A stretch of DNA of 64,000 bases from an uncultured Flavobacteriales bacterium (GTDB taxonomy: Bacteria; Pseudomonadota; Alphaproteobacteria; UBA8366; JADFVY01): NCBI GenBank assembly GCA_964347475.1, contig CAYFYY010000015.1:877-64876 (forward strand), written 5' to 3'. Positions 1 to 64,000 of this stretch are shown in pieces. The number at the start of each line of letters is the position of its first letter. Within the stretch, counting starts at the first letter, position 1. The notes under the pieces were generated by a model. That model searched no databases. It saw nothing but the letters and a program-made list of their open reading frames with translations, and was not told the DNA's origin. Both the position numbers and the translations under genes were made by a program.

Positions 1-168
1 AATGCGACCCTTGTGATCACCCATTACCAGCGGCTGTTGGACTATATCGTGCCGGACCGCGTGCACGTACTCGCCAACGGCCGCATCGCGAAGTCCGGCG
101 GCAAGGAGCTGGCGCTCGAACTCGAGGCCAAGGGATACGCGCAGTTCAGCGGCGCCGAGGCGGCCTGA
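1..168 (+). CDS. sufC: SufC Fe-S cluster assembly ATPase, C-terminal fragment (5' end lies outside the window)
   Basis: Frame 1 reads [51 protein letters not shown] then a stop at 166-168. This is a typical SufC C-terminus, and sufD/sufS follow. Confidence 0.8.
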
Positions 169-180
169 GGACGAGGATCT

Positions 181-1527
181 ATGGCGAAGCAGACGATCAG
201 GGAATTCTCGCTGGCCGCCGGTTACGAGGCGGTGGCGTCGCATCTGCCGGGATCGGATATTGCCTGGCTCGACTCGCTGCGGGCGCAGGGCATCTCGGCA
301 TTCCGGGCGAACGGCCTGCCGACCCGTCGCGTCGAAGCCTGGCGCTATACCAATCTGAATGCCCTGGCCAAGACCGGATTCGCACCGGCCCGAGATGACA
401 TCGAACTGGCCGCGGTGCCGGACCACGCCGCGCTAGCCATCGCCGACGCCTGCCGTATCGTACTGGTCAACGGCCGGCTGCGCCGCGATCTGTCCGATCT
501 CGAGCGGCTGCCGGACGGCATGACGGCATCGGCTCTGGCCGATCTGCTGCGCCGTGCGCCGGGCGAAGCCGAGGATCTGATCGTGCCGGCGCCGGCCGGA
601 CGCGAGGGCGTTCTGGCCGCCCTCAACGACGCCTTCATGGAGGACGGTCTGGTGCTGCGGATCGCAGCTGGCGCCAAGGTCGAGACGCCGATCCACCTCA
701 TCTCCGTTGGCGTCCCCGTGGCCGGACAGGCCATCGCCTTCCACCCGCGCAACCGGATCGTCGCGGAGGCGGGCAGCCGCGCCACCGTCGTCGAGTCGCA
801 TTTCGGCGTTGGTCTCGGCGCCTATTTCTCGAATGGGCTCTGCGATGTCACCGTCGGCCGCGGCGCGAGCCTCACCCATGCCAAGCTGCAGGACGAGGGA
901 GAGGCGGCGTTCCACGTGGCTTTGGTCCGTGCGACGATTGGCGACGATGCGGTCTACGACAGCTTCGTTCTGCATCGGGGCGGCGAACTGGCGCGACATG
1001 AAGTGCATGCGGCGATCGAGGGCACCGGCGCGGAATGCCGCCTCAATGGGGCCTATCTCGGCGCCGGCCGGCAGCACATCGACAACACGACGGTGATCGA
1101 CCACAAGGCGCCGGGCAGCCGCTCCAGCGAGGTCTACAAGGGTGTTCTGGCCGGCCGTGCACGCGGCGTGTTTCAGGGCCGCATCGTCGTCCATCGCGAC
1201 GCCCAGCAAACCGACGGCCATCAGCTCAACAAGACACTGCTGCTGTCGCGTGCGGCCGAGATGGATACCAAGCCCGAGCTCGAGATCTATGCGGATGACG
1301 TCAAGTGCAGCCACGGCGCTACCGTCGGCGAGCTCAGCGAGATGGAGCTGTTCTACTTGCGCGCCCGCGGCATCGACGAGGCGACGGCGCGCGACATGCT
1401 GGTCTCGGCGTTCCTGTCGGAGGCGGTCTCGGAGCTGCGCGACGAAGGCTTGGCGGCGGCGTTCGCCGAGCGCATCGCGGGCTGGGTCGACGCGCGGCAC
1501 CAGGAGGACAGGGAGGAGGCGGCATGA
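181..1527 (+). CDS. sufD: SufD Fe-S cluster assembly protein
   Basis: 448 aa ORF between sufC and sufS. The C-terminal part (KPELEIYADDVKCSHGATVGELSEMELFYLRARGI) is typical of SufB/SufD. The stop overlaps the sufS start (ATGA). Confidence 0.85.
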   Translation: MAKQTIREFSLAAGYEAVASHLPGSDIAWLDSLRAQGISAFRANGLPTRRVEAWRYTNLNALAKTGFAPARDDIELAAVPDHAALAIADACRIVLVNGRLRRDLSDLERLPDGMTASALADLLRRAPGEAEDLIVPAPAGREGVLAALNDAFMEDGLVLRIAAGAKVETPIHLISVGVPVAGQAIAFHPRNRIVAEAGSRATVVESHFGVGLGAYFSNGLCDVTVGRGASLTHAKLQDEGEAAFHVALVRATIGDDAVYDSFVLHRGGELARHEVHAAIEGTGAECRLNGAYLGAGRQHIDNTTVIDHKAPGSRSSEVYKGVLAGRARGVFQGRIVVHRDAQQTDGHQLNKTLLLSRAAEMDTKPELEIYADDVKCSHGATVGELSEMELFYLRARGIDEATARDMLVSAFLSEAVSELRDEGLAAAFAERIAGWVDARHQEDREEAA

Positions 1528-2774
1528 GCGCCCAGGCCGATCTCGTCGAACGCGCCGATTTCGACGTCGACGCCGTGCGCCGCGACTTCCCGATACTGTC
1601 GCGCGAGGTTCACGGCAAGCCGCTGGTCTTTCTCGACAGCGCCGCGTCTGCCCAGAAACCGCGCCAGGTCCTGGATGCGGAGCGGCACGTCTACGAGCAC
1701 GAATACGCCAACGTCCATCGCGGCATCCATTACCTCAGCCAGATCTGCACCGACCGCATGGAGGCGGCGCGCGAGACCGTGCGCGGCTTCCTGAACGCCG
1801 CCAGCACGAAGGAGATCGTCTTTACCCGCAACGCGACCGAGTCGATCAACCTCGTCGCCGCGTCCTGGGGCCGCAATTTCCTGAAGGCGGGAGACGAGAT
1901 CGTCATCTCCGAGATGGAGCACCACTCCAACATCATCCCCTGGCAGCTGCTGCGCGCCGAGAAGGACATAGTCCTGCGCGTGGCGCCGGTCAGCGACGAG
2001 GGCGAGCTCGTCATGGACGGCTTCGCCAGGCTGCTGAACGAGCGCACTCGACTGGTCGCCATAACGCACATGTCGAACGTCCTGGGCACGATTGTCCCGG
2101 TCCGAGACATCGTGCGCATGGCGCACGACGCCGGTGCCAAGGTGCTGCTGGACGGTGCGCAGGCGGTCACGCACATCCCCGTCGACATGCGCGCGCTGGA
2201 TTGCGATTTCTATGTGTTCTCGGGCCACAAGCTCTACGGGCCGAGCGGCATCGGCGTGCTGTATGCCAAGGAGGCGCTGCTGGACGCCATGCCGCCCTAT
2301 ATGGGCGGCGGCGAGATGATCCGCAGCGTGACCTTTGAAAAGGCCGAGTGGGCGGACCTGCCATACAAGTTCGAGGCGGGCACGCCGGCGATCGCGCAGT
2401 CCGTCGGGCTTGGCGCCGCGATCGACTACGTTACCGGCCTCGGGCTCGATGCGATCGGCGCACATGAGGCGGAGCTCGTGACCTACGCGAACCAGCGGCT
2501 GTCGTCGATCGACGGGCTGAAGCTGATCGGCACCGCACCGGGCAAGGCGAGCGTGGTGTCGTTCACCATGGACTGCGCCCACCCGCACGACATTGGCACA
2601 CTGGTGGATCGCGCGGGCGTCGCCATCCGGGTCGGCCACCACTGTGCGCAGCCGCTGATGGACCGCCTCGGCGTCGCCGCGACGGCGCGGGCCTCTTTCG
2701 GGCTTTACAACACGCGTGCCGAGGTCGACCGGCTGACCGAGGTGCTCGAAGGGGTACGGGAGTTCTTCGGGTGA
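1524..2774 (+). CDS. sufS: Cysteine desulfurase SufS (PLP-dependent, class V aminotransferase)
   Basis: Internal ATG at 1524 within ORF 1305..2774 gives MSAQADLVERADFDVDAVRRDFPIL. Motifs FSGHKLYGPSGIGVLY (PLP lysine) and RVGHHCAQP (catalytic Cys loop) are present. Confidence 0.9.
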   Translation: MSAQADLVERADFDVDAVRRDFPILSREVHGKPLVFLDSAASAQKPRQVLDAERHVYEHEYANVHRGIHYLSQICTDRMEAARETVRGFLNAASTKEIVFTRNATESINLVAASWGRNFLKAGDEIVISEMEHHSNIIPWQLLRAEKDIVLRVAPVSDEGELVMDGFARLLNERTRLVAITHMSNVLGTIVPVRDIVRMAHDAGAKVLLDGAQAVTHIPVDMRALDCDFYVFSGHKLYGPSGIGVLYAKEALLDAMPPYMGGGEMIRSVTFEKAEWADLPYKFEAGTPAIAQSVGLGAAIDYVTGLGLDAIGAHEAELVTYANQRLSSIDGLKLIGTAPGKASVVSFTMDCAHPHDIGTLVDRAGVAIRVGHHCAQPLMDRLGVAATARASFGLYNTRAEVDRLTEVLEGVREFFG

Positions 2775-3256
2775 TGTTCGACGAGTTGCGAGAACTCTAC
2801 CAGGAAGTGATCCTCGATCACGGCAAGAGCCCGCGGAATTTCCGCGCCATCGAGGGCGCGCGTTTCCATGCCCATGGTCACAACCCGATGTGCGGCGACC
2901 AGTTGGAAGTGTTCGTCACCGCCGACGACGGTGGGCAAATTACCGATGCGAGCTTCGTCGGCAGGGGCTGCGCCATCTCGGTCGCCTCGGCCTCACTGAT
3001 GACCGAGATGCTACGCGGCAAGACGATCGACGAGGCGCGGCGCATGTTCGACGGGTTCCATGAGATGTGCACGACCGGCGGCGACGATCCCCTTGCCGGC
3101 CTGGCCGAAGAGGATGCGGACCGGCTGCAGGTGCTGTCCGGTGTGCGCGAGTTCCCGATGCGGGTGAAGTGCGCGACCCTGGCCTGGCATACGATGAATG
3201 CCGCGACCAGGGGCATAGACGAAGTTTCCACCGATGACGGGCTGGGAGCAGGATGA
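2771..3256 (+). CDS. sufU: SufU/NifU-N-type sulfur-transfer/scaffold protein
   Basis: 161 aa with NPMCGD, GRGCAIS and VKCATLAW motifs. Starts at GTG 2771 or ATG 2774, overlapping the sufS stop. Confidence 0.8.
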   Translation: MMFDELRELYQEVILDHGKSPRNFRAIEGARFHAHGHNPMCGDQLEVFVTADDGGQITDASFVGRGCAISVASASLMTEMLRGKTIDEARRMFDGFHEMCTTGGDDPLAGLAEEDADRLQVLSGVREFPMRVKCATLAWHTMNAATRGIDEVSTDDGLGAG

Positions 3257-3657
3257 TGACACAGCAGGCATCGACGATGCGCGATTTCATGCCGCTTTCG
3301 TCGCCGGCAGACGGCACGGCGCGCGCCGGTGCGCCGCTGGCGCCGGGTGCAACGGCCGCCGCTCGCGAGGCGGTGATCGAGGCGCTGCGGACCGTGCACG
3401 ACCCCGAGATTCCGGTGAACATCTACGATCTCGGGCTGATCTACGAGCTGGAGATCGCGGATGACGGCTCCGTGCGGATCGGCATGACGCTGACCGCGCC
3501 GGCCTGTCCGGTCGCCGGTGAGATGCCGCAGTGGGTGGCCGATTCGGTGGCCGCGGTCGACGGCGTCGGCGAGGTGGAAGTATCGATGGTCTGGGACCCG
3601 CCCTGGACGCCCGAGCGGATGTCCGACGATGCCAAGATGCTACTGGATATCGGCTGA
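3253..3657 (+). CDS. DUF59/SufT-like Fe-S assembly protein
   Basis: 134 aa with the DUF59 core VIEALRTVHDPEIPVNIYDLGLIYELEI...MTLTAPACPV. The start overlaps the sufU stop. Confidence 0.75.
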   Translation: MMTQQASTMRDFMPLSSPADGTARAGAPLAPGATAAAREAVIEALRTVHDPEIPVNIYDLGLIYELEIADDGSVRIGMTLTAPACPVAGEMPQWVADSVAAVDGVGEVEVSMVWDPPWTPERMSDDAKMLLDIG

Positions 3658-3713
3658 CCGCGTAACGACATAATGGATGGCCGGGTGTTGATACACCCGG
3701 GGAGTACGAGAGC

Positions 3714-4052
3714 ATGGAAAAACCCAAGGCGATGACCCTGACGGACGCGGCCGCGGCACGCGTCAAACACCTGATGGCGCAGACCGACAAGGCCGTCATC
3801 GGCGTGCGCGTCGGCGTGACAATGCAGGGTTGCTCGGGCATGAGCTACAAGATGGAATACGCCGAGGAGGAACGGCCGTTCGAAGAGGTCGTCGAGGACA
3901 AGGGCGTGAAGATCTTCATCGATCCCGCGGCGACGATGTTCCTGCTCGGTTCCGAGATGGACTGGGTTGAGGACAAGCTCGCCTCGCGGTTCGTCTTCAA
4001 CAATCCGAACGTGAAGGGGATGTGCGGCTGCGGCGAGTCGTTCCACGTTTGA
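3714..4052 (+). CDS. A-type Fe-S carrier (IscA/SufA/ErpA family)
   Basis: 112 aa with the C-x(n)-CGCGESF signature (GCSGMSY...MCGCGESFHV). Confidence 0.85.
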   Translation: MEKPKAMTLTDAAAARVKHLMAQTDKAVIGVRVGVTMQGCSGMSYKMEYAEEERPFEEVVEDKGVKIFIDPAATMFLLGSEMDWVEDKLASRFVFNNPNVKGMCGCGESFHV

Positions 4053-4124
4053 CCGCGGCGGCAATAACAACAGGTCCGGCCTGCGGGGGTCGCGGCAACT
4101 GAGTGGGCGGGAAGACCGAGGCAT

Positions 4125-4457
4125 ATGCCCAAGATGACGTTCATAGAACCGGACGGCACCCGCAGGGAGGTCGACGCCCCGCTGGGCCTGTCGATCATGG
4201 AGATCGCCCACAAGCACGACATCGACATCGAGGGCGCTTGCGGCGGCTCGCTGTCCTGCTCGACCTGCCATGTCATCGTCGACCCCGCCTGGTTCGGCAA
4301 GCTGCCGGAGCCCGACGAGGAGGAGGAGGACATGCTCGACCTCGCCTTCGGACTGACCCGCACCTCGCGTCTCTGCTGTCAGCTGATCATGACCGAGGAT
4401 CTGGACGGCATTACCGTCACGCTTCCGGAAGAGACGCATAATTTCCTGTTGGATTGA
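4125..4457 (+). CDS. [2Fe-2S] ferredoxin, adrenodoxin/Fdx type
   Basis: 110 aa with the cysteine pattern [12 protein letters not shown] ... CCQ, typical of vertebrate-type 2Fe-2S ferredoxins. Confidence 0.85.
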
Positions 4458-4581
4458 TCCGAGACGACACGGCTCTTTTTGTGGCGACGGGGGTCGTGGC
4501 GCCTGACGCTGTGTTCCGGATCAGCCATGCCGCGCGTCGGCGAACGCCGGCGAATGGAACGTTGACGATAGCTTTGGTCGG

Positions 4582-5733
4582 TCAGTGCGAAGATCCGTCT
4601 GGATGCACCGCGTCGGGTCCGGCCCGCGCAATACGTCCCGCGATATCTGCCGTTTCCGCGGCAATCGCATCAAGCTCGTCAGATGTGAATTCCGGCCGAT
4701 AATATGCCGGTGGCCTCAGCCGCCCCGCGAACCGTGCCAGCGCCGCCTCGTCGGTCTCAAGGCGGCAATGATGCATCATCCGGCTCATCGTTTCCTGCGG
4801 GTGGTCACAAAGGTTCTCGTAACGGAGGATCATCGTAGCCTTGCGCAGCGCCTCATCGCGATCCAGCAACTCGGCCACATATCCGTAAATCATCGCCCAG
4901 TACCGGGCCCAGCCACGGGCATCTTCGCCGGATTCCCAGAGCGCCTGGATTTCCCGGACCCTGTCGACGTCGCCGCAGTTGATCGGCCGCAGGTCAAGCC
5001 CGAACTCGAAGTGGCCGACGCGACGCATGTAGTCGACAGCCCGCGGATTGCCCCGCTCACCCGCGCAGAACAGCTCGTGCTGCTTGATCAGTGATGCGAC
5101 ATGCCACACGGGATCGCGGACGGGGACGATGAACCGTGCGTCGGCAAACAGCTTGTGCAGATAGCCCATGCGCGTGACGTTGTAGTTTCCCTTCGACAGG
5201 TACCGTGGTTTGGCCCGCGCCGCGAGCAGCTTTCGGATATGCTCGCGATAGAATTTCTCGAACGCCGCGTTCTCGGCTGTTCGGTCCAGCACATGCGATC
5301 GGCCGGGATCGTGGGTGTGGCTGAAAAACGCCATCCAGATTGCCTCTTCGCGGGCTTCGGGACTGTCCGCGGTGACCATGAGGCCGTCCTTGTGGGCGCG
5401 CTCCGCCGCGACGAGGGGGCCACGGCGGGTCCTCTCGACGAACCAATTCCACCACCACGGCGTGAAGACCGGGGGAAAGTCGCGATAGAGGTGCGTTGCA
5501 ACGTCGCCATGCGATGCCAGAATTTCGAGCGCGATCGTCGTGCCGGCGCGGGCCAGACCCGTTACGTAAATCGGTGCCGTGATCGGGACGGACGCAACCG
5601 CATCCGCCAGCACGCGTGTTTCGAGGTTGCCAAGCCCGATCCATAAACGGGGAAATCGCTCGATCAGGCCGCCGACGACATGATCGAAGCCGGAAACCCG
5701 GAATGACGCTTCGATATCCTGGCTTGTTGTCAT
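4582..5733 (-). CDS. Sulfotransferase family protein (PAPS-dependent type)
   Basis: 383 aa with a 5'-PSB-like loop (VTGLARAGTTIALE) and a 3'-PB-like motif (IVPVRDPVWHVASL). Confidence 0.7.
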   Translation of the reverse strand: MTTSQDIEASFRVSGFDHVVGGLIERFPRLWIGLGNLETRVLADAVASVPITAPIYVTGLARAGTTIALEILASHGDVATHLYRDFPPVFTPWWWNWFVERTRRGPLVAAERAHKDGLMVTADSPEAREEAIWMAFFSHTHDPGRSHVLDRTAENAAFEKFYREHIRKLLAARAKPRYLSKGNYNVTRMGYLHKLFADARFIVPVRDPVWHVASLIKQHELFCAGERGNPRAVDYMRRVGHFEFGLDLRPINCGDVDRVREIQALWESGEDARGWARYWAMIYGYVAELLDRDEALRKATMILRYENLCDHPQETMSRMMHHCRLETDEAALARFAGRLRPPAYYRPEFTSDELDAIAAETADIAGRIARAGPDAVHPDGSSH

Positions 5734-5757
5734 CAGTCCGCCTGTCCCCGGTCTCGT

Positions 5758-6525
5758 TCAGCGGATTCGGAACAGCAGCTTGACGGCAACCGACGCAACG
5801 AGGACGACGAGGATGAACGGGGCCTCCCAGCCGCGCATCCAACCCGGACCGAATGGAAGGAACTCCTTGGGGTGCAGCTCGACGCCGATCAGGTCGACCG
5901 GCGCATCGTCCGGCAGCGAACCGAGCGGATTGGCAAAGAAGATGTTCCACCATAAGCGCTTGTGGATAACCGGGACGGGTCGTGCCAGCGGCAGGGTCAG
6001 CATCGGCTGACCGGAGTCGTCGGTCACCTCGACCGTTCGGTCCGCAGCGGGCCACAGCAGGGTCCACGGGCCGTCGCCGGAGACGGGCGCGGTGCCCGGC
6101 CACGCCAGCGGACGGCTGGTCGGCTCACCATAGACGCGAACGGGCTCGCCGGTCTGCGGCAACTCGTAGCCGTAGTTTGCGGCGAGCCATCCCATCATCA
6201 CAAGAACGGGCAGCGAGCCAACGAGGGCGGGTCCAAGTGCGAGGCCGAGGTGCCGCACAGAGGTCGACAGTGATCGGCCCATGACCGCCCATATGCCCGC
6301 GAAGGTACCGTCATACGCGGCGAGTGCCTGACGTGCCTCGGCGGCATCGCGCCGGACGGTCTCCAGTTTGCGCTGCGGCGAGGCGAGCCAATAGAGTGCC
6401 ATCGACAGCGTTCCGGAAATCGTGCCCCACAGGACCAGCCGGGCCGAGTCGGGCAGCAGGTGTGCCAGTGCTAGGTCTGCCGAGCTGAGGAGCGGCGCGG
6501 GTATGTCGAAGATGCCGGTTTCCAT
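5758..6525 (-). CDS. Hypothetical membrane protein
   Basis: 255 aa with hydrophobic segments near the N-terminus, middle and C-terminus. No motif recognised. Same strand as, and directly upstream of, the sulfotransferase. Confidence 0.5.
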   Translation of the reverse strand: METGIFDIPAPLLSSADLALAHLLPDSARLVLWGTISGTLSMALYWLASPQRKLETVRRDAAEARQALAAYDGTFAGIWAVMGRSLSTSVRHLGLALGPALVGSLPVLVMMGWLAANYGYELPQTGEPVRVYGEPTSRPLAWPGTAPVSGDGPWTLLWPAADRTVEVTDDSGQPMLTLPLARPVPVIHKRLWWNIFFANPLGSLPDDAPVDLIGVELHPKEFLPFGPGWMRGWEAPFILVVLVASVAVKLLFRIR

Positions 6526-6543
6526 CGGCCCCGCCGGTCGCTC

Positions 6544-6816
6544 CTATTCGGCGGCGCCGGGAGACGTCGTGTGCTGGCTTTCCTCGGCGGTCGCCGTATT
6601 TTCCGTGGCGGACTGCCTGCCGGCCTTGAATTTACGGTACAGAAGCCGTAGCGGCCAGAACAGGACGATGGCCACGGCGGTTGCGATTGCGGCCAGCACC
6701 GCCAAAAGAGATCCGGCAAGGCTTGCACCCGCGCCCGGTCCGATATAGGCCTGCGCCGCCACGGGTGACAGAACGATCCAGGTGGCACCCATGAGCGCGA
6801 CAACACGAATGATCAT
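6544..6816 (-). CDS. Small membrane protein with N-terminal signal-like segment and YIGPGAG motif
   Basis: Internal ATG at 6816 of ORF 6544..7017 gives MIIRVVALMGATWIVLSPVAAQAYIGPGAGASLAGSLLAVLAAIATAVAIVLFWPLRLLYRKFK, followed by a polar tail. 90 aa. Confidence 0.45.
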   Translation of the reverse strand: MIIRVVALMGATWIVLSPVAAQAYIGPGAGASLAGSLLAVLAAIATAVAIVLFWPLRLLYRKFKAGRQSATENTATAEESQHTTSPGAAE

Positions 6817-7117
6817 GGCGATTCGTCCGTTTCCAATATCCGCGGACCGCACCTCCGCGCCGGGACCTCCCGGCGGTGCGGAACAGGGTGCCGATCCCCT
6901 GCGTTGAGGGGAATTCACCGCCGACAGGATTTCATGCCTGCGTAAAGAAAACTTTAAGGGGGACTTTTCGCGGCGCACCCGCGTACCACCGCCCCCCGAA
7001 CTGGCGGCCCCATGCACGGCATAGGACGATGTTAACGTCTGGCGACTACAACACGATCGGTGGTATGCAGATCACGAAGTCGCCGTTCCCCCCAGGGAGC
7101 GGGAATTCTCAGGAAAG

Positions 7118-8191
7118 GTGCCAGCGGTGTCGATTGTTGTAACGGGTGGCGCGGGTTTTATCGGCTCTGCCGTGGTTCGGCAACTGATCGCGGAAACCGA
7201 GGAGACCGTTATCAACGTCGACGCCCTTACCTATGCGGGGAACCTCGATTCGCTGGGTCCGGCGCGCGAAGACGACCGCCATGTCTTCGAGCGGGTGGAC
7301 ATCCGCGACGCGGCGGCGGTGACGCGCGTGTTCGCCCGGCACAGACCACGTGCCGTAATGCACCTGGCTGCCGAATCGCATGTCGACCGTTCGATCGACG
7401 GGCCGGCGGACTTCATACAGACCAATATCGTCGGCACGTATACGCTCCTCGAAGCTGCGCGCACCTATATCGAGACGCTTGATGAGGCGGAGCGCCGGAT
7501 GTTCCGGTTCCATCATGTATCGACCGACGAGGTGTACGGGACGCTGGGTGCCGACGGGCGGTTTACCGAGGAAACGGCGTACCGGCCGAACTCTCCCTAT
7601 TCGGCCAGCAAGGCATCGTCGGACCATCTCGTGCGGGCCTGGGGCGAAACCTTCGGATTGCCGATCGTCATCACCAACTGTTCGAACAACTATGGCCCCT
7701 ATCAGTTCCCCGAAAAGCTGATTCCGGTGCTGATCCTCAAGGCCCTGAACGGCGAGCAGCTGCCGATCTACGGTAAGGGAGAAAACGTGCGCGACTGGCT
7801 TTATGTCGAGGATCACGCCGCGGCACTTCGCCTGGTTCTGGAGCGGGGTGAGCTTGGCGAGACTTACAACATCGGCGGCTCGGCCGAACGCCGGAATATC
7901 GACGTTGCGCGCGCGGTATGTGCGATCCTGGATGAGCTGCTACCGGCGTCGCCGCACCGCCCGCATGAGAACCTCATTACCTTCGTTGCCGATCGGCCGG
8001 GGCACGATCTGCGCTATGCCATCGACAGTTCGAAAATCGAAAGGGAACTGGGATGGACCCCCGTCGAGACATTCGAGACCGGCCTGAGGCGTACCGTCGC
8101 CTGGTATCTCGACAACAGTGAGTGGTGGGAGCGAATTCTTTCCGGCGCATACCGGGTCGAGCGCCTGGGGCTAGGGCGGGGGCGTGCGTGA
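7118..8191 (+). CDS. rfbB: dTDP-glucose 4,6-dehydratase
   Basis: [10 protein letters not shown] Rossmann motif, [10 protein letters not shown] catalytic YxxxK, and full-length RmlB-like architecture. An alternative GTG start at 7127 sits better behind AGGAAAGG. Confidence 0.9.
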
Positions 8192-9084
8192 TGGGTGCGC
8201 AGGCGGTGAAGAAGGGCATCATCCTCGCGGGCGGATCGGGCACGCGCCTGTATCCGATCACCACGTCGGTCAGCAAGCAGCTGCTTCCCGTCTACGACAA
8301 GCCGATGATCTATTATCCGTTGTCAGTGCTGCTGCTGGCCGGTATCCGACAGATCCTGGTGATCACGACGCCGGACGACTCAACGGCGTTCCAGCGGCTG
8401 CTGGGAGACGGATCCCAATGGGGAATAGCGGTTACCTATGCCGTTCAGCCCCGGCCCGAGGGCCTCGCCCAGGCATTCATCATCGGCCGCGATTTTGTCG
8501 GATCAGACCCTGTGTGCCTTATCCTCGGCGACAACATTTTCTACGGCCACGGATTGGCAGGACAGTTGCAGTCCGCCGCGTCCCGAGGCAACGGCGCCAC
8601 GGTTTTCGCCTACTGGGTGCGTGATCCGGAACGATACGGCGTGGTATCGTTCGACAAGGGTGGCCGCGCCATCGATATCGAAGAAAAACCTGCTCAACCG
8701 AAGTCAAATTTTGCGGTGACCGGACTTTATTTCTACGATGCCGACGTCGTGGATATCGCTGCTGGTCTCAAACCGTCGGCACGCGGCGAACTGGAGATCA
8801 GTGATGTCAACCTTGCCTATCTTAAACGCGGTGACTTGCGCGTAGAGATGCTCGGCCGCGGTGCCGCTTGGCTGGACACCGGCACCCACGAGTCGTTGCT
8901 GCAGGCCGCCCAGTTCGTCGAAGTCGTGGAAGCGCGCCAGGGCCTGAAGATCTCGTGTGTCGAGGAGATCGCGTGGCGGATGGGCTTCATCGACAGCAGT
9001 GCCCTGCGTGCCTTGGCGGAACCGCTGGCGAAGAACGGCTATGGGCAATATCTTCTCGATCTCTTGAAACGGCACACCGGATGA
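8191..9084 (+). CDS. rfbA: Glucose-1-phosphate thymidylyltransferase
   Basis: ATG at 8191 overlaps the rfbB stop (GTGATG). [17 protein letters not shown] signature; 297 aa. Confidence 0.9.
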
Positions 9085-9644
9085 AGGTCACGAAGACGGA
9101 ACTGCCCGGCGTCCTGCTTGTCGAGCCGAACCGGTTCGGCGATGACCGCGGTTTCTTTCAGGAAACCTGGCACGCCCGCCGCTATCATGACGCCGGAATC
9201 TCCGGCGCCTTCGTGCAGGACAACATGTCGATGTCGAGCCGCGGCGTGTTGCGTGGTCTGCATTTCCAGCAGCCGAATGGGCAGGGTAAGCTCGTCTTTG
9301 TCCTCGAGGGCGAGGTGTTCGATGTTGCAGTCGACGTTCGGGTCGGATCTCCACATTTCGGCAAATGGACCGGCACGATGCTCTCTGCGGAGAACGGGCT
9401 TCAACTTTTCATCCCGGCCGGCTTTGCCCACGGGTTCTGCGTTACCGGGAAGACGGCATTGTTCGCGTACAAGTGCACCGACTTCTATGACCGCGAGGCG
9501 GAGCGCACGATCCGCTGGGACGATCCCCAGATCGGAATCGAATGGCCGATATCCGCGCCGCGGGTGTCGGACAAGGACGCGGCTGCGCCATCCCTGGCCG
9601 ACATAGCCAGGGAATTCCTGCCGCGCTACGGGGACGGGGAGTGA
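9081..9644 (+). CDS. rfbC: dTDP-4-dehydrorhamnose 3,5-epimerase
   Basis: [30 protein letters not shown] and RGLHFQ motifs; 187 aa. The start overlaps the rfbA stop. Confidence 0.9.
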
Positions 9645-10543
9645 CCGCTCCGATCCTGCTCCTTGGGGGCAACGGCCAGATAGGCTGGGAGCTTCGTCGC
9701 ACGCTTGCGCCATTGGGTCCGGTCACGGCGCTTGAACGCACCGATGTCGATCTCGCCGACGGCAAGGCCTTGCGCAAGGTCGTAAGGGACGCGGCGCCAG
9801 CCCTTATCGTCAACGCGGCCGCATATACGCAGGTCGACCGGGCCGAGAAGGATGCCGCGCTCGCTCAGGCGGTAAACGGCACGGCACCGGGCATTCTTGG
9901 GGAGGAGGCAAACCGCCTCAACGCGGGTCTGGTGCATATTTCCACGGATTACGTCTTCGACGGTGCAGCGGCGCGCCCCTACCGCGAGGAGGACGCCGCC
10001 GCGCCGATCAGCGTTTACGGCAAGAGCAAGCTTGCGGGCGAGGCGGCGGTCGCCGGTTCGGGCTGCGCGCATCTGATCCTGCGCACGAGCTGGGTCTATT
10101 CGATGCGCGGGTCGAACTTCCTGCTCACGATTCGACGCCTGGCCGGCGAACTTGACGAACTCCGGATCGTTGAGGATCAGCGTGGTGCTCCGAGTTGGGC
10201 GCGCATGATCGCCGAGGCGACGGCGGCGATCCTGGTTCGCTGCGGTGCCCCGTCGGATACCGGCCTGTTGACCGAAAAGGGCGGGCTGTACCACCTGACC
10301 GCGTCGGGCCAGACGAGCTGGCACGGCTTCGCTGAGGCGATCGTCGACTGGCTGCGCGCGACGGGCCAGCCGGTCCGCTGCCGCCGTGTCCTTGCGATCC
10401 CGACGGCCCAATATCCGACCCCGGCGAAGCGACCCGCCAACTCCCTGCTGGATTGCACGAAGCTGCGCGATGCCTTCGGGATCGCGCTGCCCGACTGGCG
10501 CGACCAGTTGGCGTTGTGCACCGAGACTGGGTCTTGCGGTTAA
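9641..10543 (+). CDS. rfbD: dTDP-4-dehydrorhamnose reductase
   Basis: GTG at 9641 overlaps the rfbC stop. ILLLGGNGQIGWEL Rossmann motif and YGKSKLAGE catalytic motif; 300 aa. Confidence 0.85.
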   Translation: MTAPILLLGGNGQIGWELRRTLAPLGPVTALERTDVDLADGKALRKVVRDAAPALIVNAAAYTQVDRAEKDAALAQAVNGTAPGILGEEANRLNAGLVHISTDYVFDGAAARPYREEDAAAPISVYGKSKLAGEAAVAGSGCAHLILRTSWVYSMRGSNFLLTIRRLAGELDELRIVEDQRGAPSWARMIAEATAAILVRCGAPSDTGLLTEKGGLYHLTASGQTSWHGFAEAIVDWLRATGQPVRCRRVLAIPTAQYPTPAKRPANSLLDCTKLRDAFGIALPDWRDQLALCTETGSCG

Positions 10544-10602
10544 GGGCGGCGAAACATTGAGCCGCCGGTTGGTCGTTCAGTCGACCTGTTCCGGTCTTTC
10601 CA

Positions 10603-11961
10603 TCACGGGTCCATCTTCAAGAACGGGAGTTCGTCGTACGCGAAACGCATGGCGCTTGGAACCACCGCGACGTAATCGGTGCCATCCTTTTGCCGCCGTC
10701 CGGGAGTCCGGTATTGCCAGACCACTTCTTTGTCCCGGGTCACTTCGATGATACGTCCGTTTTCCGACTCGACGATCAGGATGTTGTCGTTTGGCAGCCG
10801 TTGTTGCACGCCATAACCCAGCGTAAACAGCGGGTCCTCCGGACGGCCTGCGTACAGCCATTCGGTCCGCTGCGTCACCGGGTCGAACTCGATGACACGC
10901 GATCCCAGTTCGGGCCCGATATGGCCCAGGTTGTCGAAGATGAGCATGTTGCCGTTCGGCAGGATTTCCGGCTCATGCTGGCGGAACCACATGCCCCCCA
11001 TGGACCAGACGATCTTCTCCTGTGACGGATCGAGCACGGCGATCATGTTCATCTCACGCATCGAGATGAGAAGCTGGCCTGGACGTGTGAAGGGCAGGCG
11101 ATCCGCTTGACGTTGGTCGATGAGATTTATCGTGTTGGTATGGGTATAATCGCCCAGGAGCGAATCGAAGTGCATGGCCGTCAGGCTGGGCCAGTGCACC
11201 GAATTGTAGAACGCGTCGATGATATAGATCTTCTTCCTGATTTCTCCCGTATCCGAGATGACGGCGACGTAGTCCATGATGTAAGGCGTGTGCAATCGCG
11301 GCAGGCCAAGATAGCTCTTGGTGCTGATCTCGTGGCCGAGCGCGTAAATCGTCCCATCCTCGTTGACCGCAAGGTCGTGATGCAGGGACTCGCTTATCCG
11401 CCAGATCAGGTGCGAATTCCTGTCCAGCTTGACCAGACCCATTCCGTACGGCGTTACGTCCGGCGATTCGACGACGATTATGATATCGCCGTTCGGAAAG
11501 ACGACGGCTCTGCGCGGATATACTGTCGGCGCGTTTTCGGAACCTTGCCCTTGCTGCGCGGTGGTCCAGTCGATCTCGCCCGGCAACGTCCAGCGATGCG
11601 CCATTTCCCCTTCCATGGTCACAAGATCGACGGCCGATTCGTCGCTTCGCAGCACCATGGTCAGGCCATTGAACGCCCGGGTCCGATCATAGCGGCTGAT
11701 GACCGGATCATCGTCGGAAATCGGCGTAACGACAGGTCGCCACAGATTTCCGTACGGCCCGGCATCGGACAGCGGTACGACCAGAGTGCTCAGGACGGCC
11801 GCATCCCGCAGCACGTGGTTGAATGGGCTGTTGCCTCGCAGAGCCACGACGGCACCGGCAACAACCAGGAGAAAGACAAAGGCGATTGCTGCGAGTGCCA
11901 TGGGCACCGCTGCTCGGACGGAAAGGAACGATCTAAGGCGCTGCGGCAAATTCTTCTGCAT
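10603..11961 (-). CDS. Arylsulfotransferase (ASST)-like beta-propeller protein with N-terminal membrane anchor
   Basis: 452 aa. The N-terminal TM is AVPMALAAIAFVFLLVVAGAVVAL. GDYTHTNTINLI and repeated propeller-like blocks resemble the ASST family. Assignment rests on motif memory only. Confidence 0.6.
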   Translation of the reverse strand: MQKNLPQRLRSFLSVRAAVPMALAAIAFVFLLVVAGAVVALRGNSPFNHVLRDAAVLSTLVVPLSDAGPYGNLWRPVVTPISDDDPVISRYDRTRAFNGLTMVLRSDESAVDLVTMEGEMAHRWTLPGEIDWTTAQQGQGSENAPTVYPRRAVVFPNGDIIIVVESPDVTPYGMGLVKLDRNSHLIWRISESLHHDLAVNEDGTIYALGHEISTKSYLGLPRLHTPYIMDYVAVISDTGEIRKKIYIIDAFYNSVHWPSLTAMHFDSLLGDYTHTNTINLIDQRQADRLPFTRPGQLLISMREMNMIAVLDPSQEKIVWSMGGMWFRQHEPEILPNGNMLIFDNLGHIGPELGSRVIEFDPVTQRTEWLYAGRPEDPLFTLGYGVQQRLPNDNILIVESENGRIIEVTRDKEVVWQYRTPGRRQKDGTDYVAVVPSAMRFAYDELPFLKMDP

Positions 11962-12063
11962 TCGATCAGTTGGGGCAGATAGGTGTGGATCCCGTGCAGA
12001 TGGATTCAGAACCGGAGGTTAATCTCTGGTGTGGCGCGTCGATGGATCTACGGACCGGCGGCA

Positions 12064-13407
12064 TTACCGGACTGCGCGCCAACCGTCGATTCGCCAAACG
12101 CTCGGAATTGCGCGAAATTGCGGCCAGTAACGTGAGAGGAAACCAGCAGCCAGGATGAGGAATGCCCAGCCATAGAGAGACGCGAAGAAAAAGTGACTTG
12201 CCCGGGAGTCCTCGGCGCCGATGACCTCCATCAACCGGTACAGCAGCCCCACCAGCGCGAAATGAAACAGTACCGGCATGGCGAGCACAGCGCCTCCCAG
12301 CTTCATCGCCGAGTTCCACCTGAATGAGAGAAAAATCGGCAAGAGGAACAACACATAATGAATCCAGCCGATCGGCGACGCCAGGACTGTCGCCACCAGC
12401 GCGACGGCGCTGGCATCTTCACTGCGCGGTTGGAAACGCCAGGCCCACAATGCGATACCGGCAAGCATCAGGAAGCCGAGAGCAACTCCGATCCATAAGA
12501 CGCCCGCGCGCGCCGACATTGCGGCGAGCGACAAATTGGTTCCAAATAGAATTCGTCCCGGATCGCTTGTCATCCAGGCGTCTAGCCACTGTACATAGAC
12601 CCCCGGTCCGAAGATGACGGCCGGCAGGATGCTCAGGATTGCGGCACCTGCAAGCGCCGCCAGAGCGGTGCGCCTGTATCCGGCAATGAACAGGACCACC
12701 GGCCAGACCAGGAAATTGGGTTTCATGGCGACAAGAATGCCCATCATGAGGCCGGCCGATACGGGGCGCTCCCGCTCCAGCAGAATCCAGGCGGCAACCG
12801 AACAGACCAGCAGCAGGATGTATATTTGACCAAGATCCAGCGTGTCCCAGAAGCCCGGGAAGCAGGCGGCCCACAAGATCATCCATTTGCTCGGGCTCTC
12901 CTGGCGCGTCGAAGACAGCACGATCATCGTGGCGACGAACAGTGACAGGGACAGCCACCAGGTAATCTGGAAGGCCAGTCCAGGTTCGATCATCGACAGT
13001 GGCGCGAAAACCAGGAGGGAGACCGGCGGGTTCAGGTTCGGATTAAACCCGTGGAAAAAGCGCGTCTCGACAAAGAAGCTGAGCTGGTACTCGGCATATG
13101 GATTCAAACCGCGACGCGCCGCAGCGCCGGATTCGTAAAACGTACCGAAATCACGGAGCTGCTTGCGAACCTCGGGCAGTTCGCGCTGCAGCGACGACAG
13201 ATCTTCGTTGAAGGTATCGATATGCGCGGTTAGGACACGAAGACTGTCCTCGGGCTTGGTAACGAAGTATTGGAAGACGATAAAGAACACCAGGAGTAAG
13301 GCGGCTGTTGCACGGGCAGCCGGATGGTTCCAGAAACGAACGGGAATTGACTCCGGGGGTGCCGATTCCGGTGTTCGTTCCGGGTCGAGGGCCTCTGCAT
13401 CGGACAT
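12064..13407 (-). CDS. Polytopic membrane glycosyltransferase-like protein (DUF2029/GT87-like, GT-C fold), paralog 1
   Basis: 447 aa with more than 8 hydrophobic segments. The N-terminal loop QLRDFGTFYESGAAARRGLNPY and the blocks MKPNFLVWPVVLF and SPIGWIHYVLFLLP are shared with 15486..16808. Confidence 0.6.
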   Translation of the reverse strand: MSDAEALDPERTPESAPPESIPVRFWNHPAARATAALLLVFFIVFQYFVTKPEDSLRVLTAHIDTFNEDLSSLQRELPEVRKQLRDFGTFYESGAAARRGLNPYAEYQLSFFVETRFFHGFNPNLNPPVSLLVFAPLSMIEPGLAFQITWWLSLSLFVATMIVLSSTRQESPSKWMILWAACFPGFWDTLDLGQIYILLLVCSVAAWILLERERPVSAGLMMGILVAMKPNFLVWPVVLFIAGYRRTALAALAGAAILSILPAVIFGPGVYVQWLDAWMTSDPGRILFGTNLSLAAMSARAGVLWIGVALGFLMLAGIALWAWRFQPRSEDASAVALVATVLASPIGWIHYVLFLLPIFLSFRWNSAMKLGGAVLAMPVLFHFALVGLLYRLMEVIGAEDSRASHFFFASLYGWAFLILAAGFLSRYWPQFRAIPSVWRIDGWRAVR

Positions 13408-13776
13408 GGATCGGTGGTTCCAGATTCTGACGCGGCGATGCCATCGGCAACACCGAACAACGTGCCTATCGGCGATCTGACGGCCTCCTTCTCACTGCGG
13501 CCGGCAGCCGCTGCGGACGAGAAATACCGCTCCCAACCGCACATATCTCCAACAGCACAATTGTTAGAAGTTCCGTATTAACAATCAGTTAATTAATATC
13601 AAGGAAAGAAAACCAGACAGATATTTGATGTAAAGGCGGGAATATTTCACGTCCCGACTGAATACATATGGCCATTGGTCGCACATGGCACATCGAGGGC
13701 CCAAATCGGTCGTGACATCGGATAAACAGGCGGCAATCGCAAGACAACCTGGAAACGACACTCCTCGTGGAGCGCC

Positions 13777-15381
13777 TCAGTCCCGCTGACGAATGGCGTA
13801 AAGCGTGAAGTACGAGCCTTCGTGCAACGCCGTCAACCGGCCGGGAAGCGGATTTTCAGCGACTCCGAAATGGGTCAGAAGCACGTAATCGAATCGGCTT
13901 GGCCAATCTGTCCAGAAGTCCTGCATTGCAATGAAACCGGCAGGTGGCGTGCCCGCATTTCCATTGCCTGCCGATCGCACCAGCAACGCAACGTCGATCG
14001 GGGCACCAAATGCCGTGTCGATGTCCAGCCGTGCCGCTGCGGCGCGAACGGGCTGCTTGGTCGGATCGGTAAAGAGGGTTGGAACGAAGGCGCCGCGGTC
14101 GATGACTGCAAGCGCTGACAGATGCCAGTACGCGTAGTCGAATCGTGAGTCGCCGGCCACAACCGGCGCGTTGCGCCGCTGAACGGGCAGGATCGCGGCG
14201 CCGCGCTCGATCACCCGTGCGGCCGTTCGGAACTCCGCGAAATCGCGGTCCATGCGGCGCCATTCGAGTGCGACGTCGAATAGGCGGGCGCCGAGCAGCA
14301 CGGCACCGGCAATCAGGACCGCAATGGCGATGCGGGGGCTGACGGTCCGCGGGCGCAGTCCGGCCACGAGAAGCAGCGCCACGACAGTCGGCAGGCGCAG
14401 ATCGGCATACCAGATACTGCCCCAAGTGCCTTGAACCCAGAACGGCATCGCCAGTGCGCCCGCGGTCAGCGCCGCCAGCGGCAGACGGAGCGGGTACGCC
14501 AGGCGAAGCCGGCCGGTGGCGAAGCCGGCAAGCGGCACTGCCGCCGCGAACAGGAACACCGCGGCGTCGACAGGTTTCAGATAGGCCAGGGTCGGTGACC
14601 ATACGGCGCGAACCTTCGCGAGGAACGGACCGTACAGAAAGCCGTGCTCGGTGGCGTCCGGCATTGTGCCGAGAACGAGCAACGCTGCGGGCAGAAACGG
14701 CCAGGCGACGACAAAGGCCTGCCGGGCCGCGATGCGCCGGTCGCGGCGCCCTGTGGCGAGCAGGCGGGGAAACTCGTATCCGGCAACGCAGACGCCGTAC
14801 ACCGCCAGCGCGAACAAATGGGCGAAAAACAGCCCGACCAGTGCTGCCGGGAACAGGGCCCAGCGGATCCAGGGCGGCCCGCGTTCGCTGGCAATCCAGC
14901 CGGCGAACAGGGCCAGTGCGAGGCCGATGGCGAACAGGTAGTTGAGGAATCCCATGATCAGGAGGTGGTTGTACAGCAGCATGAAGACCGCCGTCGGCCA
15001 AAGCCCGATGTCGCCGTGCAGAACCCGGTGCAGGGCAAGCGTGCCTCCGACCAGTGCCAGCATTGTCAACACGACGAATACCCGACCTGCGATCTGAAGG
15101 GGCAAAACAGCCGCGAGCGGTTGCATGACGAGGTCCATCGCAAGATTCGGCATGGCGCCCCAGGCAACCTGGTAATTCTCGGCAAGCGCGGGGTCGGAAT
15201 CGATGGCAGTAAGGACGTGCACGCGCGCGAGATGATTCGGGTAGTCGACGAGGCCCGGAATATCGACGAAGGCCAGCGGGAGGAGGACGGCCAGTCCCAG
15301 CACGACATAGACGAGACCGCGCCGACGGGCGCCGATAACAAGGTCCGATGGCAGTACCGTGGCGGCGGCCGTGCCGTTCAT
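13777..15381 (-). CDS. Polytopic membrane protein with C-terminal soluble domain (function unknown, possibly GT-C-like)
   Basis: Internal ATG at 15381 of ORF 13777..15582 gives MNGTAAATVLPSDL... Many TM segments are followed by a non-hydrophobic tail of about 190 aa. No catalytic motif recognised. Confidence 0.5.
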   Translation of the reverse strand: MNGTAAATVLPSDLVIGARRRGLVYVVLGLAVLLPLAFVDIPGLVDYPNHLARVHVLTAIDSDPALAENYQVAWGAMPNLAMDLVMQPLAAVLPLQIAGRVFVVLTMLALVGGTLALHRVLHGDIGLWPTAVFMLLYNHLLIMGFLNYLFAIGLALALFAGWIASERGPPWIRWALFPAALVGLFFAHLFALAVYGVCVAGYEFPRLLATGRRDRRIAARQAFVVAWPFLPAALLVLGTMPDATEHGFLYGPFLAKVRAVWSPTLAYLKPVDAAVFLFAAAVPLAGFATGRLRLAYPLRLPLAALTAGALAMPFWVQGTWGSIWYADLRLPTVVALLLVAGLRPRTVSPRIAIAVLIAGAVLLGARLFDVALEWRRMDRDFAEFRTAARVIERGAAILPVQRRNAPVVAGDSRFDYAYWHLSALAVIDRGAFVPTLFTDPTKQPVRAAAARLDIDTAFGAPIDVALLVRSAGNGNAGTPPAGFIAMQDFWTDWPSRFDYVLLTHFGVAENPLPGRLTALHEGSYFTLYAIRQRD

Positions 15382-15485
15382 GGCGCCGCTCCTTGCGCAG
15401 GTGTTGCAGGGATTCGCGGTGCCGGGCGGACCCCCGCTGCCTGGCCCTTGTGCCGGATCGTGCCCATGCCTCCGGCCGCCGACCT

Positions 15486-16808
15486 TCAGCGTGAGTCCGC
15501 CGGCGGTACGGCGGCGAACGAGGACGTGTTCGGCGCGGCCAGCTGGCGGGCGACCGGCACGGCCACGAGCAACAGGCCCCATATGTATACCGAGCCGAGC
15601 GTCACCTCGACCCAGGTCGGGCCCTCGAACAGGGAATTAGCGATGATCCGCGGCGTTGCCAGCAACACGGCACCGGCAATCATGGCCCGCGACCAGCGGA
15701 TCGAGAACAGCGGCGGCAGCAGGAACAAGACGTAATGGATCCACGCGATGGGCGAGGCGAGAAGAGCCACGAACATGGCGATGAGGCCGGCGTCGTGCGC
15801 ATCCGGCCGCCGCCGCCAGGCCCACCATGCGGTGGCCAGCAGCAGGGCCAGCGCGGCGCCCCTGCCGAGCCACGGGATGTCCAGGCGGCCGGCGTAGGCG
15901 ATGACCGACATGTTGGTGACCCACAGCGCGCGACCCGGATCGTCGTTGGCCAGCACGGCGTACCATTGCGGATAGACCTGCCAACCGAAGAGCAGGATCG
16001 GCGCCGCCGACAGTGCCGCGAAGGCGAGCAACGCCGGGACCGCGGTTCGCCGGTGCCCGGCGAGCAGCAGGACCACCGGCCAGACCAGGAAATTCGGTTT
16101 GAACGCGGCGACCAGCCCGATCAGCACGCCGGCGGCGGCGAAGCGGCCGCGATCCTGGAGCACCCAGGCGCCGAGCGCTGCGACCATAAGTGGAACGTAA
16201 ATCTGGCCGAGGAACAGCGTGCCCCAGAAGCCCGGCAACGAGAGCGCCCACAGGACGATCCAGCGGCCGCCCTGCGGCTGATAGGTGCGCGCCAGATAGG
16301 CAAGGGCGGCGAGGAAGACAACCAGTGAACTCCACCACAGCAGTCGGAACGTGACGGCCGGGTCGAGCAGCGAGACCGGCGCCATCAGAAGCAGTGAGGC
16401 CGGCGGGTTGAGGTTCGGATTGGCGCCGCTGAAGTGCTTGATCTCGACACGGTAGGACAGGTCGTGGATCTCGTATGGATTGCGCCCTTCCAGCGCCGCA
16501 CGGCCCGACTCGTAGAAGCTGCCGAAATCCCGCAGGCTCTCGTCCGGAAACGAAATCATGAACTGGTACAGGATGTTCAGGACGATGACGAAGGTCGCCA
16601 CCGCCGCCACGAGTCCCGCAATACTGATGCCGGCCCGACGATCGGGCGGCGCGGCAGCAGGGGTCCGCTGAATTTCAAGGGCGCCGGGCCTGGGTCGGTG
16701 CATCGGACGTTCAGTCGCTGTTACGATGGGGTCGCGCCGATCGGTCCGCCTGCAGGCCGCGTCCGACGAGTTGGGGCGGCAAACCGACCGGGAAATCCGG
16801 TCCGTCAA
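15486..16808 (-). CDS. Polytopic membrane glycosyltransferase-like protein (DUF2029/GT87-like), paralog 2
   Basis: 440 aa with SLRDFGSFYESGRAALEGRNPY, FKPNFLVWPVVLLLAGHRR and SPIAWIHYVLFLLPP matching paralog 1. An alternative start at the ATG at 16703 is possible. Confidence 0.6.
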   Translation of the reverse strand: MTDRISRSVCRPNSSDAACRRTDRRDPIVTATERPMHRPRPGALEIQRTPAAAPPDRRAGISIAGLVAAVATFVIVLNILYQFMISFPDESLRDFGSFYESGRAALEGRNPYEIHDLSYRVEIKHFSGANPNLNPPASLLLMAPVSLLDPAVTFRLLWWSSLVVFLAALAYLARTYQPQGGRWIVLWALSLPGFWGTLFLGQIYVPLMVAALGAWVLQDRGRFAAAGVLIGLVAAFKPNFLVWPVVLLLAGHRRTAVPALLAFAALSAAPILLFGWQVYPQWYAVLANDDPGRALWVTNMSVIAYAGRLDIPWLGRGAALALLLATAWWAWRRRPDAHDAGLIAMFVALLASPIAWIHYVLFLLPPLFSIRWSRAMIAGAVLLATPRIIANSLFEGPTWVEVTLGSVYIWGLLLVAVPVARQLAAPNTSSFAAVPPADSR

Positions 16809-16887
16809 ACTGCTACAGTCTGCGTTAACATTGCGTTATCGCTGAAAAATCCGCTGCGTAGCGGCAAAGAATGACCGGAGACAGAGC

Positions 16888-18300
16888 GTGGCAACATTCG
16901 CTTCGAAACCGCCCGACCGGCTACCCCGCGGCCTTGCCCCCGAACGGTTCCTGCGCGGCCGCTTCGGCGACTGGGTGGCGCGGCCCTGGCTGGACCGCGC
17001 GGCCCTCGGCAGCCTGTCCGGGTATTTCCCGTTGAGCCGGCTGTGGGCGGCGGCGTCAGTGGCCCAGGGCGACCGCGACCGGTTTCGCGATGAGGTGCCG
17101 CTGGCCCGCGCCGCCATGCCCGACGACTGGTTGCTGGAGCCCATGCTGGCGGGCGTGCACAGGGCCGTCCGGCGCCACCGGCGGGTCGACCAGGCATGGC
17201 GCCGACGGTTCTTCTCGCCGGTCGCTTCGCCGTCGGCTCGCGTGCTCGTCGAGACGGAACTGGAGCGCCGTGCCGCCGCGCGCGTCTGGATGGCGTCGCG
17301 CGGCCTGCTCATGCCGTTGCTGGCGAAGGCGAAGCCGGCGCCGGTCCGTTGGTCGATCCCGGCCGTGGGCGATCTCGAAGGCCAGCTGGGCACCGCCCTC
17401 GCCGATCCCGCTTCGTATTACGCTGTGCCGGACCCGCTGCCGGAGATCGAGCGATCGCATGCCGTGCCGGGGCCGGACGGCATGGAATGCTGGTTGCGCT
17501 TTGCCTCGCCGGGGCGGGCAACCGGCGACACAGCTTGGGCCAAGATATACGAACCCGAGACGTTGCCGGCGCGGGCGCCGACCCTGATCCTGTGCCACGG
17601 CCTTGCGGTCGAGACCGAGATGTGGGGCACCGGAATCGGCACGCCGCATGCACTGATCCGCTCGGGCGTCCGGCTGGTTGCGCCGGAGGCGCCCTGGCAC
17701 AACCGACGTATGGCCGCCGGCCGCTGGGGCGGCGAGCCGCTGCTGGCGACGGCGCCGCGCGGCGCGCCGGACCTGTTCCAGGCGGCACTCGGCGAGATTG
17801 CGACGCTGATCGGCTGGGCGCGCGGGCAGGGCAGTCCCGTGGTGGCGCTCGGCGGCACCAGCCTCGGCGCGCTGACAAGCCAGCTGGCGGCGGTCCAGGC
17901 CCGATACTGGCCGGAGCCGCTGCGGCCCGATCTGCTTTACCTCGTGGCGACCGGCGGCAGCGTGCAGCAAGTTGCGGTGGGCAGCGAGTTGACGGACGTG
18001 TTCGGGCTGGGCGACCTCTTGGCGGCCGCCGGCTGGGACGATGCGGCACTGGCCAGGTTGGAGCCGCTGACGGATCCGCTGGGCGCGCCGGTCATGCCGG
18101 CGGAGCGCATCGTCATGGTGCTCGGCCGGGCCGACAACGTGACCCGTTTCGACAAGGGCCGCGAACTCGCCGCACGCTGGCAGGTGCCGGATAACAACCT
18201 GTTCATCCGCGAGCAGGGGCATTTCTCGATCCCCCTGGGCCTGCTGCACGATGACGCGCCGCTGCGGCGTCTGCGGGCCTTGATGGGCAAGACGGTCTGA
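16888..18300 (+). CDS. Alpha/beta-hydrolase fold protein with long N-terminal extension
   Basis: 470 aa (GTG start). LILCHGL, a nucleophile elbow GGTSLGA, and C-terminal D...H candidates. Confidence 0.55.
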   Translation: MATFASKPPDRLPRGLAPERFLRGRFGDWVARPWLDRAALGSLSGYFPLSRLWAAASVAQGDRDRFRDEVPLARAAMPDDWLLEPMLAGVHRAVRRHRRVDQAWRRRFFSPVASPSARVLVETELERRAAARVWMASRGLLMPLLAKAKPAPVRWSIPAVGDLEGQLGTALADPASYYAVPDPLPEIERSHAVPGPDGMECWLRFASPGRATGDTAWAKIYEPETLPARAPTLILCHGLAVETEMWGTGIGTPHALIRSGVRLVAPEAPWHNRRMAAGRWGGEPLLATAPRGAPDLFQAALGEIATLIGWARGQGSPVVALGGTSLGALTSQLAAVQARYWPEPLRPDLLYLVATGGSVQQVAVGSELTDVFGLGDLLAAAGWDDAALARLEPLTDPLGAPVMPAERIVMVLGRADNVTRFDKGRELAARWQVPDNNLFIREQGHFSIPLGLLHDDAPLRRLRALMGKTV

Positions 18301-18351
18301 AGGATCGAGCGGCGCTCGGGTGCGGCCGCCGCGATAACGGGCGGCAAGGCG

Positions 18352-19389
18352 TCAGGCGTGCGTCCAGGTGTGGCCCGAGCGCAACAACTCGTTGATGTCG
18401 CCGGTGATCCGGTCGGGTCGACGGCCCCCGCTCAGCGCTGCGACCTGTTGATCGACCAGTGTCTCGTAGCTGTCGGCGGGCGAGCAATAGAGGACGCCGA
18501 GTGCAACGGGCAGATCCGGCGGCTCCATCGCCGCCAGCATCCCCGCCAGCGTCGGGTTCGTCTCGTCGTGGACCAGCAGGTCGGCTTCCGCGGCGCCGTT
18601 CCGGCCGAGCGCGACCGCCTCCAGGGTCAGTGTCCGCGGATCGAGGCGGAGTCCCTTGTCCCGGTTCGCGCCGAAGATCAGCGGCTCGCCGTGCATCAGG
18701 TGGACCTGACGGTCGTCGGCGACCTCGCGGTCGGTGAACGCGCCGAACACATTGTCGTTGTAAACGATGCAGTTCTGCAGGATCTCGACGAAACCGGCAC
18801 CCTTGAAATCATGGGCGCGTCGCAGAATCCCGGGCAGGAGCTTCTGCTGCGTGTCGACGGCGCGGGCCACGAAACGCGCGCCGGCGCCGAGCGCGAAACG
18901 GATCGCCGACACCGGGGTGTCGAGGGAGCCGCCCGGCGTCGACGGGCTGCGCGTCCCGACCCGGCTGGTCGGCGAATACTGGCCCTTCGTCAGGCCATAG
19001 ATCTCGTTGTTGAACAACAGCATCGTCAGGTCCACGTTGCGGCGCAGCGCGTGCATCAGGTGGTTGCCGCCGATCGACAGGAAGTCGCCGTCGCCGCCGA
19101 TCACCCAGACGTCGAGCTCGGGGTTGGCCAGCTTGATGCCGGTCGCGATCGCAGGCGCGCGCCCGTGGATCGTATGGAAGCCATAGGTGTCCATATAGTA
19201 GGGCAGCCGCGCGGCGCAGCCGATGCCGGACACGAAGACGGTTTCGTGGCGCTTCAGCTGCAGCTCGGCGCAGGTCTTCTGCACCGCCTTGATGATGGCG
19301 TAGTCGCCGCAGCCGGGGCACCAGCGCACCTCCTGGTCCGACGCATAGTCCTTGGGCTGCAGGTTCTCGGGACTTTTCTGGTCGCTCAT
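18352..19389 (-). CDS. korB: 2-oxoglutarate:ferredoxin oxidoreductase, beta subunit (TPP-binding)
   Basis: 345 aa with RWCPGCGDYAI and GGDGD TPP motifs. Directly downstream of the alpha subunit. Confidence 0.85.
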   Translation of the reverse strand: MSDQKSPENLQPKDYASDQEVRWCPGCGDYAIIKAVQKTCAELQLKRHETVFVSGIGCAARLPYYMDTYGFHTIHGRAPAIATGIKLANPELDVWVIGGDGDFLSIGGNHLMHALRRNVDLTMLLFNNEIYGLTKGQYSPTSRVGTRSPSTPGGSLDTPVSAIRFALGAGARFVARAVDTQQKLLPGILRRAHDFKGAGFVEILQNCIVYNDNVFGAFTDREVADDRQVHLMHGEPLIFGANRDKGLRLDPRTLTLEAVALGRNGAAEADLLVHDETNPTLAGMLAAMEPPDLPVALGVLYCSPADSYETLVDQQVAALSGGRRPDRITGDINELLRSGHTWTHA

Positions 19390-19393
19390 AGGC

Positions 19394-21256
<1,863 letters not shown>

Positions 21257-21502
21257 CTCTTGTCGCCGCCTTCGGGTGCGCCCGCCGCAGCGTTCCGCAC
21301 CGTATGCTCTTTTCCAATTCTCCGGCCCGCCCAGCCGGCGCCGAGGTGCATAAAAACACCTCTGACAGTGTGGGAATTGAGTCTTTACATTTCGCAAGCG
21401 ATAATTAGCGGTCCGCGGCCGGTTCGCAACCCCTTTTCTCGAAAAATGATCTTACGGCGGGCGGCGTCAATCGGCGCGCCGGCCCGCCAGCGCCGGTGCC
21501 GA

Positions 21503-21537
21503 GCAAACAGGAAAACGGCGGGCTGATTCCCGCCGTT
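21503..21537 (-). terminator. Rho-independent terminator candidate after the cytochrome/Rap1a-like operon
   Basis: On the minus strand: AACGGCGGG-aatcag-CCCGCCGTT followed by TTTCCTGTTTGC. Lies 27 bp downstream of the stop at 21564. Confidence 0.5.
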
Positions 21538-21563
21538 GCCATGCCTGCAGGGTCGCCGAAGCG

Positions 21564-21944
21564 TTATCGGCACATGAAATTGGCCTTCAGGGTGCTGCGC
21601 ACACCCTCGGCGGCCTTGATCTTGTTGCGGTCGCTGAAATGCTCATGCGCCCATTTCATGAACGCCCAGCGCACCTCGTCGTCGCGGTTCTGGTCCGGCA
21701 GGCAGACCTTGTCCGCCTTGGCCGCCCCGCTCTGTATGTAGGCGTCCGTGTAGCCCTTGATGTATTGCTCGCACTCCATCTCCGAGGTTGCGCCCTCGCG
21801 CGAGTCGTTGTCGCCGACGATACACGGGCCGAGCAATTCGCCGACCGTATAGGCCGAGATGTCGGTGGCCGTGGCGGCGGAGGCGAGGAGGAGGGCGGCG
21901 GCCAGCGCCGCCCCGATGCCGCCCGCAAGTCGTGTCGTCATCAT
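21564..21944 (-). CDS. Small periplasmic Rap1a/Tai4-like domain protein
   Basis: ATG at 21944 preceded by GGAGGA. Signal peptide MMTTRLAGGIGAALAAALLLASAATA. The pattern C...ECEQYIKGYTDAY...VCLP...W...H...FMC matches the Rap1a-type four-Cys fold as I recall it. Confidence 0.55.
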   Translation of the reverse strand: MMTTRLAGGIGAALAAALLLASAATATDISAYTVGELLGPCIVGDNDSREGATSEMECEQYIKGYTDAYIQSGAAKADKVCLPDQNRDDEVRWAFMKWAHEHFSDRNKIKAAEGVRSTLKANFMCR

Positions 21945-21963
21945 CGTTCGATCCTCCATTGCA

Positions 21964-24279
21964 CTATTGCTTGGACAGGGCCTGGACGGCACGGTTCATG
22001 ACATCCCGGTGCTGCTCGTTGGTGACCCAGCCCGGCGAATTGACCTTGGCCCAGAATGCCGGGTCCGCCATGTTCTGGTGGCAGCCCATGCACAGCCCCG
22101 TGCGCTCCATCTTCTCGCGCATCTGCTGCGGCAGCGGGCCGGTCAGCGGCCAGTGCGAGCCGATGCTGACGAGCTGTTTGCCGTCGCGGGTGACGATCTG
22201 CGACAAATCGTGGTCGAGGCTCGGGATCGCCGGCGACTGCACCTGGGTCTGGCGCGGGATGGTCTGTCCCTGGGCGGTCTCGAGATCAACCACGAAACCC
22301 TTGTCGTAGCCGTTGAGGAACCGCCCGTCCTCGATGCCGTAGCCCAGCGTCTTCGGGTTGTCGTGGCAGCTCTCGCAGGTGCGGGCCTGGCGGCCGGCCG
22401 TGTGCGGCTGCACCGCGGCATGGTCGAGGCCCTTGCCCTCCGGTGTCTTCCAGGTCTCGTTATGGACCACAGTCTTGCCGTCCTTGTCGATGACCGTGGT
22501 GATGACCTGGCAGCCCGGCATCAGCGGGCTGACGCGCCCCTCGCCGTTGATGCCGAGGATCGGCGTCTCCCAGCGCAAGTAGGACCGGGTCTCCGACACC
22601 TTGCCCGGGCCGGTGAGCCCGTTGGTGCCGAGCGCGTTGTCTGCCGTCAGGCCGTCTTCGCCGCGCGAGTTGGCGTTGAGCAGCCAGTCGACGTCGGTCT
22701 TGCCCTCCGAGTAGTCGACGGTGATGTGGCAGCCATAGCATTGCGGTGCCCAGTCGGCATGGCAGGCATAGCACTCCATCGAGTCCATGTGCTGGGCGAT
22801 GCTGCCCATGGCGACACGGCTGTTGATATTCTTCCAGGCATTGTCGGCAGCCAGCTGTTTGAGCACAGGGACCTCGAATTCGAGACCGGCGGCCGAATGC
22901 AGGATCACCTTGTTGCCCCTCTTGACCACGTTGCCGAAGGGGTTTCCGCGGGCGGTCAGCAAATAGCCGTCCTCGGCCTCATACTGCGTGGCGAACGCCA
23001 TGTAGTCCGGGACGTCTTGCGCCAAGCCGCGCGGCGTTTGGGCGATGGCCTGCTGAAACTCCTCGCCGTAGCCGAGCGGCAGCTCCCACGGGTACTGGGC
23101 GACCGAGCCGTGGCAGTCGGCGCACTCGATCTCGACCTGCGCCAGCGTCGTGCCGGGCAGGTTGCCATCGCCGTGCATGTCGATCGAGGTATGGCAGTCC
23201 TGGCACAGCATGCCGCCTTCCGGGTTGCCCGGCCGGCTTTCCTGCGAATGGTGCAGGTCGTCCTTGATGTACAGGTAATTCTTGGTGTGCAGGGCCGGCT
23301 GCTTGCCGCCGCTCGAGTCGTAGGGACTGCCGTACGGGAACTCCATGATGCCCTGGTAGCTGACGCCGATCCGCTTGCCCCGGTTGTGGCAGGAATTGCA
23401 GCTCTCCGTCGGGATGCCGCTGTAGCTGACGTCGCCCACGGTGACTTGCGACTTTTGCGTCGCCTGCATGCGGTGGACCAGCAGCTTGCCCGGCAGCTCC
23501 TTGTCGATCGTCGGGTCGCCGCCCTCGTACTTGCCTTCGTTGGAGTACGGCACGTGACATGCCGAGCAGCCGGTGCCGCGGTAGTCGCCGCGCTTCTCAC
23601 GCCCGGTCACGCCGACATGGCAGCGCTGGCACTGCTGGCGCGAATAGGTGACTCCGGCCATGTTCGGGTGGTCCGGGATCAGGTTCACGTCGACCTCGGG
23701 CGGTTGTTTCATCTCTGTGGGGAACTGGTCCGGATGGGCCGCCGCCATCGCGGTCATGTAGGCCTTGTAGGCGTCGGTGCCGATCGCCGGCGTCTGGCCG
23801 TCATCGTCGGTGATGTTGTAGTTGCCCCACACCGACTTGTAGTCGTCCTGCAACCCCCACGACCAGAAATTGCCCTGCAACTTGCCGGCCTCCGTATTCA
23901 TCAGGGATTTCTGCAGCCGCTCGGCGTAGCCGTCATGACACTGCCCGCAGGTGTTCTTGGCGATCCAGACGCTGCCCGGATCGGGGTAGAACCGCTGCGG
24001 GCCACCGGCCGCCCGCAGGTCCCGGGGGCTACCGCTGTGTGCCGCCTCCGTGGTCGTCGCGGCGGGGTTGCCGCCATGGCAGACGACGCAACCGGCCGGA
24101 TCCCCAACATCGGCGCCCATCGCCTCGATGGTGTCCATCATCGGGCCGTCGCTGAACTTCTCGATGCCCTGGTGGCACGCAAGGCAACCCGATTGCTGGG
24201 CCGGCGCGCCCGTCGCTGTGAACAATGACAGCGCCACGACGACGGGAAGTATCAGGCTCGGACTGACGAGATATCGCAT
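21964..24279 (-). CDS. Periplasmic multiheme cytochrome c (12 CxxCH motifs)
   Basis: 771 aa with a signal peptide. CxxCH motifs: CLACH, CVVCH, CGQCH, CQRCH, CSACH, CNSCH, CQDCH, CADCH, CYACH, CYGCH, CESCH, CMGCH. Confidence 0.85.
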   Translation of the reverse strand: MRYLVSPSLILPVVVALSLFTATGAPAQQSGCLACHQGIEKFSDGPMMDTIEAMGADVGDPAGCVVCHGGNPAATTTEAAHSGSPRDLRAAGGPQRFYPDPGSVWIAKNTCGQCHDGYAERLQKSLMNTEAGKLQGNFWSWGLQDDYKSVWGNYNITDDDGQTPAIGTDAYKAYMTAMAAAHPDQFPTEMKQPPEVDVNLIPDHPNMAGVTYSRQQCQRCHVGVTGREKRGDYRGTGCSACHVPYSNEGKYEGGDPTIDKELPGKLLVHRMQATQKSQVTVGDVSYSGIPTESCNSCHNRGKRIGVSYQGIMEFPYGSPYDSSGGKQPALHTKNYLYIKDDLHHSQESRPGNPEGGMLCQDCHTSIDMHGDGNLPGTTLAQVEIECADCHGSVAQYPWELPLGYGEEFQQAIAQTPRGLAQDVPDYMAFATQYEAEDGYLLTARGNPFGNVVKRGNKVILHSAAGLEFEVPVLKQLAADNAWKNINSRVAMGSIAQHMDSMECYACHADWAPQCYGCHITVDYSEGKTDVDWLLNANSRGEDGLTADNALGTNGLTGPGKVSETRSYLRWETPILGINGEGRVSPLMPGCQVITTVIDKDGKTVVHNETWKTPEGKGLDHAAVQPHTAGRQARTCESCHDNPKTLGYGIEDGRFLNGYDKGFVVDLETAQGQTIPRQTQVQSPAIPSLDHDLSQIVTRDGKQLVSIGSHWPLTGPLPQQMREKMERTGLCMGCHQNMADPAFWAKVNSPGWVTNEQHRDVMNRAVQALSKQ

Positions 24280-24473
24280 CGGTAGCCCCCTGTTACCGGT
24301 GAGAGATGAGACGTGTGATATCCGTGATATTCAACCTTCACACCCGCCAGTGGCGATTGCAAATGAATTCCAGTCCAAATTGCTTCTTTTCGGCGTGGCT
24401 TAGCCAAAAATGGGTATCCGGCCGGGGACCACGGGCATTGTGTTGCGGCCGCGTGGGCCTATATATCGGGCCC

Positions 24474-25604
24474 ATGATCGAACCGGTCTCCGATATCGCG
24501 CCCGGCGCGCGCATCGTCGTCGCCATGTCGGGCGGCGTCGATTCATCGGTCACCGCGGCGCTGCTGGCGGAGGCCGGCTACGACGTCGTCGGCGTCACGC
24601 TGCAGCTGTACGACCACGGCGTGGCGGTCGGCCGCAAGGGCGCGTGCTGCGCCGGCCAGGACATCTACGACGCGCGCATGGTCGCCGACCGGATCGGCAT
24701 TCCCCACTACGTCCTGGATTACGAAAACCGCTTCCGCGACGACGTGATCGAGGACTTCGCTGACTCCTACCTGCGCGGCGAGACGCCGATCCCCTGCGTG
24801 CGCTGCAATCAGACCGTCAAGTTCCGCGACCTGCTGGCCACGGCGCGCGACCTCGGCGCGGCGGCGCTCGCCACCGGGCACTATGTGCGGCGCGTCGACG
24901 GTCCGGCCGGGCCGGAGATGCATCGCGCCCGCGACCCGGACAAGGACCAGAGCTACTTCCTGTTCGCCACGACCGCCGCGCAGCTCGCCTTTCTGCGCTT
25001 CCCGCTCGGCGGGCTCGACAAGGCGGAAACCCGGGCGCTGGCCGAACGGTTCGCCCTGCCGGTGGCCGCCAAGCCCGACAGCCAGGACATCTGCTTCGTG
25101 CCGGACGGCGGCTATGCGCGGATCGTCGAGAAGCTGCGCCCCGGCGCATGCGAGCCGGGCGAGATCGTCGACCTCAATGGACGCGTTCTGGCGCGCCACG
25201 ACGGCATCGTCAACTACACGATTGGGCAACGGCGTGGCCTTGGCATCGGCGGACGCAGCGAATCGACCGAGCCGCTCTACGTGGTGCGGCTGGAGCCTGC
25301 CGCGCACCGTGTCGTCGTCGGCCCGCGCGCGGCGCTGGCCCGCAGCCGTATCACTCTCGGCGAGGTCAACTGGCTGGGCGACGGCAAGCTGCCGCGCGAC
25401 GGGGCGGGGGTCCGGGTCAAGCTGCGCTCGACGATGGCCCCGGTCGCCGCGACGGTGCGGTCCGGCGAAAGCGGCAAGGCGGAGGTGGTTCTCGATGCGC
25501 CCGAATACGGCGTCTCGCCCGGCCAGGCCTGCGTGTTCTACGACGGCACCCGCATGCTGGGCGGCGGCTGGATCCTGCGCGAAGACGCCGCGGCGGCGGC
25601 CTGA
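24474..25604 (+). CDS. mnmA: tRNA 2-thiouridine(34) synthase
   Basis: ATG at 24474 gives [26 protein letters not shown] (PP-loop SGGxDS). [10 protein letters not shown]; 376 aa. Confidence 0.9.
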
Positions 25605-25951
25605 GACCCTGCCCGGCGGGCCGGGCGGGCGTCTCCATTCGACGGGAAAATCCGGAAGCCGCCGCTGTGCATCTTGCCGAGATGGCGGGAGCGCCGCCGA
25701 GCGTTCGCGGGCGGTTTAAGCTATGCCGTACCCACATCGCCCTGTCCCAGGACGACCCTGACACACCGCACCGGCACTGCGCTCCCGGTCAGGGGGAGAT
25801 CTGACCCGAATCCCAGGCCGGGCCAACGCGGGTGGACGGCGTTGGCCCGGACATATCGATGCGGGGTGGGCAATCCCGAATCCGCGTTCGCTCGGCGGCC
25901 GGTCGGGCGCGACTGGGGTTTGGGTGAGATCGCGCCCGATCGTCCAGTCGC

Positions 25952-26215
25952 TCAGTTGTCGCCGGGCCCCTGGTCGGGCGTGCCGTCATCGTCGCCGGCA
26001 TCCGCAGCGTCGTCGTCGTTGCCGCCGCCCTGATCCGGCGTGCCGTCATCGTCGGCGGCATCCGGAGCGTCGTCGGCGCCGTTCTTGGCGTACGCGGACT
26101 TCTCGACGAGCATACCGGCGTCCAGGGTCACCGGCGCCGCAACCGCGATCGCAAAGACACCGAGTGCCAGCGCTGCAATCACCGCCTTGAGTAAATCTGT
26201 CGTCCTGTTCGTCAT
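25952..26215 (-). CDS. Small secreted/anchored acidic repeat protein
   Basis: ATG at 26215 gives MTNRTTDLLKAVIAALALGVFAIAVAAP, then an Asp-rich tail with DAADDDGTPDQG twice. The underlying DNA is a tandem repeat. Confidence 0.45.
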   Translation of the reverse strand: MTNRTTDLLKAVIAALALGVFAIAVAAPVTLDAGMLVEKSAYAKNGADDAPDAADDDGTPDQGGGNDDDAADAGDDDGTPDQGPGDN

Positions 26216-26490
26216 GGTTTTACCCTCTCTATTGCACGTTCCCGGCATAACCCGGCTCTGAAATCCCGGGACTGCCGACTTGGCTTCAAGCAAAGCCGGG
26301 CTGGATCATGCCCCGTTACAGGGCGGCAGCGTAATGGGCGGAAGACGGAAGTGGTCGATGTTTGAAGTCCCATTGGAACCCGACCCTGGGCGGGGGCCGA
26401 AAGTGCGATTCGCATCGGACCTTGGTCGGACTTGTCATGCACGCTCCGCCGTCGGTACTCTTGCGCATTAACGATTTGGGATTAAATGCA

Positions 26491-27921
26491 ATGACTCTCC
26501 TGCCGGGGAAATTTCATCGGCAGCTCAGTCTGGCCCAGCAATACATGCTGGCGAGCTTCGTGATCCTCATCTGCTGCACGATCGGCATCGGCTGGTGGAT
26601 CGGCCACGAGATCGAGGCCGGCGTCATCAACGAGACGTCAACGACCACCGCCCTCTACATGAACAGCTTCGTCGCGCCCCTGGTGCAGGATCTCGCCGAG
26701 GGCGACGAGATCGCTGAGGACAATGTCGCCCGGCTGGATGCGCTGATCAAGGAGACGCCGCTCGGCCGCTACGTCCTGTCGTTCAAGATCTGGAATAGGG
26801 AGGGGCGTGTCGTCTACAGCAACAACAGGGACGTCATCGGCAAGGTCTTCGACATGGGCGGGAACGCCCAGCGCGCCTGGAACGGCACGGTGGCGACGGA
26901 GGTCTCCAGCCTCGGCGACGACGAACATGCCGGCGAGCAGCAGTACGGCGACCGCCTTCTGGAGACCTACAGCCCGATCTGGCGTGAGGACAGCGACGAG
27001 ATCATTGCGGTCGCGGAATTCTACCAGACCGTCGCGCATCTCGACGCCCGGATCCTGAGGACGCGTTTGTACGGCTGGATAACCCTCGGCGCGGCGGCGC
27101 TCATCGTCTATATCGTCCTCGCCGGCATCGTACGTCGCGGCAGCGACACCATCGTCCGCCAGCAGCGCGAGCTGAGCGAGAAGGTCCGGCAGCTGACGGA
27201 CCTCCTGGCGCAGAACCGGCGGCTCAGCGAACGGGTCCGCCGCGCCGCCAGCGGCACGACGGCCCGCAACGAATATGTCCTGCGACGGATCAGCGCCGAG
27301 CTGCACGACGGTCCGGCGCAGGCGCTGGGGCTGGCGGTGCTGCGCCTGGACGCGGTGATGGAGCACACCTCGGGCTGCGACTGCGACAAGCGCACCCTGC
27401 GCCAGGCGAACGAAGATCTGATCACGATCCAGAGCTCCGTGCACGATGCCCTTTCCGAGATCCGCAAGCTCTCGACGGGGCTGATCCTGCCGGAGCTCGA
27501 CGAACTGACCCTGCACGAGACGCTCGCCCGCGTCATTCGCGGTCACGAGCTGCGGTCCAACACCAAGGTCGCCCTCGAGGTCGCCGGCCTGCCCGACGAT
27601 GCGAGCCTGCCCGTCAAGATCACGATCTATCGGGTCGTGCAGGAGGCGCTGAACAATGCCTACCGGCACGCTGGCGGCAAGGACCAGCGGGTCCAGGTCG
27701 GCCACGCGCTTGGCCGGCTGATCGTCGATGTGGTAGATGACGGCCCCGGCTTCGATCCCGCCAACCCGCTGATCCAGAACGGCCATCTTGGACTTGAGGG
27801 CATGCGCCAGCGGGTCGAGAGCATGGGCGGGACGTTCGAGATCGACGCTGCGCCCGGGCGCGGCACGCGCATTCACGCGGAGTTGCCGGAGCAGCCGGCC
27901 GAGCACGACTATGTCAACTGA
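26491..27921 (+). CDS. Sensor histidine kinase (HisKA_3 / NarX-like class)
   Basis: Two N-terminal TM segments flank a periplasmic domain. H-box ISAELHDGPAQAL; N/G boxes QEALNNAYRHA and DDGPGF. Confidence 0.8.
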   Translation: MTLLPGKFHRQLSLAQQYMLASFVILICCTIGIGWWIGHEIEAGVINETSTTTALYMNSFVAPLVQDLAEGDEIAEDNVARLDALIKETPLGRYVLSFKIWNREGRVVYSNNRDVIGKVFDMGGNAQRAWNGTVATEVSSLGDDEHAGEQQYGDRLLETYSPIWREDSDEIIAVAEFYQTVAHLDARILRTRLYGWITLGAAALIVYIVLAGIVRRGSDTIVRQQRELSEKVRQLTDLLAQNRRLSERVRRAASGTTARNEYVLRRISAELHDGPAQALGLAVLRLDAVMEHTSGCDCDKRTLRQANEDLITIQSSVHDALSEIRKLSTGLILPELDELTLHETLARVIRGHELRSNTKVALEVAGLPDDASLPVKITIYRVVQEALNNAYRHAGGKDQRVQVGHALGRLIVDVVDDGPGFDPANPLIQNGHLGLEGMRQRVESMGGTFEIDAAPGRGTRIHAELPEQPAEHDYVN

Positions 27922-28573
27922 GAAGATCCGCATCGTCGTCGTCGACGACCACCCGCTGTTCCGCGAGGGCGTCGCCACCACCCTGTCCAGCTATCCCGAT
28001 CTCCAGGTGGTAGGTGAGGGGGCCTCGGCCGAGGAGACGCTGCGCCTGGCCCGCGATCTGCTGCCCGACGTGCTGCTGCTCGACGTCAGCATGCCCGGCG
28101 GCGGGGTCGCCGCGGCGCGCGCCGTCGCCGCTGCCTACCCGGTGATCCGCATTATCATGCTGACCGTCTCGGAACATGAGGAGGACGTGCTGCGATCGCT
28201 CAAGGCCGGCGCGCGCGGCTATATCCTGAAAGGCGTGACGGCGCGCGAACTGGTCAATATCGTGCGCGCGGTGCATGCCGGCGAATCCTATGTGACGCCC
28301 AATCTCGCCGCGAGCCTGCTGGCGGACTTCCGGGATGAGGGCAGCGACGCCTCGAGCGAGGACGGGCCACTCGACGAGCTGACGGTGCGCGAGCGGCAAA
28401 TCCTCGAGCTGCTGGCGACCGGCCGCAGCAACAAGGAAATCGCCCGCAGCCTCGAGCTTGCGGAGAAGACCGTAAAGCACTACGTGACCAACATCCTCGA
28501 GAAGCTGCAGGTGCGCAACCGCGTCGAGGCGGCGGTGCTGGCGCAGCGGGTGACCCGGGACCGCACCGGTTGA
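27911..28573 (+). CDS. Response regulator, NarL/FixJ (LuxR HTH) family
   Basis: IRIVVVDDHPLFREG receiver domain, and a C-terminal LTVRERQILELLATGRSNKEIA LuxR-type HTH. Overlaps the kinase stop by 11 nt. Confidence 0.9.
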   Translation: MSTEKIRIVVVDDHPLFREGVATTLSSYPDLQVVGEGASAEETLRLARDLLPDVLLLDVSMPGGGVAAARAVAAAYPVIRIIMLTVSEHEEDVLRSLKAGARGYILKGVTARELVNIVRAVHAGESYVTPNLAASLLADFRDEGSDASSEDGPLDELTVRERQILELLATGRSNKEIARSLELAEKTVKHYVTNILEKLQVRNRVEAAVLAQRVTRDRTG

Positions 28574-28612
28574 TCCGGCGGCCGAACGGTCGCGACACGG
28601 CCGGGCGCGCAC

Positions 28613-28642
28613 TTGACAGGAGCAAGGATCAGGCCGTATAGC
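28613..28642 (+). promoter_or_regulatory. Sigma70-like promoter candidate for tRNA-Met
   Basis: TTGACA (28613-28618), an 18 nt spacer, then TATAGC (28637-28642), 15 nt upstream of the tRNA 5' end. Confidence 0.4.
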
Positions 28643-28656
28643 GTCCCGGCTTCCGC

Positions 28657-28733
28657 GGCGGAGTAGCTCAGCTGGTTAGAGCAGCGGAATCATAATCCGC
28701 GTGTCGGGGGTTCGAGTCCCTCCTCCGCTACCA
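28657..28733 (+). tRNA. tRNA-Met (anticodon CAU), elongator-like, CCA encoded
   Basis: Hand-folded cloverleaf. Acceptor GGCGGAG/CTCCGCT, D-arm GCTC-AGCTGGTTA-GAGC, anticodon stem GCGGA/TCCGC with loop ATCATAA (CAT at 28691-28693), T-arm GGGGG-TTCGAGT-CCCTC, ending ACCA. An Ile2 (lysidine) identity cannot be excluded from sequence alone. Confidence 0.9.
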
Positions 28734-28741
28734 ACAAAAAG

Positions 28742-28780
28742 GCCCGTTATGTCAATGGCATAACGGGCTTTCTCTTTGTG
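28742..28780 (+). terminator. Rho-independent terminator after tRNA-Met
   Basis: GCCCGTTATG-tcaatgg-CATAACGGGC followed by TTTCTCTTTGTG. Confidence 0.6.
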
Positions 28781-29345
28781 TGAAAGACGGCATTTGGACG
28801 GTTTCATGTTGCATTTTGTTGCAATGCCTTTGCGTTGATATCCAACGATTTCCAATCGGGCGCGGCGACTCCGTGCGACAAGGATGCAACAAAAACGCTG
28901 CCGGCGCTGGCGACTCACTGGCGAAATTCGAATCGCCGTTGCATGTGGGCGAAGCGGCACGGGTTACGGAGTTTCCAGAAGTCCCGACCACGGGCTACAC
29001 TAGGGTACAAATGCGCCCGGGCGGATCACCGTTCGTCCAGACATTTCCGCTAAGCGACCTGCCGTTGCCAGCCGCGCACGGGGCTTGACGGCAGTGTACA
29101 TAGGACTCATGCTCTCCCGCTAATCGGAGAAGATGCGCCCGGATGGATCACCCGCCCGGGCGTTTCCATTGCGCGAACGCCGTTTGCCAGAGTCACCGAA
29201 TGTGATGTTTCGCCGCCGCCGGTGGCTTCGCGTCGCAGCTGGCCGCGGTGCCGATCAATGTTGCCGCAGTCTCAAAACGGATCGTCCCCGAAGTCGAAAT
29301 TCCGACTTCGGAGCCGGCCGGCATGCCTTTTGGAAGGGAAATATC

Positions 29346-29555
29346 ATGAAGCTTGCCGACGATGTGTTGTCGGGCGTCGCGGCCATCTCCGAATTCACAG
29401 GGGATCCGATGCGGCGGACGTATCACCTCCTCGAAACTGGCCAGTTGCCGGCGTTCAAATTGGGCGGTCGTTGGATTGCCCGGAAATCGAGCATCCTGAA
29501 GCACTTTGAAAAGCTTGAGGAAGGGCAGGACGCCCGCGGCGCCGGGGCGGACTGA
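29346..29555 (+). CDS. Small helix-turn-helix DNA-binding protein (AlpA/excisionase-like)
   Basis: ATG at 29346 behind GGAAGGGA. 69 aa: MKLADDVLSGVAAISEFTGDPMRRTYHLLETGQLPAFKLGGRWIARKSSILKHFEKLE. This is the typical excisionase/AlpA-type winged HTH pattern (...G.LPA.K.GGRW...). Confidence 0.6.
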   Translation: MKLADDVLSGVAAISEFTGDPMRRTYHLLETGQLPAFKLGGRWIARKSSILKHFEKLEEGQDARGAGAD

Positions 29556-29556
29556 G

Positions 29557-29793
29557 ATGGTGTATCGAACACCGCCGGCGGAGCGGAGTGCGCTCGAGAT
29601 CAGGCGCACCGATTTGGACCTGGACCTGACGCGTCTGGGCAATATCGTGCTGCGCCGGCACCGCGAAGTCCGGCAGTCGCGGGGCCGTATTAAGGTGCAG
29701 CGCGTGGAGGAGACACCGCTGGGCCAATGTCTGCCGTCGCCGCAATGGCCGCCGGCAGGTGAAGGGCCGTTGGCGGGGGAGTTGGGGGCATAA
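29557..29793 (+). CDS. Possible small ORF coupled to the HTH gene (unknown; may be a gene remnant)
   Basis: ATG sits 1 nt after the HTH stop (TGAGATG). 78 aa, and its stop lies 1 nt before the first CTGCTAC repeat. No motif recognised; composition is Arg/Pro-rich. Confidence 0.25.
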   Translation: MVYRTPPAERSALEIRRTDLDLDLTRLGNIVLRRHREVRQSRGRIKVQRVEETPLGQCLPSPQWPPAGEGPLAGELGA

Positions 29794-29794
29794 A

Positions 29795-30061
29795 CTGCTA
29801 CGCTGCTACCGAGCTGCTACGCCGTCTGTAGCAGCCAAGTCACGGAAACTCTTGGGAAATATGTGAACTGCTACGCTGCTACGCGTCAAAACACGACTCA
29901 CACGCGCGCGTGAGTCACTGCGTAGCAGTTGCCGAATCCGTAGCAGTTCATGGTTTTCTTAATAGAATCAGTGAACTGGCTGCTACAAAACCTGCTACAG
30001 GCTGCTACGCGCCGACGCTGGTCGGTGAATTGTCACTCTAAATCAGGGAGATAACTGCTAC
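29795..30061. repeat. Iteron-like array: 12 copies of CTGCTAC (9 direct, 3 inverted)
   Basis: CTGCTAC at 29795, 29803, 29814, 29868, 29876, 29980, 29992, 30002 and 30055. GTAGCAG at 29828, 29922 and 29940. Inverted repeat GACTCAC-N8-GTGAGTC at about 29895-29916. AT-rich stretch TTTTCTTAATAGAATCA at about 29954-29970. Confidence 0.85.
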
Positions 30062-30168
30062 GCCACGGCGAAACGAGGGATGAAGGGGATGCACACGAAC
30101 AGAAACAGGGCGGACGGGGTCAACTGGAATGTGCGGCTGTAACCTGATCAGGGCAGACCTCGAGGACG

Positions 30169-30385
30169 GCGCGGGTCCTTCCCGGCCCATGGTCGTTTGC
30201 GGGTACGGCGCGGCGCGGGATGTCGCCAGTGTAGGGGTTCGAGATTCCGGTTAAAGGTGCGGTTAAACCGGTTAAGTCGCGACGCCGAGCGCCGCGGAAC
30301 ACGGCGACGCACGGGTGGACCGCACGGCATCCCTACTAATCTCGCCGATAGCCTCGATGTTCTGTGTCCGTCACGCGAGGAGAAA
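30169..30385. repeat. Copy A of a roughly 220 bp imperfect direct repeat (partner at 42184-42409)
   Basis: Shared blocks: GCGCGGGTCCTTCCCGGCC, TTGCGGGTACGGCGCGG, TGTCGCCAGTGT, TTCGA.ATTCCGGTTAAAGG..CGGTTAAAC.GGTTAA, and CTCGATGTTCTGT. Three GGTTAA hexamers at 30249, 30261 and 30270. Confidence 0.75.
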
Positions 30386-30439
30386 TCTGACCCTGGTTGG
30401 AGAAATCACGGTGATCGCGCATGCGCTTTTGGTGTGGCG

Positions 30440-30964
30440 TTACACGCGCTCGCCGAGGCGTCGGCGACAGCCGGCGCAGAATGTGGCACGCTTGCGGTCG
30501 GTCTCGTCGAGGCAGTTGCTGAACCACATCACGCAGCGCGGCTCTGCGCAGTGCCCGAGGCCGAGGGTATGGCCGATCTCGTGGATGGCCTCCTTGAGGG
30601 CGCGTTGTCGGAAAACACGCGCATCCGCGCCAACGCCCAGGCGGCTGAGGGAGATGACCGCAGCCCGCCCCGACGGGTCCGCCATGCCGAACACGAAGTT
30701 CAGCCCGTGTGCATAAAGATCGGCATCGGTGACGGCGAGCACATGTCCGCCGGGCCGCCTGCGCGCCCGATCACGGGCCATGTGGAGTAAGGCATCAGCA
30801 CGGAACTGGTGGCGTTCGGAATCGTAGGCCTCGGACGGCAGTTCTTCACCGTCGCTCACTATCGCGTCGAACCCGGCGCTCGCGAGATCGCAGGCCAGCG
30901 CGTCGATATCACGACTGTCCGGATTGCCGACGGGAAACATTGCGATACGGAGCGCCATGGCCAT
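30440..30964 (-). CDS. Archaemetzincin-like zinc metallopeptidase (M54 family)
   Basis: ATG at 30964; 174 aa. HEIGHTLGLGHC metzincin/archaemetzincin signature plus a downstream Cys pair (FCAGC). Confidence 0.75.
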   Translation of the reverse strand: MAMALRIAMFPVGNPDSRDIDALACDLASAGFDAIVSDGEELPSEAYDSERHQFRADALLHMARDRARRRPGGHVLAVTDADLYAHGLNFVFGMADPSGRAAVISLSRLGVGADARVFRQRALKEAIHEIGHTLGLGHCAEPRCVMWFSNCLDETDRKRATFCAGCRRRLGERV

Positions 30965-31001
30965 CACCCCAAATTCTTGGGCCCGGCGATTACCGGCCGC
31001 T

Positions 31002-31712
31002 TCATGCCTGATCCCCGGGAACGCCGTATCGGCCGCGCAGGTTGACATACAGCACGGGGCACACGGACTGTCGGCGAATGCCGGCGTCGGACTTCTCAAA
31101 AACGGTCAGATCCTGTCGCGCGTCCGCGATGACCGGCGCAACGAGCTTGCCCCCGAGGGCGAGCTGTTCCAGCAGCGGCGGCGGTATCTCTGAACAGGCG
31201 GCCGTGATTGCGATCCGGTCGTAGGGCTGCAGCGCGGGATAGCCGAGGCCGCCGTCGGCCTGCACCAGCACGACATCCCGGTAGCCGGCCCTTTGAAGGT
31301 TGCCCCTGGCGTACGCGAAGGTCAAAGGGTCGATTTCGACGGCGACAACCAGGCCCGCATCGCCCACCACCTCGCGCGCGATCGCGGTACCGTAACCGGA
31401 GCCCAGGCCGACTTCGAGAAACCTGTGACCCTCGTCCAGCCCCAGGGGCTCGTAGAACAGCGGGTAGCTGTGCGGACAGGAGATGGTCGCCGAGCGGCCC
31501 GGCAGCGGCAGGGGGACCTCAAGATAAGCGTAATCGCGGTAGGGCTCGGGAATGAAGTCCTCGCGCGGCACCTTCAAAAGGGCCTGCTTGATGCGCTCGG
31601 ACTTAAGCAGGCCCTCCTCACTCAGCCGGGCGACCTTCTCCTGGCGTTCGCGCGCAAGAGCCGCCTTGCTCTTGCTCGGCTTCTTCGGCGGTGGGATGTG
31701 CCAGCCATACAT
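31002..31712 (-). CDS. pcm: Protein-L-isoaspartate O-methyltransferase
   Basis: 236 aa with the SAM motif LEVGLGSGYGTAIAREVVG, the SATISCPHSY region (ISxPH motif), and the C-terminal GGKLVAPV block. Confidence 0.85.
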   Translation of the reverse strand: MYGWHIPPPKKPSKSKAALARERQEKVARLSEEGLLKSERIKQALLKVPREDFIPEPYRDYAYLEVPLPLPGRSATISCPHSYPLFYEPLGLDEGHRFLEVGLGSGYGTAIAREVVGDAGLVVAVEIDPLTFAYARGNLQRAGYRDVVLVQADGGLGYPALQPYDRIAITAACSEIPPPLLEQLALGGKLVAPVIADARQDLTVFEKSDAGIRRQSVCPVLYVNLRGRYGVPGDQA

Positions 31713-31727
31713 GGTCTTCTCCGCGTC

Positions 31728-32249
31728 TTAACGCGACAGGCCCAGAATCTCGAAGATCGCACGCAGGAATGCCGGAATGTCGGCGGGCCGCCGCGACGTG
31801 ACGAGGTTACCGTCCACCACCACCTCACGATCGTGGTAGGTCGCGCCCGCCGCCTCCAGCTCCCGCCGCATGTCGCGATAGCAGGTGGCGCTGCGCCCCG
31901 CCAGCAGGCCGGTGGCGATCAGCACCTGCGGTCCATGGCAGATCGCGGCCAGGGGCTTGCCGGCCTCGAGAAAATGCCGCGCAATGGCCACTGCGTCGGG
32001 GTTATCGCGCAGGCTGGCCGGCGCCCTGCCGCCCGGCAACAGTAACAGGTCATAGTCCGCCGGCCGCACGGCGCCAAGTGCCAGCCCGGCGTTCGCCTTG
32101 TGGCGGTGCTTGCCGGTGATCACTCCCGTCCGCGGCGCGGCCACATCCACCGTCACGCCGTTCGCCTGCAGCTGGCGCAGCGGCTCGGCGAGTTCGCTGT
32201 CTTCAAAACCGTCAGCGCTGATGATCAGGGCGCGCATGTCGATCTGCAT
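31728..32249 (-). CDS. DJ-1/PfpI family protein (class I glutamine amidotransferase-like)
   Basis: MQIDMRALIISADGFEDSEL... with the nucleophile elbow AAICHGPQVL. An alternative start at 32237 is possible. Confidence 0.8.
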   Translation of the reverse strand: MQIDMRALIISADGFEDSELAEPLRQLQANGVTVDVAAPRTGVITGKHRHKANAGLALGAVRPADYDLLLLPGGRAPASLRDNPDAVAIARHFLEAGKPLAAICHGPQVLIATGLLAGRSATCYRDMRRELEAAGATYHDREVVVDGNLVTSRRPADIPAFLRAIFEILGLSR

Positions 32250-32551
32250 TGGAGAGCGGTCCGGTCCGCATGGGACAGCTTGGCAGTCGCGCATCCGGCG
32301 GGGCTGGACGGGGAACGGGACGAACTGGGCCTGCCCGAAAGACGTGGTATCCGGCCCAATTGAAGCGCGGCTGTCGACCGCGTCCTTTCGACTGGTTGGC
32401 TCTGCAAACAGCAGCATTCCCCCATTGCATGGTTTCCGTCTGCCGAACGCGATGCTGTCTCTTTTGATCCGCGTCGCGACATAGCAGGTTGTCGATGAAT
32501 TCTTGGTATTGTTGCGCGCCGGCGCCTACCTTCTCTTCCAGGAGGCGACCC

Positions 32552-32911
32552 ATGCCCGGGCCACAACGAGACCGCGCCGTTACGATCGAGGGCACCCTGG
32601 AACCCTGGGCGCCGGACATCAATGAGCCCCTGCTGTGGACGATCCACGAGGACGGCAGGGCCGGGCCGGAGGGCGTGCACCCGTTGCTGAACGGGGACCT
32701 TCTCATCGTTTATGACGATGCCAATACGCCGGTCTGGATCGGCATGGTCGAGCTCGAGTTCGACAGCGGTCTGCAGCCGGATCCCCTGGATCCAACGCGC
32801 ATGCGTCAGGCGGCCCGAGGGCGCTGGGTGCATGGTCTGCAGAAAGACGAGGATCCCGAGCTGTGGGCCCGCATGTTTTTCGAACGTCGCCGCGCCGTGG
32901 TGAAACGATGA
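32552..32911 (+). CDS. Hypothetical protein
   Basis: ATG at 32552 behind GGAGG; 119 aa. No motif recognised. Convergent with alr. Confidence 0.4.
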   Translation: MPGPQRDRAVTIEGTLEPWAPDINEPLLWTIHEDGRAGPEGVHPLLNGDLLIVYDDANTPVWIGMVELEFDSGLQPDPLDPTRMRQAARGRWVHGLQKDEDPELWARMFFERRRAVVKR

Positions 32912-32932
32912 TCCGGACATCCGATGGTTTCC

Positions 32933-34090
32933 TCAATCTTGAATCCCGCCGACCGCGACCCGATGCACGCGCTGCGCGATCGCCGTGACGATCTCGTAAT
33001 TGATCGTCCCCAGCTTGTTGGCCAGTTCGTCGGCCGTAATCTCCTCCTCGCCCTGCCGACCGATCAGCACCACCTCGTCGCCCGGCCGCATATGGCCGCG
33101 CAGCGTGGTCACGTCGACGAGGCTCTGGTCCATGGTGATGCGGCCGACCTGCGGGCATCGCCGGCCCCTTACCAGGACATCCATATCGTTGGAGAGCCGG
33201 CGCATCAGGCCATCGCCGTAGCCCACGGGAACGGTGGCGATCAGAGAGTCCCGTTCGGCATGGAACGCGTGCCCGTAGCTCAGACCCGTGCCGGCGGGGA
33301 CCTCTTTCAGGAAGGTGATCCGGCTCTTCCATTCGAGGACCGGCTGCAGCTCCCGGACAAGTGGATTCACGATCTCCGCGGAAGGCCTGAGCCCGTAAAT
33401 CGCAATGCCGGGCCGGACGGCGTCGAAATGCGATTCCGGGAGATCGAGGAGGGCCGCGCTGTTCGCCATATGTCGGAATTCGACCCCGTAACCGCTGGTC
33501 GCTTCGGCGACCTGCCGGAAGCGCTCGAGCTGCGCCAGCGAATAAGCCTTGTCGGTCTCGTCCGCCCGCGGGAAGTGGCTCATCAGTCCGCGCAAGCGCA
33601 ACGCCGGCAGGTTGCGGCAACGCTCGAGGAAGGCCGCGACGTCGTCGGGTCGGACGCCGATCCGCCCCATGCCCGTGTCCACCTTCAGGTGGACCGGGAC
33701 GGGCCGTTCCGCCGCTTCCGCAGCACGCGCCAGCGCCTCCGCCATCTCCAGCGTGCAGATGACGGGCTCGCAGTGATGGGCGACGATCGCCTCTGCGTGC
33801 TCCGGCAGCGTCGCGGAAAGGATGACGAAGGTGGCGTCGATGCCGGCTTCCAGCAGGGCGGCGGCCTCGAAGACATGCGCCACGCACAGCGTATCGTAGC
33901 CGAGCCGGACCAGCTGCCGGGCGATGATCTCGGCGCCGTGACCGTAGGCGTTTGCCTTTATCGCCGGCCACAACGGCCGTCCGCCGGCTGCCGCCCGCAG
34001 CAGGCGTATATTGTGCGCCAAGCGGCCGAGATGGATCTGCGCCTTGGTCAGATGCGAATCGCGGGGGCCGCTTGCCAGGGGTTCCTCCAT
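32933..34090 (-). CDS. alr: Alanine racemase (PLP-dependent)
   Basis: ATG at 34090; 385 aa. AIKANAYGHG PLP-lysine motif and the C-terminal YEIVTAI block. Confidence 0.8.
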   Translation of the reverse strand: MEEPLASGPRDSHLTKAQIHLGRLAHNIRLLRAAAGGRPLWPAIKANAYGHGAEIIARQLVRLGYDTLCVAHVFEAAALLEAGIDATFVILSATLPEHAEAIVAHHCEPVICTLEMAEALARAAEAAERPVPVHLKVDTGMGRIGVRPDDVAAFLERCRNLPALRLRGLMSHFPRADETDKAYSLAQLERFRQVAEATSGYGVEFRHMANSAALLDLPESHFDAVRPGIAIYGLRPSAEIVNPLVRELQPVLEWKSRITFLKEVPAGTGLSYGHAFHAERDSLIATVPVGYGDGLMRRLSNDMDVLVRGRRCPQVGRITMDQSLVDVTTLRGHMRPGDEVVLIGRQGEEEITADELANKLGTINYEIVTAIAQRVHRVAVGGIQD

Positions 34091-34094
34091 CGGC

Positions 34095-35192
34095 TCACGC
34101 CCCGGTCTCGCTGCGTGCCGCTTCCGGCATGGTCCGCTTCTCAACGTATTCCGAGGTCATCGCCGCGACGAGGGCGGCGTAATTCGGCGAGAATGCGATC
34201 TCGTCGCCCACATGAATGCTGCCCTTCGCTTGCGTGGCGTCCAGGATCAGGTAGCCGCTGGAGGCGCCCAGTATGGTCAGCCGCCTGTCGAGCGGGGTCA
34301 GGCCCCCGATATCCACGTCCTCGCGGCCGATATTGAGGAGAGCTCGATCGATGTCGCCTCGGTCCGCGAAGCGTGGCGTTGCGCCGAAGGCGTCTTCGCC
34401 GCGCTCTCCGACTGGAACCGACGGCTTGCGTTTCAGTTCCAGGACCTCCGCGTGGAGCAGGAACGCGTCTTGATACGTGCCGGCCCAGGGCCGCCGACGA
34501 ACGGTCTCGCGGCCGAGCAGGATCGCCTCGCCGATCCTCGCGTGGTTGACCCGTTTCGGCATCCGCCCGACGGCGATGAGCTCGAGCGCGCTGGAATTGC
34601 AGCCGGAGATCCATTCGAAATCGAGCCCCAGATCCTCCTCGACCTGCCGGGCGCAAGCGACCAGCCGGCTCATGTTCTCCTCCGACGGCACCACCCCGCC
34701 GAAGCAGGACAGATTCGTGCCCAGCCCGATGATCCGGATGCCCGGCAGCTTGACCGCGTCGGCCATGAAAGGGAGGAGCGCGTCGGGCCAGACGCCCTCG
34801 CGCAGGTCGCCGAGGTCGGTCATGACGATGACGTCGTGTGCTTTGCCGGTGCGCTCTGCCGCCGCCGAGAGACCGGACAGGATCGCAAGCTCGCTGTTGA
34901 GGCTGATCTCAACCGAACCGACGACCTCGTCCACGGCCGACAGCGGAGGCACCCGTATGAGCATCAAGCGCGCAGCCACCCCCGCCTGCCTGAGGCGTCG
35001 GATGTTCCTCATCCGCGAATCCCCGATCGATGAGACGCCGCCCCGCAGCATGGCAATCGCCACCTCCGGATGGCCGCAGACGCCTTTCGTTATGCCCGTC
35101 ACCTCGATCCCGTGCGCCCGGCACAGGTCGACAATCGTTTTCGCATTGTGTTCGATCTTGCCGAGATCGATGGTGAGATAGGGGCCAGCCAT
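34095..35192 (-). CDS. orr: Ornithine racemase-like PLP enzyme (alanine racemase N-domain, COG3457-type)
   Basis: ATG at 35192; 365 aa. GITKGVCGHPEVA (PLP Lys region) and TIM-barrel racemase-like blocks. Sits directly downstream of oraE, as in the described ornithine cluster. Confidence 0.65.
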   Translation of the reverse strand: MAGPYLTIDLGKIEHNAKTIVDLCRAHGIEVTGITKGVCGHPEVAIAMLRGGVSSIGDSRMRNIRRLRQAGVAARLMLIRVPPLSAVDEVVGSVEISLNSELAILSGLSAAAERTGKAHDVIVMTDLGDLREGVWPDALLPFMADAVKLPGIRIIGLGTNLSCFGGVVPSEENMSRLVACARQVEEDLGLDFEWISGCNSSALELIAVGRMPKRVNHARIGEAILLGRETVRRRPWAGTYQDAFLLHAEVLELKRKPSVPVGERGEDAFGATPRFADRGDIDRALLNIGREDVDIGGLTPLDRRLTILGASSGYLILDATQAKGSIHVGDEIAFSPNYAALVAAMTSEYVEKRTMPEAARSETGA

Positions 35193-35214
35193 CGCACTGC
35201 CCTTCCGGTGCGTC

Positions 35215-37410
35215 CTAACTCTGTTCCGATGCGCGCAGCTTTCGCACCAGGAAGCTGGCCACGTCCCGGCCGGTCGTACCGCGTCCGAACCCCGCGTCGA
35301 GGCCGCAGGCGCGTGCCAGGTCATCGGTCACTTGCGTACCACCGGCCACCAGCAAAAGCCGCGGGCGCAAGTTGCGTTCCGTGGCCAATTCATGGAGACG
35401 ACGCATGTTCGCCGTATGGACATCGGCATGGGTGATGATCGTAGAAATAAGCACGGCCCGGGCGCCGGTCTCTGTCGCGGCATCGAGAATTCTCTCCAGC
35501 GGTACGGACGTGCCAAGGTAATGGCAATGGAAGCCGTATTTCTCGATCCCGCCATGCTTGATATCGAGGATTTCGCGCAGGCCCACCGAGTGCTCGTCCT
35601 CGCCGACCGTCGCCGCGACGACGTGGACGCCGCGGGGACGCACCCAGGCCTCGATCTCCGCATCCGGCAGTGGTTGCTCGCGCTCTGCCAGCGAAAGGTC
35701 GTCGATCCTGAGGGCGACTTCGAGAACGCCCTTGATCTCGAAAACGCTGCCCTCCGCCGGGTGCATGATCCGCCGGCTGATAATCTCGGGGTCTCGGAGT
35801 CCCATATGTCGGGCCATTTCAAGCGCCGCGGCCTCGCCCACGCGCGGGCTCTCGGGTACGAACAGGGTGACGCACACAACACCGTCGCCGTGTCGCTCGA
35901 CCTCGGGCCGCAGCAGGCCCTCCGCCCGTTCCGCCAGTGGCGTCTCGAGCCGCCTGTCCACGTTGTCGTCGGGATCCAGCTCGTCGATATAGCGGATCTT
36001 CGAGGGATCGCACAGCGTGCAGCCGCCGTAGTCGTCGCAGGGTTTTCCCGTATCCGTCGCGTAGCTGTTGTCCCCGAAATGGCTGCATACCGGAGCGCCG
36101 TAGCCCGCTTTGCGCGGGACCGTGCTTCCCGCGCCGCTTCCGCCATACTCATCGCGCACGATACCGTCGGCCTTGCGCTCCGGATAGTAACCGGAATCGA
36201 CGAACTGACCGGCCTCGACCGCCGCGTAATAGCCGCCGTTTTCGATAATCTCTTCGAGGAAAAGAACGGCGCGCTCCTTCAGCTCCCGCACTGTGCGGGG
36301 CAACTCGCCGTCTTGGCGGATTTCGATCTGCTCCATCAGCCCGTCGACGCCCATCAGGGTCTGTCGGGCCGCGTTTACCCCCGCCACGTTGTTGTAGTGC
36401 CAGGGAATGTTGCGCCCTTCGTCCGGCGTGATCGTGCTCTGGATATCGGCCGAGGTCAGGCGCGAGATAAGCGTATCGAGCACATGCGTGACGGTGGCCT
36501 CCATCGTGTCGGACTCGACGTAGCGCGTGTTCTGTTGCGCCCGGAACCGGTAGCCCTTGAAGATGTCGCGAAGCGCCACCGCGTAGGGCAGGTCGAGGCG
36601 TAATTTCGGGGCCGGTGGCGCGGTCGGCGGCACGGTAGACAGGCCGATCTGGCCGGGCGCCATGCCCGCCTTCCGCGAGTACGCGGTGTTGATGCCGTGC
36701 TGCACGAACAGCTCGGGCGTGACTTTCCAGGCTTGCTTCGCCGTGGCGTTGGCGTTGTGCGCGCCGTCGATCTGCAAGAGGCCGCCATCCGCCATGATCT
36801 TCTTGGCCTCCGCCGCATCGACGAAGGAGCGGTGCATGTTGATGTTGCGATAGAGCACATTGTACTGCGGGTCCTGGTGGGCCCCGTTGACGCCTTCCTC
36901 GACGAAGAGGACGGCCATTTCCGGCCCGGCGAGGCCGCTGACATAGGAGTGGAAATTGATCGGCCGCCCCACCTCCTCCTCGATCGCGTCCAGCGCCTTG
37001 CGGCTGGCGCGAAGCTGCTTGCGCGTGATCGGAATGCCGCCGACACCTTCCGGCGTACCCTCGATCAGACCGTCGATATGGGACTGGCCGGTGGTCCGGA
37101 TGACCATGATGTGGTCGGCGCCATGCCAGGCCGCCATGCGCATTCGGCGCAGATCGTCCTCGAACCGCCCCGATGCGATCTCGGTGGTGATCACGAAGTC
37201 GCATTGCGGGTCGATATCGCCGACCGCATGCGCCGAGGGGAGCGGGATGGAGCGGTCGAGAGTCTCGGAGGTGTCCTTGTAGACGAAGGGGCCGATTTGC
37301 TGGTCCTCGACTTTGTGGCGCCAGGTCCATCCCTTGCGCTTCGGGCGATATTTGCCGAGGTCCTTCAGGACCTCCCGCAGGTCGAGTTTCCGGTCCGCCG
37401 CGAGCTTCAT
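35215..37410 (-). CDS. oraE: D-ornithine 4,5-aminomutase, large (E/beta) subunit, B12- and PLP-dependent
   Basis: 731 aa. The C-terminal B12-binding domain has the DxHxxG motif (EDEHSVG). Size and partner small subunit match OraE/OraS. Confidence 0.8.
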   Translation of the reverse strand: MKLAADRKLDLREVLKDLGKYRPKRKGWTWRHKVEDQQIGPFVYKDTSETLDRSIPLPSAHAVGDIDPQCDFVITTEIASGRFEDDLRRMRMAAWHGADHIMVIRTTGQSHIDGLIEGTPEGVGGIPITRKQLRASRKALDAIEEEVGRPINFHSYVSGLAGPEMAVLFVEEGVNGAHQDPQYNVLYRNINMHRSFVDAAEAKKIMADGGLLQIDGAHNANATAKQAWKVTPELFVQHGINTAYSRKAGMAPGQIGLSTVPPTAPPAPKLRLDLPYAVALRDIFKGYRFRAQQNTRYVESDTMEATVTHVLDTLISRLTSADIQSTITPDEGRNIPWHYNNVAGVNAARQTLMGVDGLMEQIEIRQDGELPRTVRELKERAVLFLEEIIENGGYYAAVEAGQFVDSGYYPERKADGIVRDEYGGSGAGSTVPRKAGYGAPVCSHFGDNSYATDTGKPCDDYGGCTLCDPSKIRYIDELDPDDNVDRRLETPLAERAEGLLRPEVERHGDGVVCVTLFVPESPRVGEAAALEMARHMGLRDPEIISRRIMHPAEGSVFEIKGVLEVALRIDDLSLAEREQPLPDAEIEAWVRPRGVHVVAATVGEDEHSVGLREILDIKHGGIEKYGFHCHYLGTSVPLERILDAATETGARAVLISTIITHADVHTANMRRLHELATERNLRPRLLLVAGGTQVTDDLARACGLDAGFGRGTTGRDVASFLVRKLRASEQS

Positions 37411-37760
37411 CGGACGAGGTCCTCCCAGAAGCGTCCCGCCAGCAACGCGTCTCCCGCTTCGCGCGGGGCGATCCGCCTGGCCTTCGCCAGTTCGAGGACC
37501 AGGCGTCCCGCGCCATGGCCGAGAAGATTGCGCTCCTGCATCATGGCCACGAGGTTGCCGGCCTCGATGCTGGAAAAGCCCATCCGCAGCAGCACCGAGC
37601 GCTCGATGGATGGCGTCGTACGGGTCCGGGCCTCCGCGACCAGCGGTTCGACGATCTTTTCGACGAGTTGCCAGAAGTAGTTGTGAAGATCCTCGTCCGA
37701 CATGTCCTTGAGCCGGGCACGGCGCTTCGCGAAATCGTCCGGTCGTTCAACGCATGTCAT
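37407..37760 (-). CDS. oraS: D-ornithine 4,5-aminomutase, small (S/alpha) subunit
   Basis: 117 aa, overlapping the oraE start by 4 nt. Size and position match OraS. Confidence 0.75.
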   Translation of the reverse strand: MTCVERPDDFAKRRARLKDMSDEDLHNYFWQLVEKIVEPLVAEARTRTTPSIERSVLLRMGFSSIEAGNLVAMMQERNLLGHGAGRLVLELAKARRIAPREAGDALLAGRFWEDLVR

Positions 37761-39159
37761 CGATCACCTTCCGCACATAGGATTGGTCGGACCGGGTCTC
37801 GTCGGCCAGGAACGCGAAATCGGATTCGGTCAATTGTTCGCCTTCCGCCAGCGAGGCGATGGCATTGCGCAGATAGGAGCGTCGGACGTGATCGAGATCC
37901 AGGTCGACCACGGCGATCTGCGACGGATGCTCGGGAATGACGATGGCCCGGCCGGGCCTGTTGTTTCTCGGATCGCCGCGCACGACCGCAATGCCCAGCC
38001 GCTTGGCGAGGTTCAGCTGCGCGATCGGATGCTTGCCGGCACCGGTGTACTCGGTCTCCTGGACGACGAGGATGCGGTCCTCGTCCATCATGCGCGCGAT
38101 GGCGAACGCGGCGGCGAGCGAGGTGTTGCCGGCCGCGCCCCGGTCCAGCCCCTCGAGTTCCGCCAGCACCTGCGTCATGTAGAACACCTCGCCCTGGGTC
38201 ACGGTGACGAAGCGGTCGATATAGCGCAGCGGGCGGGCGGCGTTTCGCGGCACGTCGGCCCGGTCCGGCCAGGTCGTAAACGGCACCGAGAAGCCGGTAT
38301 GGCCGGTGGTGAAGGACTTCCTGTTGAAGTCATGGTCGGAGGCCATGTGGAGCCCGGCGAGATCGACGCTGACCGCGACGATTTCGGTTTCGGCGGCGCC
38401 GGCTTTCCGCAATCCGCGGGCCGTGCCGGTGACATTGCCGCCGCCGGCATGGGTGACTGCGACGACGTCGGGAAAGCGCCCGGTCCGCTCGCGCACCTGC
38501 TGGGCCAACTCATACCCGAGCGTCTCGATGCCGAGGATCGAGTATGGCGTATACAGCGATGCGTTGAAGTATCCGGTTTCCTCGAGCACTCTCAGAAACA
38601 CGTAGAACAGCTCCGGCCCGACCGAGAGCCGGATGACTTCGGCGCCATAGGCCTCGCAGGCCCGGGTCTTCTCCGCGATCTCGGGCTGGGCGATGCCCTC
38701 GCTGTCGAAAGCCTCCTGCACGACGATGCAGCGCAGGCCCGCCTTGGCGGCCTGCGATGCGACGGCCGCGCCGTAATTGCCGCTGGTCGCGGCGGCGACG
38801 CCGTCGTAGCCGCGCTTCCTGGCCTCGTGGACCGAGAGCGAGGCCCGCCGGTCCTTGAACGAGCCCGACGGGTTCCTGGCCTCGTCCTTGACGAAGATGC
38901 GGGCGCCCTTGCCGGGGTCCGCAACGCAGCGAACGACCTCGGTGATGTTCTCGAGTTCGACGAGCGGCGTCTCGCCGACCGCCGTGCGGCTCTGCACCGC
39001 CCGCGCCGTATCGATGTCGTAGCCGGTGTCGGCCAGCAGGCGCTCGTAATCGAAGGCCAGCGCGCCCGTCGCATATTGCTGGTAATCGAGGCCGATGGCA
39101 TCGCGCACGATCTCGCCTCGCCGGGCCATGATTTCCGCGTAGCCGGGCCTCGGTTTCAT
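37747..39159 (-). CDS. ortB: 2-amino-4-ketopentanoate thiolase, beta subunit (PLP, Trp-synthase-beta fold)
   Basis: 470 aa with the PLP lysine motif NPSGSFKDRRAS and a GGGN glycine loop. Overlaps oraS and ortA. Confidence 0.75.
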   Translation of the reverse strand: MKPRPGYAEIMARRGEIVRDAIGLDYQQYATGALAFDYERLLADTGYDIDTARAVQSRTAVGETPLVELENITEVVRCVADPGKGARIFVKDEARNPSGSFKDRRASLSVHEARKRGYDGVAAATSGNYGAAVASQAAKAGLRCIVVQEAFDSEGIAQPEIAEKTRACEAYGAEVIRLSVGPELFYVFLRVLEETGYFNASLYTPYSILGIETLGYELAQQVRERTGRFPDVVAVTHAGGGNVTGTARGLRKAGAAETEIVAVSVDLAGLHMASDHDFNRKSFTTGHTGFSVPFTTWPDRADVPRNAARPLRYIDRFVTVTQGEVFYMTQVLAELEGLDRGAAGNTSLAAAFAIARMMDEDRILVVQETEYTGAGKHPIAQLNLAKRLGIAVVRGDPRNNRPGRAIVIPEHPSQIAVVDLDLDHVRRSYLRNAIASLAEGEQLTESDFAFLADETRSDQSYVRKVIDDMR

Positions 39160-39470
39160 CGGATGCGTCCCTTGTCCCGCAGCATGGCGCGGACCTCGCC
39201 GCCGATGCCTGTGAGCTCCGCGATCGGCGGGCCGAAGCCATGGGTGTAGGCGGGATTGACAGCGCTGAGCGTGCCGCGAAGGCGGCGTCCGGCCGGGGTC
39301 ACGATCGTAACGTCCTCGCCGAGCACCGCGGGCTCGGCGAGAAATCCCTTCGCGCGCATCTCCAGAGGCAGCTGCCGGGTGTCGTCTGGAACCTGCGGCG
39401 CGCGGCCTCCGGCGGGCAGCACGATACCGTGGATCTCGACCCAGGTCCCCTTGGCGACCGGCTCAGCCAT
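39156..39470 (-). CDS. ortA: 2-amino-4-ketopentanoate thiolase, alpha subunit
   Basis: ATG at 39470; 104 aa. A small protein between ord and ortB, overlapping both. Assignment rests on size and synteny. Confidence 0.65.
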   Translation of the reverse strand: MAEPVAKGTWVEIHGIVLPAGGRAPQVPDDTRQLPLEMRAKGFLAEPAVLGEDVTIVTPAGRRLRGTLSAVNPAYTHGFGPPIAELTGIGGEVRAMLRDKGRIR

Positions 39471-40530
39471 GTCGCCGCTCCCGGAGCCGCTCGTGGACAA
39501 GGCCGCGGGCATCGCCCAGCATCGCCGCCGGGACCGGCAGATCCGCCATCCCGTGCAGGCCGGGATCCGCATTCAGGACTCGCGGGATCATGTTCACGGC
39601 GAGGGCCGCGGTGGCCTCTCCGCCCGGGATTTCCGGGCGTCCCGAAAGGCGCAGGTTCGGGGTTCCCGTGATCTCGATGCTGTCGCCGGTCTCGATACCC
39701 TCGAGTCCCGGATGGATCTGCTGCGGATGGATCAGCGTGATGACGGGCTGGCCGTTGCGGTAGGCGACCGCGGTGTGCAGGCAGCCCGCGACCTGGCCCG
39801 GCTCGACCGTAACGACGGGCGTCTCGCGCCGGACCTGCGTGACGATGGGCTCGCGGCTCTCCTCGATGCGGTCGATCTCCCAGCCGATGGCATCCGCGAT
39901 CATGCGAATCGAGTCCGGGAAGCCGATATGGCCGACGACGCGGCCGTGCTCGAGCCCCTCCCGGAACGCGCGGGGCGTCAGGCCGACGCCCTGGCTCGCC
40001 AGGACCGACGGGCCGTAGGGCGAGAGGTCGTTGCTGCGCTTTGCGGTAATGGACTCGATGGCGGCGCACACGCCGGTGAGGGCGATGACGAGAAGGTCGA
40101 ACACGAAACCGGGATTGACGCCGGTTCCGAGGGCGGACACGCCCTTGGCAACGGCCAGGCGATCGATCTCCGCGGCGATCTCCGGGCCGTGATGCGCGGG
40201 ATAGGCCATCTCTTCGGCGATCGAGATCACATGGACGCCACGATCCAGCAGCGTGACGATCTCATCCCTGGCATCGACCAGCCGCGAGCAGGTCGCATGT
40301 ATCGCGACCTCGGGCCGTGCCGCATCGGTCACGCCGGCCAGGTCGTTGGCGATCGCCAGGCCAAGATCGCGCTCCAGTCCGATTGCCCGGCCGAGATCCG
40401 TGCCGGCGCGCGCCGCCCGCCGGCCGTATGCGCCGACGAGGTCGAGCCCCTTCTTGCACAGAACGAGGCGGGCTATCCTGCTCCCCATCTGGCCCGTCCC
40501 GACCACCAGGATCCGGATCGGATCGCGCAT
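39463..40530 (-). CDS. ord: 2,4-diaminopentanoate dehydrogenase (DapB-like NAD(P) oxidoreductase)
   Basis: 355 aa with the N-terminal Rossmann motif IRILVVGTGQMGSRI. First gene of the ord-ortA-ortB-oraS-oraE-orr string. Confidence 0.7.
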   Translation of the reverse strand: MRDPIRILVVGTGQMGSRIARLVLCKKGLDLVGAYGRRAARAGTDLGRAIGLERDLGLAIANDLAGVTDAARPEVAIHATCSRLVDARDEIVTLLDRGVHVISIAEEMAYPAHHGPEIAAEIDRLAVAKGVSALGTGVNPGFVFDLLVIALTGVCAAIESITAKRSNDLSPYGPSVLASQGVGLTPRAFREGLEHGRVVGHIGFPDSIRMIADAIGWEIDRIEESREPIVTQVRRETPVVTVEPGQVAGCLHTAVAYRNGQPVITLIHPQQIHPGLEGIETGDSIEITGTPNLRLSGRPEIPGGEATAALAVNMIPRVLNADPGLHGMADLPVPAAMLGDARGLVHERLRERRHG

Positions 40531-40596
40531 GCGTGAGCCTTTCTGTCGCTTCCAGCAGGGCGGCGCCGGCCGGCCGCCGCAATGCGTCGCCGCGAG

Positions 40597-41085
40597 TCAC
40601 CCGATGGGAATGCGCCGTCCGGCTGTCGGCTTGCCGGGCGCGGCCTTGGGCAGGACGATCGTCAGCGTCCCCCGGCGATAGGTGGCCTTGATCCCGGCCT
40701 CGGCGATCGCCGGTCCGATGGCGATCGCCCGCTCGAAGCGGCCGAACTCGCGCTCCCGCAACGCATGGTGCTGGTTCTTGGCCTCCGGCGGGATCTCATT
40801 GTCGCCGCAGATGCTGAGGATGCCGCCGCCGAAGGTGACGTCGATTTCGTCTGGCGCCACGCCCGGCAGCTCGACCTGGACGGTGACCGCGTCCGCGTCT
40901 TCGGCGACGTCCATCTGCGGCGACAGGTCGATGCCGGACACCGGGCGCGCCGTCGGCGAGCCGAGGCCGCGCCAGTAGTCCTCGACCGTCTCGGTCATCG
41001 CCTGGCGCAGGTCTTCCAGGGGGCGCGGCACGTGCCGCGGCGCCCATGCCCTCCAGTACCAAATCGGGGGTCCTCGATCAGCCAT
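40597..41085 (-). CDS. Small heat-shock protein (Hsp20/alpha-crystallin)
   Basis: 162 aa from the ATG at 41085. Alpha-crystallin core: DVAEDADAVTVQVELPGVAPDEIDVTF...REREFGRFERAIAI...ATYRRGTLTIVLPK. Confidence 0.8.
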   Translation of the reverse strand: MADRGPPIWYWRAWAPRHVPRPLEDLRQAMTETVEDYWRGLGSPTARPVSGIDLSPQMDVAEDADAVTVQVELPGVAPDEIDVTFGGGILSICGDNEIPPEAKNQHHALREREFGRFERAIAIGPAIAEAGIKATYRRGTLTIVLPKAAPGKPTAGRRIPIG

Positions 41086-41298
41086 GACGAACCTCGTCGA
41101 AGCCGGAGGATCAAATCGCCATATGGTACGACCGGGCCGCCTGCCGGGGCATTGACCCATGTCAACGGCCGGGCCCGCTTTGATCTGCGTCATGGGCGCG
41201 GGCCGCGCCCTGTGGTCCAATGCCGGGTCCGAAGGACTGACCCAGTCCCGATCCGTTCCCGAGGGGCGGCCACGAGCGACCACGGGGCCGAGCACGAG

Positions 41299-41544
41299 AT
41301 GGCTCACACGCACGAGCGCCTGATCGCGCAGTTCCCGCGCTACGAGCGGCAGATCCGCGAGCTCGCCGCATCGGATGCGGAATTCGACGAGCTCGCGGCC
41401 GAGTACGAGACTCTGCGCAGCGAGATCCACGACCTGGAAGCGTCCGGCGACGTCGGGCCCGATTACACGGATCTCTGCGATCGCCGCGACGATCTGCAGG
41501 AAACGCTGGTCATCATGATGCAGGAAGCCGAGAGCGCCGCCTGA
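41299..41544 (+). CDS. DUF465 (YdcH-like) small coiled-coil protein
   Basis: 81 aa. IRELAASDAEFDELAAEYETLRSEIHDLE... is the typical DUF465 pattern. Confidence 0.6.
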   Translation: MAHTHERLIAQFPRYERQIRELAASDAEFDELAAEYETLRSEIHDLEASGDVGPDYTDLCDRRDDLQETLVIMMQEAESAA

Positions 41545-42183
41545 CGCGGGGCTCTCGCGGGGATCATGGCCGGGCTGGCGGGGGCACAGGCCTGGCGGGT
41601 GATCTTTAACGCCTACCCCGGGGCCCGGCAGATAGCGCCGTTGAGCTCTGCACCGAGGCGAGACGGCGGCGCGCCAAGGCGCACGCCTTGTCGACCGCGG
41701 TGGACGGCAAACTCGCCGGCTTCGCCGATGTCGGCACCTGGGCCGAGGTGGCCGTCGAAGACGAAAGCAAGATGGTCGCGCGCGGCAAGCAAGGCAGAGC
41801 CGCAACCAACGCTACGAAGGTCGGCCCCATGACCGAGGACGCAGGACAGCGCTACCTGCGCCTGCCCATGCTGCACGCCGGTGGGTGCGCTTGGCATTCA
41901 TCGCTGGGCATTCGCCGGCTAGCAGCATGGGGTTCGCGATTGTCCGCGACCATTTGCTCGATCTGGGGGAACGGATGTTCCCTTGGCGTTGTCGCCGAAA
42001 TCCAGAAGCATTCGGCAATTTTGGGGCTCCGGGGCAGGCAGCCTGATTCGTTCGCCGCCGTTGGGCATGACAGTGGCTGGTGTACGGGCATATCACGGCC
42101 TCGCCGAATACCCGCCGGCGATCCGCGGAGAAGCGCGCCGCGAAATCCGGGATGCCCGGGCCAGGATCTACGACCATTCGCAA

Positions 42184-42409
42184 GCGCGGGTCCTTCCCGG
42201 CCGGGCGCCAATTGCGGGTACGGCGCGGTGCGGGTTGTCGCCAGTGTCGGTGTTCGAAATTCCGGTTAAAGGCCCGGTTAAACAGGTTAAATCAAGAGGT
42301 TAAGGTCGACGCCGGGAGTCGCAGATCATGGCGGTGTGCCGGGTCGGAGCGCCACCGATTCGATTTCGCCGACATTCTCGATGTTCTGTTTCCGCATTTC
42401 GACGAGAAA
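42184..42409. repeat. Copy B of the roughly 220 bp imperfect direct repeat (partner at 30169-30385)
   Basis: Same conserved blocks as copy A. Four GGTTAA hexamers at 42264, 42276, 42285 and 42298. Confidence 0.75.
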
Positions 42410-42713
42410 GCGCAGCTTGGCTGTAAGAACAGCCCGCCATGCATGATCTATCAAAGACGGAACTTGAACCGAGCAGTCGCAGGTTCAAATCGGGGGCCCG
42501 CAACCACCTATGCCGAACACGTTTGAGGTGGGGCCGACGGTCCGCTCTAGAGCCCGCTACGTACATGAGCGATCCTCGCTCCTAACCGCAGCTTTTAGCG
42601 AGGAGCCGTCGATTCGCGATCCCGGCCATTACCCGTAACGTCGCTTGTAACAGGCTCTGCATATGCCGCTTTTGGGCGCGATCATGATAGATCGGTAACC
42701 GGGTCGGACGACA

Positions 42714-43664
42714 TCAGCCCACGGCCGCAGCGAACACCCGCATGAAATTCCCGCCGCTGATCTTTTCGATGTCGGCCCGTGCCATGCCGCGCGCCCGCAG
42801 CGCATCGGGGATCACGTAAAAGGCGGAATAATCGTCCCAGACCGGCGCGCGGACGGCATCCATATCGGTGCCGATGCCCACATGATCGACACCGACCGCG
42901 TCGGTGAGCCGGACGATATTGTCGATGTAGTCGTCGAAATCATCGACGGCGAGCCGCGTCGCCCAGGCACCGATCATGCCGCCGGTCGAGGCGATCAGCC
43001 GCGCATGGTCTTCATCGATGCAGCGCGGGTGCCGGTCGCCCAGAATGCTGTGCGACAGGATGATCGGTCGATCGGTCGCACGAACGACGCCCTTCACCGT
43101 CTCGAAGGTGGCGTGCGCCACGTCGACGAGGATGCCGAGCCTGGCGCATTCCCCGACGACGTCGCGACCGAACGCCTTCAAGCCGCCATGGCGCGGCAGT
43201 TCGGTCTGGATATCGCCGAGCTCGTTGATCCGGTAGTGGACGAGCTGCATCACACGCACGCCACGGCCATGGAAGTGTGCCACGCGATCGACCCGTCCCT
43301 CGAGGCAGTCGAGACCCTCGATCGCCGCAACGATCGCGCCGCCCGTCTCCCGCAACCCCTCGATATCGGCAACCGTCGCCGCCGGCCACGTGCCGGCGCG
43401 TCGGCATGTCTCCCACAACGCATCGAGATCGCTCTCGGCGCCGTCGAACAGCTCGCCCGGTTGGGGCTCGCGCAACAATCGCAATCCCCGGTCCGTCATG
43501 CCGATGACGCTGCGGTCGCCGATCACCGCCGCAATGCATGCGGTCATGCCGCCCCGGCGCATCTCCTCGATCCGCGCCACGCCGCATGCCGGATCCTCGA
43601 AGAACCGCCCGAGATGGCAGTGACTGTCGATGGCGTAAGCGACGCCGCCCCGGCCGGACGTCAT
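42714..43664 (-). CDS. Membrane (renal-type) dipeptidase family protein, peptidase M19
   Basis: 316 aa. Metal-ligand-like motifs IDSHCHL, VDVAHAT and ILSHS, with M19-like spacing. Confidence 0.7.
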   Translation of the reverse strand: MTSGRGGVAYAIDSHCHLGRFFEDPACGVARIEEMRRGGMTACIAAVIGDRSVIGMTDRGLRLLREPQPGELFDGAESDLDALWETCRRAGTWPAATVADIEGLRETGGAIVAAIEGLDCLEGRVDRVAHFHGRGVRVMQLVHYRINELGDIQTELPRHGGLKAFGRDVVGECARLGILVDVAHATFETVKGVVRATDRPIILSHSILGDRHPRCIDEDHARLIASTGGMIGAWATRLAVDDFDDYIDNIVRLTDAVGVDHVGIGTDMDAVRAPVWDDYSAFYVIPDALRARGMARADIEKISGGNFMRVFAAAVG

Positions 43665-43700
43665 CGCAGCTCCTCCATTATCCGCCCCATATTGGCCGCG

Positions 43701-44573
43701 TCACGGCGTTGCCGCCGACTTGACCGCAAGCGCCGCGGCCCAGTCCGCAATGATCGCGCTGAGCCGGGTCAGGTCCGCCTGCAGGCTTGCGAACCCGGGC
43801 GTCGGTTCGACCCGCGCCTCGTCGAGGTAGAGCGCCCGGTTGATCTCGATCTGCAGGCTGTGGATTCCACCTGCCGGATCCGCATGGCGGCGCAGGACGC
43901 CGCCGCCGGCATACGGCTCGTTCACCGACACCGAGTAGCCGAGCGCGCGCAGGCTTTGGGCGACCAGCGCGGTCAGGCCAGAATCGCAGGCGGTGCCATG
44001 CAGATCACCGATCACGAAATCAGGCCGCCGCACGCCCGGACCATCCGGCGTGTTGGCGTTGCCGACGGATTTCATCGAGTGCCAGTCGACATGACAAACC
44101 GCGCCGAACATGCCGCGCAGGTCCTTCAATCGCGATGCCAGTGCCTCGTGGTAGGGCCGATGATAGCGCGCGACCCTCGCCGTGACCTCGCCATAGCTGA
44201 GCAGCCGGTCGTAGATACGGTGCTCGGGAACCACATCTCGGCGGATGAGGCCGATCCCGCGCCGGCTCTTGTCGCTCTGCCGAAAGGCGTCAGCCGGCGC
44301 ATCCGCGACAAGTGCCGGATCGACATCGTCCTCATCGCGGTTCGGGTCGATATAGCAACGGGGGAACAGGGCCTTGAGCACCGTCACCCCGCTGGCCGGC
44401 GCGCCCGCCAGCAACCGGTCCACATACGCGTCCTCGCCGCGCCGCAAGATCTCCAGCGGCAACGCCGATCCGAAATCCTCGGGGTAATCACGCCCGCTGT
44501 GCGGCAGGTCGAACAACACCGCCCTCGCCGAAGCAGACGGTCGCACGATCTCGAGAACACCGGGGACGATCAC
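43701..44573 (-). CDS. N-formylglutamate amidohydrolase family protein (FGase), copy 1
   Basis: 290 aa. LFDLPHSGRDYPEDF and HVDWHSM motifs. Confidence 0.7.
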   Translation of the reverse strand: MIVPGVLEIVRPSASARAVLFDLPHSGRDYPEDFGSALPLEILRRGEDAYVDRLLAGAPASGVTVLKALFPRCYIDPNRDEDDVDPALVADAPADAFRQSDKSRRGIGLIRRDVVPEHRIYDRLLSYGEVTARVARYHRPYHEALASRLKDLRGMFGAVCHVDWHSMKSVGNANTPDGPGVRRPDFVIGDLHGTACDSGLTALVAQSLRALGYSVSVNEPYAGGGVLRRHADPAGGIHSLQIEINRALYLDEARVEPTPGFASLQADLTRLSAIIADWAAALAVKSAATP

Positions 44574-45433
44574 GGTATCCGCTCCCCCACGTAGTCGGCG
44601 ACAACGGCGATCAGCCGCGTCACATTTGCCTGGAGCGCAGCGAACCCGCCATTCCGCTCCAGGCCCGCCTCATCCATGTACAGGGCCCGGTTGATTTCGA
44701 TCTGCAGGCTGTGCCGCCCGGCCGCCGGGTCCGACCAGGCGCGCACCAGTTCGGCGCCCTTGTACGGGTCGTTGATCGTCACCTCGTAACCGAGATCGGA
44801 GAGAATCTCGCGGACCAGCGCGGTGAACTCCGCCGAGCAGGTCGTTGCATCGATATCGCCCAACGTGATGTCGGGGCGGCGCATGCCGGGGCCTTCCGCC
44901 GCCATAACAGTGCTCACCGACGGCATGGAATGACAGTTGACGTGCCAGACGGCGCCGAAGCCCCGATAAAGCCGATCCAGCGCGCCGGCAACTGCGTCGT
45001 GATAGGGACGATGATAGGTCTCGATTCGCCGGCGCAGCTCGGCGACCGTAAGCTTTCGATCATAGATCGGATCGCCCGGCGGGCAGAGACGCCAGACCAG
45101 TCCGACGCCAAGATCAGATTTCGGCCCGGGAGCACTCTCTTCCGGCCAGTCCTCTTCAAGCAGCGCCGGATCGATATCGAGCGCGGAGCGGTTGGGGTCA
45201 ATGTAGATGCGCGGGAACAAAGCGCCGATCAGCGTCGCGCCGTACGCAGGCGCTGCCGCGTAGAGCTCGTCGACGAAGCTGTCCTCGGATTGTCGCATTT
45301 GCCTGCGCGGCGCGACGTGGTCGAAATCGTCGGGATAGGCCGCGCCGCTATGCGGCGAGTCGAACAGGAGCGGCAGCGCCTCGTCGCGCGGCCCGCGCTC
45401 GAACAGAACACCGGACAACTCCCTGTCGGGCAT
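44570..45433 (-). CDS. N-formylglutamate amidohydrolase family protein (FGase), copy 2
   Basis: 287 aa. LLFDSPHSGAAYPDDF and HVNCHSM. Paralogous to copy 1, with a 4 nt overlap. Confidence 0.7.
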   Translation of the reverse strand: MPDRELSGVLFERGPRDEALPLLFDSPHSGAAYPDDFDHVAPRRQMRQSEDSFVDELYAAAPAYGATLIGALFPRIYIDPNRSALDIDPALLEEDWPEESAPGPKSDLGVGLVWRLCPPGDPIYDRKLTVAELRRRIETYHRPYHDAVAGALDRLYRGFGAVWHVNCHSMPSVSTVMAAEGPGMRRPDITLGDIDATTCSAEFTALVREILSDLGYEVTINDPYKGAELVRAWSDPAAGRHSLQIEINRALYMDEAGLERNGGFAALQANVTRLIAVVADYVGERIP

Positions 45434-45436
45434 GTG

Positions 45437-46453
45437 TCAGGCCGTTCCTTCGTTCAGATGACAGGCCGATTTCCGGCCCGGCGCGATTTCTCTCAAAATC
45501 GGGCGCTCTTCCGCGCAACGCGCGGTCGCGTGCGGGCAGCGCGGATGGAAATGGCAGCCCGTGGGTGGATCCAGCGGCGAGGGAATCTCGCCTCTTATGG
45601 CGGAGAATTTCGCGTGCCGCTGATCAAGGCGGGGAACCTCCTGCAACAGGGCCTGGGTATAGGGATGATTCGGACTGTCGAACAATTCTTCGGTCAGGCT
45701 CGACTCGACGACGCGGCCGAGATACATGATCACTATGCGGTCGCTGATATGCTCGACCACCCCCAAATCATGACTGATGAAAAGGTAGGTGAGGCCGAGT
45801 TCCTCGCGCAGCCGCATGAACAGGTTCAGTATCTGCGCCTGAATCGAGACGTCGAGCGCCGCCACCGCCTCATCGCAGACGATAAGATCGGGGTTGACGG
45901 CCAAAGCCCTGGCGATTCCGATCCGCTGCCGTTGACCACCGGAAAACTGGTGCGGATACCTGCGCTTGAATTCGGGGTCCAGACCGCAGCGCAGCATCAC
46001 GTCTTCGATATAGGCATCGGTGTTGGCGCGACTGACCAGCCCGTGCACCCGCGGGGCCTCGCCGATGATGTCCTTGACCCGCAGCCGAGGGTTGAGCGAG
46101 GCGAACGGATCCTGGAAAATCATCTGGATCCTGAGCGCCATGTCCCTCGTCTGCAGCGCATCCAGCGTACGGATATCGCGGCCCTTGTAGAAATAGGTGC
46201 CTTCGCTGGGCTCCAGGATGCCGGCGACCATCCGGCCGAGCGTGGATTTGCCGCAACCGGACTCGCCCACGAGTCCAACCACCTCTCCCGGCTGGATCGC
46301 AAGGTCCACCTCATCCACCGCATGGACGACCTCCTCGCGTATGCTCGATCCCATATAGCGTGCGATCCTGGCCGCGACATCCAGCGACTTGACGAAGCGC
46401 TTGCCGATTCCGCGCAAATCGATATAGGGTGCTGGGCTCGCGGCGTCGCTCAT
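45437..46453 (-). CDS. Peptide ABC transporter ATP-binding protein (DppF/OppF-like)
   Basis: ATG at 46453. Walker [10 protein letters not shown], signature FSGGQRQR, and the C-terminal oligopeptide domain CHFHPRCP. Confidence 0.9.
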
Positions 46454-47433
46454 ACCGCAGGCTCCAGGAGAGGATGATGACAGCGGACCGCCCGGGCCGG
46501 CATTGGCGCGGTGATGCCGGGTGCGGCATCGCAAGCCGCGTCGGCGTGGCCGCAGCGGGCCCGGAACGCGCAGCCGATCGGCATGTTGAGAAGCGATGGC
46601 GTCATGCCGGGGATCTGTTCAAGCTCCCGGCCGCGCTTGTTGCGGCTGGGCACCGAACCGATCAGCCCGTGCGTATAGGGATGCAGCGGACGGTCGAGCA
46701 CCGCATCGATCTCGCCGGCCTCCGCCACGCGACCTGCGTACATCACGCAGATATGGTCGGCGAGCCCCGCGACGACCGTCAGGTCGTGGGTGATCCAGAT
46801 CAGGGCGGTGCCGGTCTCACGGCACAGCTTCTGCGCCTCGTGCAGGATCTGCGCCTGGATCGTCACGTCGAGCGCCGTCGTCGGTTCGTCGGCGATGACA
46901 AGATCGGGGCGGTTGATGAACGCGGTGGCGATCGCCACGCGCTGGCGCATGCCGCCGGAAAACTGATGCGGATAGGCGCGCAATCGCTCATCCGGCGAAG
47001 GGATGCCGACCTGGCCGAGCGCGTCGCGCGCCCGCTTGCGCGCCTCTTCCCGACCGATATTCTCGTGCGCCAGCACGGCTTCGACCATCTGCGTTTCGAT
47101 GCGCAAAACCGGGTTCAGCGTCATCATCGGATCCTGGAAGATCATCGCGATCTTCGCGCCGCGCAGCTTGCGCCACTCCGCTTCGGGGAGGGCCGCGAGG
47201 TCCCGCCCGTTGAACAGGATGCGACCGTCGACAACGCGGCCGGGCGGGTCGACCAGACCGATGACCGAGAACCCCGTGACCGTCTTGCCCGAACCGGACT
47301 CGCCGACCAGGCCCAGCACCTGCCCCCTGTCCACCGAGAAGCTGACATCGTCGACCGCGCGCACGACGCCTGCGCGGGTGAAGAAATGGGTGCGCAGGTT
47401 TTCGACCGCCAGCGTAGTGCTACCGCCCGTCAT
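46450..47433 (-). CDS. Peptide ABC transporter ATP-binding protein (DppD/OppD-like)
   Basis: Walker A GESGSGKT, signature FSGGMRQR, and C-terminal CAFRARC. Confidence 0.9.
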
Positions 47434-48362
47434 CGCCGGAGCCTCGGGTTGAGGACGTCGCGCAGTTGGTCGCCGACGAGGTTGATGCTGACGATGGTGA
47501 TCAGAAGGGCGATGCCGGGATAGAAGCTGATCCAGTAGTCGCCGCTCAGCATGTAGTCGAAGCCGTTCTTGATCAGCAGGCCGAGCGAGGGCTCGGTGAT
47601 CGGCAGGCCGACGCCGAGGAACGAGAGAGTCGCCTCAAGGGCGATGGCGTGCGCCACCTGTACCGTGCCGACCACGATCAGCGGCGGCGTGCAGTTCGGC
47701 AGAAGATGGCGGAACACGATGCGGCGGTGGCTCAGGCCCAGGCAGGTCGCCGCCTCGATATATTCCTTGCGGCGCTCGACCAGCGCCGTACCGCGAATGG
47801 TGCGCGCGTAGTAGGCCCACTGCACCGCGACGAGCGCTATGACAATCTTCTCCACCCCCTGACCCAGAATGGCGACCAGGATCAAAGCGATCAGGATCGC
47901 CGGGAAGCTGAGCTGAAGGTCGGCGATGCGCATGATCACCGTATCGGTCCGACCGCCGAAATAGGCGGCAAGTAGACCCAGCGCGCCACCGAAAAAGATG
48001 GCGATCAGCGTGCTGCTCGCGCCGACGCTCAGGCTTGTCCGCAAGCCATAGAAGATGGCGCTCAACATGTCGCGACCCTGATCATCGGTACCAAGCCAAA
48101 ACGTCATCCCGTCGAAGGATTGCGATCCCGGCGGCAGGCGACCGTCGAGGATGTTGATCTGCATCAGGTCGTACGGGTTCTGCGGTGTGATCAGCGGCGC
48201 CAAGATCGCGCCGAGGATGATGAGCATGAAGACGGTCAGGCCGCCGACGGCAATGCGGCTTTCCAAGAACTCCGAAACGAAGCGCCGCAGAGGCGTCTCG
48301 ACCGCCTTCCCGCCCGCCGCCTCATCCACAACTTCGTCCGGATATTGCTGCAGCGCGGTCAT
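47430..48362 (-). CDS. Peptide ABC transporter permease (DppC-like)
   Basis: 310 aa polytopic protein with the BPD_transp_1 EAA-loop region (YIEAATCLGLSHRRIVFRHLLPN). Confidence 0.9.
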   Translation of the reverse strand: MTALQQYPDEVVDEAAGGKAVETPLRRFVSEFLESRIAVGGLTVFMLIILGAILAPLITPQNPYDLMQINILDGRLPPGSQSFDGMTFWLGTDDQGRDMLSAIFYGLRTSLSVGASSTLIAIFFGGALGLLAAYFGGRTDTVIMRIADLQLSFPAILIALILVAILGQGVEKIVIALVAVQWAYYARTIRGTALVERRKEYIEAATCLGLSHRRIVFRHLLPNCTPPLIVVGTVQVAHAIALEATLSFLGVGLPITEPSLGLLIKNGFDYMLSGDYWISFYPGIALLITIVSINLVGDQLRDVLNPRLRR

Positions 48363-49336
48363 GACTTGACATCTCCGAGCCGGACGCGCGGATCGAGTAC
48401 CGAGTAGAGCACATCGACGATGAAGTTGATGGTGATGAACAGCAGCACGGTCAGCATCAGGTAGGCGACCACGACGGGCCGGTCGAGCAGCCCGATGCTG
48501 TCGATCAGGAGCTTGCCGATGCCCGGCCAGGCGAAGACCGTTTCGGTCACCACGGCGAACGCGATCACGCTGCCGAGCTCCAGCCCCAGGACGGTCACCA
48601 CCGGGATCAGGATGTTCTTGAGGACATGCACGCCGATCAGGCGCACATCCGATATGCCCTTGGCGCGGGCGAACTTCACGTAATCCGCCAGCATCACCTC
48701 GCGCGTGCCGGCGCGGGCCAGCCGGGCAACCAGCGACATTTTGAACAAGGCGAGATTAAACGCAGGCAGGAGGATATGGCTGAGTCCGTCCAGCGTGAAC
48801 ATGCTGAGCGGCACGCCGAAGACATCGACCGTATCGCCGCGGCCCGAAGCGGGCAGCCAGCCCAGGATCACCGCGAACAGCATGATCAGCATGAGTCCGA
48901 CCCAGAAGGTCGGCAGGCTGAACCCCAGGATTGATCCGGCCATGATCGTCTTGCCGACCCAGCTATCGGGCTTCAGCCCCGCGATCATGCCGAGCGGCAC
49001 GCCGAGCAGAATGGCAATCACCATAGCGCCCAGCGCCAGCTCCATAGTCGCGGGAAAGCGCTCCAGGATCAATCGCAGCGCCGGTTCGTTGTGAACGAAG
49101 GATTTGCCTAGATCGCCGCCCAGCGCATTCGAAAGGAACACGAAATACTGCTCCCACAGCGGCCGGTCGAGACCCATGCGACGGATCGCGGCTTCCATTT
49201 CCGCAATATCGGATTCGGGATTGATCAGGATATCCACCGGATTGCCGATGGCGAAGATCCCGACGAAAACGATCAGTGACATGACGAAGAGCACCACGAT
49301 GCTCTGCATCAGCCGCCGGATAGTGAAGACCAGCAT
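48359..49336 (-). CDS. Peptide ABC transporter permease (DppB-like)
   Basis: 325 aa beginning MLVFTIRRLMQSIVVLFVMSLIVF, the typical DppB N-terminus. EAA-loop region DYVKFARAKG. Confidence 0.9.
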   Translation of the reverse strand: MLVFTIRRLMQSIVVLFVMSLIVFVGIFAIGNPVDILINPESDIAEMEAAIRRMGLDRPLWEQYFVFLSNALGGDLGKSFVHNEPALRLILERFPATMELALGAMVIAILLGVPLGMIAGLKPDSWVGKTIMAGSILGFSLPTFWVGLMLIMLFAVILGWLPASGRGDTVDVFGVPLSMFTLDGLSHILLPAFNLALFKMSLVARLARAGTREVMLADYVKFARAKGISDVRLIGVHVLKNILIPVVTVLGLELGSVIAFAVVTETVFAWPGIGKLLIDSIGLLDRPVVVAYLMLTVLLFITINFIVDVLYSVLDPRVRLGDVKS

Positions 49337-49410
49337 CCCGCTCCAACCGCCTCAAGAGACGCGGGTGGCGGGGCGGCGTTGCCGCCACCCCGCTCCCAAT
49401 CGTCGAGCCA

Positions 49411-51075
49411 TCAGTTCGCCGACTTGATGCCCATGGCGATCGTGTACTGGTCGGCCCGCGCTCCATACGTCAGACCTTTGCGATGTGCCCAGGTCGTGAC
49501 CTCGAAATGCAGCGGCAAGATGGCGTAATCCTCCATCGCCATCTTGCTGGCCTTCTGGAGGATCGCCTCGCGCTTGGCGTCGTCGACAGTGGCCAGTGCC
49601 TGAAGCACGAGATCGTCCATCTCGGGATTGGAGTAACGACCACGGTTTGTGCCGCCCAGCCCACGGGACTTGTCGCGCGTGGCGACCAGCGCCCGCAGCG
49701 GCGACGACATCTCGCCGGTGCCCGATCCCCAGCCCGCCAGGTATAGGCTGAACTCGTACTTGTTGCGCCGGCCGAAGAAGACGCTCTTGGTCATCGCGTC
49801 GACGGACGTCTTGATGCCGACGCGGGTCAGCATCTGCGCGATCGCCTGCGAGATCTTGGCGTCGTTGATGTAGCGGTCGTTCGGCGTGGCCAGCACGAGT
49901 TCGAAACCGTTGTGATAGCCGGCCTCCGCCAGCAGCTTCTTCGCGCCGGCAGGATCGTACGGCTCCGGCTTGGCACCCGGGGTGCTGCCGAAGAATCCCT
50001 GCGGCAGAAGCTCACCCGCGGCGACGGCAACGCCGCCCATGACCTTGGCGACAATGGCCTCGCGATCGATTGCCATCGAGACGGCCTTGCGCACCCGAAC
50101 ATCCTGGAACGGGTTCTTATCGCAGGCGCCTTCTGCGCACGGGCCCTCGCCCTCATACGTGCCGTCCGGCGCGCCCGTCCCCTTCACGCCGACCGTCGAC
50201 GGGCCGTATTGATCCATATGCAGATAGATCACGCGGTTGGACAGGCCCTGGCTGAGGCCGAAATTGGGATCGTTCTTCAGCCGCTCCAGATCCTGGGTCG
50301 GCGGCTTGCTGATGAAATCCACATCGCCGGCAAGGAGGGCCGCTACGCGCGCCGCGTCGTTGGTGATCGGCTTGACGGTGACCTTGCTCCATTCCGGCTT
50401 TTCCCCCCAGTAATCGTCGTTTCGGGCCAGGACCAGCCGGTCGCCCTTGACATATTCGACGAATTTGAACGGGCCGGTGCCGACGGTCAGCTTGCCGTTG
50501 TTGAAATCCTCAGTGGCCGGCCATTCCGATACGCCGGTGCAGCCTTCCGGGCTGTATTCGACCTTGCCGCTCACGCCGTTGGCCTTGGCCGAAAGGACGC
50601 CCCAGGTCGCCAGCTCCACCGGCAGCAGCGGATACGGCTTGGCCGTGTGAACGATCAGCGTGTGATCGTCCGGCGTTTCGATCTTCTGCATGGCCCTCGT
50701 GTAAATCGTAAATGAGGACGGGCTCTCCTTGACATTGGGGATGCGGCACGCCGTGTAGATGAAGTCGTTGGCCGTGAAGTCCGAGCCGTCATGGAATTTC
50801 ACGCCTTTGCGGAGCTTGAACTCCCATGTCGTCTCGCCGGTCGGTTTCCACGAGGTTGCCAGCAGCGGGCTGAGCTTCTGCTGTTCGTCCTGCCAGATCA
50901 GCGATTCGAACATGTGACGCCGAATCTCGTTGTTCGGCCCGAGATTGTGATAATGCGGATCGATCGCGCTCGGCTCCGATGCCATGCCGATCCTGAGCTC
51001 GGTTGCCGCGGCTGCGCCCGACAGCAACATTGTCGCGCCAAGGGCCGCGCCGAGCACGCGTGTGTTCGTACCCAT
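49411..51075 (-). CDS. Peptide/nickel ABC substrate-binding protein (SBP family 5)
   Basis: 554 aa with a signal peptide and family-5 blocks (LATSWKPTGETTWEFKLRKGVKFHDG). Confidence 0.9.
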   Translation of the reverse strand: MGTNTRVLGAALGATMLLSGAAAATELRIGMASEPSAIDPHYHNLGPNNEIRRHMFESLIWQDEQQKLSPLLATSWKPTGETTWEFKLRKGVKFHDGSDFTANDFIYTACRIPNVKESPSSFTIYTRAMQKIETPDDHTLIVHTAKPYPLLPVELATWGVLSAKANGVSGKVEYSPEGCTGVSEWPATEDFNNGKLTVGTGPFKFVEYVKGDRLVLARNDDYWGEKPEWSKVTVKPITNDAARVAALLAGDVDFISKPPTQDLERLKNDPNFGLSQGLSNRVIYLHMDQYGPSTVGVKGTGAPDGTYEGEGPCAEGACDKNPFQDVRVRKAVSMAIDREAIVAKVMGGVAVAAGELLPQGFFGSTPGAKPEPYDPAGAKKLLAEAGYHNGFELVLATPNDRYINDAKISQAIAQMLTRVGIKTSVDAMTKSVFFGRRNKYEFSLYLAGWGSGTGEMSSPLRALVATRDKSRGLGGTNRGRYSNPEMDDLVLQALATVDDAKREAILQKASKMAMEDYAILPLHFEVTTWAHRKGLTYGARADQYTIAMGIKSAN

Positions 51076-51273
51076 ATCGTTGTCTCCCTGTCACGGGTTG
51101 GTCGCGAGATCAGCTCGGCCACCCGGTTCTCTGGTTCGTACTGGATATGTCCCTGATGGTCCCCATGGTGGACCTATCTCGTCATTTGACACCGTTTATT
51201 TCGGCGACACAACCCATTGCGTTCGGAACCCGGCTGCGCGAACATCCGCCCGTCAGACCGCCGGGAGGCGACC

Positions 51274-52761
51274 ATGAAGATCGCGATCGCGGGCCTTGCG
51301 CTGGAGTCTGTCTCGTTCCTGCCGGTCGAGACGGGGCTGGCGGATTTCGAGAGCAACGCGTTGCGCGGGCACGCCCTGATCGAGGGTCTGCGCGGGACGG
51401 CGTCGGTCGGCAGCGGATTCATCGATGTACTGGAGGACGCAGGGGCCGAGATCATGCCTCTCGTCTACACCGATTGCTCGGCCGCGGGTCCGGCCAGCGA
51501 CGACGCGTTCGAGTTCTACCGCGACGAGATCGCGAACGGTCTGCGACGCGAACGCCGGAGCCTCGATGGCGTGCTGCTCTATCTCCACGGCGCCATGACG
51601 ACCCCGACGCGACCGGATCCGGAAACCGAACTGTTGCGGGCGGTGCGCGCGGTGGTCGGTCACGAACTGCCGCTCGTGGTCGCCTTCGACCTGCACGCCA
51701 ACCTTTGCGAAGATAGCGCGGCGCTGTGTACGGCGCTGTGCGGGTTCCACTATTCGCCGCACACCGACATGGACGAAACGGGCCGCCGCGCCGCCCGTAT
51801 GCTGCTGCAGAGTGTTCAGGGCGATGTGCGGCCCCAGCTGACCTTCGTCAAGGTCCCGCTTGTTTTGCCAAGCATCTGCACGGCGACCGCGTTGCCGCCG
51901 CTGTGCGATATCGTCGCGGCCGGTCTCGCCGCGGTGGAGAGCCACGAGGACGTGCTCGACGTCTCGGTATTTTGCGGGTTCGCCTACGCCGATGTGCCGC
52001 CGCTCGGGTTTTCGGTGGCAGTCGTGACTGATGGTGCCCCGGATACCGGGCGCGCAATCGCGGGCGGGCTGGCGGACCAGATCTGGCGCGAGCGCGAAGC
52101 GCTGCTCGGCGCCGTACCTGTCCTTTCTGCGCGCGAAGGGGTTTCCCGTGCGATCGCCATGGCTGCCGGTGGCGACGGCCCGGTCGTGCTGCTGGAGCAC
52201 GCCGATCGCATGAACGACTCGACCTGGGTTCTAAAGGAACTCCTCGATCAGAATGCGCCGTCGGCGGCGTTGCCTTACCTGTGGGACCCGGAGGGCGCAG
52301 AAGCGGCGTTGCGGGCCGGTGTCGGCGCGACGATCTCACTCAGCGTGGGCGGACGTTCGTCGGACAGGGCCGGCGGTCCGGCAGCACTCACGGGGCAGGT
52401 CCTCTATGCCGAGCACAAGACCTATGTCGGAACCGGGCCGATGCGGCGCGGTCGGCGGATCGATCTGGGCCCCGCCGCGCTGATCGATGCCGGGGGCATT
52501 CTCGTTTCGCTGACCAGCCGACAGACCACGGCGATCGATGAGGACCCGTTCACGCAGTTCGGTTTGGCGGCGCGGGATTTCGACATCATCGTGCTGCGCT
52601 CCAAGACGCATTTCCGCGCTGTCTATGAAGAGCTGGCGCGCGAGATCCTGGTTGTCGACACGCCGGATTGGGGTCCCGCAGACCTGACGACGCTGCCCTT
52701 CTGCCGGGTCAGACCCGGCGTGTTCCCGGTCACCGAGCCGATTGGCGTCGGCGCGGAATGA
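51274..52761 (+). CDS. M81 family metallopeptidase (MlrC / microcystinase C-like)
   Basis: ATG at 51274 behind GGGAGG. The N-terminus MKIAIAGLALESVSF is typical of MlrC; 495 aa. Divergent from the ABC operon. Confidence 0.75.
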   Translation: MKIAIAGLALESVSFLPVETGLADFESNALRGHALIEGLRGTASVGSGFIDVLEDAGAEIMPLVYTDCSAAGPASDDAFEFYRDEIANGLRRERRSLDGVLLYLHGAMTTPTRPDPETELLRAVRAVVGHELPLVVAFDLHANLCEDSAALCTALCGFHYSPHTDMDETGRRAARMLLQSVQGDVRPQLTFVKVPLVLPSICTATALPPLCDIVAAGLAAVESHEDVLDVSVFCGFAYADVPPLGFSVAVVTDGAPDTGRAIAGGLADQIWREREALLGAVPVLSAREGVSRAIAMAAGGDGPVVLLEHADRMNDSTWVLKELLDQNAPSAALPYLWDPEGAEAALRAGVGATISLSVGGRSSDRAGGPAALTGQVLYAEHKTYVGTGPMRRGRRIDLGPAALIDAGGILVSLTSRQTTAIDEDPFTQFGLAARDFDIIVLRSKTHFRAVYEELAREILVVDTPDWGPADLTTLPFCRVRPGVFPVTEPIGVGAE

Positions 52762-52806
52762 CATTACAGTGCCGCTCCCGCACCGCGTTACAGGGAAGCA
52801 CAACAA

Positions 52807-53772
52807 ATGCCCGAGGCCCCGATCAACGACTACCCCGTCGAGCTGACTCCTCCGGATATCTCGTCCTTCAGGGCGGGGAACACGAACATCGACTATTTCA
52901 CGACCTTCGACTCGGGAGCGCCGGGGCCACACGTCATGATCACGGCCGTGGTCCACGGCAACGAGCTGTGCGGCGCTATGGCACTGGATCATCTGTTCCG
53001 TGCCGGGACACGGCCCGCTCGCGGCAGGCTGACCTTGGGCTTCGCGAACGTCGCGGCCTATCACAGCTTCGATCCGACAGATCCGACCGCCTCGCGCTTC
53101 GTCGACGAGGATTTCAACCGGCTGTGGGATCCGGCGACCCTCGACGGCGATCGCGACAGCGCCGAACTCCGGCGCGCGCGGGAAATTCGGCCGCTGGTGG
53201 CCGACGCGGATTATTTGCTGGACATCCATTCGATGCAGCATGCGACCGCACCGTTGATGATGGCGGGTCCGTTGCCCAAGGGGCGGGCGCTGGCGCGCAG
53301 TGTCGGCGTCCCAGAGACCGTCGTCACCGACGCGGGACACGCGGCCGGGCGCCGCATGCGCGACTATCTGGGATTCGCCGAGGAATCGAGCCCTCGCAAT
53401 GCGCTGTTGGTGGAGTGCGGCCAGCATTGGGCGGCGAGCAGCCGCGACGTCGCGATCGAGACCGCGTATCGGTTCCTGCGCCATCTGGAGGCCATCCCGG
53501 CGGAAGTCGCCGAGCCGCATATTCACGACGGCGTCCCAACCCAGAAGTTCATCGAGGTCGCCGGCCCCCTGACCATCGAGACCGACGAATTCCGCTTCGC
53601 CGCCGATTACCGGGGTCTGGAGGTGATTCCGAAGGCCGGCACTGTGATCGGTTACGACGGCGACAAGGACGTGTCGACCCCGTTCGACGATTGCGTCCTC
53701 GTCATGCCGTCGCGACGCCTGAACAAGGGCGAATCCGCGGTCCGGTTCGGGCGCTTCGTGGCAGCATCTTAG
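52807..53772 (+). CDS. Succinylglutamate desuccinylase/aspartoacylase family (M14-like zinc deacylase)
   Basis: 321 aa with the AVVHGNELCG zinc motif and a downstream DIHS. Confidence 0.75.
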   Translation: MPEAPINDYPVELTPPDISSFRAGNTNIDYFTTFDSGAPGPHVMITAVVHGNELCGAMALDHLFRAGTRPARGRLTLGFANVAAYHSFDPTDPTASRFVDEDFNRLWDPATLDGDRDSAELRRAREIRPLVADADYLLDIHSMQHATAPLMMAGPLPKGRALARSVGVPETVVTDAGHAAGRRMRDYLGFAEESSPRNALLVECGQHWAASSRDVAIETAYRFLRHLEAIPAEVAEPHIHDGVPTQKFIEVAGPLTIETDEFRFAADYRGLEVIPKAGTVIGYDGDKDVSTPFDDCVLVMPSRRLNKGESAVRFGRFVAAS

Positions 53773-54033
53773 CGGGATCTCTTGCCAACTTTCTCCCGAT
53801 CGCCACCGGGACGGGGCGCAGCACATGGTCAATTGAAGGGTTGCGGCGACCGAACCGTTGGGATGTCCTCGATTCGATTGACATGCGGACGCATAGATCA
53901 ATGGCGGATTTCGTCGCCAATGGTCCGGCACAGCAATTACGGGGCAACGTTTCCCGAAGTCGTTGCGCATCACCAGACGACGTCGGATCGCCATAATGGG
54001 TTCCTGGTGGTTTGGTTGCGCGGTGATTTGAAC

Positions 54034-54266
54034 CTGTCGCCGCAACCTATTGATTTCATTGGGCTGGGATTTTTCAACAAAATGAAAGCCCCGCAACTCA
54101 TTGAGTTTAAGGGGCTTTTCCTGTCGAAGTGGTTGCGGGGGCCCGCAACCACCGAGAATTGACTCTGTGCGTGCCGGTCTAGTCACGGGCCCGCAATCAC
54201 CTATCCCTAACATATTTCAGATGCCCCAATATACGGGATAAGGCCAGGTTCCGGGCCGCAACCGCC
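54034..54266. repeat. Cluster of GC-rich palindromic/REP-like units (core GGGCCCGCAACCACC)
   Basis: GGTTGCG...CGCAACC at 54034-54067. Perfect-arm hairpin GTGGTTGCGGG-GG-CCCGCAACCAC at 54129-54152. GGGCCCGCAATCACCTAT at 54187-54204. CGGGCCGCAACCGCC at 54252-54266. A related unit lies at 42492-42508. Confidence 0.6.
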
Positions 54267-54603
54267 GTGGTTCGTTGCTCGCCACAAGAGTTGCAGCACC
54301 CTGATTTCGGTGACGTCTTGACTCGGCTGGCGCGCGAGCGCGAATTCAATGGAACTCTCCCCGCGTGATTGCCGCTTGGAGCGTCACAATCGCTGGACTT
54401 TGGCCCCCTCCAACATCTCCGCCGGCGATGGAAAAGTGCGGCCGGGCTCGTCGCTGGGACATCGCCCGGCCGCCGAGATGCGCGGCCTAGCGGGGAGCGC
54501 CGCGCTAAATGGGATTATTTGATCGGACGAACCCAACCATTGTGCCGGTCGAACGCCAGTTTCTGAACCAGCGAACCCTCAACGGGGTGCCACGGCTACC
54601 TCG

Positions 54604-54972
54604 TCACTGCGTCGGCGGCAGCATCTGGCCCCTTGGCATCTGAATGCCGCCGCCGCCCGGCGATCCGCATGGCGTACTGGCGCTGTTGCCACCGCACGGC
54701 GCCGGTCCGGTATTCCCGGTCTGTCCGGTCATCCCGCCAGGCGTCATCATATCGGGGCGCTGCGTGCCCGGACCGATCATGCCGCCCTGCCCCATGCCCG
54801 GCATCTGGCCGGTCGCAGGTGCGGTAACCCCACCCGGCCCGGTCGCGCCACCCGAGCCGTGCCAGCTGCTGGAGGCTCCGCCCATTCCGTGCGCCGCGGC
54901 GACCGCCGTCAAGAGGGCGATGCCCGCCAAGGCGGCAACCGCTGCCGTCAGTGTTCTTTCCACTTCTCTCAT
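54604..54972 (-). CDS. Small secreted Met/Gly/Pro-rich protein (metal-binding suspected)
   Basis: ATG at 54972 behind AAGGAGAA; 122 aa. Signal peptide, then low-complexity GQMPGMGQGGMIGPG...DMMTPGGMTGQTG with two Cys. Confidence 0.5.
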   Translation of the reverse strand: MREVERTLTAAVAALAGIALLTAVAAAHGMGGASSSWHGSGGATGPGGVTAPATGQMPGMGQGGMIGPGTQRPDMMTPGGMTGQTGNTGPAPCGGNSASTPCGSPGGGGIQMPRGQMLPPTQ

Positions 54973-55187
54973 CGCAATTCTCCTTTTCGGCCATCGAGTG
55001 TGCGCGATTTTGCGGTGAAATGTGCCCGTTTTCCGTAACGCCAGTTTGTCGTCCCCGGCGCCTTTTGGTAACCCGTTGTAACGAGGGGCACCGTTGGTAC
55101 GTTCCGTTACAAATCTCCGCCCCACGCGGCTCTCTGAGGCGTTACCTTGGGAGCGGCGGGTACGATGAAAGGGAAGGAGAATCCGAG

Positions 55188-55748
55188 ATGAATTTGGCAC
55201 GTTTTACGAGTCCTGGCTTGGCGACGCTCAATGTAGGAGCCGTCGTCCTTCTTTTGGCGCTCACGGCCACGGCCGTACGTGCCGAACACGTCCCGGCAAG
55301 CGACGAAATCGAAGCGGACCAGGGCGCGCGCCTGGTGATCCCGATGATGAGCCCGGACCGGGGCAAGACGTTGTTCATCGACAAGGGCTGTGTTGCGTGC
55401 CACGCCATCAACGGCGTCGGAGGCCATGACGCACCAGCGATGGACGCCCACAGGCAGATGGGGTTGGTCAATCCATTCGACTTCGCCGCCAAGATGTGGA
55501 ACCACGCACCGGGCATGATCGCAGCACAGGAGGATGCGCTCGGCGAACAGATCTTCATCACTGGCGATGAACTCGCGGATATGATCGCGTTCCTGCATGA
55601 CGACGACGCGCAGCACGGGTTTGGCGAAGGCGATCTCACAACCGCGGCCGAGAAAATGATGCAACATGAGCACGGTGGGATGGACGCGCCGGGGGCGCAC
55701 GCCGAGGAAGTCGGACATGGCCACCATGGTGCTGACGCAGAACATTAA
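55188..55748 (+). CDS. Periplasmic mono-heme cytochrome c with His-rich C-terminal tail
   Basis: ATG at 55188 behind GGAAGGAGAA. Signal peptide, a single CVACH motif, and the tail MMQHEHGGMDAPGAHAEEVGHGHHGADAEH. Confidence 0.7.
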   Translation: MNLARFTSPGLATLNVGAVVLLLALTATAVRAEHVPASDEIEADQGARLVIPMMSPDRGKTLFIDKGCVACHAINGVGGHDAPAMDAHRQMGLVNPFDFAAKMWNHAPGMIAAQEDALGEQIFITGDELADMIAFLHDDDAQHGFGEGDLTTAAEKMMQHEHGGMDAPGAHAEEVGHGHHGADAEH

Positions 55749-56365
55749 TGCCGGATTTTGATCGGGTCGATCTGCGGCGCGGGCGGCGTGCCGCCCATAC
55801 CTGCCCGAGCAGCCCGCCGATCCGTCGGAACGAGCCCATGCGTTAGGGTTTTTCGCGGGTCTCGGCGGGGATGGAATGGACAACCCGCGATGCGGCAGAG
55901 CGCGGCGAACACCCCTGCAGCCGACGCATGGCGCCGGTCATGCGGCGCGGGCGTCGGCGGGGGTAGGGCCGGTCATCGGCAGCGCGGCATCGACGTTCTC
56001 CTGCCGGCCGCCGGCGGAGGCGTAATGGGCGCCAAGCAGTTCTTTCGGCGGCATATCGGGCCAGGCCCGCGGCTCGACCGGCCGGAACAACAGGACCGTC
56101 TTCAGATGCTCGTGCATACGGATCTTGCCGATCGCCGCAAGGCGCCGCGACACGCGCTCGGCTTCGGCTTGACCCTCCAGCGAGTGGAAACCCTATATTG
56201 ATGAGCAAGGTCGGCAACGAAGAAAGTTGCCAGGATCGGCGGACGTGCGACAACGTTGACAGCACATGTTGCCGGTCCGGGACACGTCACCGTCCCGTCC
56301 TTTGAAGGAAGGTTGCCGGCAACGCCCTGCAACGGGCCACATCGCAGATCTGAAGGCGTGATGCC

Positions 56366-56737
56366 ATGCACATCGGCGAAGCGGAGCGGCATTCCGGAGT
56401 TCCGGCCAAGACAATCCGTTATTACGAGGAGGTCGGCCTGGTCCAGCCGCACCGGCTGGCCAACCGCTATCGAAGCTTCAGCGAGAAGGACATCCACAGG
56501 CTCGGATTCCTGCACCGGGCCCGCTGCAGCGGATTCTCGCTTGGCGACTGCCGGCTGCTCCTGTCCCTTTACGAAGATCGGAACCGCACCGCCGCCGACG
56601 TGAAATCGGTCGTCCTGGAACACGTGAATCGCATCGATCGCAAGATCGACGACCTGTTAATGCTGCGGCACGCACTTGCTGTCTTGATCGATGCCCGCCA
56701 CGGCGACAATCGGCCCGATTATCCGATCCTGCTGTGA
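56366..56737 (+). CDS. MerR-family transcriptional regulator, CueR/HmrR-like but lacking the metal-binding cysteines
   Basis: N-terminal HTH MHIGEAERHSGVPAKTIRYYEEVGLV. The C-terminal loop ARHGDNRPDYPI aligns with CueR ACPGDDSADCPI, with both Cys replaced. Confidence 0.85.
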   Translation: MHIGEAERHSGVPAKTIRYYEEVGLVQPHRLANRYRSFSEKDIHRLGFLHRARCSGFSLGDCRLLLSLYEDRNRTAADVKSVVLEHVNRIDRKIDDLLMLRHALAVLIDARHGDNRPDYPILL

Positions 56738-56951
56738 CGAAACGGCAGGGGCTTCGTGAGGACGTGTCGATGGCCGAAAGTGACCGGATGCATTCTCCCG
56801 TCGGTTTTCGGCCGAGGCTGACCCGGCCATTTGACCGACCTGCGGCCGGCGACGATCTCCCGTAATGGCGGGAGCGACGTGCCGGCGTGGAGGCAGCGGC
56901 CGGACGTCCGCCCGACAACCGTGAACGATAGAGGACGCTGGAACCCGATCA

Positions 56952-58310
56952 ATGCGCATTTCATTCCTCGGCGGGGTCGGCACCGTAACGGGATCAAAGT
57001 ACCTCCTTGATACCGCGGGTCTCCGGATCCTCGTCGATTGCGGGTTGTATCAGGGCTTCAAGAACCTCCGGCTGCGCAACCGGGCGCCCCTGCCCGTCGA
57101 GCCGGCGAGCATAGACGTGGTGATCCTGACACACGCCCATATCGATCATTCGGGATACCTGCCGCTCCTGGTCCGCAACGGCTTCCATGGGCCCGTGCTG
57201 AGCACGCCGGGAACCCGGGAGCTCTGCGGCGTCCTTTTGCCCGACAGCGGGTTTCTGCAGGAAAAGGAGGCGGAGTTCGCCAATCGGCATGGCTTCTCGA
57301 AGCATCATCCGGCCTTGCCGCTCTACACCCGGCGGGATGCGGAACTTGCGCTGGAACGCATTCGGCCGGTCGAGTTCGATCGGGATCACCGGCTCGACGA
57401 CGCACTCACGGTCCGCTTCTCGCCGGCTGGACACATCCTGGGCGCGGCGCTGGTCCGCGTTACCGTCGGCGATATCAGCCTGCAGTTTTCAGGAGATCTG
57501 GGTCGACCGAACAGCCCGACGATGGTCGCCCCGGCAATCGTTCACGGCGCGGACTACCTGGTAGTCGAATCGACCTACGGCGACCGACGCCATGAGCCGC
57601 AGGACACCGAGGAACTACTGGCCGAGGTCATCCAAAGAACCGCGTCACGCGGCGGCACGGTTGTGATCCCGGCATTCGCGGTCGGGCGCACGCAGACCAT
57701 CCTCTACCACCTCGCGCGTCTGAAGCAGGCGCGACAGATCCCCGACGTCCCGGTGTATCTGGACAGCCCCATGGCCATCAACGCCAGCGAGCTGTACTGC
57801 AAGTATGTCGGCGAGCACCGGCTGACGCCGGAGGAATGCCGCGCCGCTTGCGGCGTAGCCACCTACGTGCGCACGGCGGAGGAGTCGAAGGCCCTGGATC
57901 ACGGCAATATGCCGATGGTCCTGATTGCCGCCAGCGGCATGGCAACGGGCGGACGCGTCGTGCACCATCTGAAGCGCTTTGCGCCGGATCGACGCAGCAC
58001 GATCCTGTTCGTGGGATTCCAGGCTGGCGGAACCCGCGGGGCTGCCATGGTAGCCGGCGCCGATGCGGTGAAGATCCATGGAGCCTACGTTCCGGTCAGA
58101 GCGGAGGTTCGAAACCTTCACATGCTGTCGGCACACGCGGACGTCGACGAGATCATGGGCTGGCTGGGCGGCTTCAGGCACCCTCCGAAGATGACGTTCG
58201 TCACGCACGGAGAGCCCGCCGCATCGGATGCCCTCCGCCATCGCATCGAAGAGGAACTCGGATGGGAGTGCCAGGTTCCCGGATATCGCGACCAGGCGGA
58301 CCTGAACTGA
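56952..58310 (+). CDS. MBL-fold beta-CASP family hydrolase (RNA-metabolising type)
   Basis: 452 aa with the HAHIDHSG motif, beta-CASP blocks (VVESTYGDR, IPAFAVGRTQ) and a C-terminal SAHAD motif. Confidence 0.85.
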   Translation: MRISFLGGVGTVTGSKYLLDTAGLRILVDCGLYQGFKNLRLRNRAPLPVEPASIDVVILTHAHIDHSGYLPLLVRNGFHGPVLSTPGTRELCGVLLPDSGFLQEKEAEFANRHGFSKHHPALPLYTRRDAELALERIRPVEFDRDHRLDDALTVRFSPAGHILGAALVRVTVGDISLQFSGDLGRPNSPTMVAPAIVHGADYLVVESTYGDRRHEPQDTEELLAEVIQRTASRGGTVVIPAFAVGRTQTILYHLARLKQARQIPDVPVYLDSPMAINASELYCKYVGEHRLTPEECRAACGVATYVRTAEESKALDHGNMPMVLIAASGMATGGRVVHHLKRFAPDRRSTILFVGFQAGGTRGAAMVAGADAVKIHGAYVPVRAEVRNLHMLSAHADVDEIMGWLGGFRHPPKMTFVTHGEPAASDALRHRIEEELGWECQVPGYRDQADLN

Positions 58311-58332
58311 CGTCAGGAGCGGGGACTGAAAG

Positions 58333-59853
58333 ATGCCGGCGGGAACGACTCTGAAAGCCAACGTCTTGCGGCTCAGGCGGCTTGGCATCGACACGCAGCA
58401 GGAGAACGTCGCCTATATGCGGCATGACTGTCACATCTGCCGTGCCGAGGGTTTCTTCGCACATGCGCGGATAAGGGCCGCTCACGGGTCGAAATCGATC
58501 ATCGTGACGCTGCACCATTTGCAGAACGATCTCCTGTCGGAGGGCGAGGCCAGCCTGTCGGAGGCGGCCTGGAAGCTGCTCGATGTCGAAGAGGGCGACG
58601 AGGTCAGCTTCAGCCACATGGACCCCCTCGAATCCCTCGGCTCGGTGCGGGCGAAGATCTATGGCCATCGGCTCGCCGAGCCGCAATTCGGCGAGATCAT
58701 CGACGACATTCTCGCCGGCCGCTATTCCGACATCCACATCGCAGCCTTCGTCACCGCCTGCGCGGGCGGCCGTCTGGATGGCGAAGAAATCGTCGCTCTC
58801 ACCAGGGCCATGGTCGATGCCGGCGATCGTCTGCAATGGCCTGCGACCAAGGTAGTGGACAAGCACTGCGTGGGGGGCCTTCCGGGCAACCGGACGACGC
58901 CGATCGTGGTCGCCATTGCGAGCGCCTGCGGCCTTACCATGCCCAAGACCTCTTCGCGCGCCATCACCTCTCCGGCGGGAACCGCCGATGCGATGGAGAC
59001 GCTGGCGCCGGTCGATCTCGACCTTGCGACCATGCGGAGAGTCGTCGAGCGCGAGGGCGGCTGCATCGTCTGGGGCGGCGCCGTCTGCCTCAGCCCGGCC
59101 GACGACGTGCTGATCCGGGTCGAGCGCGCCATCGACCTCGACAGCGAAGAGCAACTCGTCGCGTCCGTCCTTTCCAAGAAGGCGGCCGCCGGTTCGACCC
59201 ACCTCGTTCTCGACCTGCCGGTCGGGCCGACCGCAAAGGTTCGGAGCCTGGCCGAGGCGGATTCGGTCACCGCACATTTGCGGAGAACGACGGAGGCGCT
59301 TGGTATCGAGGTCTCGATCGTCGTGACCGACGGTTCGCAGCCGGTAGGCCGGGGAATCGGCCCCGCTCTCGAGGCGCGCGATGTGTTGGCTGTCCTGAAC
59401 GACGCACCGGACGCGCCCGAGGATTTGCGGCGACGATCCATCGCGCTCGCGGGCGCCCTCCTCGAACTCGCGGCCGCAGCTCCGGCAGGAGGCGGGCAAG
59501 AGCTTGCCACGACCGTTCTCGACGATGGCCGGGCCAGGGACAAGTTCGAGCGGATCTGCGAGGCGCAAGGGGGGATGCGCACGCCGCCCACGGCCGACCA
59601 TCGCGCGCCACTGACCTCCCCCCTGTCCGGAAGAGTCATCGCGATCGACAACCGCCGCCTCGCGCGCGTGGCAAAGCTGGCAGGGGCGCCGGATGCCAAG
59701 GCTGCCGGTCTGGCTCTCCAGGTCCGAGTCGGGGATCGTGTCGATGCCGAGCAGCCGCTGTTTACCGTGCATTCCGAAACGGCGGGCGAGCTTTCCTACG
59801 CGATGGATTACGCCCGGGCGCATATGGACATGATTTCGATCGAGGCGGCATGA
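58333..59853 (+). CDS. Thymidine phosphorylase family protein, long 'type II'/AMP-phosphorylase-like form
   Basis: 506 aa with an N-terminal extension of about 85 aa, a helical-bundle domain (IIDDILAGRYSDIHIAAFVTA), and the phosphate/ribose site VDKHCVGGLPGNRTTP...TSSRAITSPAGTAD. Confidence 0.8.
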   Translation: MPAGTTLKANVLRLRRLGIDTQQENVAYMRHDCHICRAEGFFAHARIRAAHGSKSIIVTLHHLQNDLLSEGEASLSEAAWKLLDVEEGDEVSFSHMDPLESLGSVRAKIYGHRLAEPQFGEIIDDILAGRYSDIHIAAFVTACAGGRLDGEEIVALTRAMVDAGDRLQWPATKVVDKHCVGGLPGNRTTPIVVAIASACGLTMPKTSSRAITSPAGTADAMETLAPVDLDLATMRRVVEREGGCIVWGGAVCLSPADDVLIRVERAIDLDSEEQLVASVLSKKAAAGSTHLVLDLPVGPTAKVRSLAEADSVTAHLRRTTEALGIEVSIVVTDGSQPVGRGIGPALEARDVLAVLNDAPDAPEDLRRRSIALAGALLELAAAAPAGGGQELATTVLDDGRARDKFERICEAQGGMRTPPTADHRAPLTSPLSGRVIAIDNRRLARVAKLAGAPDAKAAGLALQVRVGDRVDAEQPLFTVHSETAGELSYAMDYARAHMDMISIEAA

Positions 59854-60743
59854 CCAGACCCCTGATCTTTGCTCTCCCCGGCAACGAGACGCTGGCCGAA
59901 ACGCTTGCACGCGGCGCGGACATGGAGATCGGCGACCTAGCGGTGCACCGGTTCCCGGATGGCGAGACCCACGTTCGCCTCGATACGGCCGTCGAGGGAC
60001 GTTCCGTGGTGATCGTCTGCACACTCGATCGACCCGACGAGAAGCTGATGCCGCTGATCTTTAGCGCCGCCGCCGCTCGGGACCTTGGCGCCGCACGCAT
60101 CGGGCTGGTCGCCCCGTACCTCGCCTACATGCGCCAGGACCGGCGCTTCCAGCCCGGCGAGGCCATTACTTCTATCCATTTTGCAGGGATGCTCGGCTCC
60201 TGGATCGACTGGCTGGTGACCGTCGATCCGCATCTTCACCGGCGCCATGCGCTCTCGGAGATCTATCCGGTCCCTGCCGCGGTCGTCCATGCAGCCCAGG
60301 CAATCGCCCGTTGGATCGGGCATGAGGTGCAGAAACCTCTGCTTTTCGGACCCGATGAGGAAAGCGAACAGTGGGTCTCCGAGATCGCACGCGGCGCGAA
60401 CGCGCCGCACGTCATCTCGCAGAAGGTTCGCCATGGAGACCGGCACGTCGAAATACACATTCCGGAGATCACGCATTGGCGGGAGCATACACCGGTCCTG
60501 GTCGACGACATCATTTCGACGGGTCACACCATGATCGAAACCATCTCGCACCTGAAGAAGGCGGGGCTTGGGGCGCCCGTTTGCATCGGGGTCCACGGCG
60601 TCTTCGCCGGCACGTCCTATATTGACCTGCAGAACGCGGGGGCGCGCTCGATCGTGACTTGCAACACGATTCCGCATGTCTCCAACGCGATAGATATTTC
60701 CGGACTGCTGAGTGGTCCCGTCACCCGGCTGGCCACGTCGTAA
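59850..60743 (+). CDS. Ribose-phosphate pyrophosphokinase (Prs)-like phosphoribosyltransferase-fold protein
   Basis: ATG at 59850 overlaps the upstream stop (ATGA); 297 aa. RFPDGETHVRL N-domain and the PRPP loop VLVDDIISTGHTM. Confidence 0.8.
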   Translation: MTRPLIFALPGNETLAETLARGADMEIGDLAVHRFPDGETHVRLDTAVEGRSVVIVCTLDRPDEKLMPLIFSAAAARDLGAARIGLVAPYLAYMRQDRRFQPGEAITSIHFAGMLGSWIDWLVTVDPHLHRRHALSEIYPVPAAVVHAAQAIARWIGHEVQKPLLFGPDEESEQWVSEIARGANAPHVISQKVRHGDRHVEIHIPEITHWREHTPVLVDDIISTGHTMIETISHLKKAGLGAPVCIGVHGVFAGTSYIDLQNAGARSIVTCNTIPHVSNAIDISGLLSGPVTRLATS

Positions 60744-60831
60744 CGGCGTGGTATCGTCGTACATCGCAGCTCTATCGCCCGAAGGAGCCTGACTCCTGTT
60801 CTCGACTCGGCCGCGATATCGAGGGCGAGCC

Positions 60832-61410
60832 TTACTCCGCGTGCTCGACGCTTTCGAGAAAAGAAATCCAGTGCGCGGGAAGACCATGGGCCCGCGCACC
60901 CTCTCTGAGCAGCGAGATATAGCGCAGCGAGGGGTTTCCGTCCTTGTCCTTGCCGTCGGCGATATAGGTGACCGCGCTTACGGGGTTGCCGCCGATGTCC
61001 TCTGCGGAGAGCCAGAGTGGGCGGTAGCGCCAGCCGGGGATGCCCTCGCTCGCGTTCAGCCGGACGAGCTCGCGCCGGCGGAGCCGGTAAAGCACGCCCC
61101 ACACCTCTGCGTCCCCGTCCGGGCATATATTCGCCGGCGCCGCCCGTCCCCGGGGGCGGCCTTCGAGATTGAACCTCAGGCGGTAGCCGATGATCCGACC
61201 GGCCCGCCATTCCTCGGGCCGCATGCCGCGCCGTTCGCGGAAGGCGCTGTCATGCATGTTGGCGCCGTAGGCAAAATACCAGACCTCGTCCGCGGGATGG
61301 CCGTCGAGCGTCAGCCCCCAGGCACGATACCAGAGCCGGGCGAGCGGCCAGACCCGGAGGATCACGGGAGTCCAGGCCCGCTTCAGGCCACGCCGCGCGT
61401 TACGCCACAT
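60832..61410 (-). CDS. Gamma-glutamylcyclotransferase-like (AIG2/GGCT fold) protein
   Basis: 192 aa with the YFAYGANM signature and a downstream E (WGVLYRL...). The start overlaps the MFS stop (TGATG). Confidence 0.75.
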   Translation of the reverse strand: MWRNARRGLKRAWTPVILRVWPLARLWYRAWGLTLDGHPADEVWYFAYGANMHDSAFRERRGMRPEEWRAGRIIGYRLRFNLEGRPRGRAAPANICPDGDAEVWGVLYRLRRRELVRLNASEGIPGWRYRPLWLSAEDIGGNPVSAVTYIADGKDKDGNPSLRYISLLREGARAHGLPAHWISFLESVEHAE

Positions 61411-62705
61411 CAGCCTTTCTCCAGTCCCGACAGTCGCGCGTAGAGCGCGAGCTGCACACCCGCCGCCGCCGCCGCGACAGCGAATATGCCGGAAAGCGAC
61501 ACCGCATCGGCGATAGCTGCGCCGAGCAGCGGCAGAAGTGCGGCGGGAGAGGCGAGCGCGTTGAAGTAGGCGGAATAGGCGGGGCGCCGGTCATTCGGCG
61601 AGATTTCCATCAGATAGCCGAGATAGGCGATGGTCATGCCGTTCACCAGCGCGCCGACGGCGATGAACAGCACCGCGAAGGCGGCAAGCAAGGCCGGCGG
61701 CGTGAACCCATCCGCTCCGGCGATGACGGCGAGCGCGCCGAGCGGCGGCCCCAGCCGGAGACCGCCGACCGCCCGCAACAGGGCGAGTTTCCCGAACCGG
61801 TCGCCAATGCGGCCCCACAGCGCGTTCGACGACAGCGAGCCCGCGGTCTGGACGCCCAGCAGGATGCCGACCGCCGCCACGCCAAGCCCGGTGTCGGCCG
61901 CGGCGACGATATAGAACGGCAGGGCCATGAGCGTCGCCCCGCCCAGCCACTGTGTATACAGAAACAGCCGAAACCGCGCGTCCGATCGCAGCACATCCAG
62001 GCCGCCCCTGACGAACTGCCCGAAATCCCCTGTGCTCGTGTCCTTTGTGGGCGGGGTCGGCGGCTCGCCCGCGGAAACGAAGCTGAGGGAGGAGACGAAC
62101 ATCAGCACCGCCGCCATTGCGAAGATCAGCGCGTAGGCCGTCAGCAATGTCTGGGTTGCGAGCAGCCTGTGTATGATGGCGGCGACCCCGAGGGCCAGCA
62201 CCCCGCCGCCGAAGAAGCGCCAGGCCAGCATTCGGCTTCGCGTTCCCGATGGGATCGAGCGGCCGACGATGTCGTTGTACGGTACCGCGACGATCCCGCT
62301 GATGAAGGCGTACAGCGTCCACAGCGCGAGGAACCCGCCCGCGACCCAGCCGCCCACGGACTCGCCGGCGGCCGCCAGTAGCAGCGCAATGAGGGCAAGG
62401 CAGCTCGCCCGGCCGAAGGCGCCGGCGACATAGAACGGCATGCGGCGTTCGGCGCGCTGCGCGAGGAAGCCGACGACCAGCTGCGGCAGCAGCCAGCCGA
62501 GACGCAGAACCGCGCTCGCCGCGCCCACTGCGTAGACGTTGCCGGTCAGGTAATAGACGAGGCTGGCGACGATCGTGGCCGAATCGACCGCCGAGGATCC
62601 GGCCTGGAACGCGGCGCCGGCGGCGGTGATTTTCCAGAATACGGATCCGCCCTCCTTTTCTTCGGGCTTCCGCGCGGGCCCCAGAAAGGCGTCAGGGGGT
62701 GGCAT
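61410..62705 (-). CDS. MFS transporter
   Basis: 431 aa with about 12 hydrophobic segments and an MFS-like loop GFLAQRAERRMP between TM2 and TM3. Confidence 0.75.
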   Translation of the reverse strand: MPPPDAFLGPARKPEEKEGGSVFWKITAAGAAFQAGSSAVDSATIVASLVYYLTGNVYAVGAASAVLRLGWLLPQLVVGFLAQRAERRMPFYVAGAFGRASCLALIALLLAAAGESVGGWVAGGFLALWTLYAFISGIVAVPYNDIVGRSIPSGTRSRMLAWRFFGGGVLALGVAAIIHRLLATQTLLTAYALIFAMAAVLMFVSSLSFVSAGEPPTPPTKDTSTGDFGQFVRGGLDVLRSDARFRLFLYTQWLGGATLMALPFYIVAAADTGLGVAAVGILLGVQTAGSLSSNALWGRIGDRFGKLALLRAVGGLRLGPPLGALAVIAGADGFTPPALLAAFAVLFIAVGALVNGMTIAYLGYLMEISPNDRRPAYSAYFNALASPAALLPLLGAAIADAVSLSGIFAVAAAAAGVQLALYARLSGLEKG

Positions 62706-63750
62706 CGGCCTTCACCTCCGCAAGGCGCGCTTCGCGGATGTCGACGCCGCTCCACCACAGGTATGGCAGGCCGAGCCCCACCATAAGCCCGATGGTGAAA
62801 ACATGGCTGAACAAAATCATCGCCAGCGCCTGTTCGTCGGCGACGCCGAGCAGTCTCAGCGCAAAACCGGCCCCAATGACGAAGCCGCCGGGCACGCGGG
62901 TAAAACGGGCGAGCACCATGGCGAAACCCGCGAAAACCATGAGAAACAGATAGTCGAATGGCGCGAGTACGACGCCGAGGGCGAGACCCGCCCAGAGGAA
63001 ATGCGTGGCGGCGACGATCTTCATCGCGACACTCGCCAGTATTGCGCCGATCTGGCGGCGGCGGTCGCGCGGCCAGATGATACCCTCCCGGACCGCCGCC
63101 CGCAGCCCGTCGAGGCGCGCGCCTCCCTTCGCGGCCAGCCAGTCGAGCCCCCGGCTTATCCACGCGTCCTCCCGTCCCAGCGGCGAGCGGCCGGCGAACA
63201 GCAAGTAGAGCAGCATGGAAAACAGCAGCAGGTTCAGACCGCCCGCGACCGCAAGGCCGGTCCGCACGTCGCCCTCGACGTCCGGGATGTGGCCGGCGGT
63301 CACGACAAGCGCGGCGAACAGGGCGAACACGATGCCGTCGAGGAAGCGCTCGATCGCCGTCGTCATCAGAACGCTGGCCCAGCGCAAACCTTCCAGGCGC
63401 GCGATCAGCCACGACCGCACCAGCGGGCTCACGCCAAGCGGAATCAGGATCGCGACACCATAGCCCGCGAGCGTCGCGCCCAAGAGCCGTGTACTGGAAA
63501 CCGGCTTCACATCGAACAGGATCTGCCGCCACTTCCAGCTGCGGGTCAGCTGCTCGAGAAGGATGGCGCCGGCAAGAACAAGAAGCCAGGCCGGTTTGGC
63601 GTCCACGATCGCCGACCCGAACCGCGCAAGGTCGAGGTCCCGGTAAAGCCAGGACAACGCGGCAATCGCCAGCGCGGCGCCGATTGCCGGCAAGAGCCAG
63701 CGGATCAAAAACCCGCGGCCGCCTTTGGCCGATTTCGAATTCGGTTCCAA
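62692..63750 (-). CDS. UPF0104 / lysylphosphatidylglycerol-synthase transmembrane (flippase-like) domain protein
   Basis: 352 aa polytopic protein. N-terminus RWLLPAIGAALAIAALSWLYRDLDLARFGSAI...QLTRSWKWRQIL is typical of this family. Overlaps the MFS start by 14 nt. Confidence 0.7.
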   Translation of the reverse strand: MEPNSKSAKGGRGFLIRWLLPAIGAALAIAALSWLYRDLDLARFGSAIVDAKPAWLLVLAGAILLEQLTRSWKWRQILFDVKPVSSTRLLGATLAGYGVAILIPLGVSPLVRSWLIARLEGLRWASVLMTTAIERFLDGIVFALFAALVVTAGHIPDVEGDVRTGLAVAGGLNLLLFSMLLYLLFAGRSPLGREDAWISRGLDWLAAKGGARLDGLRAAVREGIIWPRDRRRQIGAILASVAMKIVAATHFLWAGLALGVVLAPFDYLFLMVFAGFAMVLARFTRVPGGFVIGAGFALRLLGVADEQALAMILFSHVFTIGLMVGLGLPYLWWSGVDIREARLAEVKADATP

Positions 63751-64000
63751 CGTCCCGCCATCGTAGCGTCTGTGCGTTCAGTGTGGCGCACCTGATCCGC
63801 GATCGGAAGCGTTCGACACGAGAAGGTGATTGCGGCGTGCCGATTGCCCCTCAACGGGGGAAGGTTGCGGCACCCTTCGGGGCCTCGTTCTGGCAAATGG
63901 CCATATGAGCGCCCGTTCTGCCGGATATTTTGTGTCGCATGCTCTGTAACGTCGAGCAGACCTTCCCGCCCCGAGCTTCGGCTTTACGCCCTGAAGCGGA

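Follow-up and report, generated by a model that had tools for sequence, protein, structure and literature searches.

The 64,000-nt stretch of DNA analyzed here (the window) very probably carries an intact B12-dependent operon for the conversion of ornithine to acetyl-CoA and alanine, as judged from its sequence. This operon belongs to a proteobacterial clade that has no MutL-type gene, with the adjoining hsp20 gene lying outside the pathway. We found eight co-directional genes on the minus strand at 32933-41085, encoding Hsp20, Ord, OrtA, OrtB, OraS, OraE, an Orr-type racemase and Alr, with a small ORF on the plus strand at either side (L081 is the locus of the closest relative):

41302..41544, plus strand: divergent small ORF of 80 aa upstream of hsp20, 79% identical to L081:1733-1960, no family match
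40597-41085, minus strand: hsp20, small heat-shock protein, 162 aa (PF00011, E = 7e-16)
39463-40530, minus strand: ord, predicted 2,4-diaminopentanoate dehydrogenase, 355 aa
39156-39470, minus strand: ortA, predicted 2-amino-4-oxopentanoate thiolase, small subunit, 104 aa from the ATG at 39470
37747-39159, minus strand: ortB, predicted 2-amino-4-oxopentanoate thiolase, PLP-dependent subunit, 470 aa
37407-37760, minus strand: oraS, predicted D-ornithine 4,5-aminomutase, small subunit, 117 aa
35215-37410, minus strand: oraE, predicted D-ornithine 4,5-aminomutase, large subunit, adenosylcobalamin- and PLP-binding, 731 aa
34095-35192, minus strand: orr-like gene, presumed ornithine racemase, fold-III PLP, 365 aa from the ATG at 35192 (the ORF extends to 35324)
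32933-34090, minus strand: alr, predicted alanine racemase, 385 aa from the ATG at 34090 (the ORF extends to 34144)
32489..32911, plus strand: convergent ORF of 140 aa adjoining alr, 64% identical to L081:10783-11160 in the equivalent position, no Pfam or NCBIfam match

An initial examination of the letters and ORFs (the sequence-only reading) had described seven same-strand, mostly overlapping pathway genes, and both the coordinates and the junctions agree: ord and ortA overlap by 8 nt, ortA and ortB by 4 nt, ortB and oraS by 14 nt and oraS and oraE by 4 nt, with gaps of 22 nt between oraE and orr and 4 nt between orr and alr. Because these genes overlap or lie 4-22 nt apart and their order is kept elsewhere (identically in at least 60 other loci), ord-ortA-ortB-oraS-oraE-orr-alr is predicted to be a single operon. 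Every cluster gene gave full-length Pfam and NCBIfam matches, so the cluster is intact.

Individual assignments rest largely on equivalog models. Ord scored 455.3 bits against NF040740 ornith_Ord (cut-off 400; model positions 1-335 of 335), also matched PF19328 DAP_DH_C (E = 8e-96), and shows a GTGQMG dinucleotide-binding motif in its translation. OrtA reached 114.1 bits with NF040739 ornith_OrtA (cut-off 70; model positions 1-93 of 93) in addition to matching PF22010, and OrtB, which contains the SFKDR lysine motif, reached 789.6 bits with NF040741 ornith_OrtB (cut-off 550). OraS was identified by PF16552 OAM_alpha (E = 3.7e-44, 149.7 bits vs a cut-off of 29.7) and OraE by the NF040743 equivalog (1224.9 bits vs 800). 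OraE keeps the motifs DEHSVG (His607), DIKHGG (Lys618) and TPDEGRN (Glu331), whose residues correspond to the cobalt-ligand His, the PLP Lys and the Glu338 equivalent (PMC4256349, PMC4413051). The Orr-type protein scored 402.8 bits against NF040742 racem_Orr, under the cut-off of 480. Its Lys36 and Cys163, equivalent to a published catalytic Lys/Cys pair (PMC13397332), are invariant in 61 of 61 cluster-linked homologues and its gene keeps its conserved place after oraE; we presume it to be ornithine racemase. The last product, already read as a classical alanine racemase, exceeds the TIGR00492 equivalog cut-off (351.5 bits vs 168) and is predicted to be a genuine one.

From family membership, we infer a five-step route that follows published descriptions (PMC8803604, PMC13397332). 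Orr would racemize L-ornithine to D-ornithine, whose 5-amino group OraS/OraE, with adenosylcobalamin and PLP, would then shift to give 2,4-diaminopentanoate. Oxidative deamination by Ord would yield 2-amino-4-oxopentanoate with release of NAD(P)H and ammonia, and OrtA/OrtB would use CoA to cleave this product to acetyl-CoA and alanine. Papers disagree on the stereochemistry of that alanine, PMC13397332 giving the D-form and PMC8803604 the L-form; Alr would interconvert the two, letting alanine enter central metabolism. Ornithine could in this way serve as a source of energy, carbon and nitrogen under anaerobic or low-oxygen conditions. The window also encodes a 2-oxoacid:ferredoxin oxidoreductase and multiheme cytochromes, consistent with an organism that meets anoxia.

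The six ornithine enzymes had been recognized at the outset as matching the clostridial order, and that order is indeed found in Acetoanaerobium noterae, with protein identities of 45% (Ord), 52% (OrtA), 61% (OrtB), 52% (OraS), 61% (OraE) and 41% (Orr). The cluster of C. (Acetoanaerobium) sticklandii and Clostridioides difficile is given as ord-ortA-ortB-oraS-oraE-(mutL-like)-orr (Fonknechten et al. 2009, as relayed in PMC13397332; PMC8803604), and the OraE cofactor-binding motifs are shared. Unlike the clostridial cluster, that of the window has no PF13941 MutL-type gene separating oraE from orr, and the rest of the 64 kb holds none either. It carries an alanine racemase gene in addition, and it comes from an uncultured high-G+C alphaproteobacterium, not from a Gram-positive fermenter of amino acids. 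The enterobacterial ornithine racemase operon of Salmonella (STM2358; PMC13397332) shares the Orr-type Lys/Cys catalytic pair but combines it with a D-ornithine/D-lysine decarboxylase and transporters, whereas the window has aminomutase, dehydrogenase and thiolase genes.

Relatives of OraE occur in at least 516 stretches among the species-representative genomes searched, many of them from Proteobacteria and already auto-annotated. The cluster is therefore not rare. The host had been called alphaproteobacterial-like, correctly, but a proteobacterial host is not unusual for this cluster: the clade spans Alpha-, Beta-, Gamma- and ‘Delta’-proteobacterial genomes, Binatia and Deferrimicrobiaceae. 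In a neighbor-joining tree, the window OraE groups with 28 MutL-less loci (bootstrap 98/100), including those of Methylomicrobium lacus (NZ_CP169217), Nitrosomonas, Sedimenticola and Alphaproteobacteria MAGs, whose OraE proteins are 73-84% identical to it and whose gene order is the same. No member of this clade has a MutL-type gene next to oraE, whereas in sister clades and Firmicutes a PF13941 MutL gene adjoins oraE, usually between oraE and orr, and likewise in Desulfobacterota. An alr gene follows orr in 17 of the roughly 24 clade loci with room for one, at 63-77% identity to that of the window, and is thus a recurrent, co-inherited seventh gene of the cluster. This distinct OraE clade probably spread among Proteobacteria and neighboring phyla, losing the MutL-type accessory gene and commonly carrying its own alr. 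This is a widespread, little-described proteobacterial version of the known clostridial pathway, and the window locus is an ordinary instance of that pathway with modest architectural variation (no MutL-type gene, own alr).

That neither an aminomutase reactivase nor a B12 adenosyltransferase is encoded nearby had been noted from the sequence alone, and both absences hold for the 64-kb window: tblastn gave no MutL-type reactivase homologue (E > 1), no adenosyltransferase or other cobalamin-related family was found among the genes scanned, and there is no cobalamin riboswitch. Ornithine aminomutase is subject to suicide inactivation (PMC3958899). Lacking a MutL-type gene, the system could be less robust, or a reactivase could be encoded elsewhere in the genome.

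For many relatives, ornithine would be supplied by arginine or citrulline breakdown. Of 150 ORFs flanking the cluster in 37 related loci, 12 belong to AA_kinase and 7 to OTCace, the two commonest families, and in 10 clade loci tblastn located carbamate kinase, ornithine carbamoyltransferase or both next to the cluster. Because one or the other adjoins about a third of the related loci, these neighbors point to a link with arginine/citrulline fermentation. The window differs from its clade in having neither beside the cluster, and its 64 kb yielded no transporter for ornithine or arginine and neither of these two enzymes. What does lie just upstream on the same strand is an M19 dipeptidase, two FGase-family amidohydrolases and a Dpp-type ABC importer. 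M19 enzymes can cut dipeptides with a D-residue at the end, and the one operon holds two racemases, so the operon might mainly scavenge D-amino acids (D-ornithine, or peptide-derived D-alanine) rather than ferment L-ornithine, with Orr acting at the entry and Alr at the exit, and these peptide-uptake genes providing the supply. We consider this unlikely: the block common to L081 does not include the peptide locus, the FGase genes have no counterpart beside other clusters, and the recurrent neighbors elsewhere are producers of L-ornithine. Moreover, every complete locus of the clade retains orr, implying L-ornithine as the input.

The sequence-only reading also had the cluster headed by hsp20. 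Its 66-nt distance from ord on the same strand is confirmed, but of 87 loci only L081 also has hsp20 upstream of ord (70% identity). No match was found beside the cluster in L001-L080, L082 or L083. The 83 other distinct loci examined have none there (L084 and L085 duplicate L003), and L083 is the next relative inside the window's own subclade. We conclude that hsp20 is a neighbor specific to a narrow lineage and not part of the pathway. It may nevertheless be co-transcribed with the operon, the gap to ord having no terminator-like site or stable hairpin. That it also acts as a chaperone, protecting or rescuing the aminomutase in place of the missing MutL-type factor, is unlikely. L081 does retain this arrangement (75% DNA identity) between differing outer flanks, and a few other loci have stress-type genes close to the cluster, but these amount to only 3 (Usp) and 2 (Cpn60) of the 150 neighboring ORFs, and the hsp20-ord intergenic sequence is unconserved between the window and L081. 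Small heat-shock proteins are, besides, ATP-independent holdases, whereas the B12-enzyme reactivases known so far consume ATP.

Somewhat less likely still is that the ornithine cluster is a recently acquired mobile island inserted near tRNA-Met, with two direct repeats as its ends:

30169..30400, unstranded: left copy of a direct repeat of ~230 nt, core 85% identical over 110 nt, three GGTTAA motifs
42184..42425, unstranded: right copy, in direct orientation to the left copy

These copies (~230 nt, 74-85% identical) are the only two in the window. The repeat bracket noted at first is thus real, but the horizontal acquisition read from it is unsupported: the block between the repeats includes unrelated genes (an M54 peptidase, PCMT and a DJ-1/PfpI protein) and no integrase, transposase or relaxase. 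Nothing marks the repeats as mobile-element ends, and no copy was found in the fetched loci or the plasmid collection, which gave no match. The syntenic L081 has neither of these repeats, and the block it shares runs only from the 140-aa ORF to the small ORF beyond hsp20. The tRNA-Met (28657-28733) is followed by a gene-poor, lower-G+C stretch with an excisionase-like HTH_17 ORF, but this match is weak (21.6 vs the Pfam cut-off of 27 bits) and the tRNA 3' end has no further copy in the window. Contigs of relatives do stop or break synteny just after mnmA, and the OraE clade is taxonomically mixed. The cluster genes, however, have a GC3 of 0.77-0.85, equal to that of other window genes, and with a base composition matching the host any transfer must be old. 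Horizontal spread of the OraE clade is supported, but as an ancient process.

Finally, we give practically no credence to a lysine 5,6-aminomutase or other aminomutase acting on another diamino acid: the TIM-barrel domain of OraE also matches PF09043 (the Pfam lysine-aminomutase family), but the lysine 5,6-aminomutase models gave only 149 and 138 bits, well short of their cut-offs of 600 and 280, and Ord, OrtA and OrtB are dedicated downstream enzymes of the ornithine pathway. The comparison proposed at the outset thus places OraE with ornithine aminomutase, its end-to-end alignment to the C. sticklandii enzyme (PDB 3KOW) reaching 1004 bits vs 116 bits for the best lysine-aminomutase chain (KamD). 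KamD and KamE share the radical B12/PLP chemistry and related TIM-barrel and Rossmann domains but are separate chains, whereas the window has the fused alpha/beta architecture and the OraS subunit specific to ornithine aminomutase.

The ORF listing, with adjusted starts, places eight tightly packed genes on the minus strand at 32933-41085 of the window, with sizes as in the sequence-only reading:

40597-41085, minus strand: hsp20
39463-40530, minus strand: ord, for 2,4-diaminopentanoate dehydrogenase
39156-39470, minus strand: ortA, for 2-amino-4-oxopentanoate thiolase
37747-39159, minus strand: ortB, for 2-amino-4-oxopentanoate thiolase, SFKDR motif present
37407-37760, minus strand: oraS, for ornithine aminomutase, directly upstream of oraE
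35215-37410, minus strand: oraE, for the ornithine aminomutase large subunit, DEHSVG motif present
34095-35192, minus strand: orr-like racemase gene
32933-34090, minus strand: alr, for alanine racemase

From ord to alr, the junctions consist of four overlaps of 4-14 nt (4 nt between oraS and oraE) and two gaps of 22 and 4 nt, and the end of hsp20 lies 66 nt from ord. When the products were compared with curated models, the proposed assignments held for four enzymes as NCBIfam equivalogs matched over the whole model (Ord, NF040740, 455.3 bits versus a cut-off of 400; OrtA, NF040739, 114.1 versus 70; OrtB, NF040741, 789.6 versus 550; OraE, NF040743, 1224.9 versus 800) and for OraS as a Pfam match (PF16552 OAM_alpha, 149.7 bits versus 29.7), while the Orr-type racemase fell under its curated cut-off (NF040742, 402.8 versus 480 bits). 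Orr is 41-50% identical to Firmicutes Orr proteins and keeps the conserved position in the cluster, and its Lys36 and Cys163 are invariant columns in 61 of 61 aligned cluster-linked homologues; ornithine racemases have been shown to use such a catalytic Lys/Cys pair where alanine racemase has Lys/Tyr (PMC13397332). Alr matches TIGR00492 at full length (351.5 bits versus a cut-off of 168) and both racemase domains, PF01168 and PF00842.

OraE is a fused B12/PLP D-ornithine 4,5-aminomutase large subunit, with both the DxHxxG motif and the PLP lysine in place. Among solved structures, its alignment to the C. sticklandii enzyme 3KOW runs from end to end (1004 bits), against 116 bits for KamD. Three motifs are identical in the 3KOW alignment: the cobalt-ligand motif DEHSVG (window His607), DIKHGG with the PLP lysine (window Lys618, Lys629 in the literature; PMC4256349) and TPDEGRN with its glutamate (window Glu331, Glu338 in the literature; PMC4413051). 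The models for lysine 5,6-aminomutase (KamDE) give scores far under their cut-offs (NF052384, 149.1 versus 600 bits; NF052385, 138.1 versus 280 bits). Given these model and structure scores and the identical motifs, OraE does not group with KamDE, an outcome that the sequence-only reading had named as refuting it. The initial observation is correct, and the sequence gives good support to the enzymatic reading: this uncultured alphaproteobacterium has a complete B12-dependent operon for ornithine catabolism, predicted to convert ornithine to acetyl-CoA and alanine in a cobalamin-dependent manner. For the window itself, the result is mainly a clean annotation of this operon.

The only tblastn match to OraE in the plasmid collection was a mislabelled 2.6-Mb replicon of Acetoanaerobium noterae, from the genus of C. 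sticklandii, whose locus reads ord-ortA-ortB-oraS-oraE-mutL-orr. Protein identities between the window and this locus are 45% for Ord, 52% for OrtA, 61% for OrtB, 52% for OraS, 61% for OraE and 41% for Orr, so the window shares the six classical enzymes and their order but lacks mutL and has an extra alr. Thousands of OraE relatives exist, and identity is 78-99% for each of the best 120, the majority of them already annotated as ornithine aminomutase; named sources among these 120 include Binatia, Alphaproteobacteria, Deltaproteobacteria, Deferrimicrobiaceae and Planctomycetota. The window cluster is an ordinary member of a known pathway, and one that automatic annotation can already recognise. 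Published accounts tie that pathway to anaerobic Firmicutes, Actinobacteria and Thermotogae (PMC13397332), and our literature search found no paper describing it in Proteobacteria, only in Firmicutes and allies. In the sequence data it extends to hundreds of species (scanning one genome per species gave at least 516 stretches that encode an OraE relative), among them a proteobacterial clade with good support.

Mapping the eight window proteins onto 80 of these loci (of at least 516) and five metagenome loci, we found that gene order is kept almost everywhere. At the loci nearest the window, orr directly follows oraE, whereas the others usually have a gene of ~1.4 kb between the two, which Pfam assigns to MutL (PF13941), the family to which the glutamate-mutase-associated factor belongs; next to oraE it is typical of classical clusters and is not a pathway enzyme. 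By tblastn, MutL was found at 45 other loci and at 0 of 29 in the window's group (28 loci plus the window). The best MutL match in the window itself has E = 1.3, which bears out the early statement that no aminomutase reactivase gene is present there. In a neighbour-joining tree of OraE, the whole MutL-less group falls into one clade (bootstrap 98/100), and the nearest sister clades, from Desulfobacterales, Thermodesulfobacteriota and one spirochaete, mostly retain MutL, so its absence looks like a single loss. This clade, without MutL and with alr, is widespread but little discussed: members include MAGs of Nitrosomonas, Sedimenticola and Thiogranum, the isolate Methylomicrobium lacus, MAGs from Alpha-, Gamma- and 'Delta'-proteobacteria, and also Binatia and Deferrimicrobiaceae. 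Having dropped a MutL-type helper and gained alr, it offers a natural test of the need for a reactivase in ornithine aminomutase.

Other arrangements were seen at loci that carry mutL. Five clusters from Halanaerobiales MAGs (L039, L045, L053, L056 and L059) have mutL between ortB and oraS, no orr within the fetched sequence, and after oraE an alr-like gene whose product is 40-42% identical to the window's Alr and may take the part of ornithine racemase in these clusters. The locus of a gutless-worm symbiont (Olavius Delta 3; L020, 12256-16791) has three additional genes separating oraE from mutL-orr: a saccharopine-dehydrogenase-like gene, an alanine-dehydrogenase-like gene and an aldehyde:ferredoxin oxidoreductase gene.

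An alr 63-77% identical to that of the window follows orr at 17 of the ~24 clade loci with enough downstream sequence. Because this range parallels OraE identity across classes, the comparison indicates that the window-type alr travels with the cluster and is not a housekeeping gene. The thiolase product has been given as D-alanine (PMC13397332) and written elsewhere as L-alanine (PMC8803604). A recurrent, co-inherited alr is consistent with the former and so lends gene-context support to D-alanine; it likewise suits the proposal, made from the window sequence, that Alr converts a D-alanine product.

For hsp20, which had been read as heading the cluster, the same strand and the short distance to ord stand, yet the gene proved to be a lineage-specific neighbour: it had no match at the 80 loci from species-representative genomes and is absent from the metagenome locus L083, which belongs to the same subclade as the window (bootstrap 96/100). 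It is shared with L081, the closest long relative (OraE 84% identical), where it lies 65 nt upstream of ord in a block of 75% DNA identity running from a convergent 140-aa ORF through alr to ord, hsp20 and a small divergent ORF; the flanks outside this block differ. The hsp20-ord spacer is not conserved in sequence, holds neither a terminator-like site nor a stable hairpin, and folds no better than shuffled sequence; promoter and terminator scans gave counts at or below shuffle expectation. Co-transcription with ord is possible.

An alphaproteobacterial background, as first proposed, is supported by the best named MnmA relatives (72-100% identical), all of which are Alphaproteobacteria, Rhodospirillales or Pseudomonadota MAGs. 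The occurrence of ~80% identical OraE in several phyla favours horizontal spread of the clade. Nothing in the window suggests that the cluster came in recently: its genes have a GC3 of 0.77-0.85, within the range of the other window genes. The proposal of a repeat-bracketed acquisition stands as to the repeats and the spread of the clade, but not as to the repeats being island ends or to recent arrival. The direct repeat of ~230 nt has two copies (30169-30400 and 42184-42425) with a core 85% identical and three or four GGTTAA motifs (TTCCGGTTAAAGGnnCGGTTAAACnGGTTAA), each copy lying just 3' of the last gene in a minus-strand run (M54 peptidase; M19 dipeptidase). Several findings speak against their being island ends: they enclose unrelated genes with no mobility gene between them, they are missing in L081, the 3' end of tRNA-Met is not duplicated and there is no RNA structure signal; with GC3 equal to that of the host, the region does not qualify as an integrative genomic island. 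The repeat folds no better than shuffled sequence, has no Rfam match and was not found again among the fetched loci or plasmids; a protein may bind to it, and a NarL-type regulator is encoded at 27788-28573. Rfam detected only the tRNA in the window, even at E = 1.

The tRNA-Met is followed by ~1.5 kb of gene-poor, lower-G+C sequence (28657-30170) that may be the remnant of an integrated element. It contains a 49-nt inverted repeat (29827-29875 / 29939-29987) and, beside the tRNA, an HTH_17 excisionase-like ORF (29343-29555) under the Pfam cut-off, the sole hint of mobility. The gene-poor flanks had no match in the plasmid collection. Two relatives found through MnmA (L086 and L088) preserve part of the window's upstream synteny (rml genes, sulfotransferase, cytochromes, mnmA), and their contigs end or diverge within 2 kb past mnmA, so the region with the two-component system, tRNA and ornithine cluster may be variable among relatives.

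A census of flanking genes (150 ORFs at 37 loci) found 12 AA_kinase, 7 OTCace, 3 Usp, 2 alanine dehydrogenase and 2 Cpn60 genes, with carbamate kinase and ornithine carbamoyltransferase predominating. A stress or dormancy island had been suggested by what lies close to the cluster in L081, L082 and L084, namely genes for Hsp20, Usp, Cpn60, a hibernation factor and BON proteins; on the Usp and Cpn60 counts, a stress regulon was rejected as a general feature. Control of a DosR-like kind by the adjacent HisKA_3/NarL-type two-component system (26362-28573) was also rejected, the similarity being generic to the NarL family and under cut-off, with no link. By tblastn, carbamate kinase and/or ornithine carbamoyltransferase genes lie beside the cluster at 10 clade loci and 13 others; neither was found in the window. 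Together the two enzymes make L-ornithine and ATP from citrulline, which, in terms of gene context, indicates a recurrent coupling between the cluster and fermentation of arginine/citrulline. A P-loop protein of ~450-470 aa (L006, 16910-18322, and ~16 other loci, e.g. L005, L008, L013, L019, L031, L046, L050 and L073) often adjoins ornithine carbamoyltransferase, carbamate kinase and the ornithine cluster at Proteobacteria and Firmicutes-type loci; it belongs to no curated family, with weak LpxK, CobW and HypB matches only.

Tentatively, and with more doubt than confidence, we suggest that the MutL-less, alr-bearing clade could represent a self-sufficient arginine/ornithine fermentation module, with a reactivase-free aminomutase, passed horizontally among respirers and linked here to hsp20. 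The recipients would be otherwise respiratory nitrifiers, methanotrophs, sulfur oxidisers and the window's alphaproteobacterium, and the module would give them substrate-level ATP in anoxia, one ATP through ornithine carbamoyltransferase and carbamate kinase and a second through acetyl-CoA. Evolution would have freed its aminomutase from the need for a dedicated reactivase, and the window lineage would have put the module behind hsp20, a stress gene, and so coupled it to a survival response. Such a module could let organisms that are normally regarded as strict respirers gain energy anaerobically.

Elsewhere in the window, a two-gene 2-oxoacid:ferredoxin oxidoreductase (18352-21397) adjoins a 771-aa multihaem cytochrome (21964-24279); this oxidoreductase and the multihaem cytochromes point to host life at low oxygen. 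The 771-aa protein has an ExtM/MtrC-type resemblance and a weak, sub-threshold magnetochrome match, and multihaem cytochromes also flank mnmA in L088. The cluster itself is flanked on one side by genes for an M54 peptidase, PCMT and a DJ-1/PfpI protein, and on the other by those for an M19 dipeptidase, two proteins of the FGase family, a Dpp-type importer and an M81 peptidase. The latter side (42714-53772) forms a peptide-utilisation locus in which the dipeptidase gene, the two tandem FGase-family paralogues (well under the HutG cut-off) and DppFDCBA are followed by a divergent M81/MlrC-like peptidase and an AstE/AspA-like hydrolase.

Follow-up and report, generated by a model that had tools for sequence, protein, structure and literature searches.

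A mobile operon of a beta-CASP ribonuclease, an AMP-phosphorylase-type enzyme and a class III-like Prs, with a possible role in RNA-derived nucleotide turnover during respiratory failure

Three co-directional genes in the stretch of DNA analysed here (64,000 nucleotides; the window) encode a beta-CASP ribonuclease, a long-form AMP-phosphorylase-like enzyme and a non-housekeeping ribose-phosphate diphosphokinase (Prs), and represent a conserved, widespread and mobile bacterial operon that is a functional unit. Our best explanation, to which we give about an even chance, is that the trio serves as an accessory module of stress islands, mobile by horizontal transfer, that turns over RNA-derived nucleotides during respiratory failure. 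Relatives are induced by low oxygen, and the most probable task of the trio is therefore the recycling of ribose and nucleotides from RNA in cells that are starved and no longer respire, not action against phages. The literature searched contains no published experimental function for it.

Gene identities and operon layout

The three families are those named in a preliminary description of this DNA, and all match their NCBIfam and PDB relatives far above chance (E-values 1e-34 to 1e-204). The layout given there is likewise accurate: a 22-bp gap (58311-58332) separates the ribonuclease and phosphorylase genes, and the Prs ATG at 59850 overlaps the phosphorylase TGA at 59851-59853 (gcATGAcc), coupling the two translationally. 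The motifs that it listed are present (HAHIDHSG in the ribonuclease; FPDGE and VDDIISTGHT in Prs), and neither deoBCD nor nucleotide-biosynthesis genes appear nearby among the ORFs and profile matches.

Table 1. Features of the operon and its upstream region (window coordinates)
Feature	Position	Strand	Length	Basis
Candidate MerR-type promoter upstream of the merR-like gene (low confidence)	56170..56201	+		By eye
CueR-like regulator of the MerR family, 214 bp ahead of the RNase gene and co-directional with it	56366..56737	+		TIGR02044, Pfam
Beta-CASP metallo-beta-lactamase-fold ribonuclease, TTHA0252 type, no KH domains	56952..58310	+	452 aa	Pfam, PDB, motifs
AMP-phosphorylase-type nucleoside phosphorylase II family member ("thymidine phosphorylase family protein")	58333..59853	+	506 aa	NCBIfam, PDB, AF2
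Class III-like ribose-phosphate diphosphokinase (PRK07199 subfamily)	59850..60743	+	297 aa	NCBIfam, PDB, motifs

The ribonuclease has the minimal beta-CASP architecture, devoid of KH or other extra domains, of the Thermus thermophilus ribonuclease TTHA0252 (2DKF, 3IEK-3IEM), its top PDB relative, to which it is similar across its whole length (2DKF, E 2.3e-76, residues 1-422), although the genomic settings of the two differ. Pfam matches comprise Lactamase_B/Lactamase_B_2, Beta-Casp (1.9e-35) and RMMBL (4.3e-18), and all metal and beta-CASP motifs are kept, namely THAHIDHSG (HAHIDH), PAGH, SGDLG, ESTYGD, SAHAD and THGE. The top NCBIfam match is the type VII CRISPR nuclease Cas14 (NF045584, 372 bits; PDB 8YHD, E 1.8e-65), which, together with the mobility of the module on plasmids and the use of nucleotide-pool enzymes by some defence systems, might suggest a system of anti-phage defence or other conflict, acting on infection through nucleotide depletion or the breakdown of nucleic acid, an alternative that the preliminary description had also raised. 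We regard this as very improbable: the Cas14 score is under half of the cut-off of 800, the match is limited to the common beta-CASP/MBL core, the ~190-aa C-terminal part of Cas14 is absent from the window protein, and the ORFs around the trio showed neither another cas gene nor a CRISPR array. Moreover, PADLOC returned no significant match for any of the three proteins, defence genes are absent from the recurrent neighbours in the best 80 loci described below, the trio is essentially absent from phage records, and its relatives are under oxygen regulation.

The phosphorylase has the full architecture and the active-site motifs of archaeal AMP phosphorylase (AMPpase), and the corresponding activity is predicted. 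Its top PDB relative is the T. kodakarensis enzyme (TK0353/DeoA; 4GA4-4GA6), with an E-value of 3.7e-100 for 4GA5/4GA6 and 38-42% identity, and its AF2 model (pLDDT 90.8) aligns with full-length 4GA5 at TM 0.86/0.88 over 500 columns. Both enzymes have a three-domain core and an extra N-terminal domain, evident in the window protein from the classical TP/PyNP models, which align only from residue ~105, as expected from the extension previously described. Both are also set apart from nucleoside-specific TP/PyNP by the loop insertion GG(V/L)PGN(K/R)T and the motif PKTSSRAITSxAGTAD; GGLPGNRT and PKTSSRAITSPAGTAD are the AMPpase-type motifs of the window protein. Among profiles, it exceeds the cut-offs of NF003338 (678.6 bits) and TIGR02645 (600.5 bits) but not that of the AMP_phos equivalog TIGR03327 (473.8 bits versus 535), so that the profile test asked for in the preliminary description is split, with TIGR02645 passed and TIGR03327 failed. 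Unlike its archaeal relatives, the window enzyme is bacterial, has an almost family-invariant Cys at the phosphate-loop Ser position of TP and AMPpase along with further invariant cysteines (C33, C36, C143, C409), and is partnered by Prs and a beta-CASP RNase rather than by the AMP/pentose bisphosphate pathway, whose ribose-1,5-bisphosphate (R15P) isomerase and type III RuBisCO are not recurrent near the bacterial genes. A functional analogue is the E. coli AMP nucleosidase Amn, which at falling energy charge cleaves the N-glycosidic bond of AMP to adenine and ribose phosphate; it differs in its unrelated fold, and in being hydrolytic rather than phosphorolytic, and it is not known to have a Prs or RNase partner. 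Assays of any enzyme from this bacterial clade were absent from the literature searched.

The Prs falls in NF005537/PRK07199 (419.7 bits, cut-off 322), and stays under the cut-off of each housekeeping Prs model matched in NCBIfam. Its top PDB relatives are 1U9Y (5.3e-34) and 4TWB, the class III enzymes of M. jannaschii and S. solfataricus, with which it has in common the length class (~290 aa) and the elements FPDxE, RQD(K/R)(K/R)F, PH, a K-x-R loop and a DDIISTG-T loop, here FPDGE, RQDRRF, DPH, a K-x-R flexible loop and VDDIISTGHT (R5P loop). It departs from them in its separate subfamily, in the family motifs DPHLHR, GPDxESxQWV and K-x-R-x-GDR, in a basic residue within the 5-phosphate loop of the family, STG(R/H)T, and in being of an accessory, plasmid-borne type that nearly always adjoins a phosphorylase gene. 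The class I Prs of L. pneumophila (PDB 6NFE) is a distinct protein, and the window Prs matches it far more weakly than it does the archaeal enzymes.

Conservation and genomic neighbourhoods

Relatives are encoded in at least 589 of 600 candidate stretches from GTDB species genomes, and the loci discussed here are the best 80 of these, 69 of them assessable in having room on both sides. The co-occurrence of the trio extends well beyond the source genome: all three genes lie within 10 kb of one another in 42 of the 69 assessable loci, strictly adjacent in 33 of the 42, whereas 14 have the phosphorylase with Prs only, 3 the phosphorylase with the RNase only, and 10 neither partner. The Prs gene is adjacent in 53 of the 76 loci with downstream room. 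Homologues also occur in many plasmid records (126 for the phosphorylase, 206 for the RNase and 92 for Prs, one of the last a Legionella pneumophila plasmid), and the window Prs is an accessory, non-housekeeping enzyme, as had been proposed.

Genes met repeatedly near the trio encode P-type metal ATPases, phosphoketolase (Xfp) with acetate kinase (AckA), universal stress proteins (USPs) and Fnr/FixL-type regulators. P1B-type ATPases are the commonest, in 38 of the best 80 loci, and an ICMT-like methyltransferase is found in 21, acetate kinase in 12, phosphoketolase in 9, and one or both of the latter two in 15. In three loci (L019, L037, L043) acetate kinase and phosphoketolase sit between the phosphorylase and Prs genes, in two others (L027, L077) the order is AckA-Xfp-RNase-phosphorylase-Prs, and one (L047) adds a type II GAPDH. 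Plasmids display comparable arrays: Crp/Fnr ... ATPase-Prs-Xfp-RNase-phosphorylase in Agrobacterium, ppk2-ATPase ... RNase-phosphorylase-Prs ... GAPDH II in Acidovorax, and AckA-Pta-ADH-USP-USP-ADH-phosphorylase-Prs-USP in Sphingobium.

Low-oxygen regulation of relatives

The trio does have a published context, contrary to the earlier view that none was known. In Bradyrhizobium diazoefficiens, bll3117-bll3116-bll3115 are predicted to form an operon, have a FixK2 box at -74 and are 6.6- to 30.6-fold down in a fixK2 mutant, and the phosphoketolase-acetate kinase operon bll2518-bll2517 belongs to the same regulon (PMC9104804); all three products are among the microoxia-induced genes and proteins (PMC6515984). 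The likeness to the window operon, judged from annotation names and the B. denitrificans locus (L014), lies in the same three families within one predicted operon, although the Bradyrhizobium order is phosphorylase-Prs-RNase. Similarly, the "metal-dependent RNase" BCAM0300 of the Burkholderia cenocepacia lxa locus rises 30-fold at low O2 (PMC3721108). The window RNase has a 57%-identical homologue at the equivalent position of a Burkholderia lxa-type locus, amid USPs, AckA, ADH and Fnr, but that 29-kb stretch (L084) contains no phosphorylase or Prs. In 5 of the best 80 loci, versus 1.5 expected, an exact FNR-type box precedes the first gene at a distance of 60-135 bp. Upstream of the window operon there is no convincing FNR/FixK box, the sole match, TGGAACCCGATCAA, overlapping the start codon, and a MerR-like gene stands there instead; nor do the ATPase, Xfp, AckA and USP genes that cluster repeatedly with the trio elsewhere have homologues in the window. 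Low-oxygen control of this particular copy is thus an extrapolation.

A possible route from RNA to pentose phosphate

The gene identities, the translational coupling, the conservation and the neighbourhoods are observed; from them we infer substrates, the way in which flux runs and the role of Prs as follows. The trio, possibly with the upstream CueR-like gene, would be expressed as one operon on low oxygen and perhaps also on copper or metal stress. First, the TTHA0252-type RNase would, by homology, degrade RNA to 5'-NMPs. Second, the phosphorylase would phosphorolyse these to free base and R15P, as its ~40% identity and its common architecture and active-site motifs with the T. kodakarensis AMPpase suggest; for these two steps the sequence of reactions put forward in the preliminary description is the most economical reading. 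Third, the Prs, as the obligate partner of the phosphorylase, would interconvert ribose phosphates and PRPP, presumably free of the allosteric inhibition by ADP that governs housekeeping class I enzymes; archaeal class III Prs is not known to be under allosteric control. The bases could then be re-salvaged into nucleotides and NAD for the dormant cell, or the ribose phosphate drained to catabolism, where in many genomes the phosphoketolase, acetate kinase and type II GAPDH of the same array might take up pentose phosphate and yield ATP at substrate level.

Several observations sit uneasily with this route. The phosphorylase scores below the AMP_phos cut-off and has Cys for the phosphate-loop Ser, the phosphoketolase/acetate kinase linkage is limited to a minority of loci, and it is not evident why an enzyme that makes R15P should be paired with the canonical Prs reaction. 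Of the known R15P-consuming enzymes, neither R15P isomerase nor RuBisCO recurs near the trio in the best 80 loci, and the route therefore does not explain the passage from R15P to pentose phosphate or PRPP.

Could the pair instead be anabolic, supplying PRPP and resynthesizing nucleotides such that ATP and NAD pools are maintained in dormancy? The non-allosteric Prs would then make PRPP when high ADP shuts off the class I enzyme, the phosphorylase-like enzyme would convert base and R15P or PRPP to NMP by TrpD-like chemistry, and the RNase would merely supply bases and NMPs. In its favour, the Prs, which resembles the class III enzymes of archaea, has lost none of the catalytic motifs of a genuine PRPP synthase, the phosphorylase fold is common to the PRPP-using TrpD, the phosphorylase and Prs make up a core that is conserved whether or not the RNase accompanies it, and in a singleton protein (P0127) a full Prs replaces the phosphorylase N-terminal domain. 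We nonetheless consider this salvage role rather unlikely, as the active site carries the motifs of the Pi-using AMPpase and not those of TrpD, the interleaved phosphoketolase and acetate kinase point to catabolism, and no phosphoribosyltransferase or NAD-salvage gene recurs in the best 80 loci.

Metal-related neighbours and the upstream region

The idea of ribose fermentation also does not account for the commonest neighbour, the metal ATPase, whose gene often comes immediately before the trio in the same orientation (L008, L013, L035, L046, L061). CusAB, multicopper oxidase (MCO) and cupredoxin genes recur near the trio in the best 80 loci and plasmid examples, and two Legionella loci (L057, L062) read ATPase-CusBA-RNase-phosphorylase-Prs-ATPase-MCO. 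The operon might accordingly belong to copper or heavy-metal resistance islands under MerR-type control, with low-oxygen regulation secondary, and clear metal-damaged RNA or supply ATP and nucleotides for efflux by the P-type ATPase. To this reading, which the CueR-like gene just upstream in the window also favours, we assign a small probability: the sole expression data concern oxygen and FixK2, many loci have USP/ADH/AckA/Fnr contexts devoid of metal genes, and co-location on mobile islands may be mere co-selection. A further point against it is that the CueR-like protein has the Pfam domains MerR_1 and MerR-DNA-bind but stays below the TIGR02044 CueR cut-off (127.5 versus 147.4 bits), and that, in an alignment to E. 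coli CueR, it has R/H and Y in place of the two metal-binding (Cu) cysteines.

It is possible that this gene encodes the local regulator of the operon. In the closest relative among the matches listed (L001), the RNase gene likewise follows the end of the same MerR-like gene, and MerR genes lie near the trio in 10 of the best 80 loci. A standard promoter scan (16-18-nt spacer) of 55700-61500 reported nothing; the candidate MerR-type promoter consists of TTGACC, a 19-bp spacer with an imperfect dyad, and TATATT. Also upstream of the trio, the window has a Gly/Met-rich ORF and a cytochrome c whose tail is rich in His and Met; both would fit a metal-related setting.

The three-gene array and its predicted products

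The open reading frames, the 22-bp gap after the first gene and the ATGA overlap between the last two bear out the co-directional array at 56952-60743 that the preliminary description had proposed, and the motifs that it read there, HAHIDHSG, FPDGE and VDDIISTGHT, are all found in the window proteins (see the table). Judged from their sequences, all three products look catalytically competent.

Coordinates of the trio and of other features in the window
Feature	Coordinates	Strand	Remarks
Multiheme cytochrome gene	21964-24279	-	771 aa
Hsp20/alpha-crystallin ORF	40597-41805	-	HSP20 domain, C-terminal 100 aa
FNR/FixK box	41152-41165
FNR/FixK box	41180-41193
Small gene, divergent pair	54604-55200	-
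Small gene, divergent pair	55185-55748	+
Candidate promoter-like site	56170-56201		19-bp spacer; read by eye
CueR-like MerR gene	56366-56737	+	214 bp upstream of the RNase gene
Beta-CASP ribonuclease gene	56952-58310	+	452 aa
AMP-phosphorylase-type gene	58333-59853	+	506 aa; 22-bp gap after the RNase gene
Class III-like Prs gene	59850-60743	+	297 aa; ATG overlaps the preceding TGA (gcATGAcc)

The RNase is a beta-CASP enzyme, as first described: it matches Pfam Beta-Casp (122.5 bits) and RMMBL (65.5 bits), and MBL motifs 1-4 and beta-CASP motifs A-C can be read in its sequence together with the RMMBL domain. Its best PDB relative, over the full length, is the Thermus thermophilus ribonuclease TTHA0252 (2DKF, E 2.3e-76), followed by type VII Cas14 and by archaeal and eukaryotic CPSF73-type nucleases. 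Cas14 is also the top NCBIfam model, at 372.5 bits versus a cut-off of 800 and across profile positions 1-425 of 612 only. Assignment to type VII CRISPR was rejected given this score far under the cut-off, the partial-length match and the lack of cas neighbors, as cas genes were found neither among the window ORFs nor in the recurrent neighbor clusters of related loci.

Profile searches place the phosphorylase only partly where the preliminary description would have it. It passes TIGR02645 ("putative thymidine phosphorylase"; 600.5 versus 434.6) and NF003338 (678.6 versus 434), but at 473.8 bits does not reach the cut-off of 535 of TIGR03327, the AMP phosphorylase equivalog (EC 2.4.2.57). Its best PDB relative is nonetheless the AMP phosphorylase of T. 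kodakarensis (Tk-AMPpase; E 3.7e-100), and the AF2 model (pLDDT 90.8) superposes on full-length 4GA5, one of the structures of that enzyme, over 500 columns (TM 0.86/0.88), taking in the N-terminal domain that is absent from classical TP/PyNP, to which only ~430 columns align (TM 0.66-0.73). The N-terminal extension of the AMP phosphorylase form was thus correctly recognized. The window protein further has in common with Tk-AMPpase the loop insertion GG(L/V)PGN(R/K)T (here GGLPGNRT) and the motif PKTSSRAITSxAGTAD (here PKTSSRAITSPAGTAD), whereas PyNP and human TP carry GGV-GD.. and SGRGLGHTGGT instead of these AMPpase-type loops. The bacterial family departs from the archaeal enzyme in its cysteines. 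The phosphate-loop Ser of both TP and AMPpase (KHS) is an almost invariant Cys (KHC), and the family-invariant C33, C36, C143 and C409 were not found in Tk-AMPpase. Cysteines noted in the window protein from family alignments (A1/A2) are C33, C36, C143, C179, C244 and C409, and those of an N-terminal-domain CxxC are among the five that are invariant or nearly so across the bacterial AMPpase-like family; together the five may form a redox or metal switch. An exact look-up of the window phosphorylase sequence returned no database record, and the searched literature yielded no enzyme assay of a bacterial AMPpase-type member.

The Prs-like protein has the two-domain Prs fold (Pfam Pribosyltran_N and Pribosyltran), and the catalytic motifs FPDxE, RQD, PH, the K-x-R loop and DDxxSTGxT are conserved in it and in 46 family members. 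It belongs to subfamily NF005537/PRK07199, and all of its matches to housekeeping Prs models score under their cut-offs. Its best PDB matches are 1U9Y (5.3e-34) and 4TWB (7.4e-33), the class III Prs of M. jannaschii and S. solfataricus, with class I enzymes at 1e-24 or weaker; the protein is nearer to the archaeal enzymes, which are non-allosteric, than to those of class I. In the ribose-5-phosphate (R5P) loop, where class I and class III Prs have Gly, the PRK07199 family instead has a basic residue, STG(R/H)T, which is mostly Arg among the 46 members taken from the related loci and His in the window. The motifs DPHLHR and K-x-R-x-GDR are likewise specific to this family.

Spread, conservation and apparent fusions

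A GTDB scan with one genome per species gave 600 candidate stretches, 589 of which proved to encode relatives; homologous phosphorylases are thus present in at least 589 species genomes. The best 80 loci, which were kept, span Alpha-, Beta- and Gammaproteobacteria, Acidobacteria, Planctomycetota, Verrucomicrobia and Legionella. When the 69 of these with room on both sides were assessed by tblastn with the window proteins, all three genes lay within 10 kb of one another in 42, strictly adjacent in 33 of those 42 and most commonly in the order RNase-phosphorylase-Prs. Another 14 loci have phosphorylase and Prs only, 3 have phosphorylase and RNase only, and in 10 the phosphorylase stands without either partner. 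The trio is a unit, and one that co-occurs well beyond its source genome; its conserved core is the phosphorylase and Prs, the RNase being a frequent third member that is also found alone. The nearest relative among the best 80 loci, a Kiloniellales MAG (L001; 92/83/80% identity), also retains the downstream genes of the window and the end of the upstream merR-like gene.

Plasmids, many of them conjugative, carry homologues of the phosphorylase (126 plasmids), of Prs (92) and of the RNase (206). Because of its plasmid-borne homologues, the Prs-like protein is regarded as accessory rather than as the sole prs, which upholds its earlier reading as a non-housekeeping enzyme. Homologues with 53-55% identity reside on plasmids of Criblamydia sequanensis (H95) and Pontibacter actiniarum (H102); their presence in a chlamydia-related and a Bacteroidota host points to very wide horizontal spread.

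Metagenome catalogues contain many apparent phosphorylase-Prs fusions of ~800 aa and one triple fusion of 1193 aa, and these call for caution in Rosetta-stone inference, as they are largely read-through artifacts. The triple RNase-phosphorylase-Prs fusion (P0305; positions 8001-11582 of stretch L086) was discarded, for it lies on a long-read contig of 1.64x coverage with fragmented genes and neighbors. An 802-aa fusion cluster (P0274) was also set aside since most of its members are separate proteins of 508 and 294 aa; the 802-aa forms are probably frameshift read-throughs of overlapping genes. The only credible fusion is a singleton from a short-read contig (P0127), in which a full Prs is followed by a phosphorylase without the N-terminal domain, and it offers weak evidence for the pairing.

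Low-oxygen regulation and genomic neighbors

The genes of the trio receive routine annotations, and earlier papers report their control by low oxygen. The B. diazoefficiens genes bll3117 (thymidine phosphorylase family), bll3116 (Prs) and bll3115 (MBL hydrolase) are predicted to form an operon, which has a FixK2 box at -74, and in a fixK2 mutant transcripts of bll3117 and bll3115 fall 6.6-fold and 30.6-fold, respectively; the same FixK2 table holds a phosphoketolase-acetate kinase operon, bll2518-bll2517 (PMC9104804). All three products figure in a list of genes induced by microoxia, for protein as well as for transcript (PMC6515984). In B. cenocepacia, the "metal-dependent RNase" BCAM0300 is induced 30-fold and lies in the low-oxygen-activated lxa locus, required for anoxic persistence, beside a ribokinase-type kinase, acetate kinase, universal stress proteins (USPs) and a cation ATPase (PMC3721108). 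In another Burkholderia, an lxa-type locus has a homologue of the window RNase, 57% identical, at the exact position of BCAM0300, flanked by an ADH/USP/AckA/Fnr block and by a block comprising a BCAM0308-family protein and class II RNR. The earlier statement that the trio has no characterized function therefore holds in part: the searched literature contains no paper assigning it one, but its regulation by oxygen had been reported. Exact FNR-type boxes lie 60-135 bp 5' of the first gene in only 5 of the 80 loci (1.5 expected), and low-oxygen control can therefore not be generalized by motif. FNR/FixK control of the window operon was rejected for want of a usable box, there being no TTGA-N6-TCAA box at activator distance before it and only a one-mismatch site overlapping the start codon.

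Across the 80 loci, the ORFs lying up to 9 kb from the phosphorylase gene were clustered, and the clusters were annotated with Pfam. P1B-type ATPases (38 loci) and an ICMT-like membrane methyltransferase (21) lead, followed by acetate kinase (AckA, 12), phosphoketolase (Xfp, 9), USPs (6), FixL-like PAS kinases (5) and type II GAPDH (4), and MerR regulators, CusAB, multicopper oxidase and cupredoxin genes recur too. AckA and/or Xfp are present in 15 loci: both stand between the phosphorylase and Prs genes in L019, L037 and L043, and the gene order is AckA-Xfp-RNase-phosphorylase-Prs in L027 and L077 and Prs-Xfp-RNase-phosphorylase in L068 and L073. Annotated plasmids come in two flavors. Metal-island arrays include an Agrobacterium plasmid (Crp/Fnr ... 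HMA-ATPase-Prs-Xfp-RNase-phosphorylase-cyt b, among Cu/Hg genes) and an Acidovorax plasmid (ppk2-ATPase-...-RNase-phosphorylase-Prs-...-GAPDH II), and a hypoxia-island array is found on a Sphingobium plasmid (AckA-Pta-ADH-USP-USP-ADH-phosphorylase-Prs-USP-catalase). None of the recurrent ATPase, Xfp, AckA and USP neighbors was found in the 64 kb of the window.

The association with ATPases, along with the MerR-like gene upstream of the trio in the window, makes a role in metal stress a real alternative to one in low oxygen; against it, the published expression data show oxygen/FixK2 control. The CueR-like protein scores under the CueR model cut-off, and both Cu(I)-binding Cys positions are presumably substituted, by R/H and Y in an alignment to E. 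coli CueR; its signal is therefore probably not Cu(I). Its gene is kept at the same position in L001. The trio-adjoining P1B-type (heavy-metal) ATPases, seen for example in L003 (2067-4457), L017, L040, L044, L059, L061, L067 and L080, are heterogeneous (n = 44), with the usual transmembrane CPC motif in 16, CPD in 8 and the pattern unmatched in 20, and since the CPD ATPases lack an N-terminal CxxC, their metal specificity may be unusual.

An anti-phage role, the other possibility raised in the preliminary description, is disfavored. The sole PADLOC match, Avs1a (E 4.5e-4), covers 64 residues of a generic MBL motif, with none for the phosphorylase or Prs; the phage collection reveals no phage linkage, and the census of the 80 loci no defense genes among the recurrent neighbors.

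A possible route from RNA to ribose phosphates

Homology suggests that the RNase would convert RNA to 5'-NMPs, and that the phosphorylase would then split NMP with Pi into base and ribose-1,5-bisphosphate (R15P). The tight, often translationally coupled pairing of phosphorylase and Prs argues for a shared metabolite or a complex. The established Prs reaction makes PRPP and AMP from R5P and ATP and does not consume R15P. In the archaeal AMP phosphorylase pathway the partners are R15P isomerase and type III RuBisCO, instead of which window-type loci have the RNase and Prs; neither archaeal partner formed a cluster among the recurrent neighbor families of the 80 loci, as judged by cluster size and top-cluster annotation. 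Three variants were therefore ranked. The best explanation is catabolic or maintenance turnover, in which the ribose phosphate would pass to phosphoketolase and acetate kinase while the bases would be re-salvaged by the presumably non-allosteric Prs. Ranked second is a mostly anabolic unit for PRPP and nucleotide resynthesis. The third, which we consider improbable, is an "RNA fermentation" giving ATP, whereby the phosphorylase and Prs-like protein, as a physical pair, would conserve the N-glycosidic bond energy of RNA-derived NMPs. Here NMP and Pi (or PPi) would yield base and R15P (or PRPP), whose anomeric phosphate or diphosphate would be passed on by the Prs-type enzyme to AMP or ADP, giving R5P and ADP or ATP, and R5P would continue via phosphoketolase, acetate kinase and GAPDH, such that obligate aerobes would draw ATP from their own ribosomes in anoxia or respiratory poisoning. 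The family-specific phosphorylase cysteines could gate such a pathway by redox or metal state.

The trio fits best as a bacterial variation on the archaeal AMP / pentose bisphosphate theme, in which the partners differ; no paper in the searched literature ties an AMPpase-type enzyme to Prs, phosphoketolase or hypoxia in bacteria, or Prs to phosphoketolase. How strict aerobes survive without oxygen is an open question for nodule rhizobia, Burkholderia in the cystic-fibrosis lung, Legionella and soil sphingomonads, and low-oxygen regulons are rich in unassigned genes. The trio, widespread, mobile and oxygen-regulated, joins an RNase to two archaeal-type nucleotide enzymes, with a fifth of the loci examined linked to phosphoketolase/acetate kinase. 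If RNA ribose indeed feeds ATP production or nucleotide/NAD maintenance, the trio would constitute a bacterial counterpart of the archaeal pathway and a concrete means of supplying energy to cells that persist in anoxia. This idea lends itself to direct testing, as microoxia expression data are already available for culturable, genetically tractable organisms, B. diazoefficiens and Burkholderia.

Other features of the window

A standard scan predicted neither a promoter in 55700-61500 nor a terminator 3' of the Prs gene; the promoter-like site in the table was read by eye. The two divergent small genes encode a secreted Gly/Met-rich protein without family match and a cytochrome c (CVACH) whose C-terminal tail is rich in His and Met; both products are reminiscent of periplasmic copper-handling proteins. 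For the multiheme cytochrome, matches are to MtrC/MtrF domains II/IV and to models of cytochrome c7/c3, with a sub-threshold magnetochrome match. Lastly, one exact (TTGACCCATGTCAA) and one near-consensus (TTGATCTGCGTCAT) FNR/FixK box lie upstream of the Hsp20/alpha-crystallin gene. Alpha-crystallins are typical of hypoxia and dormancy regulons, and the boxes before this gene indicate that the source organism probably possesses a low-oxygen regulon of the FNR type.
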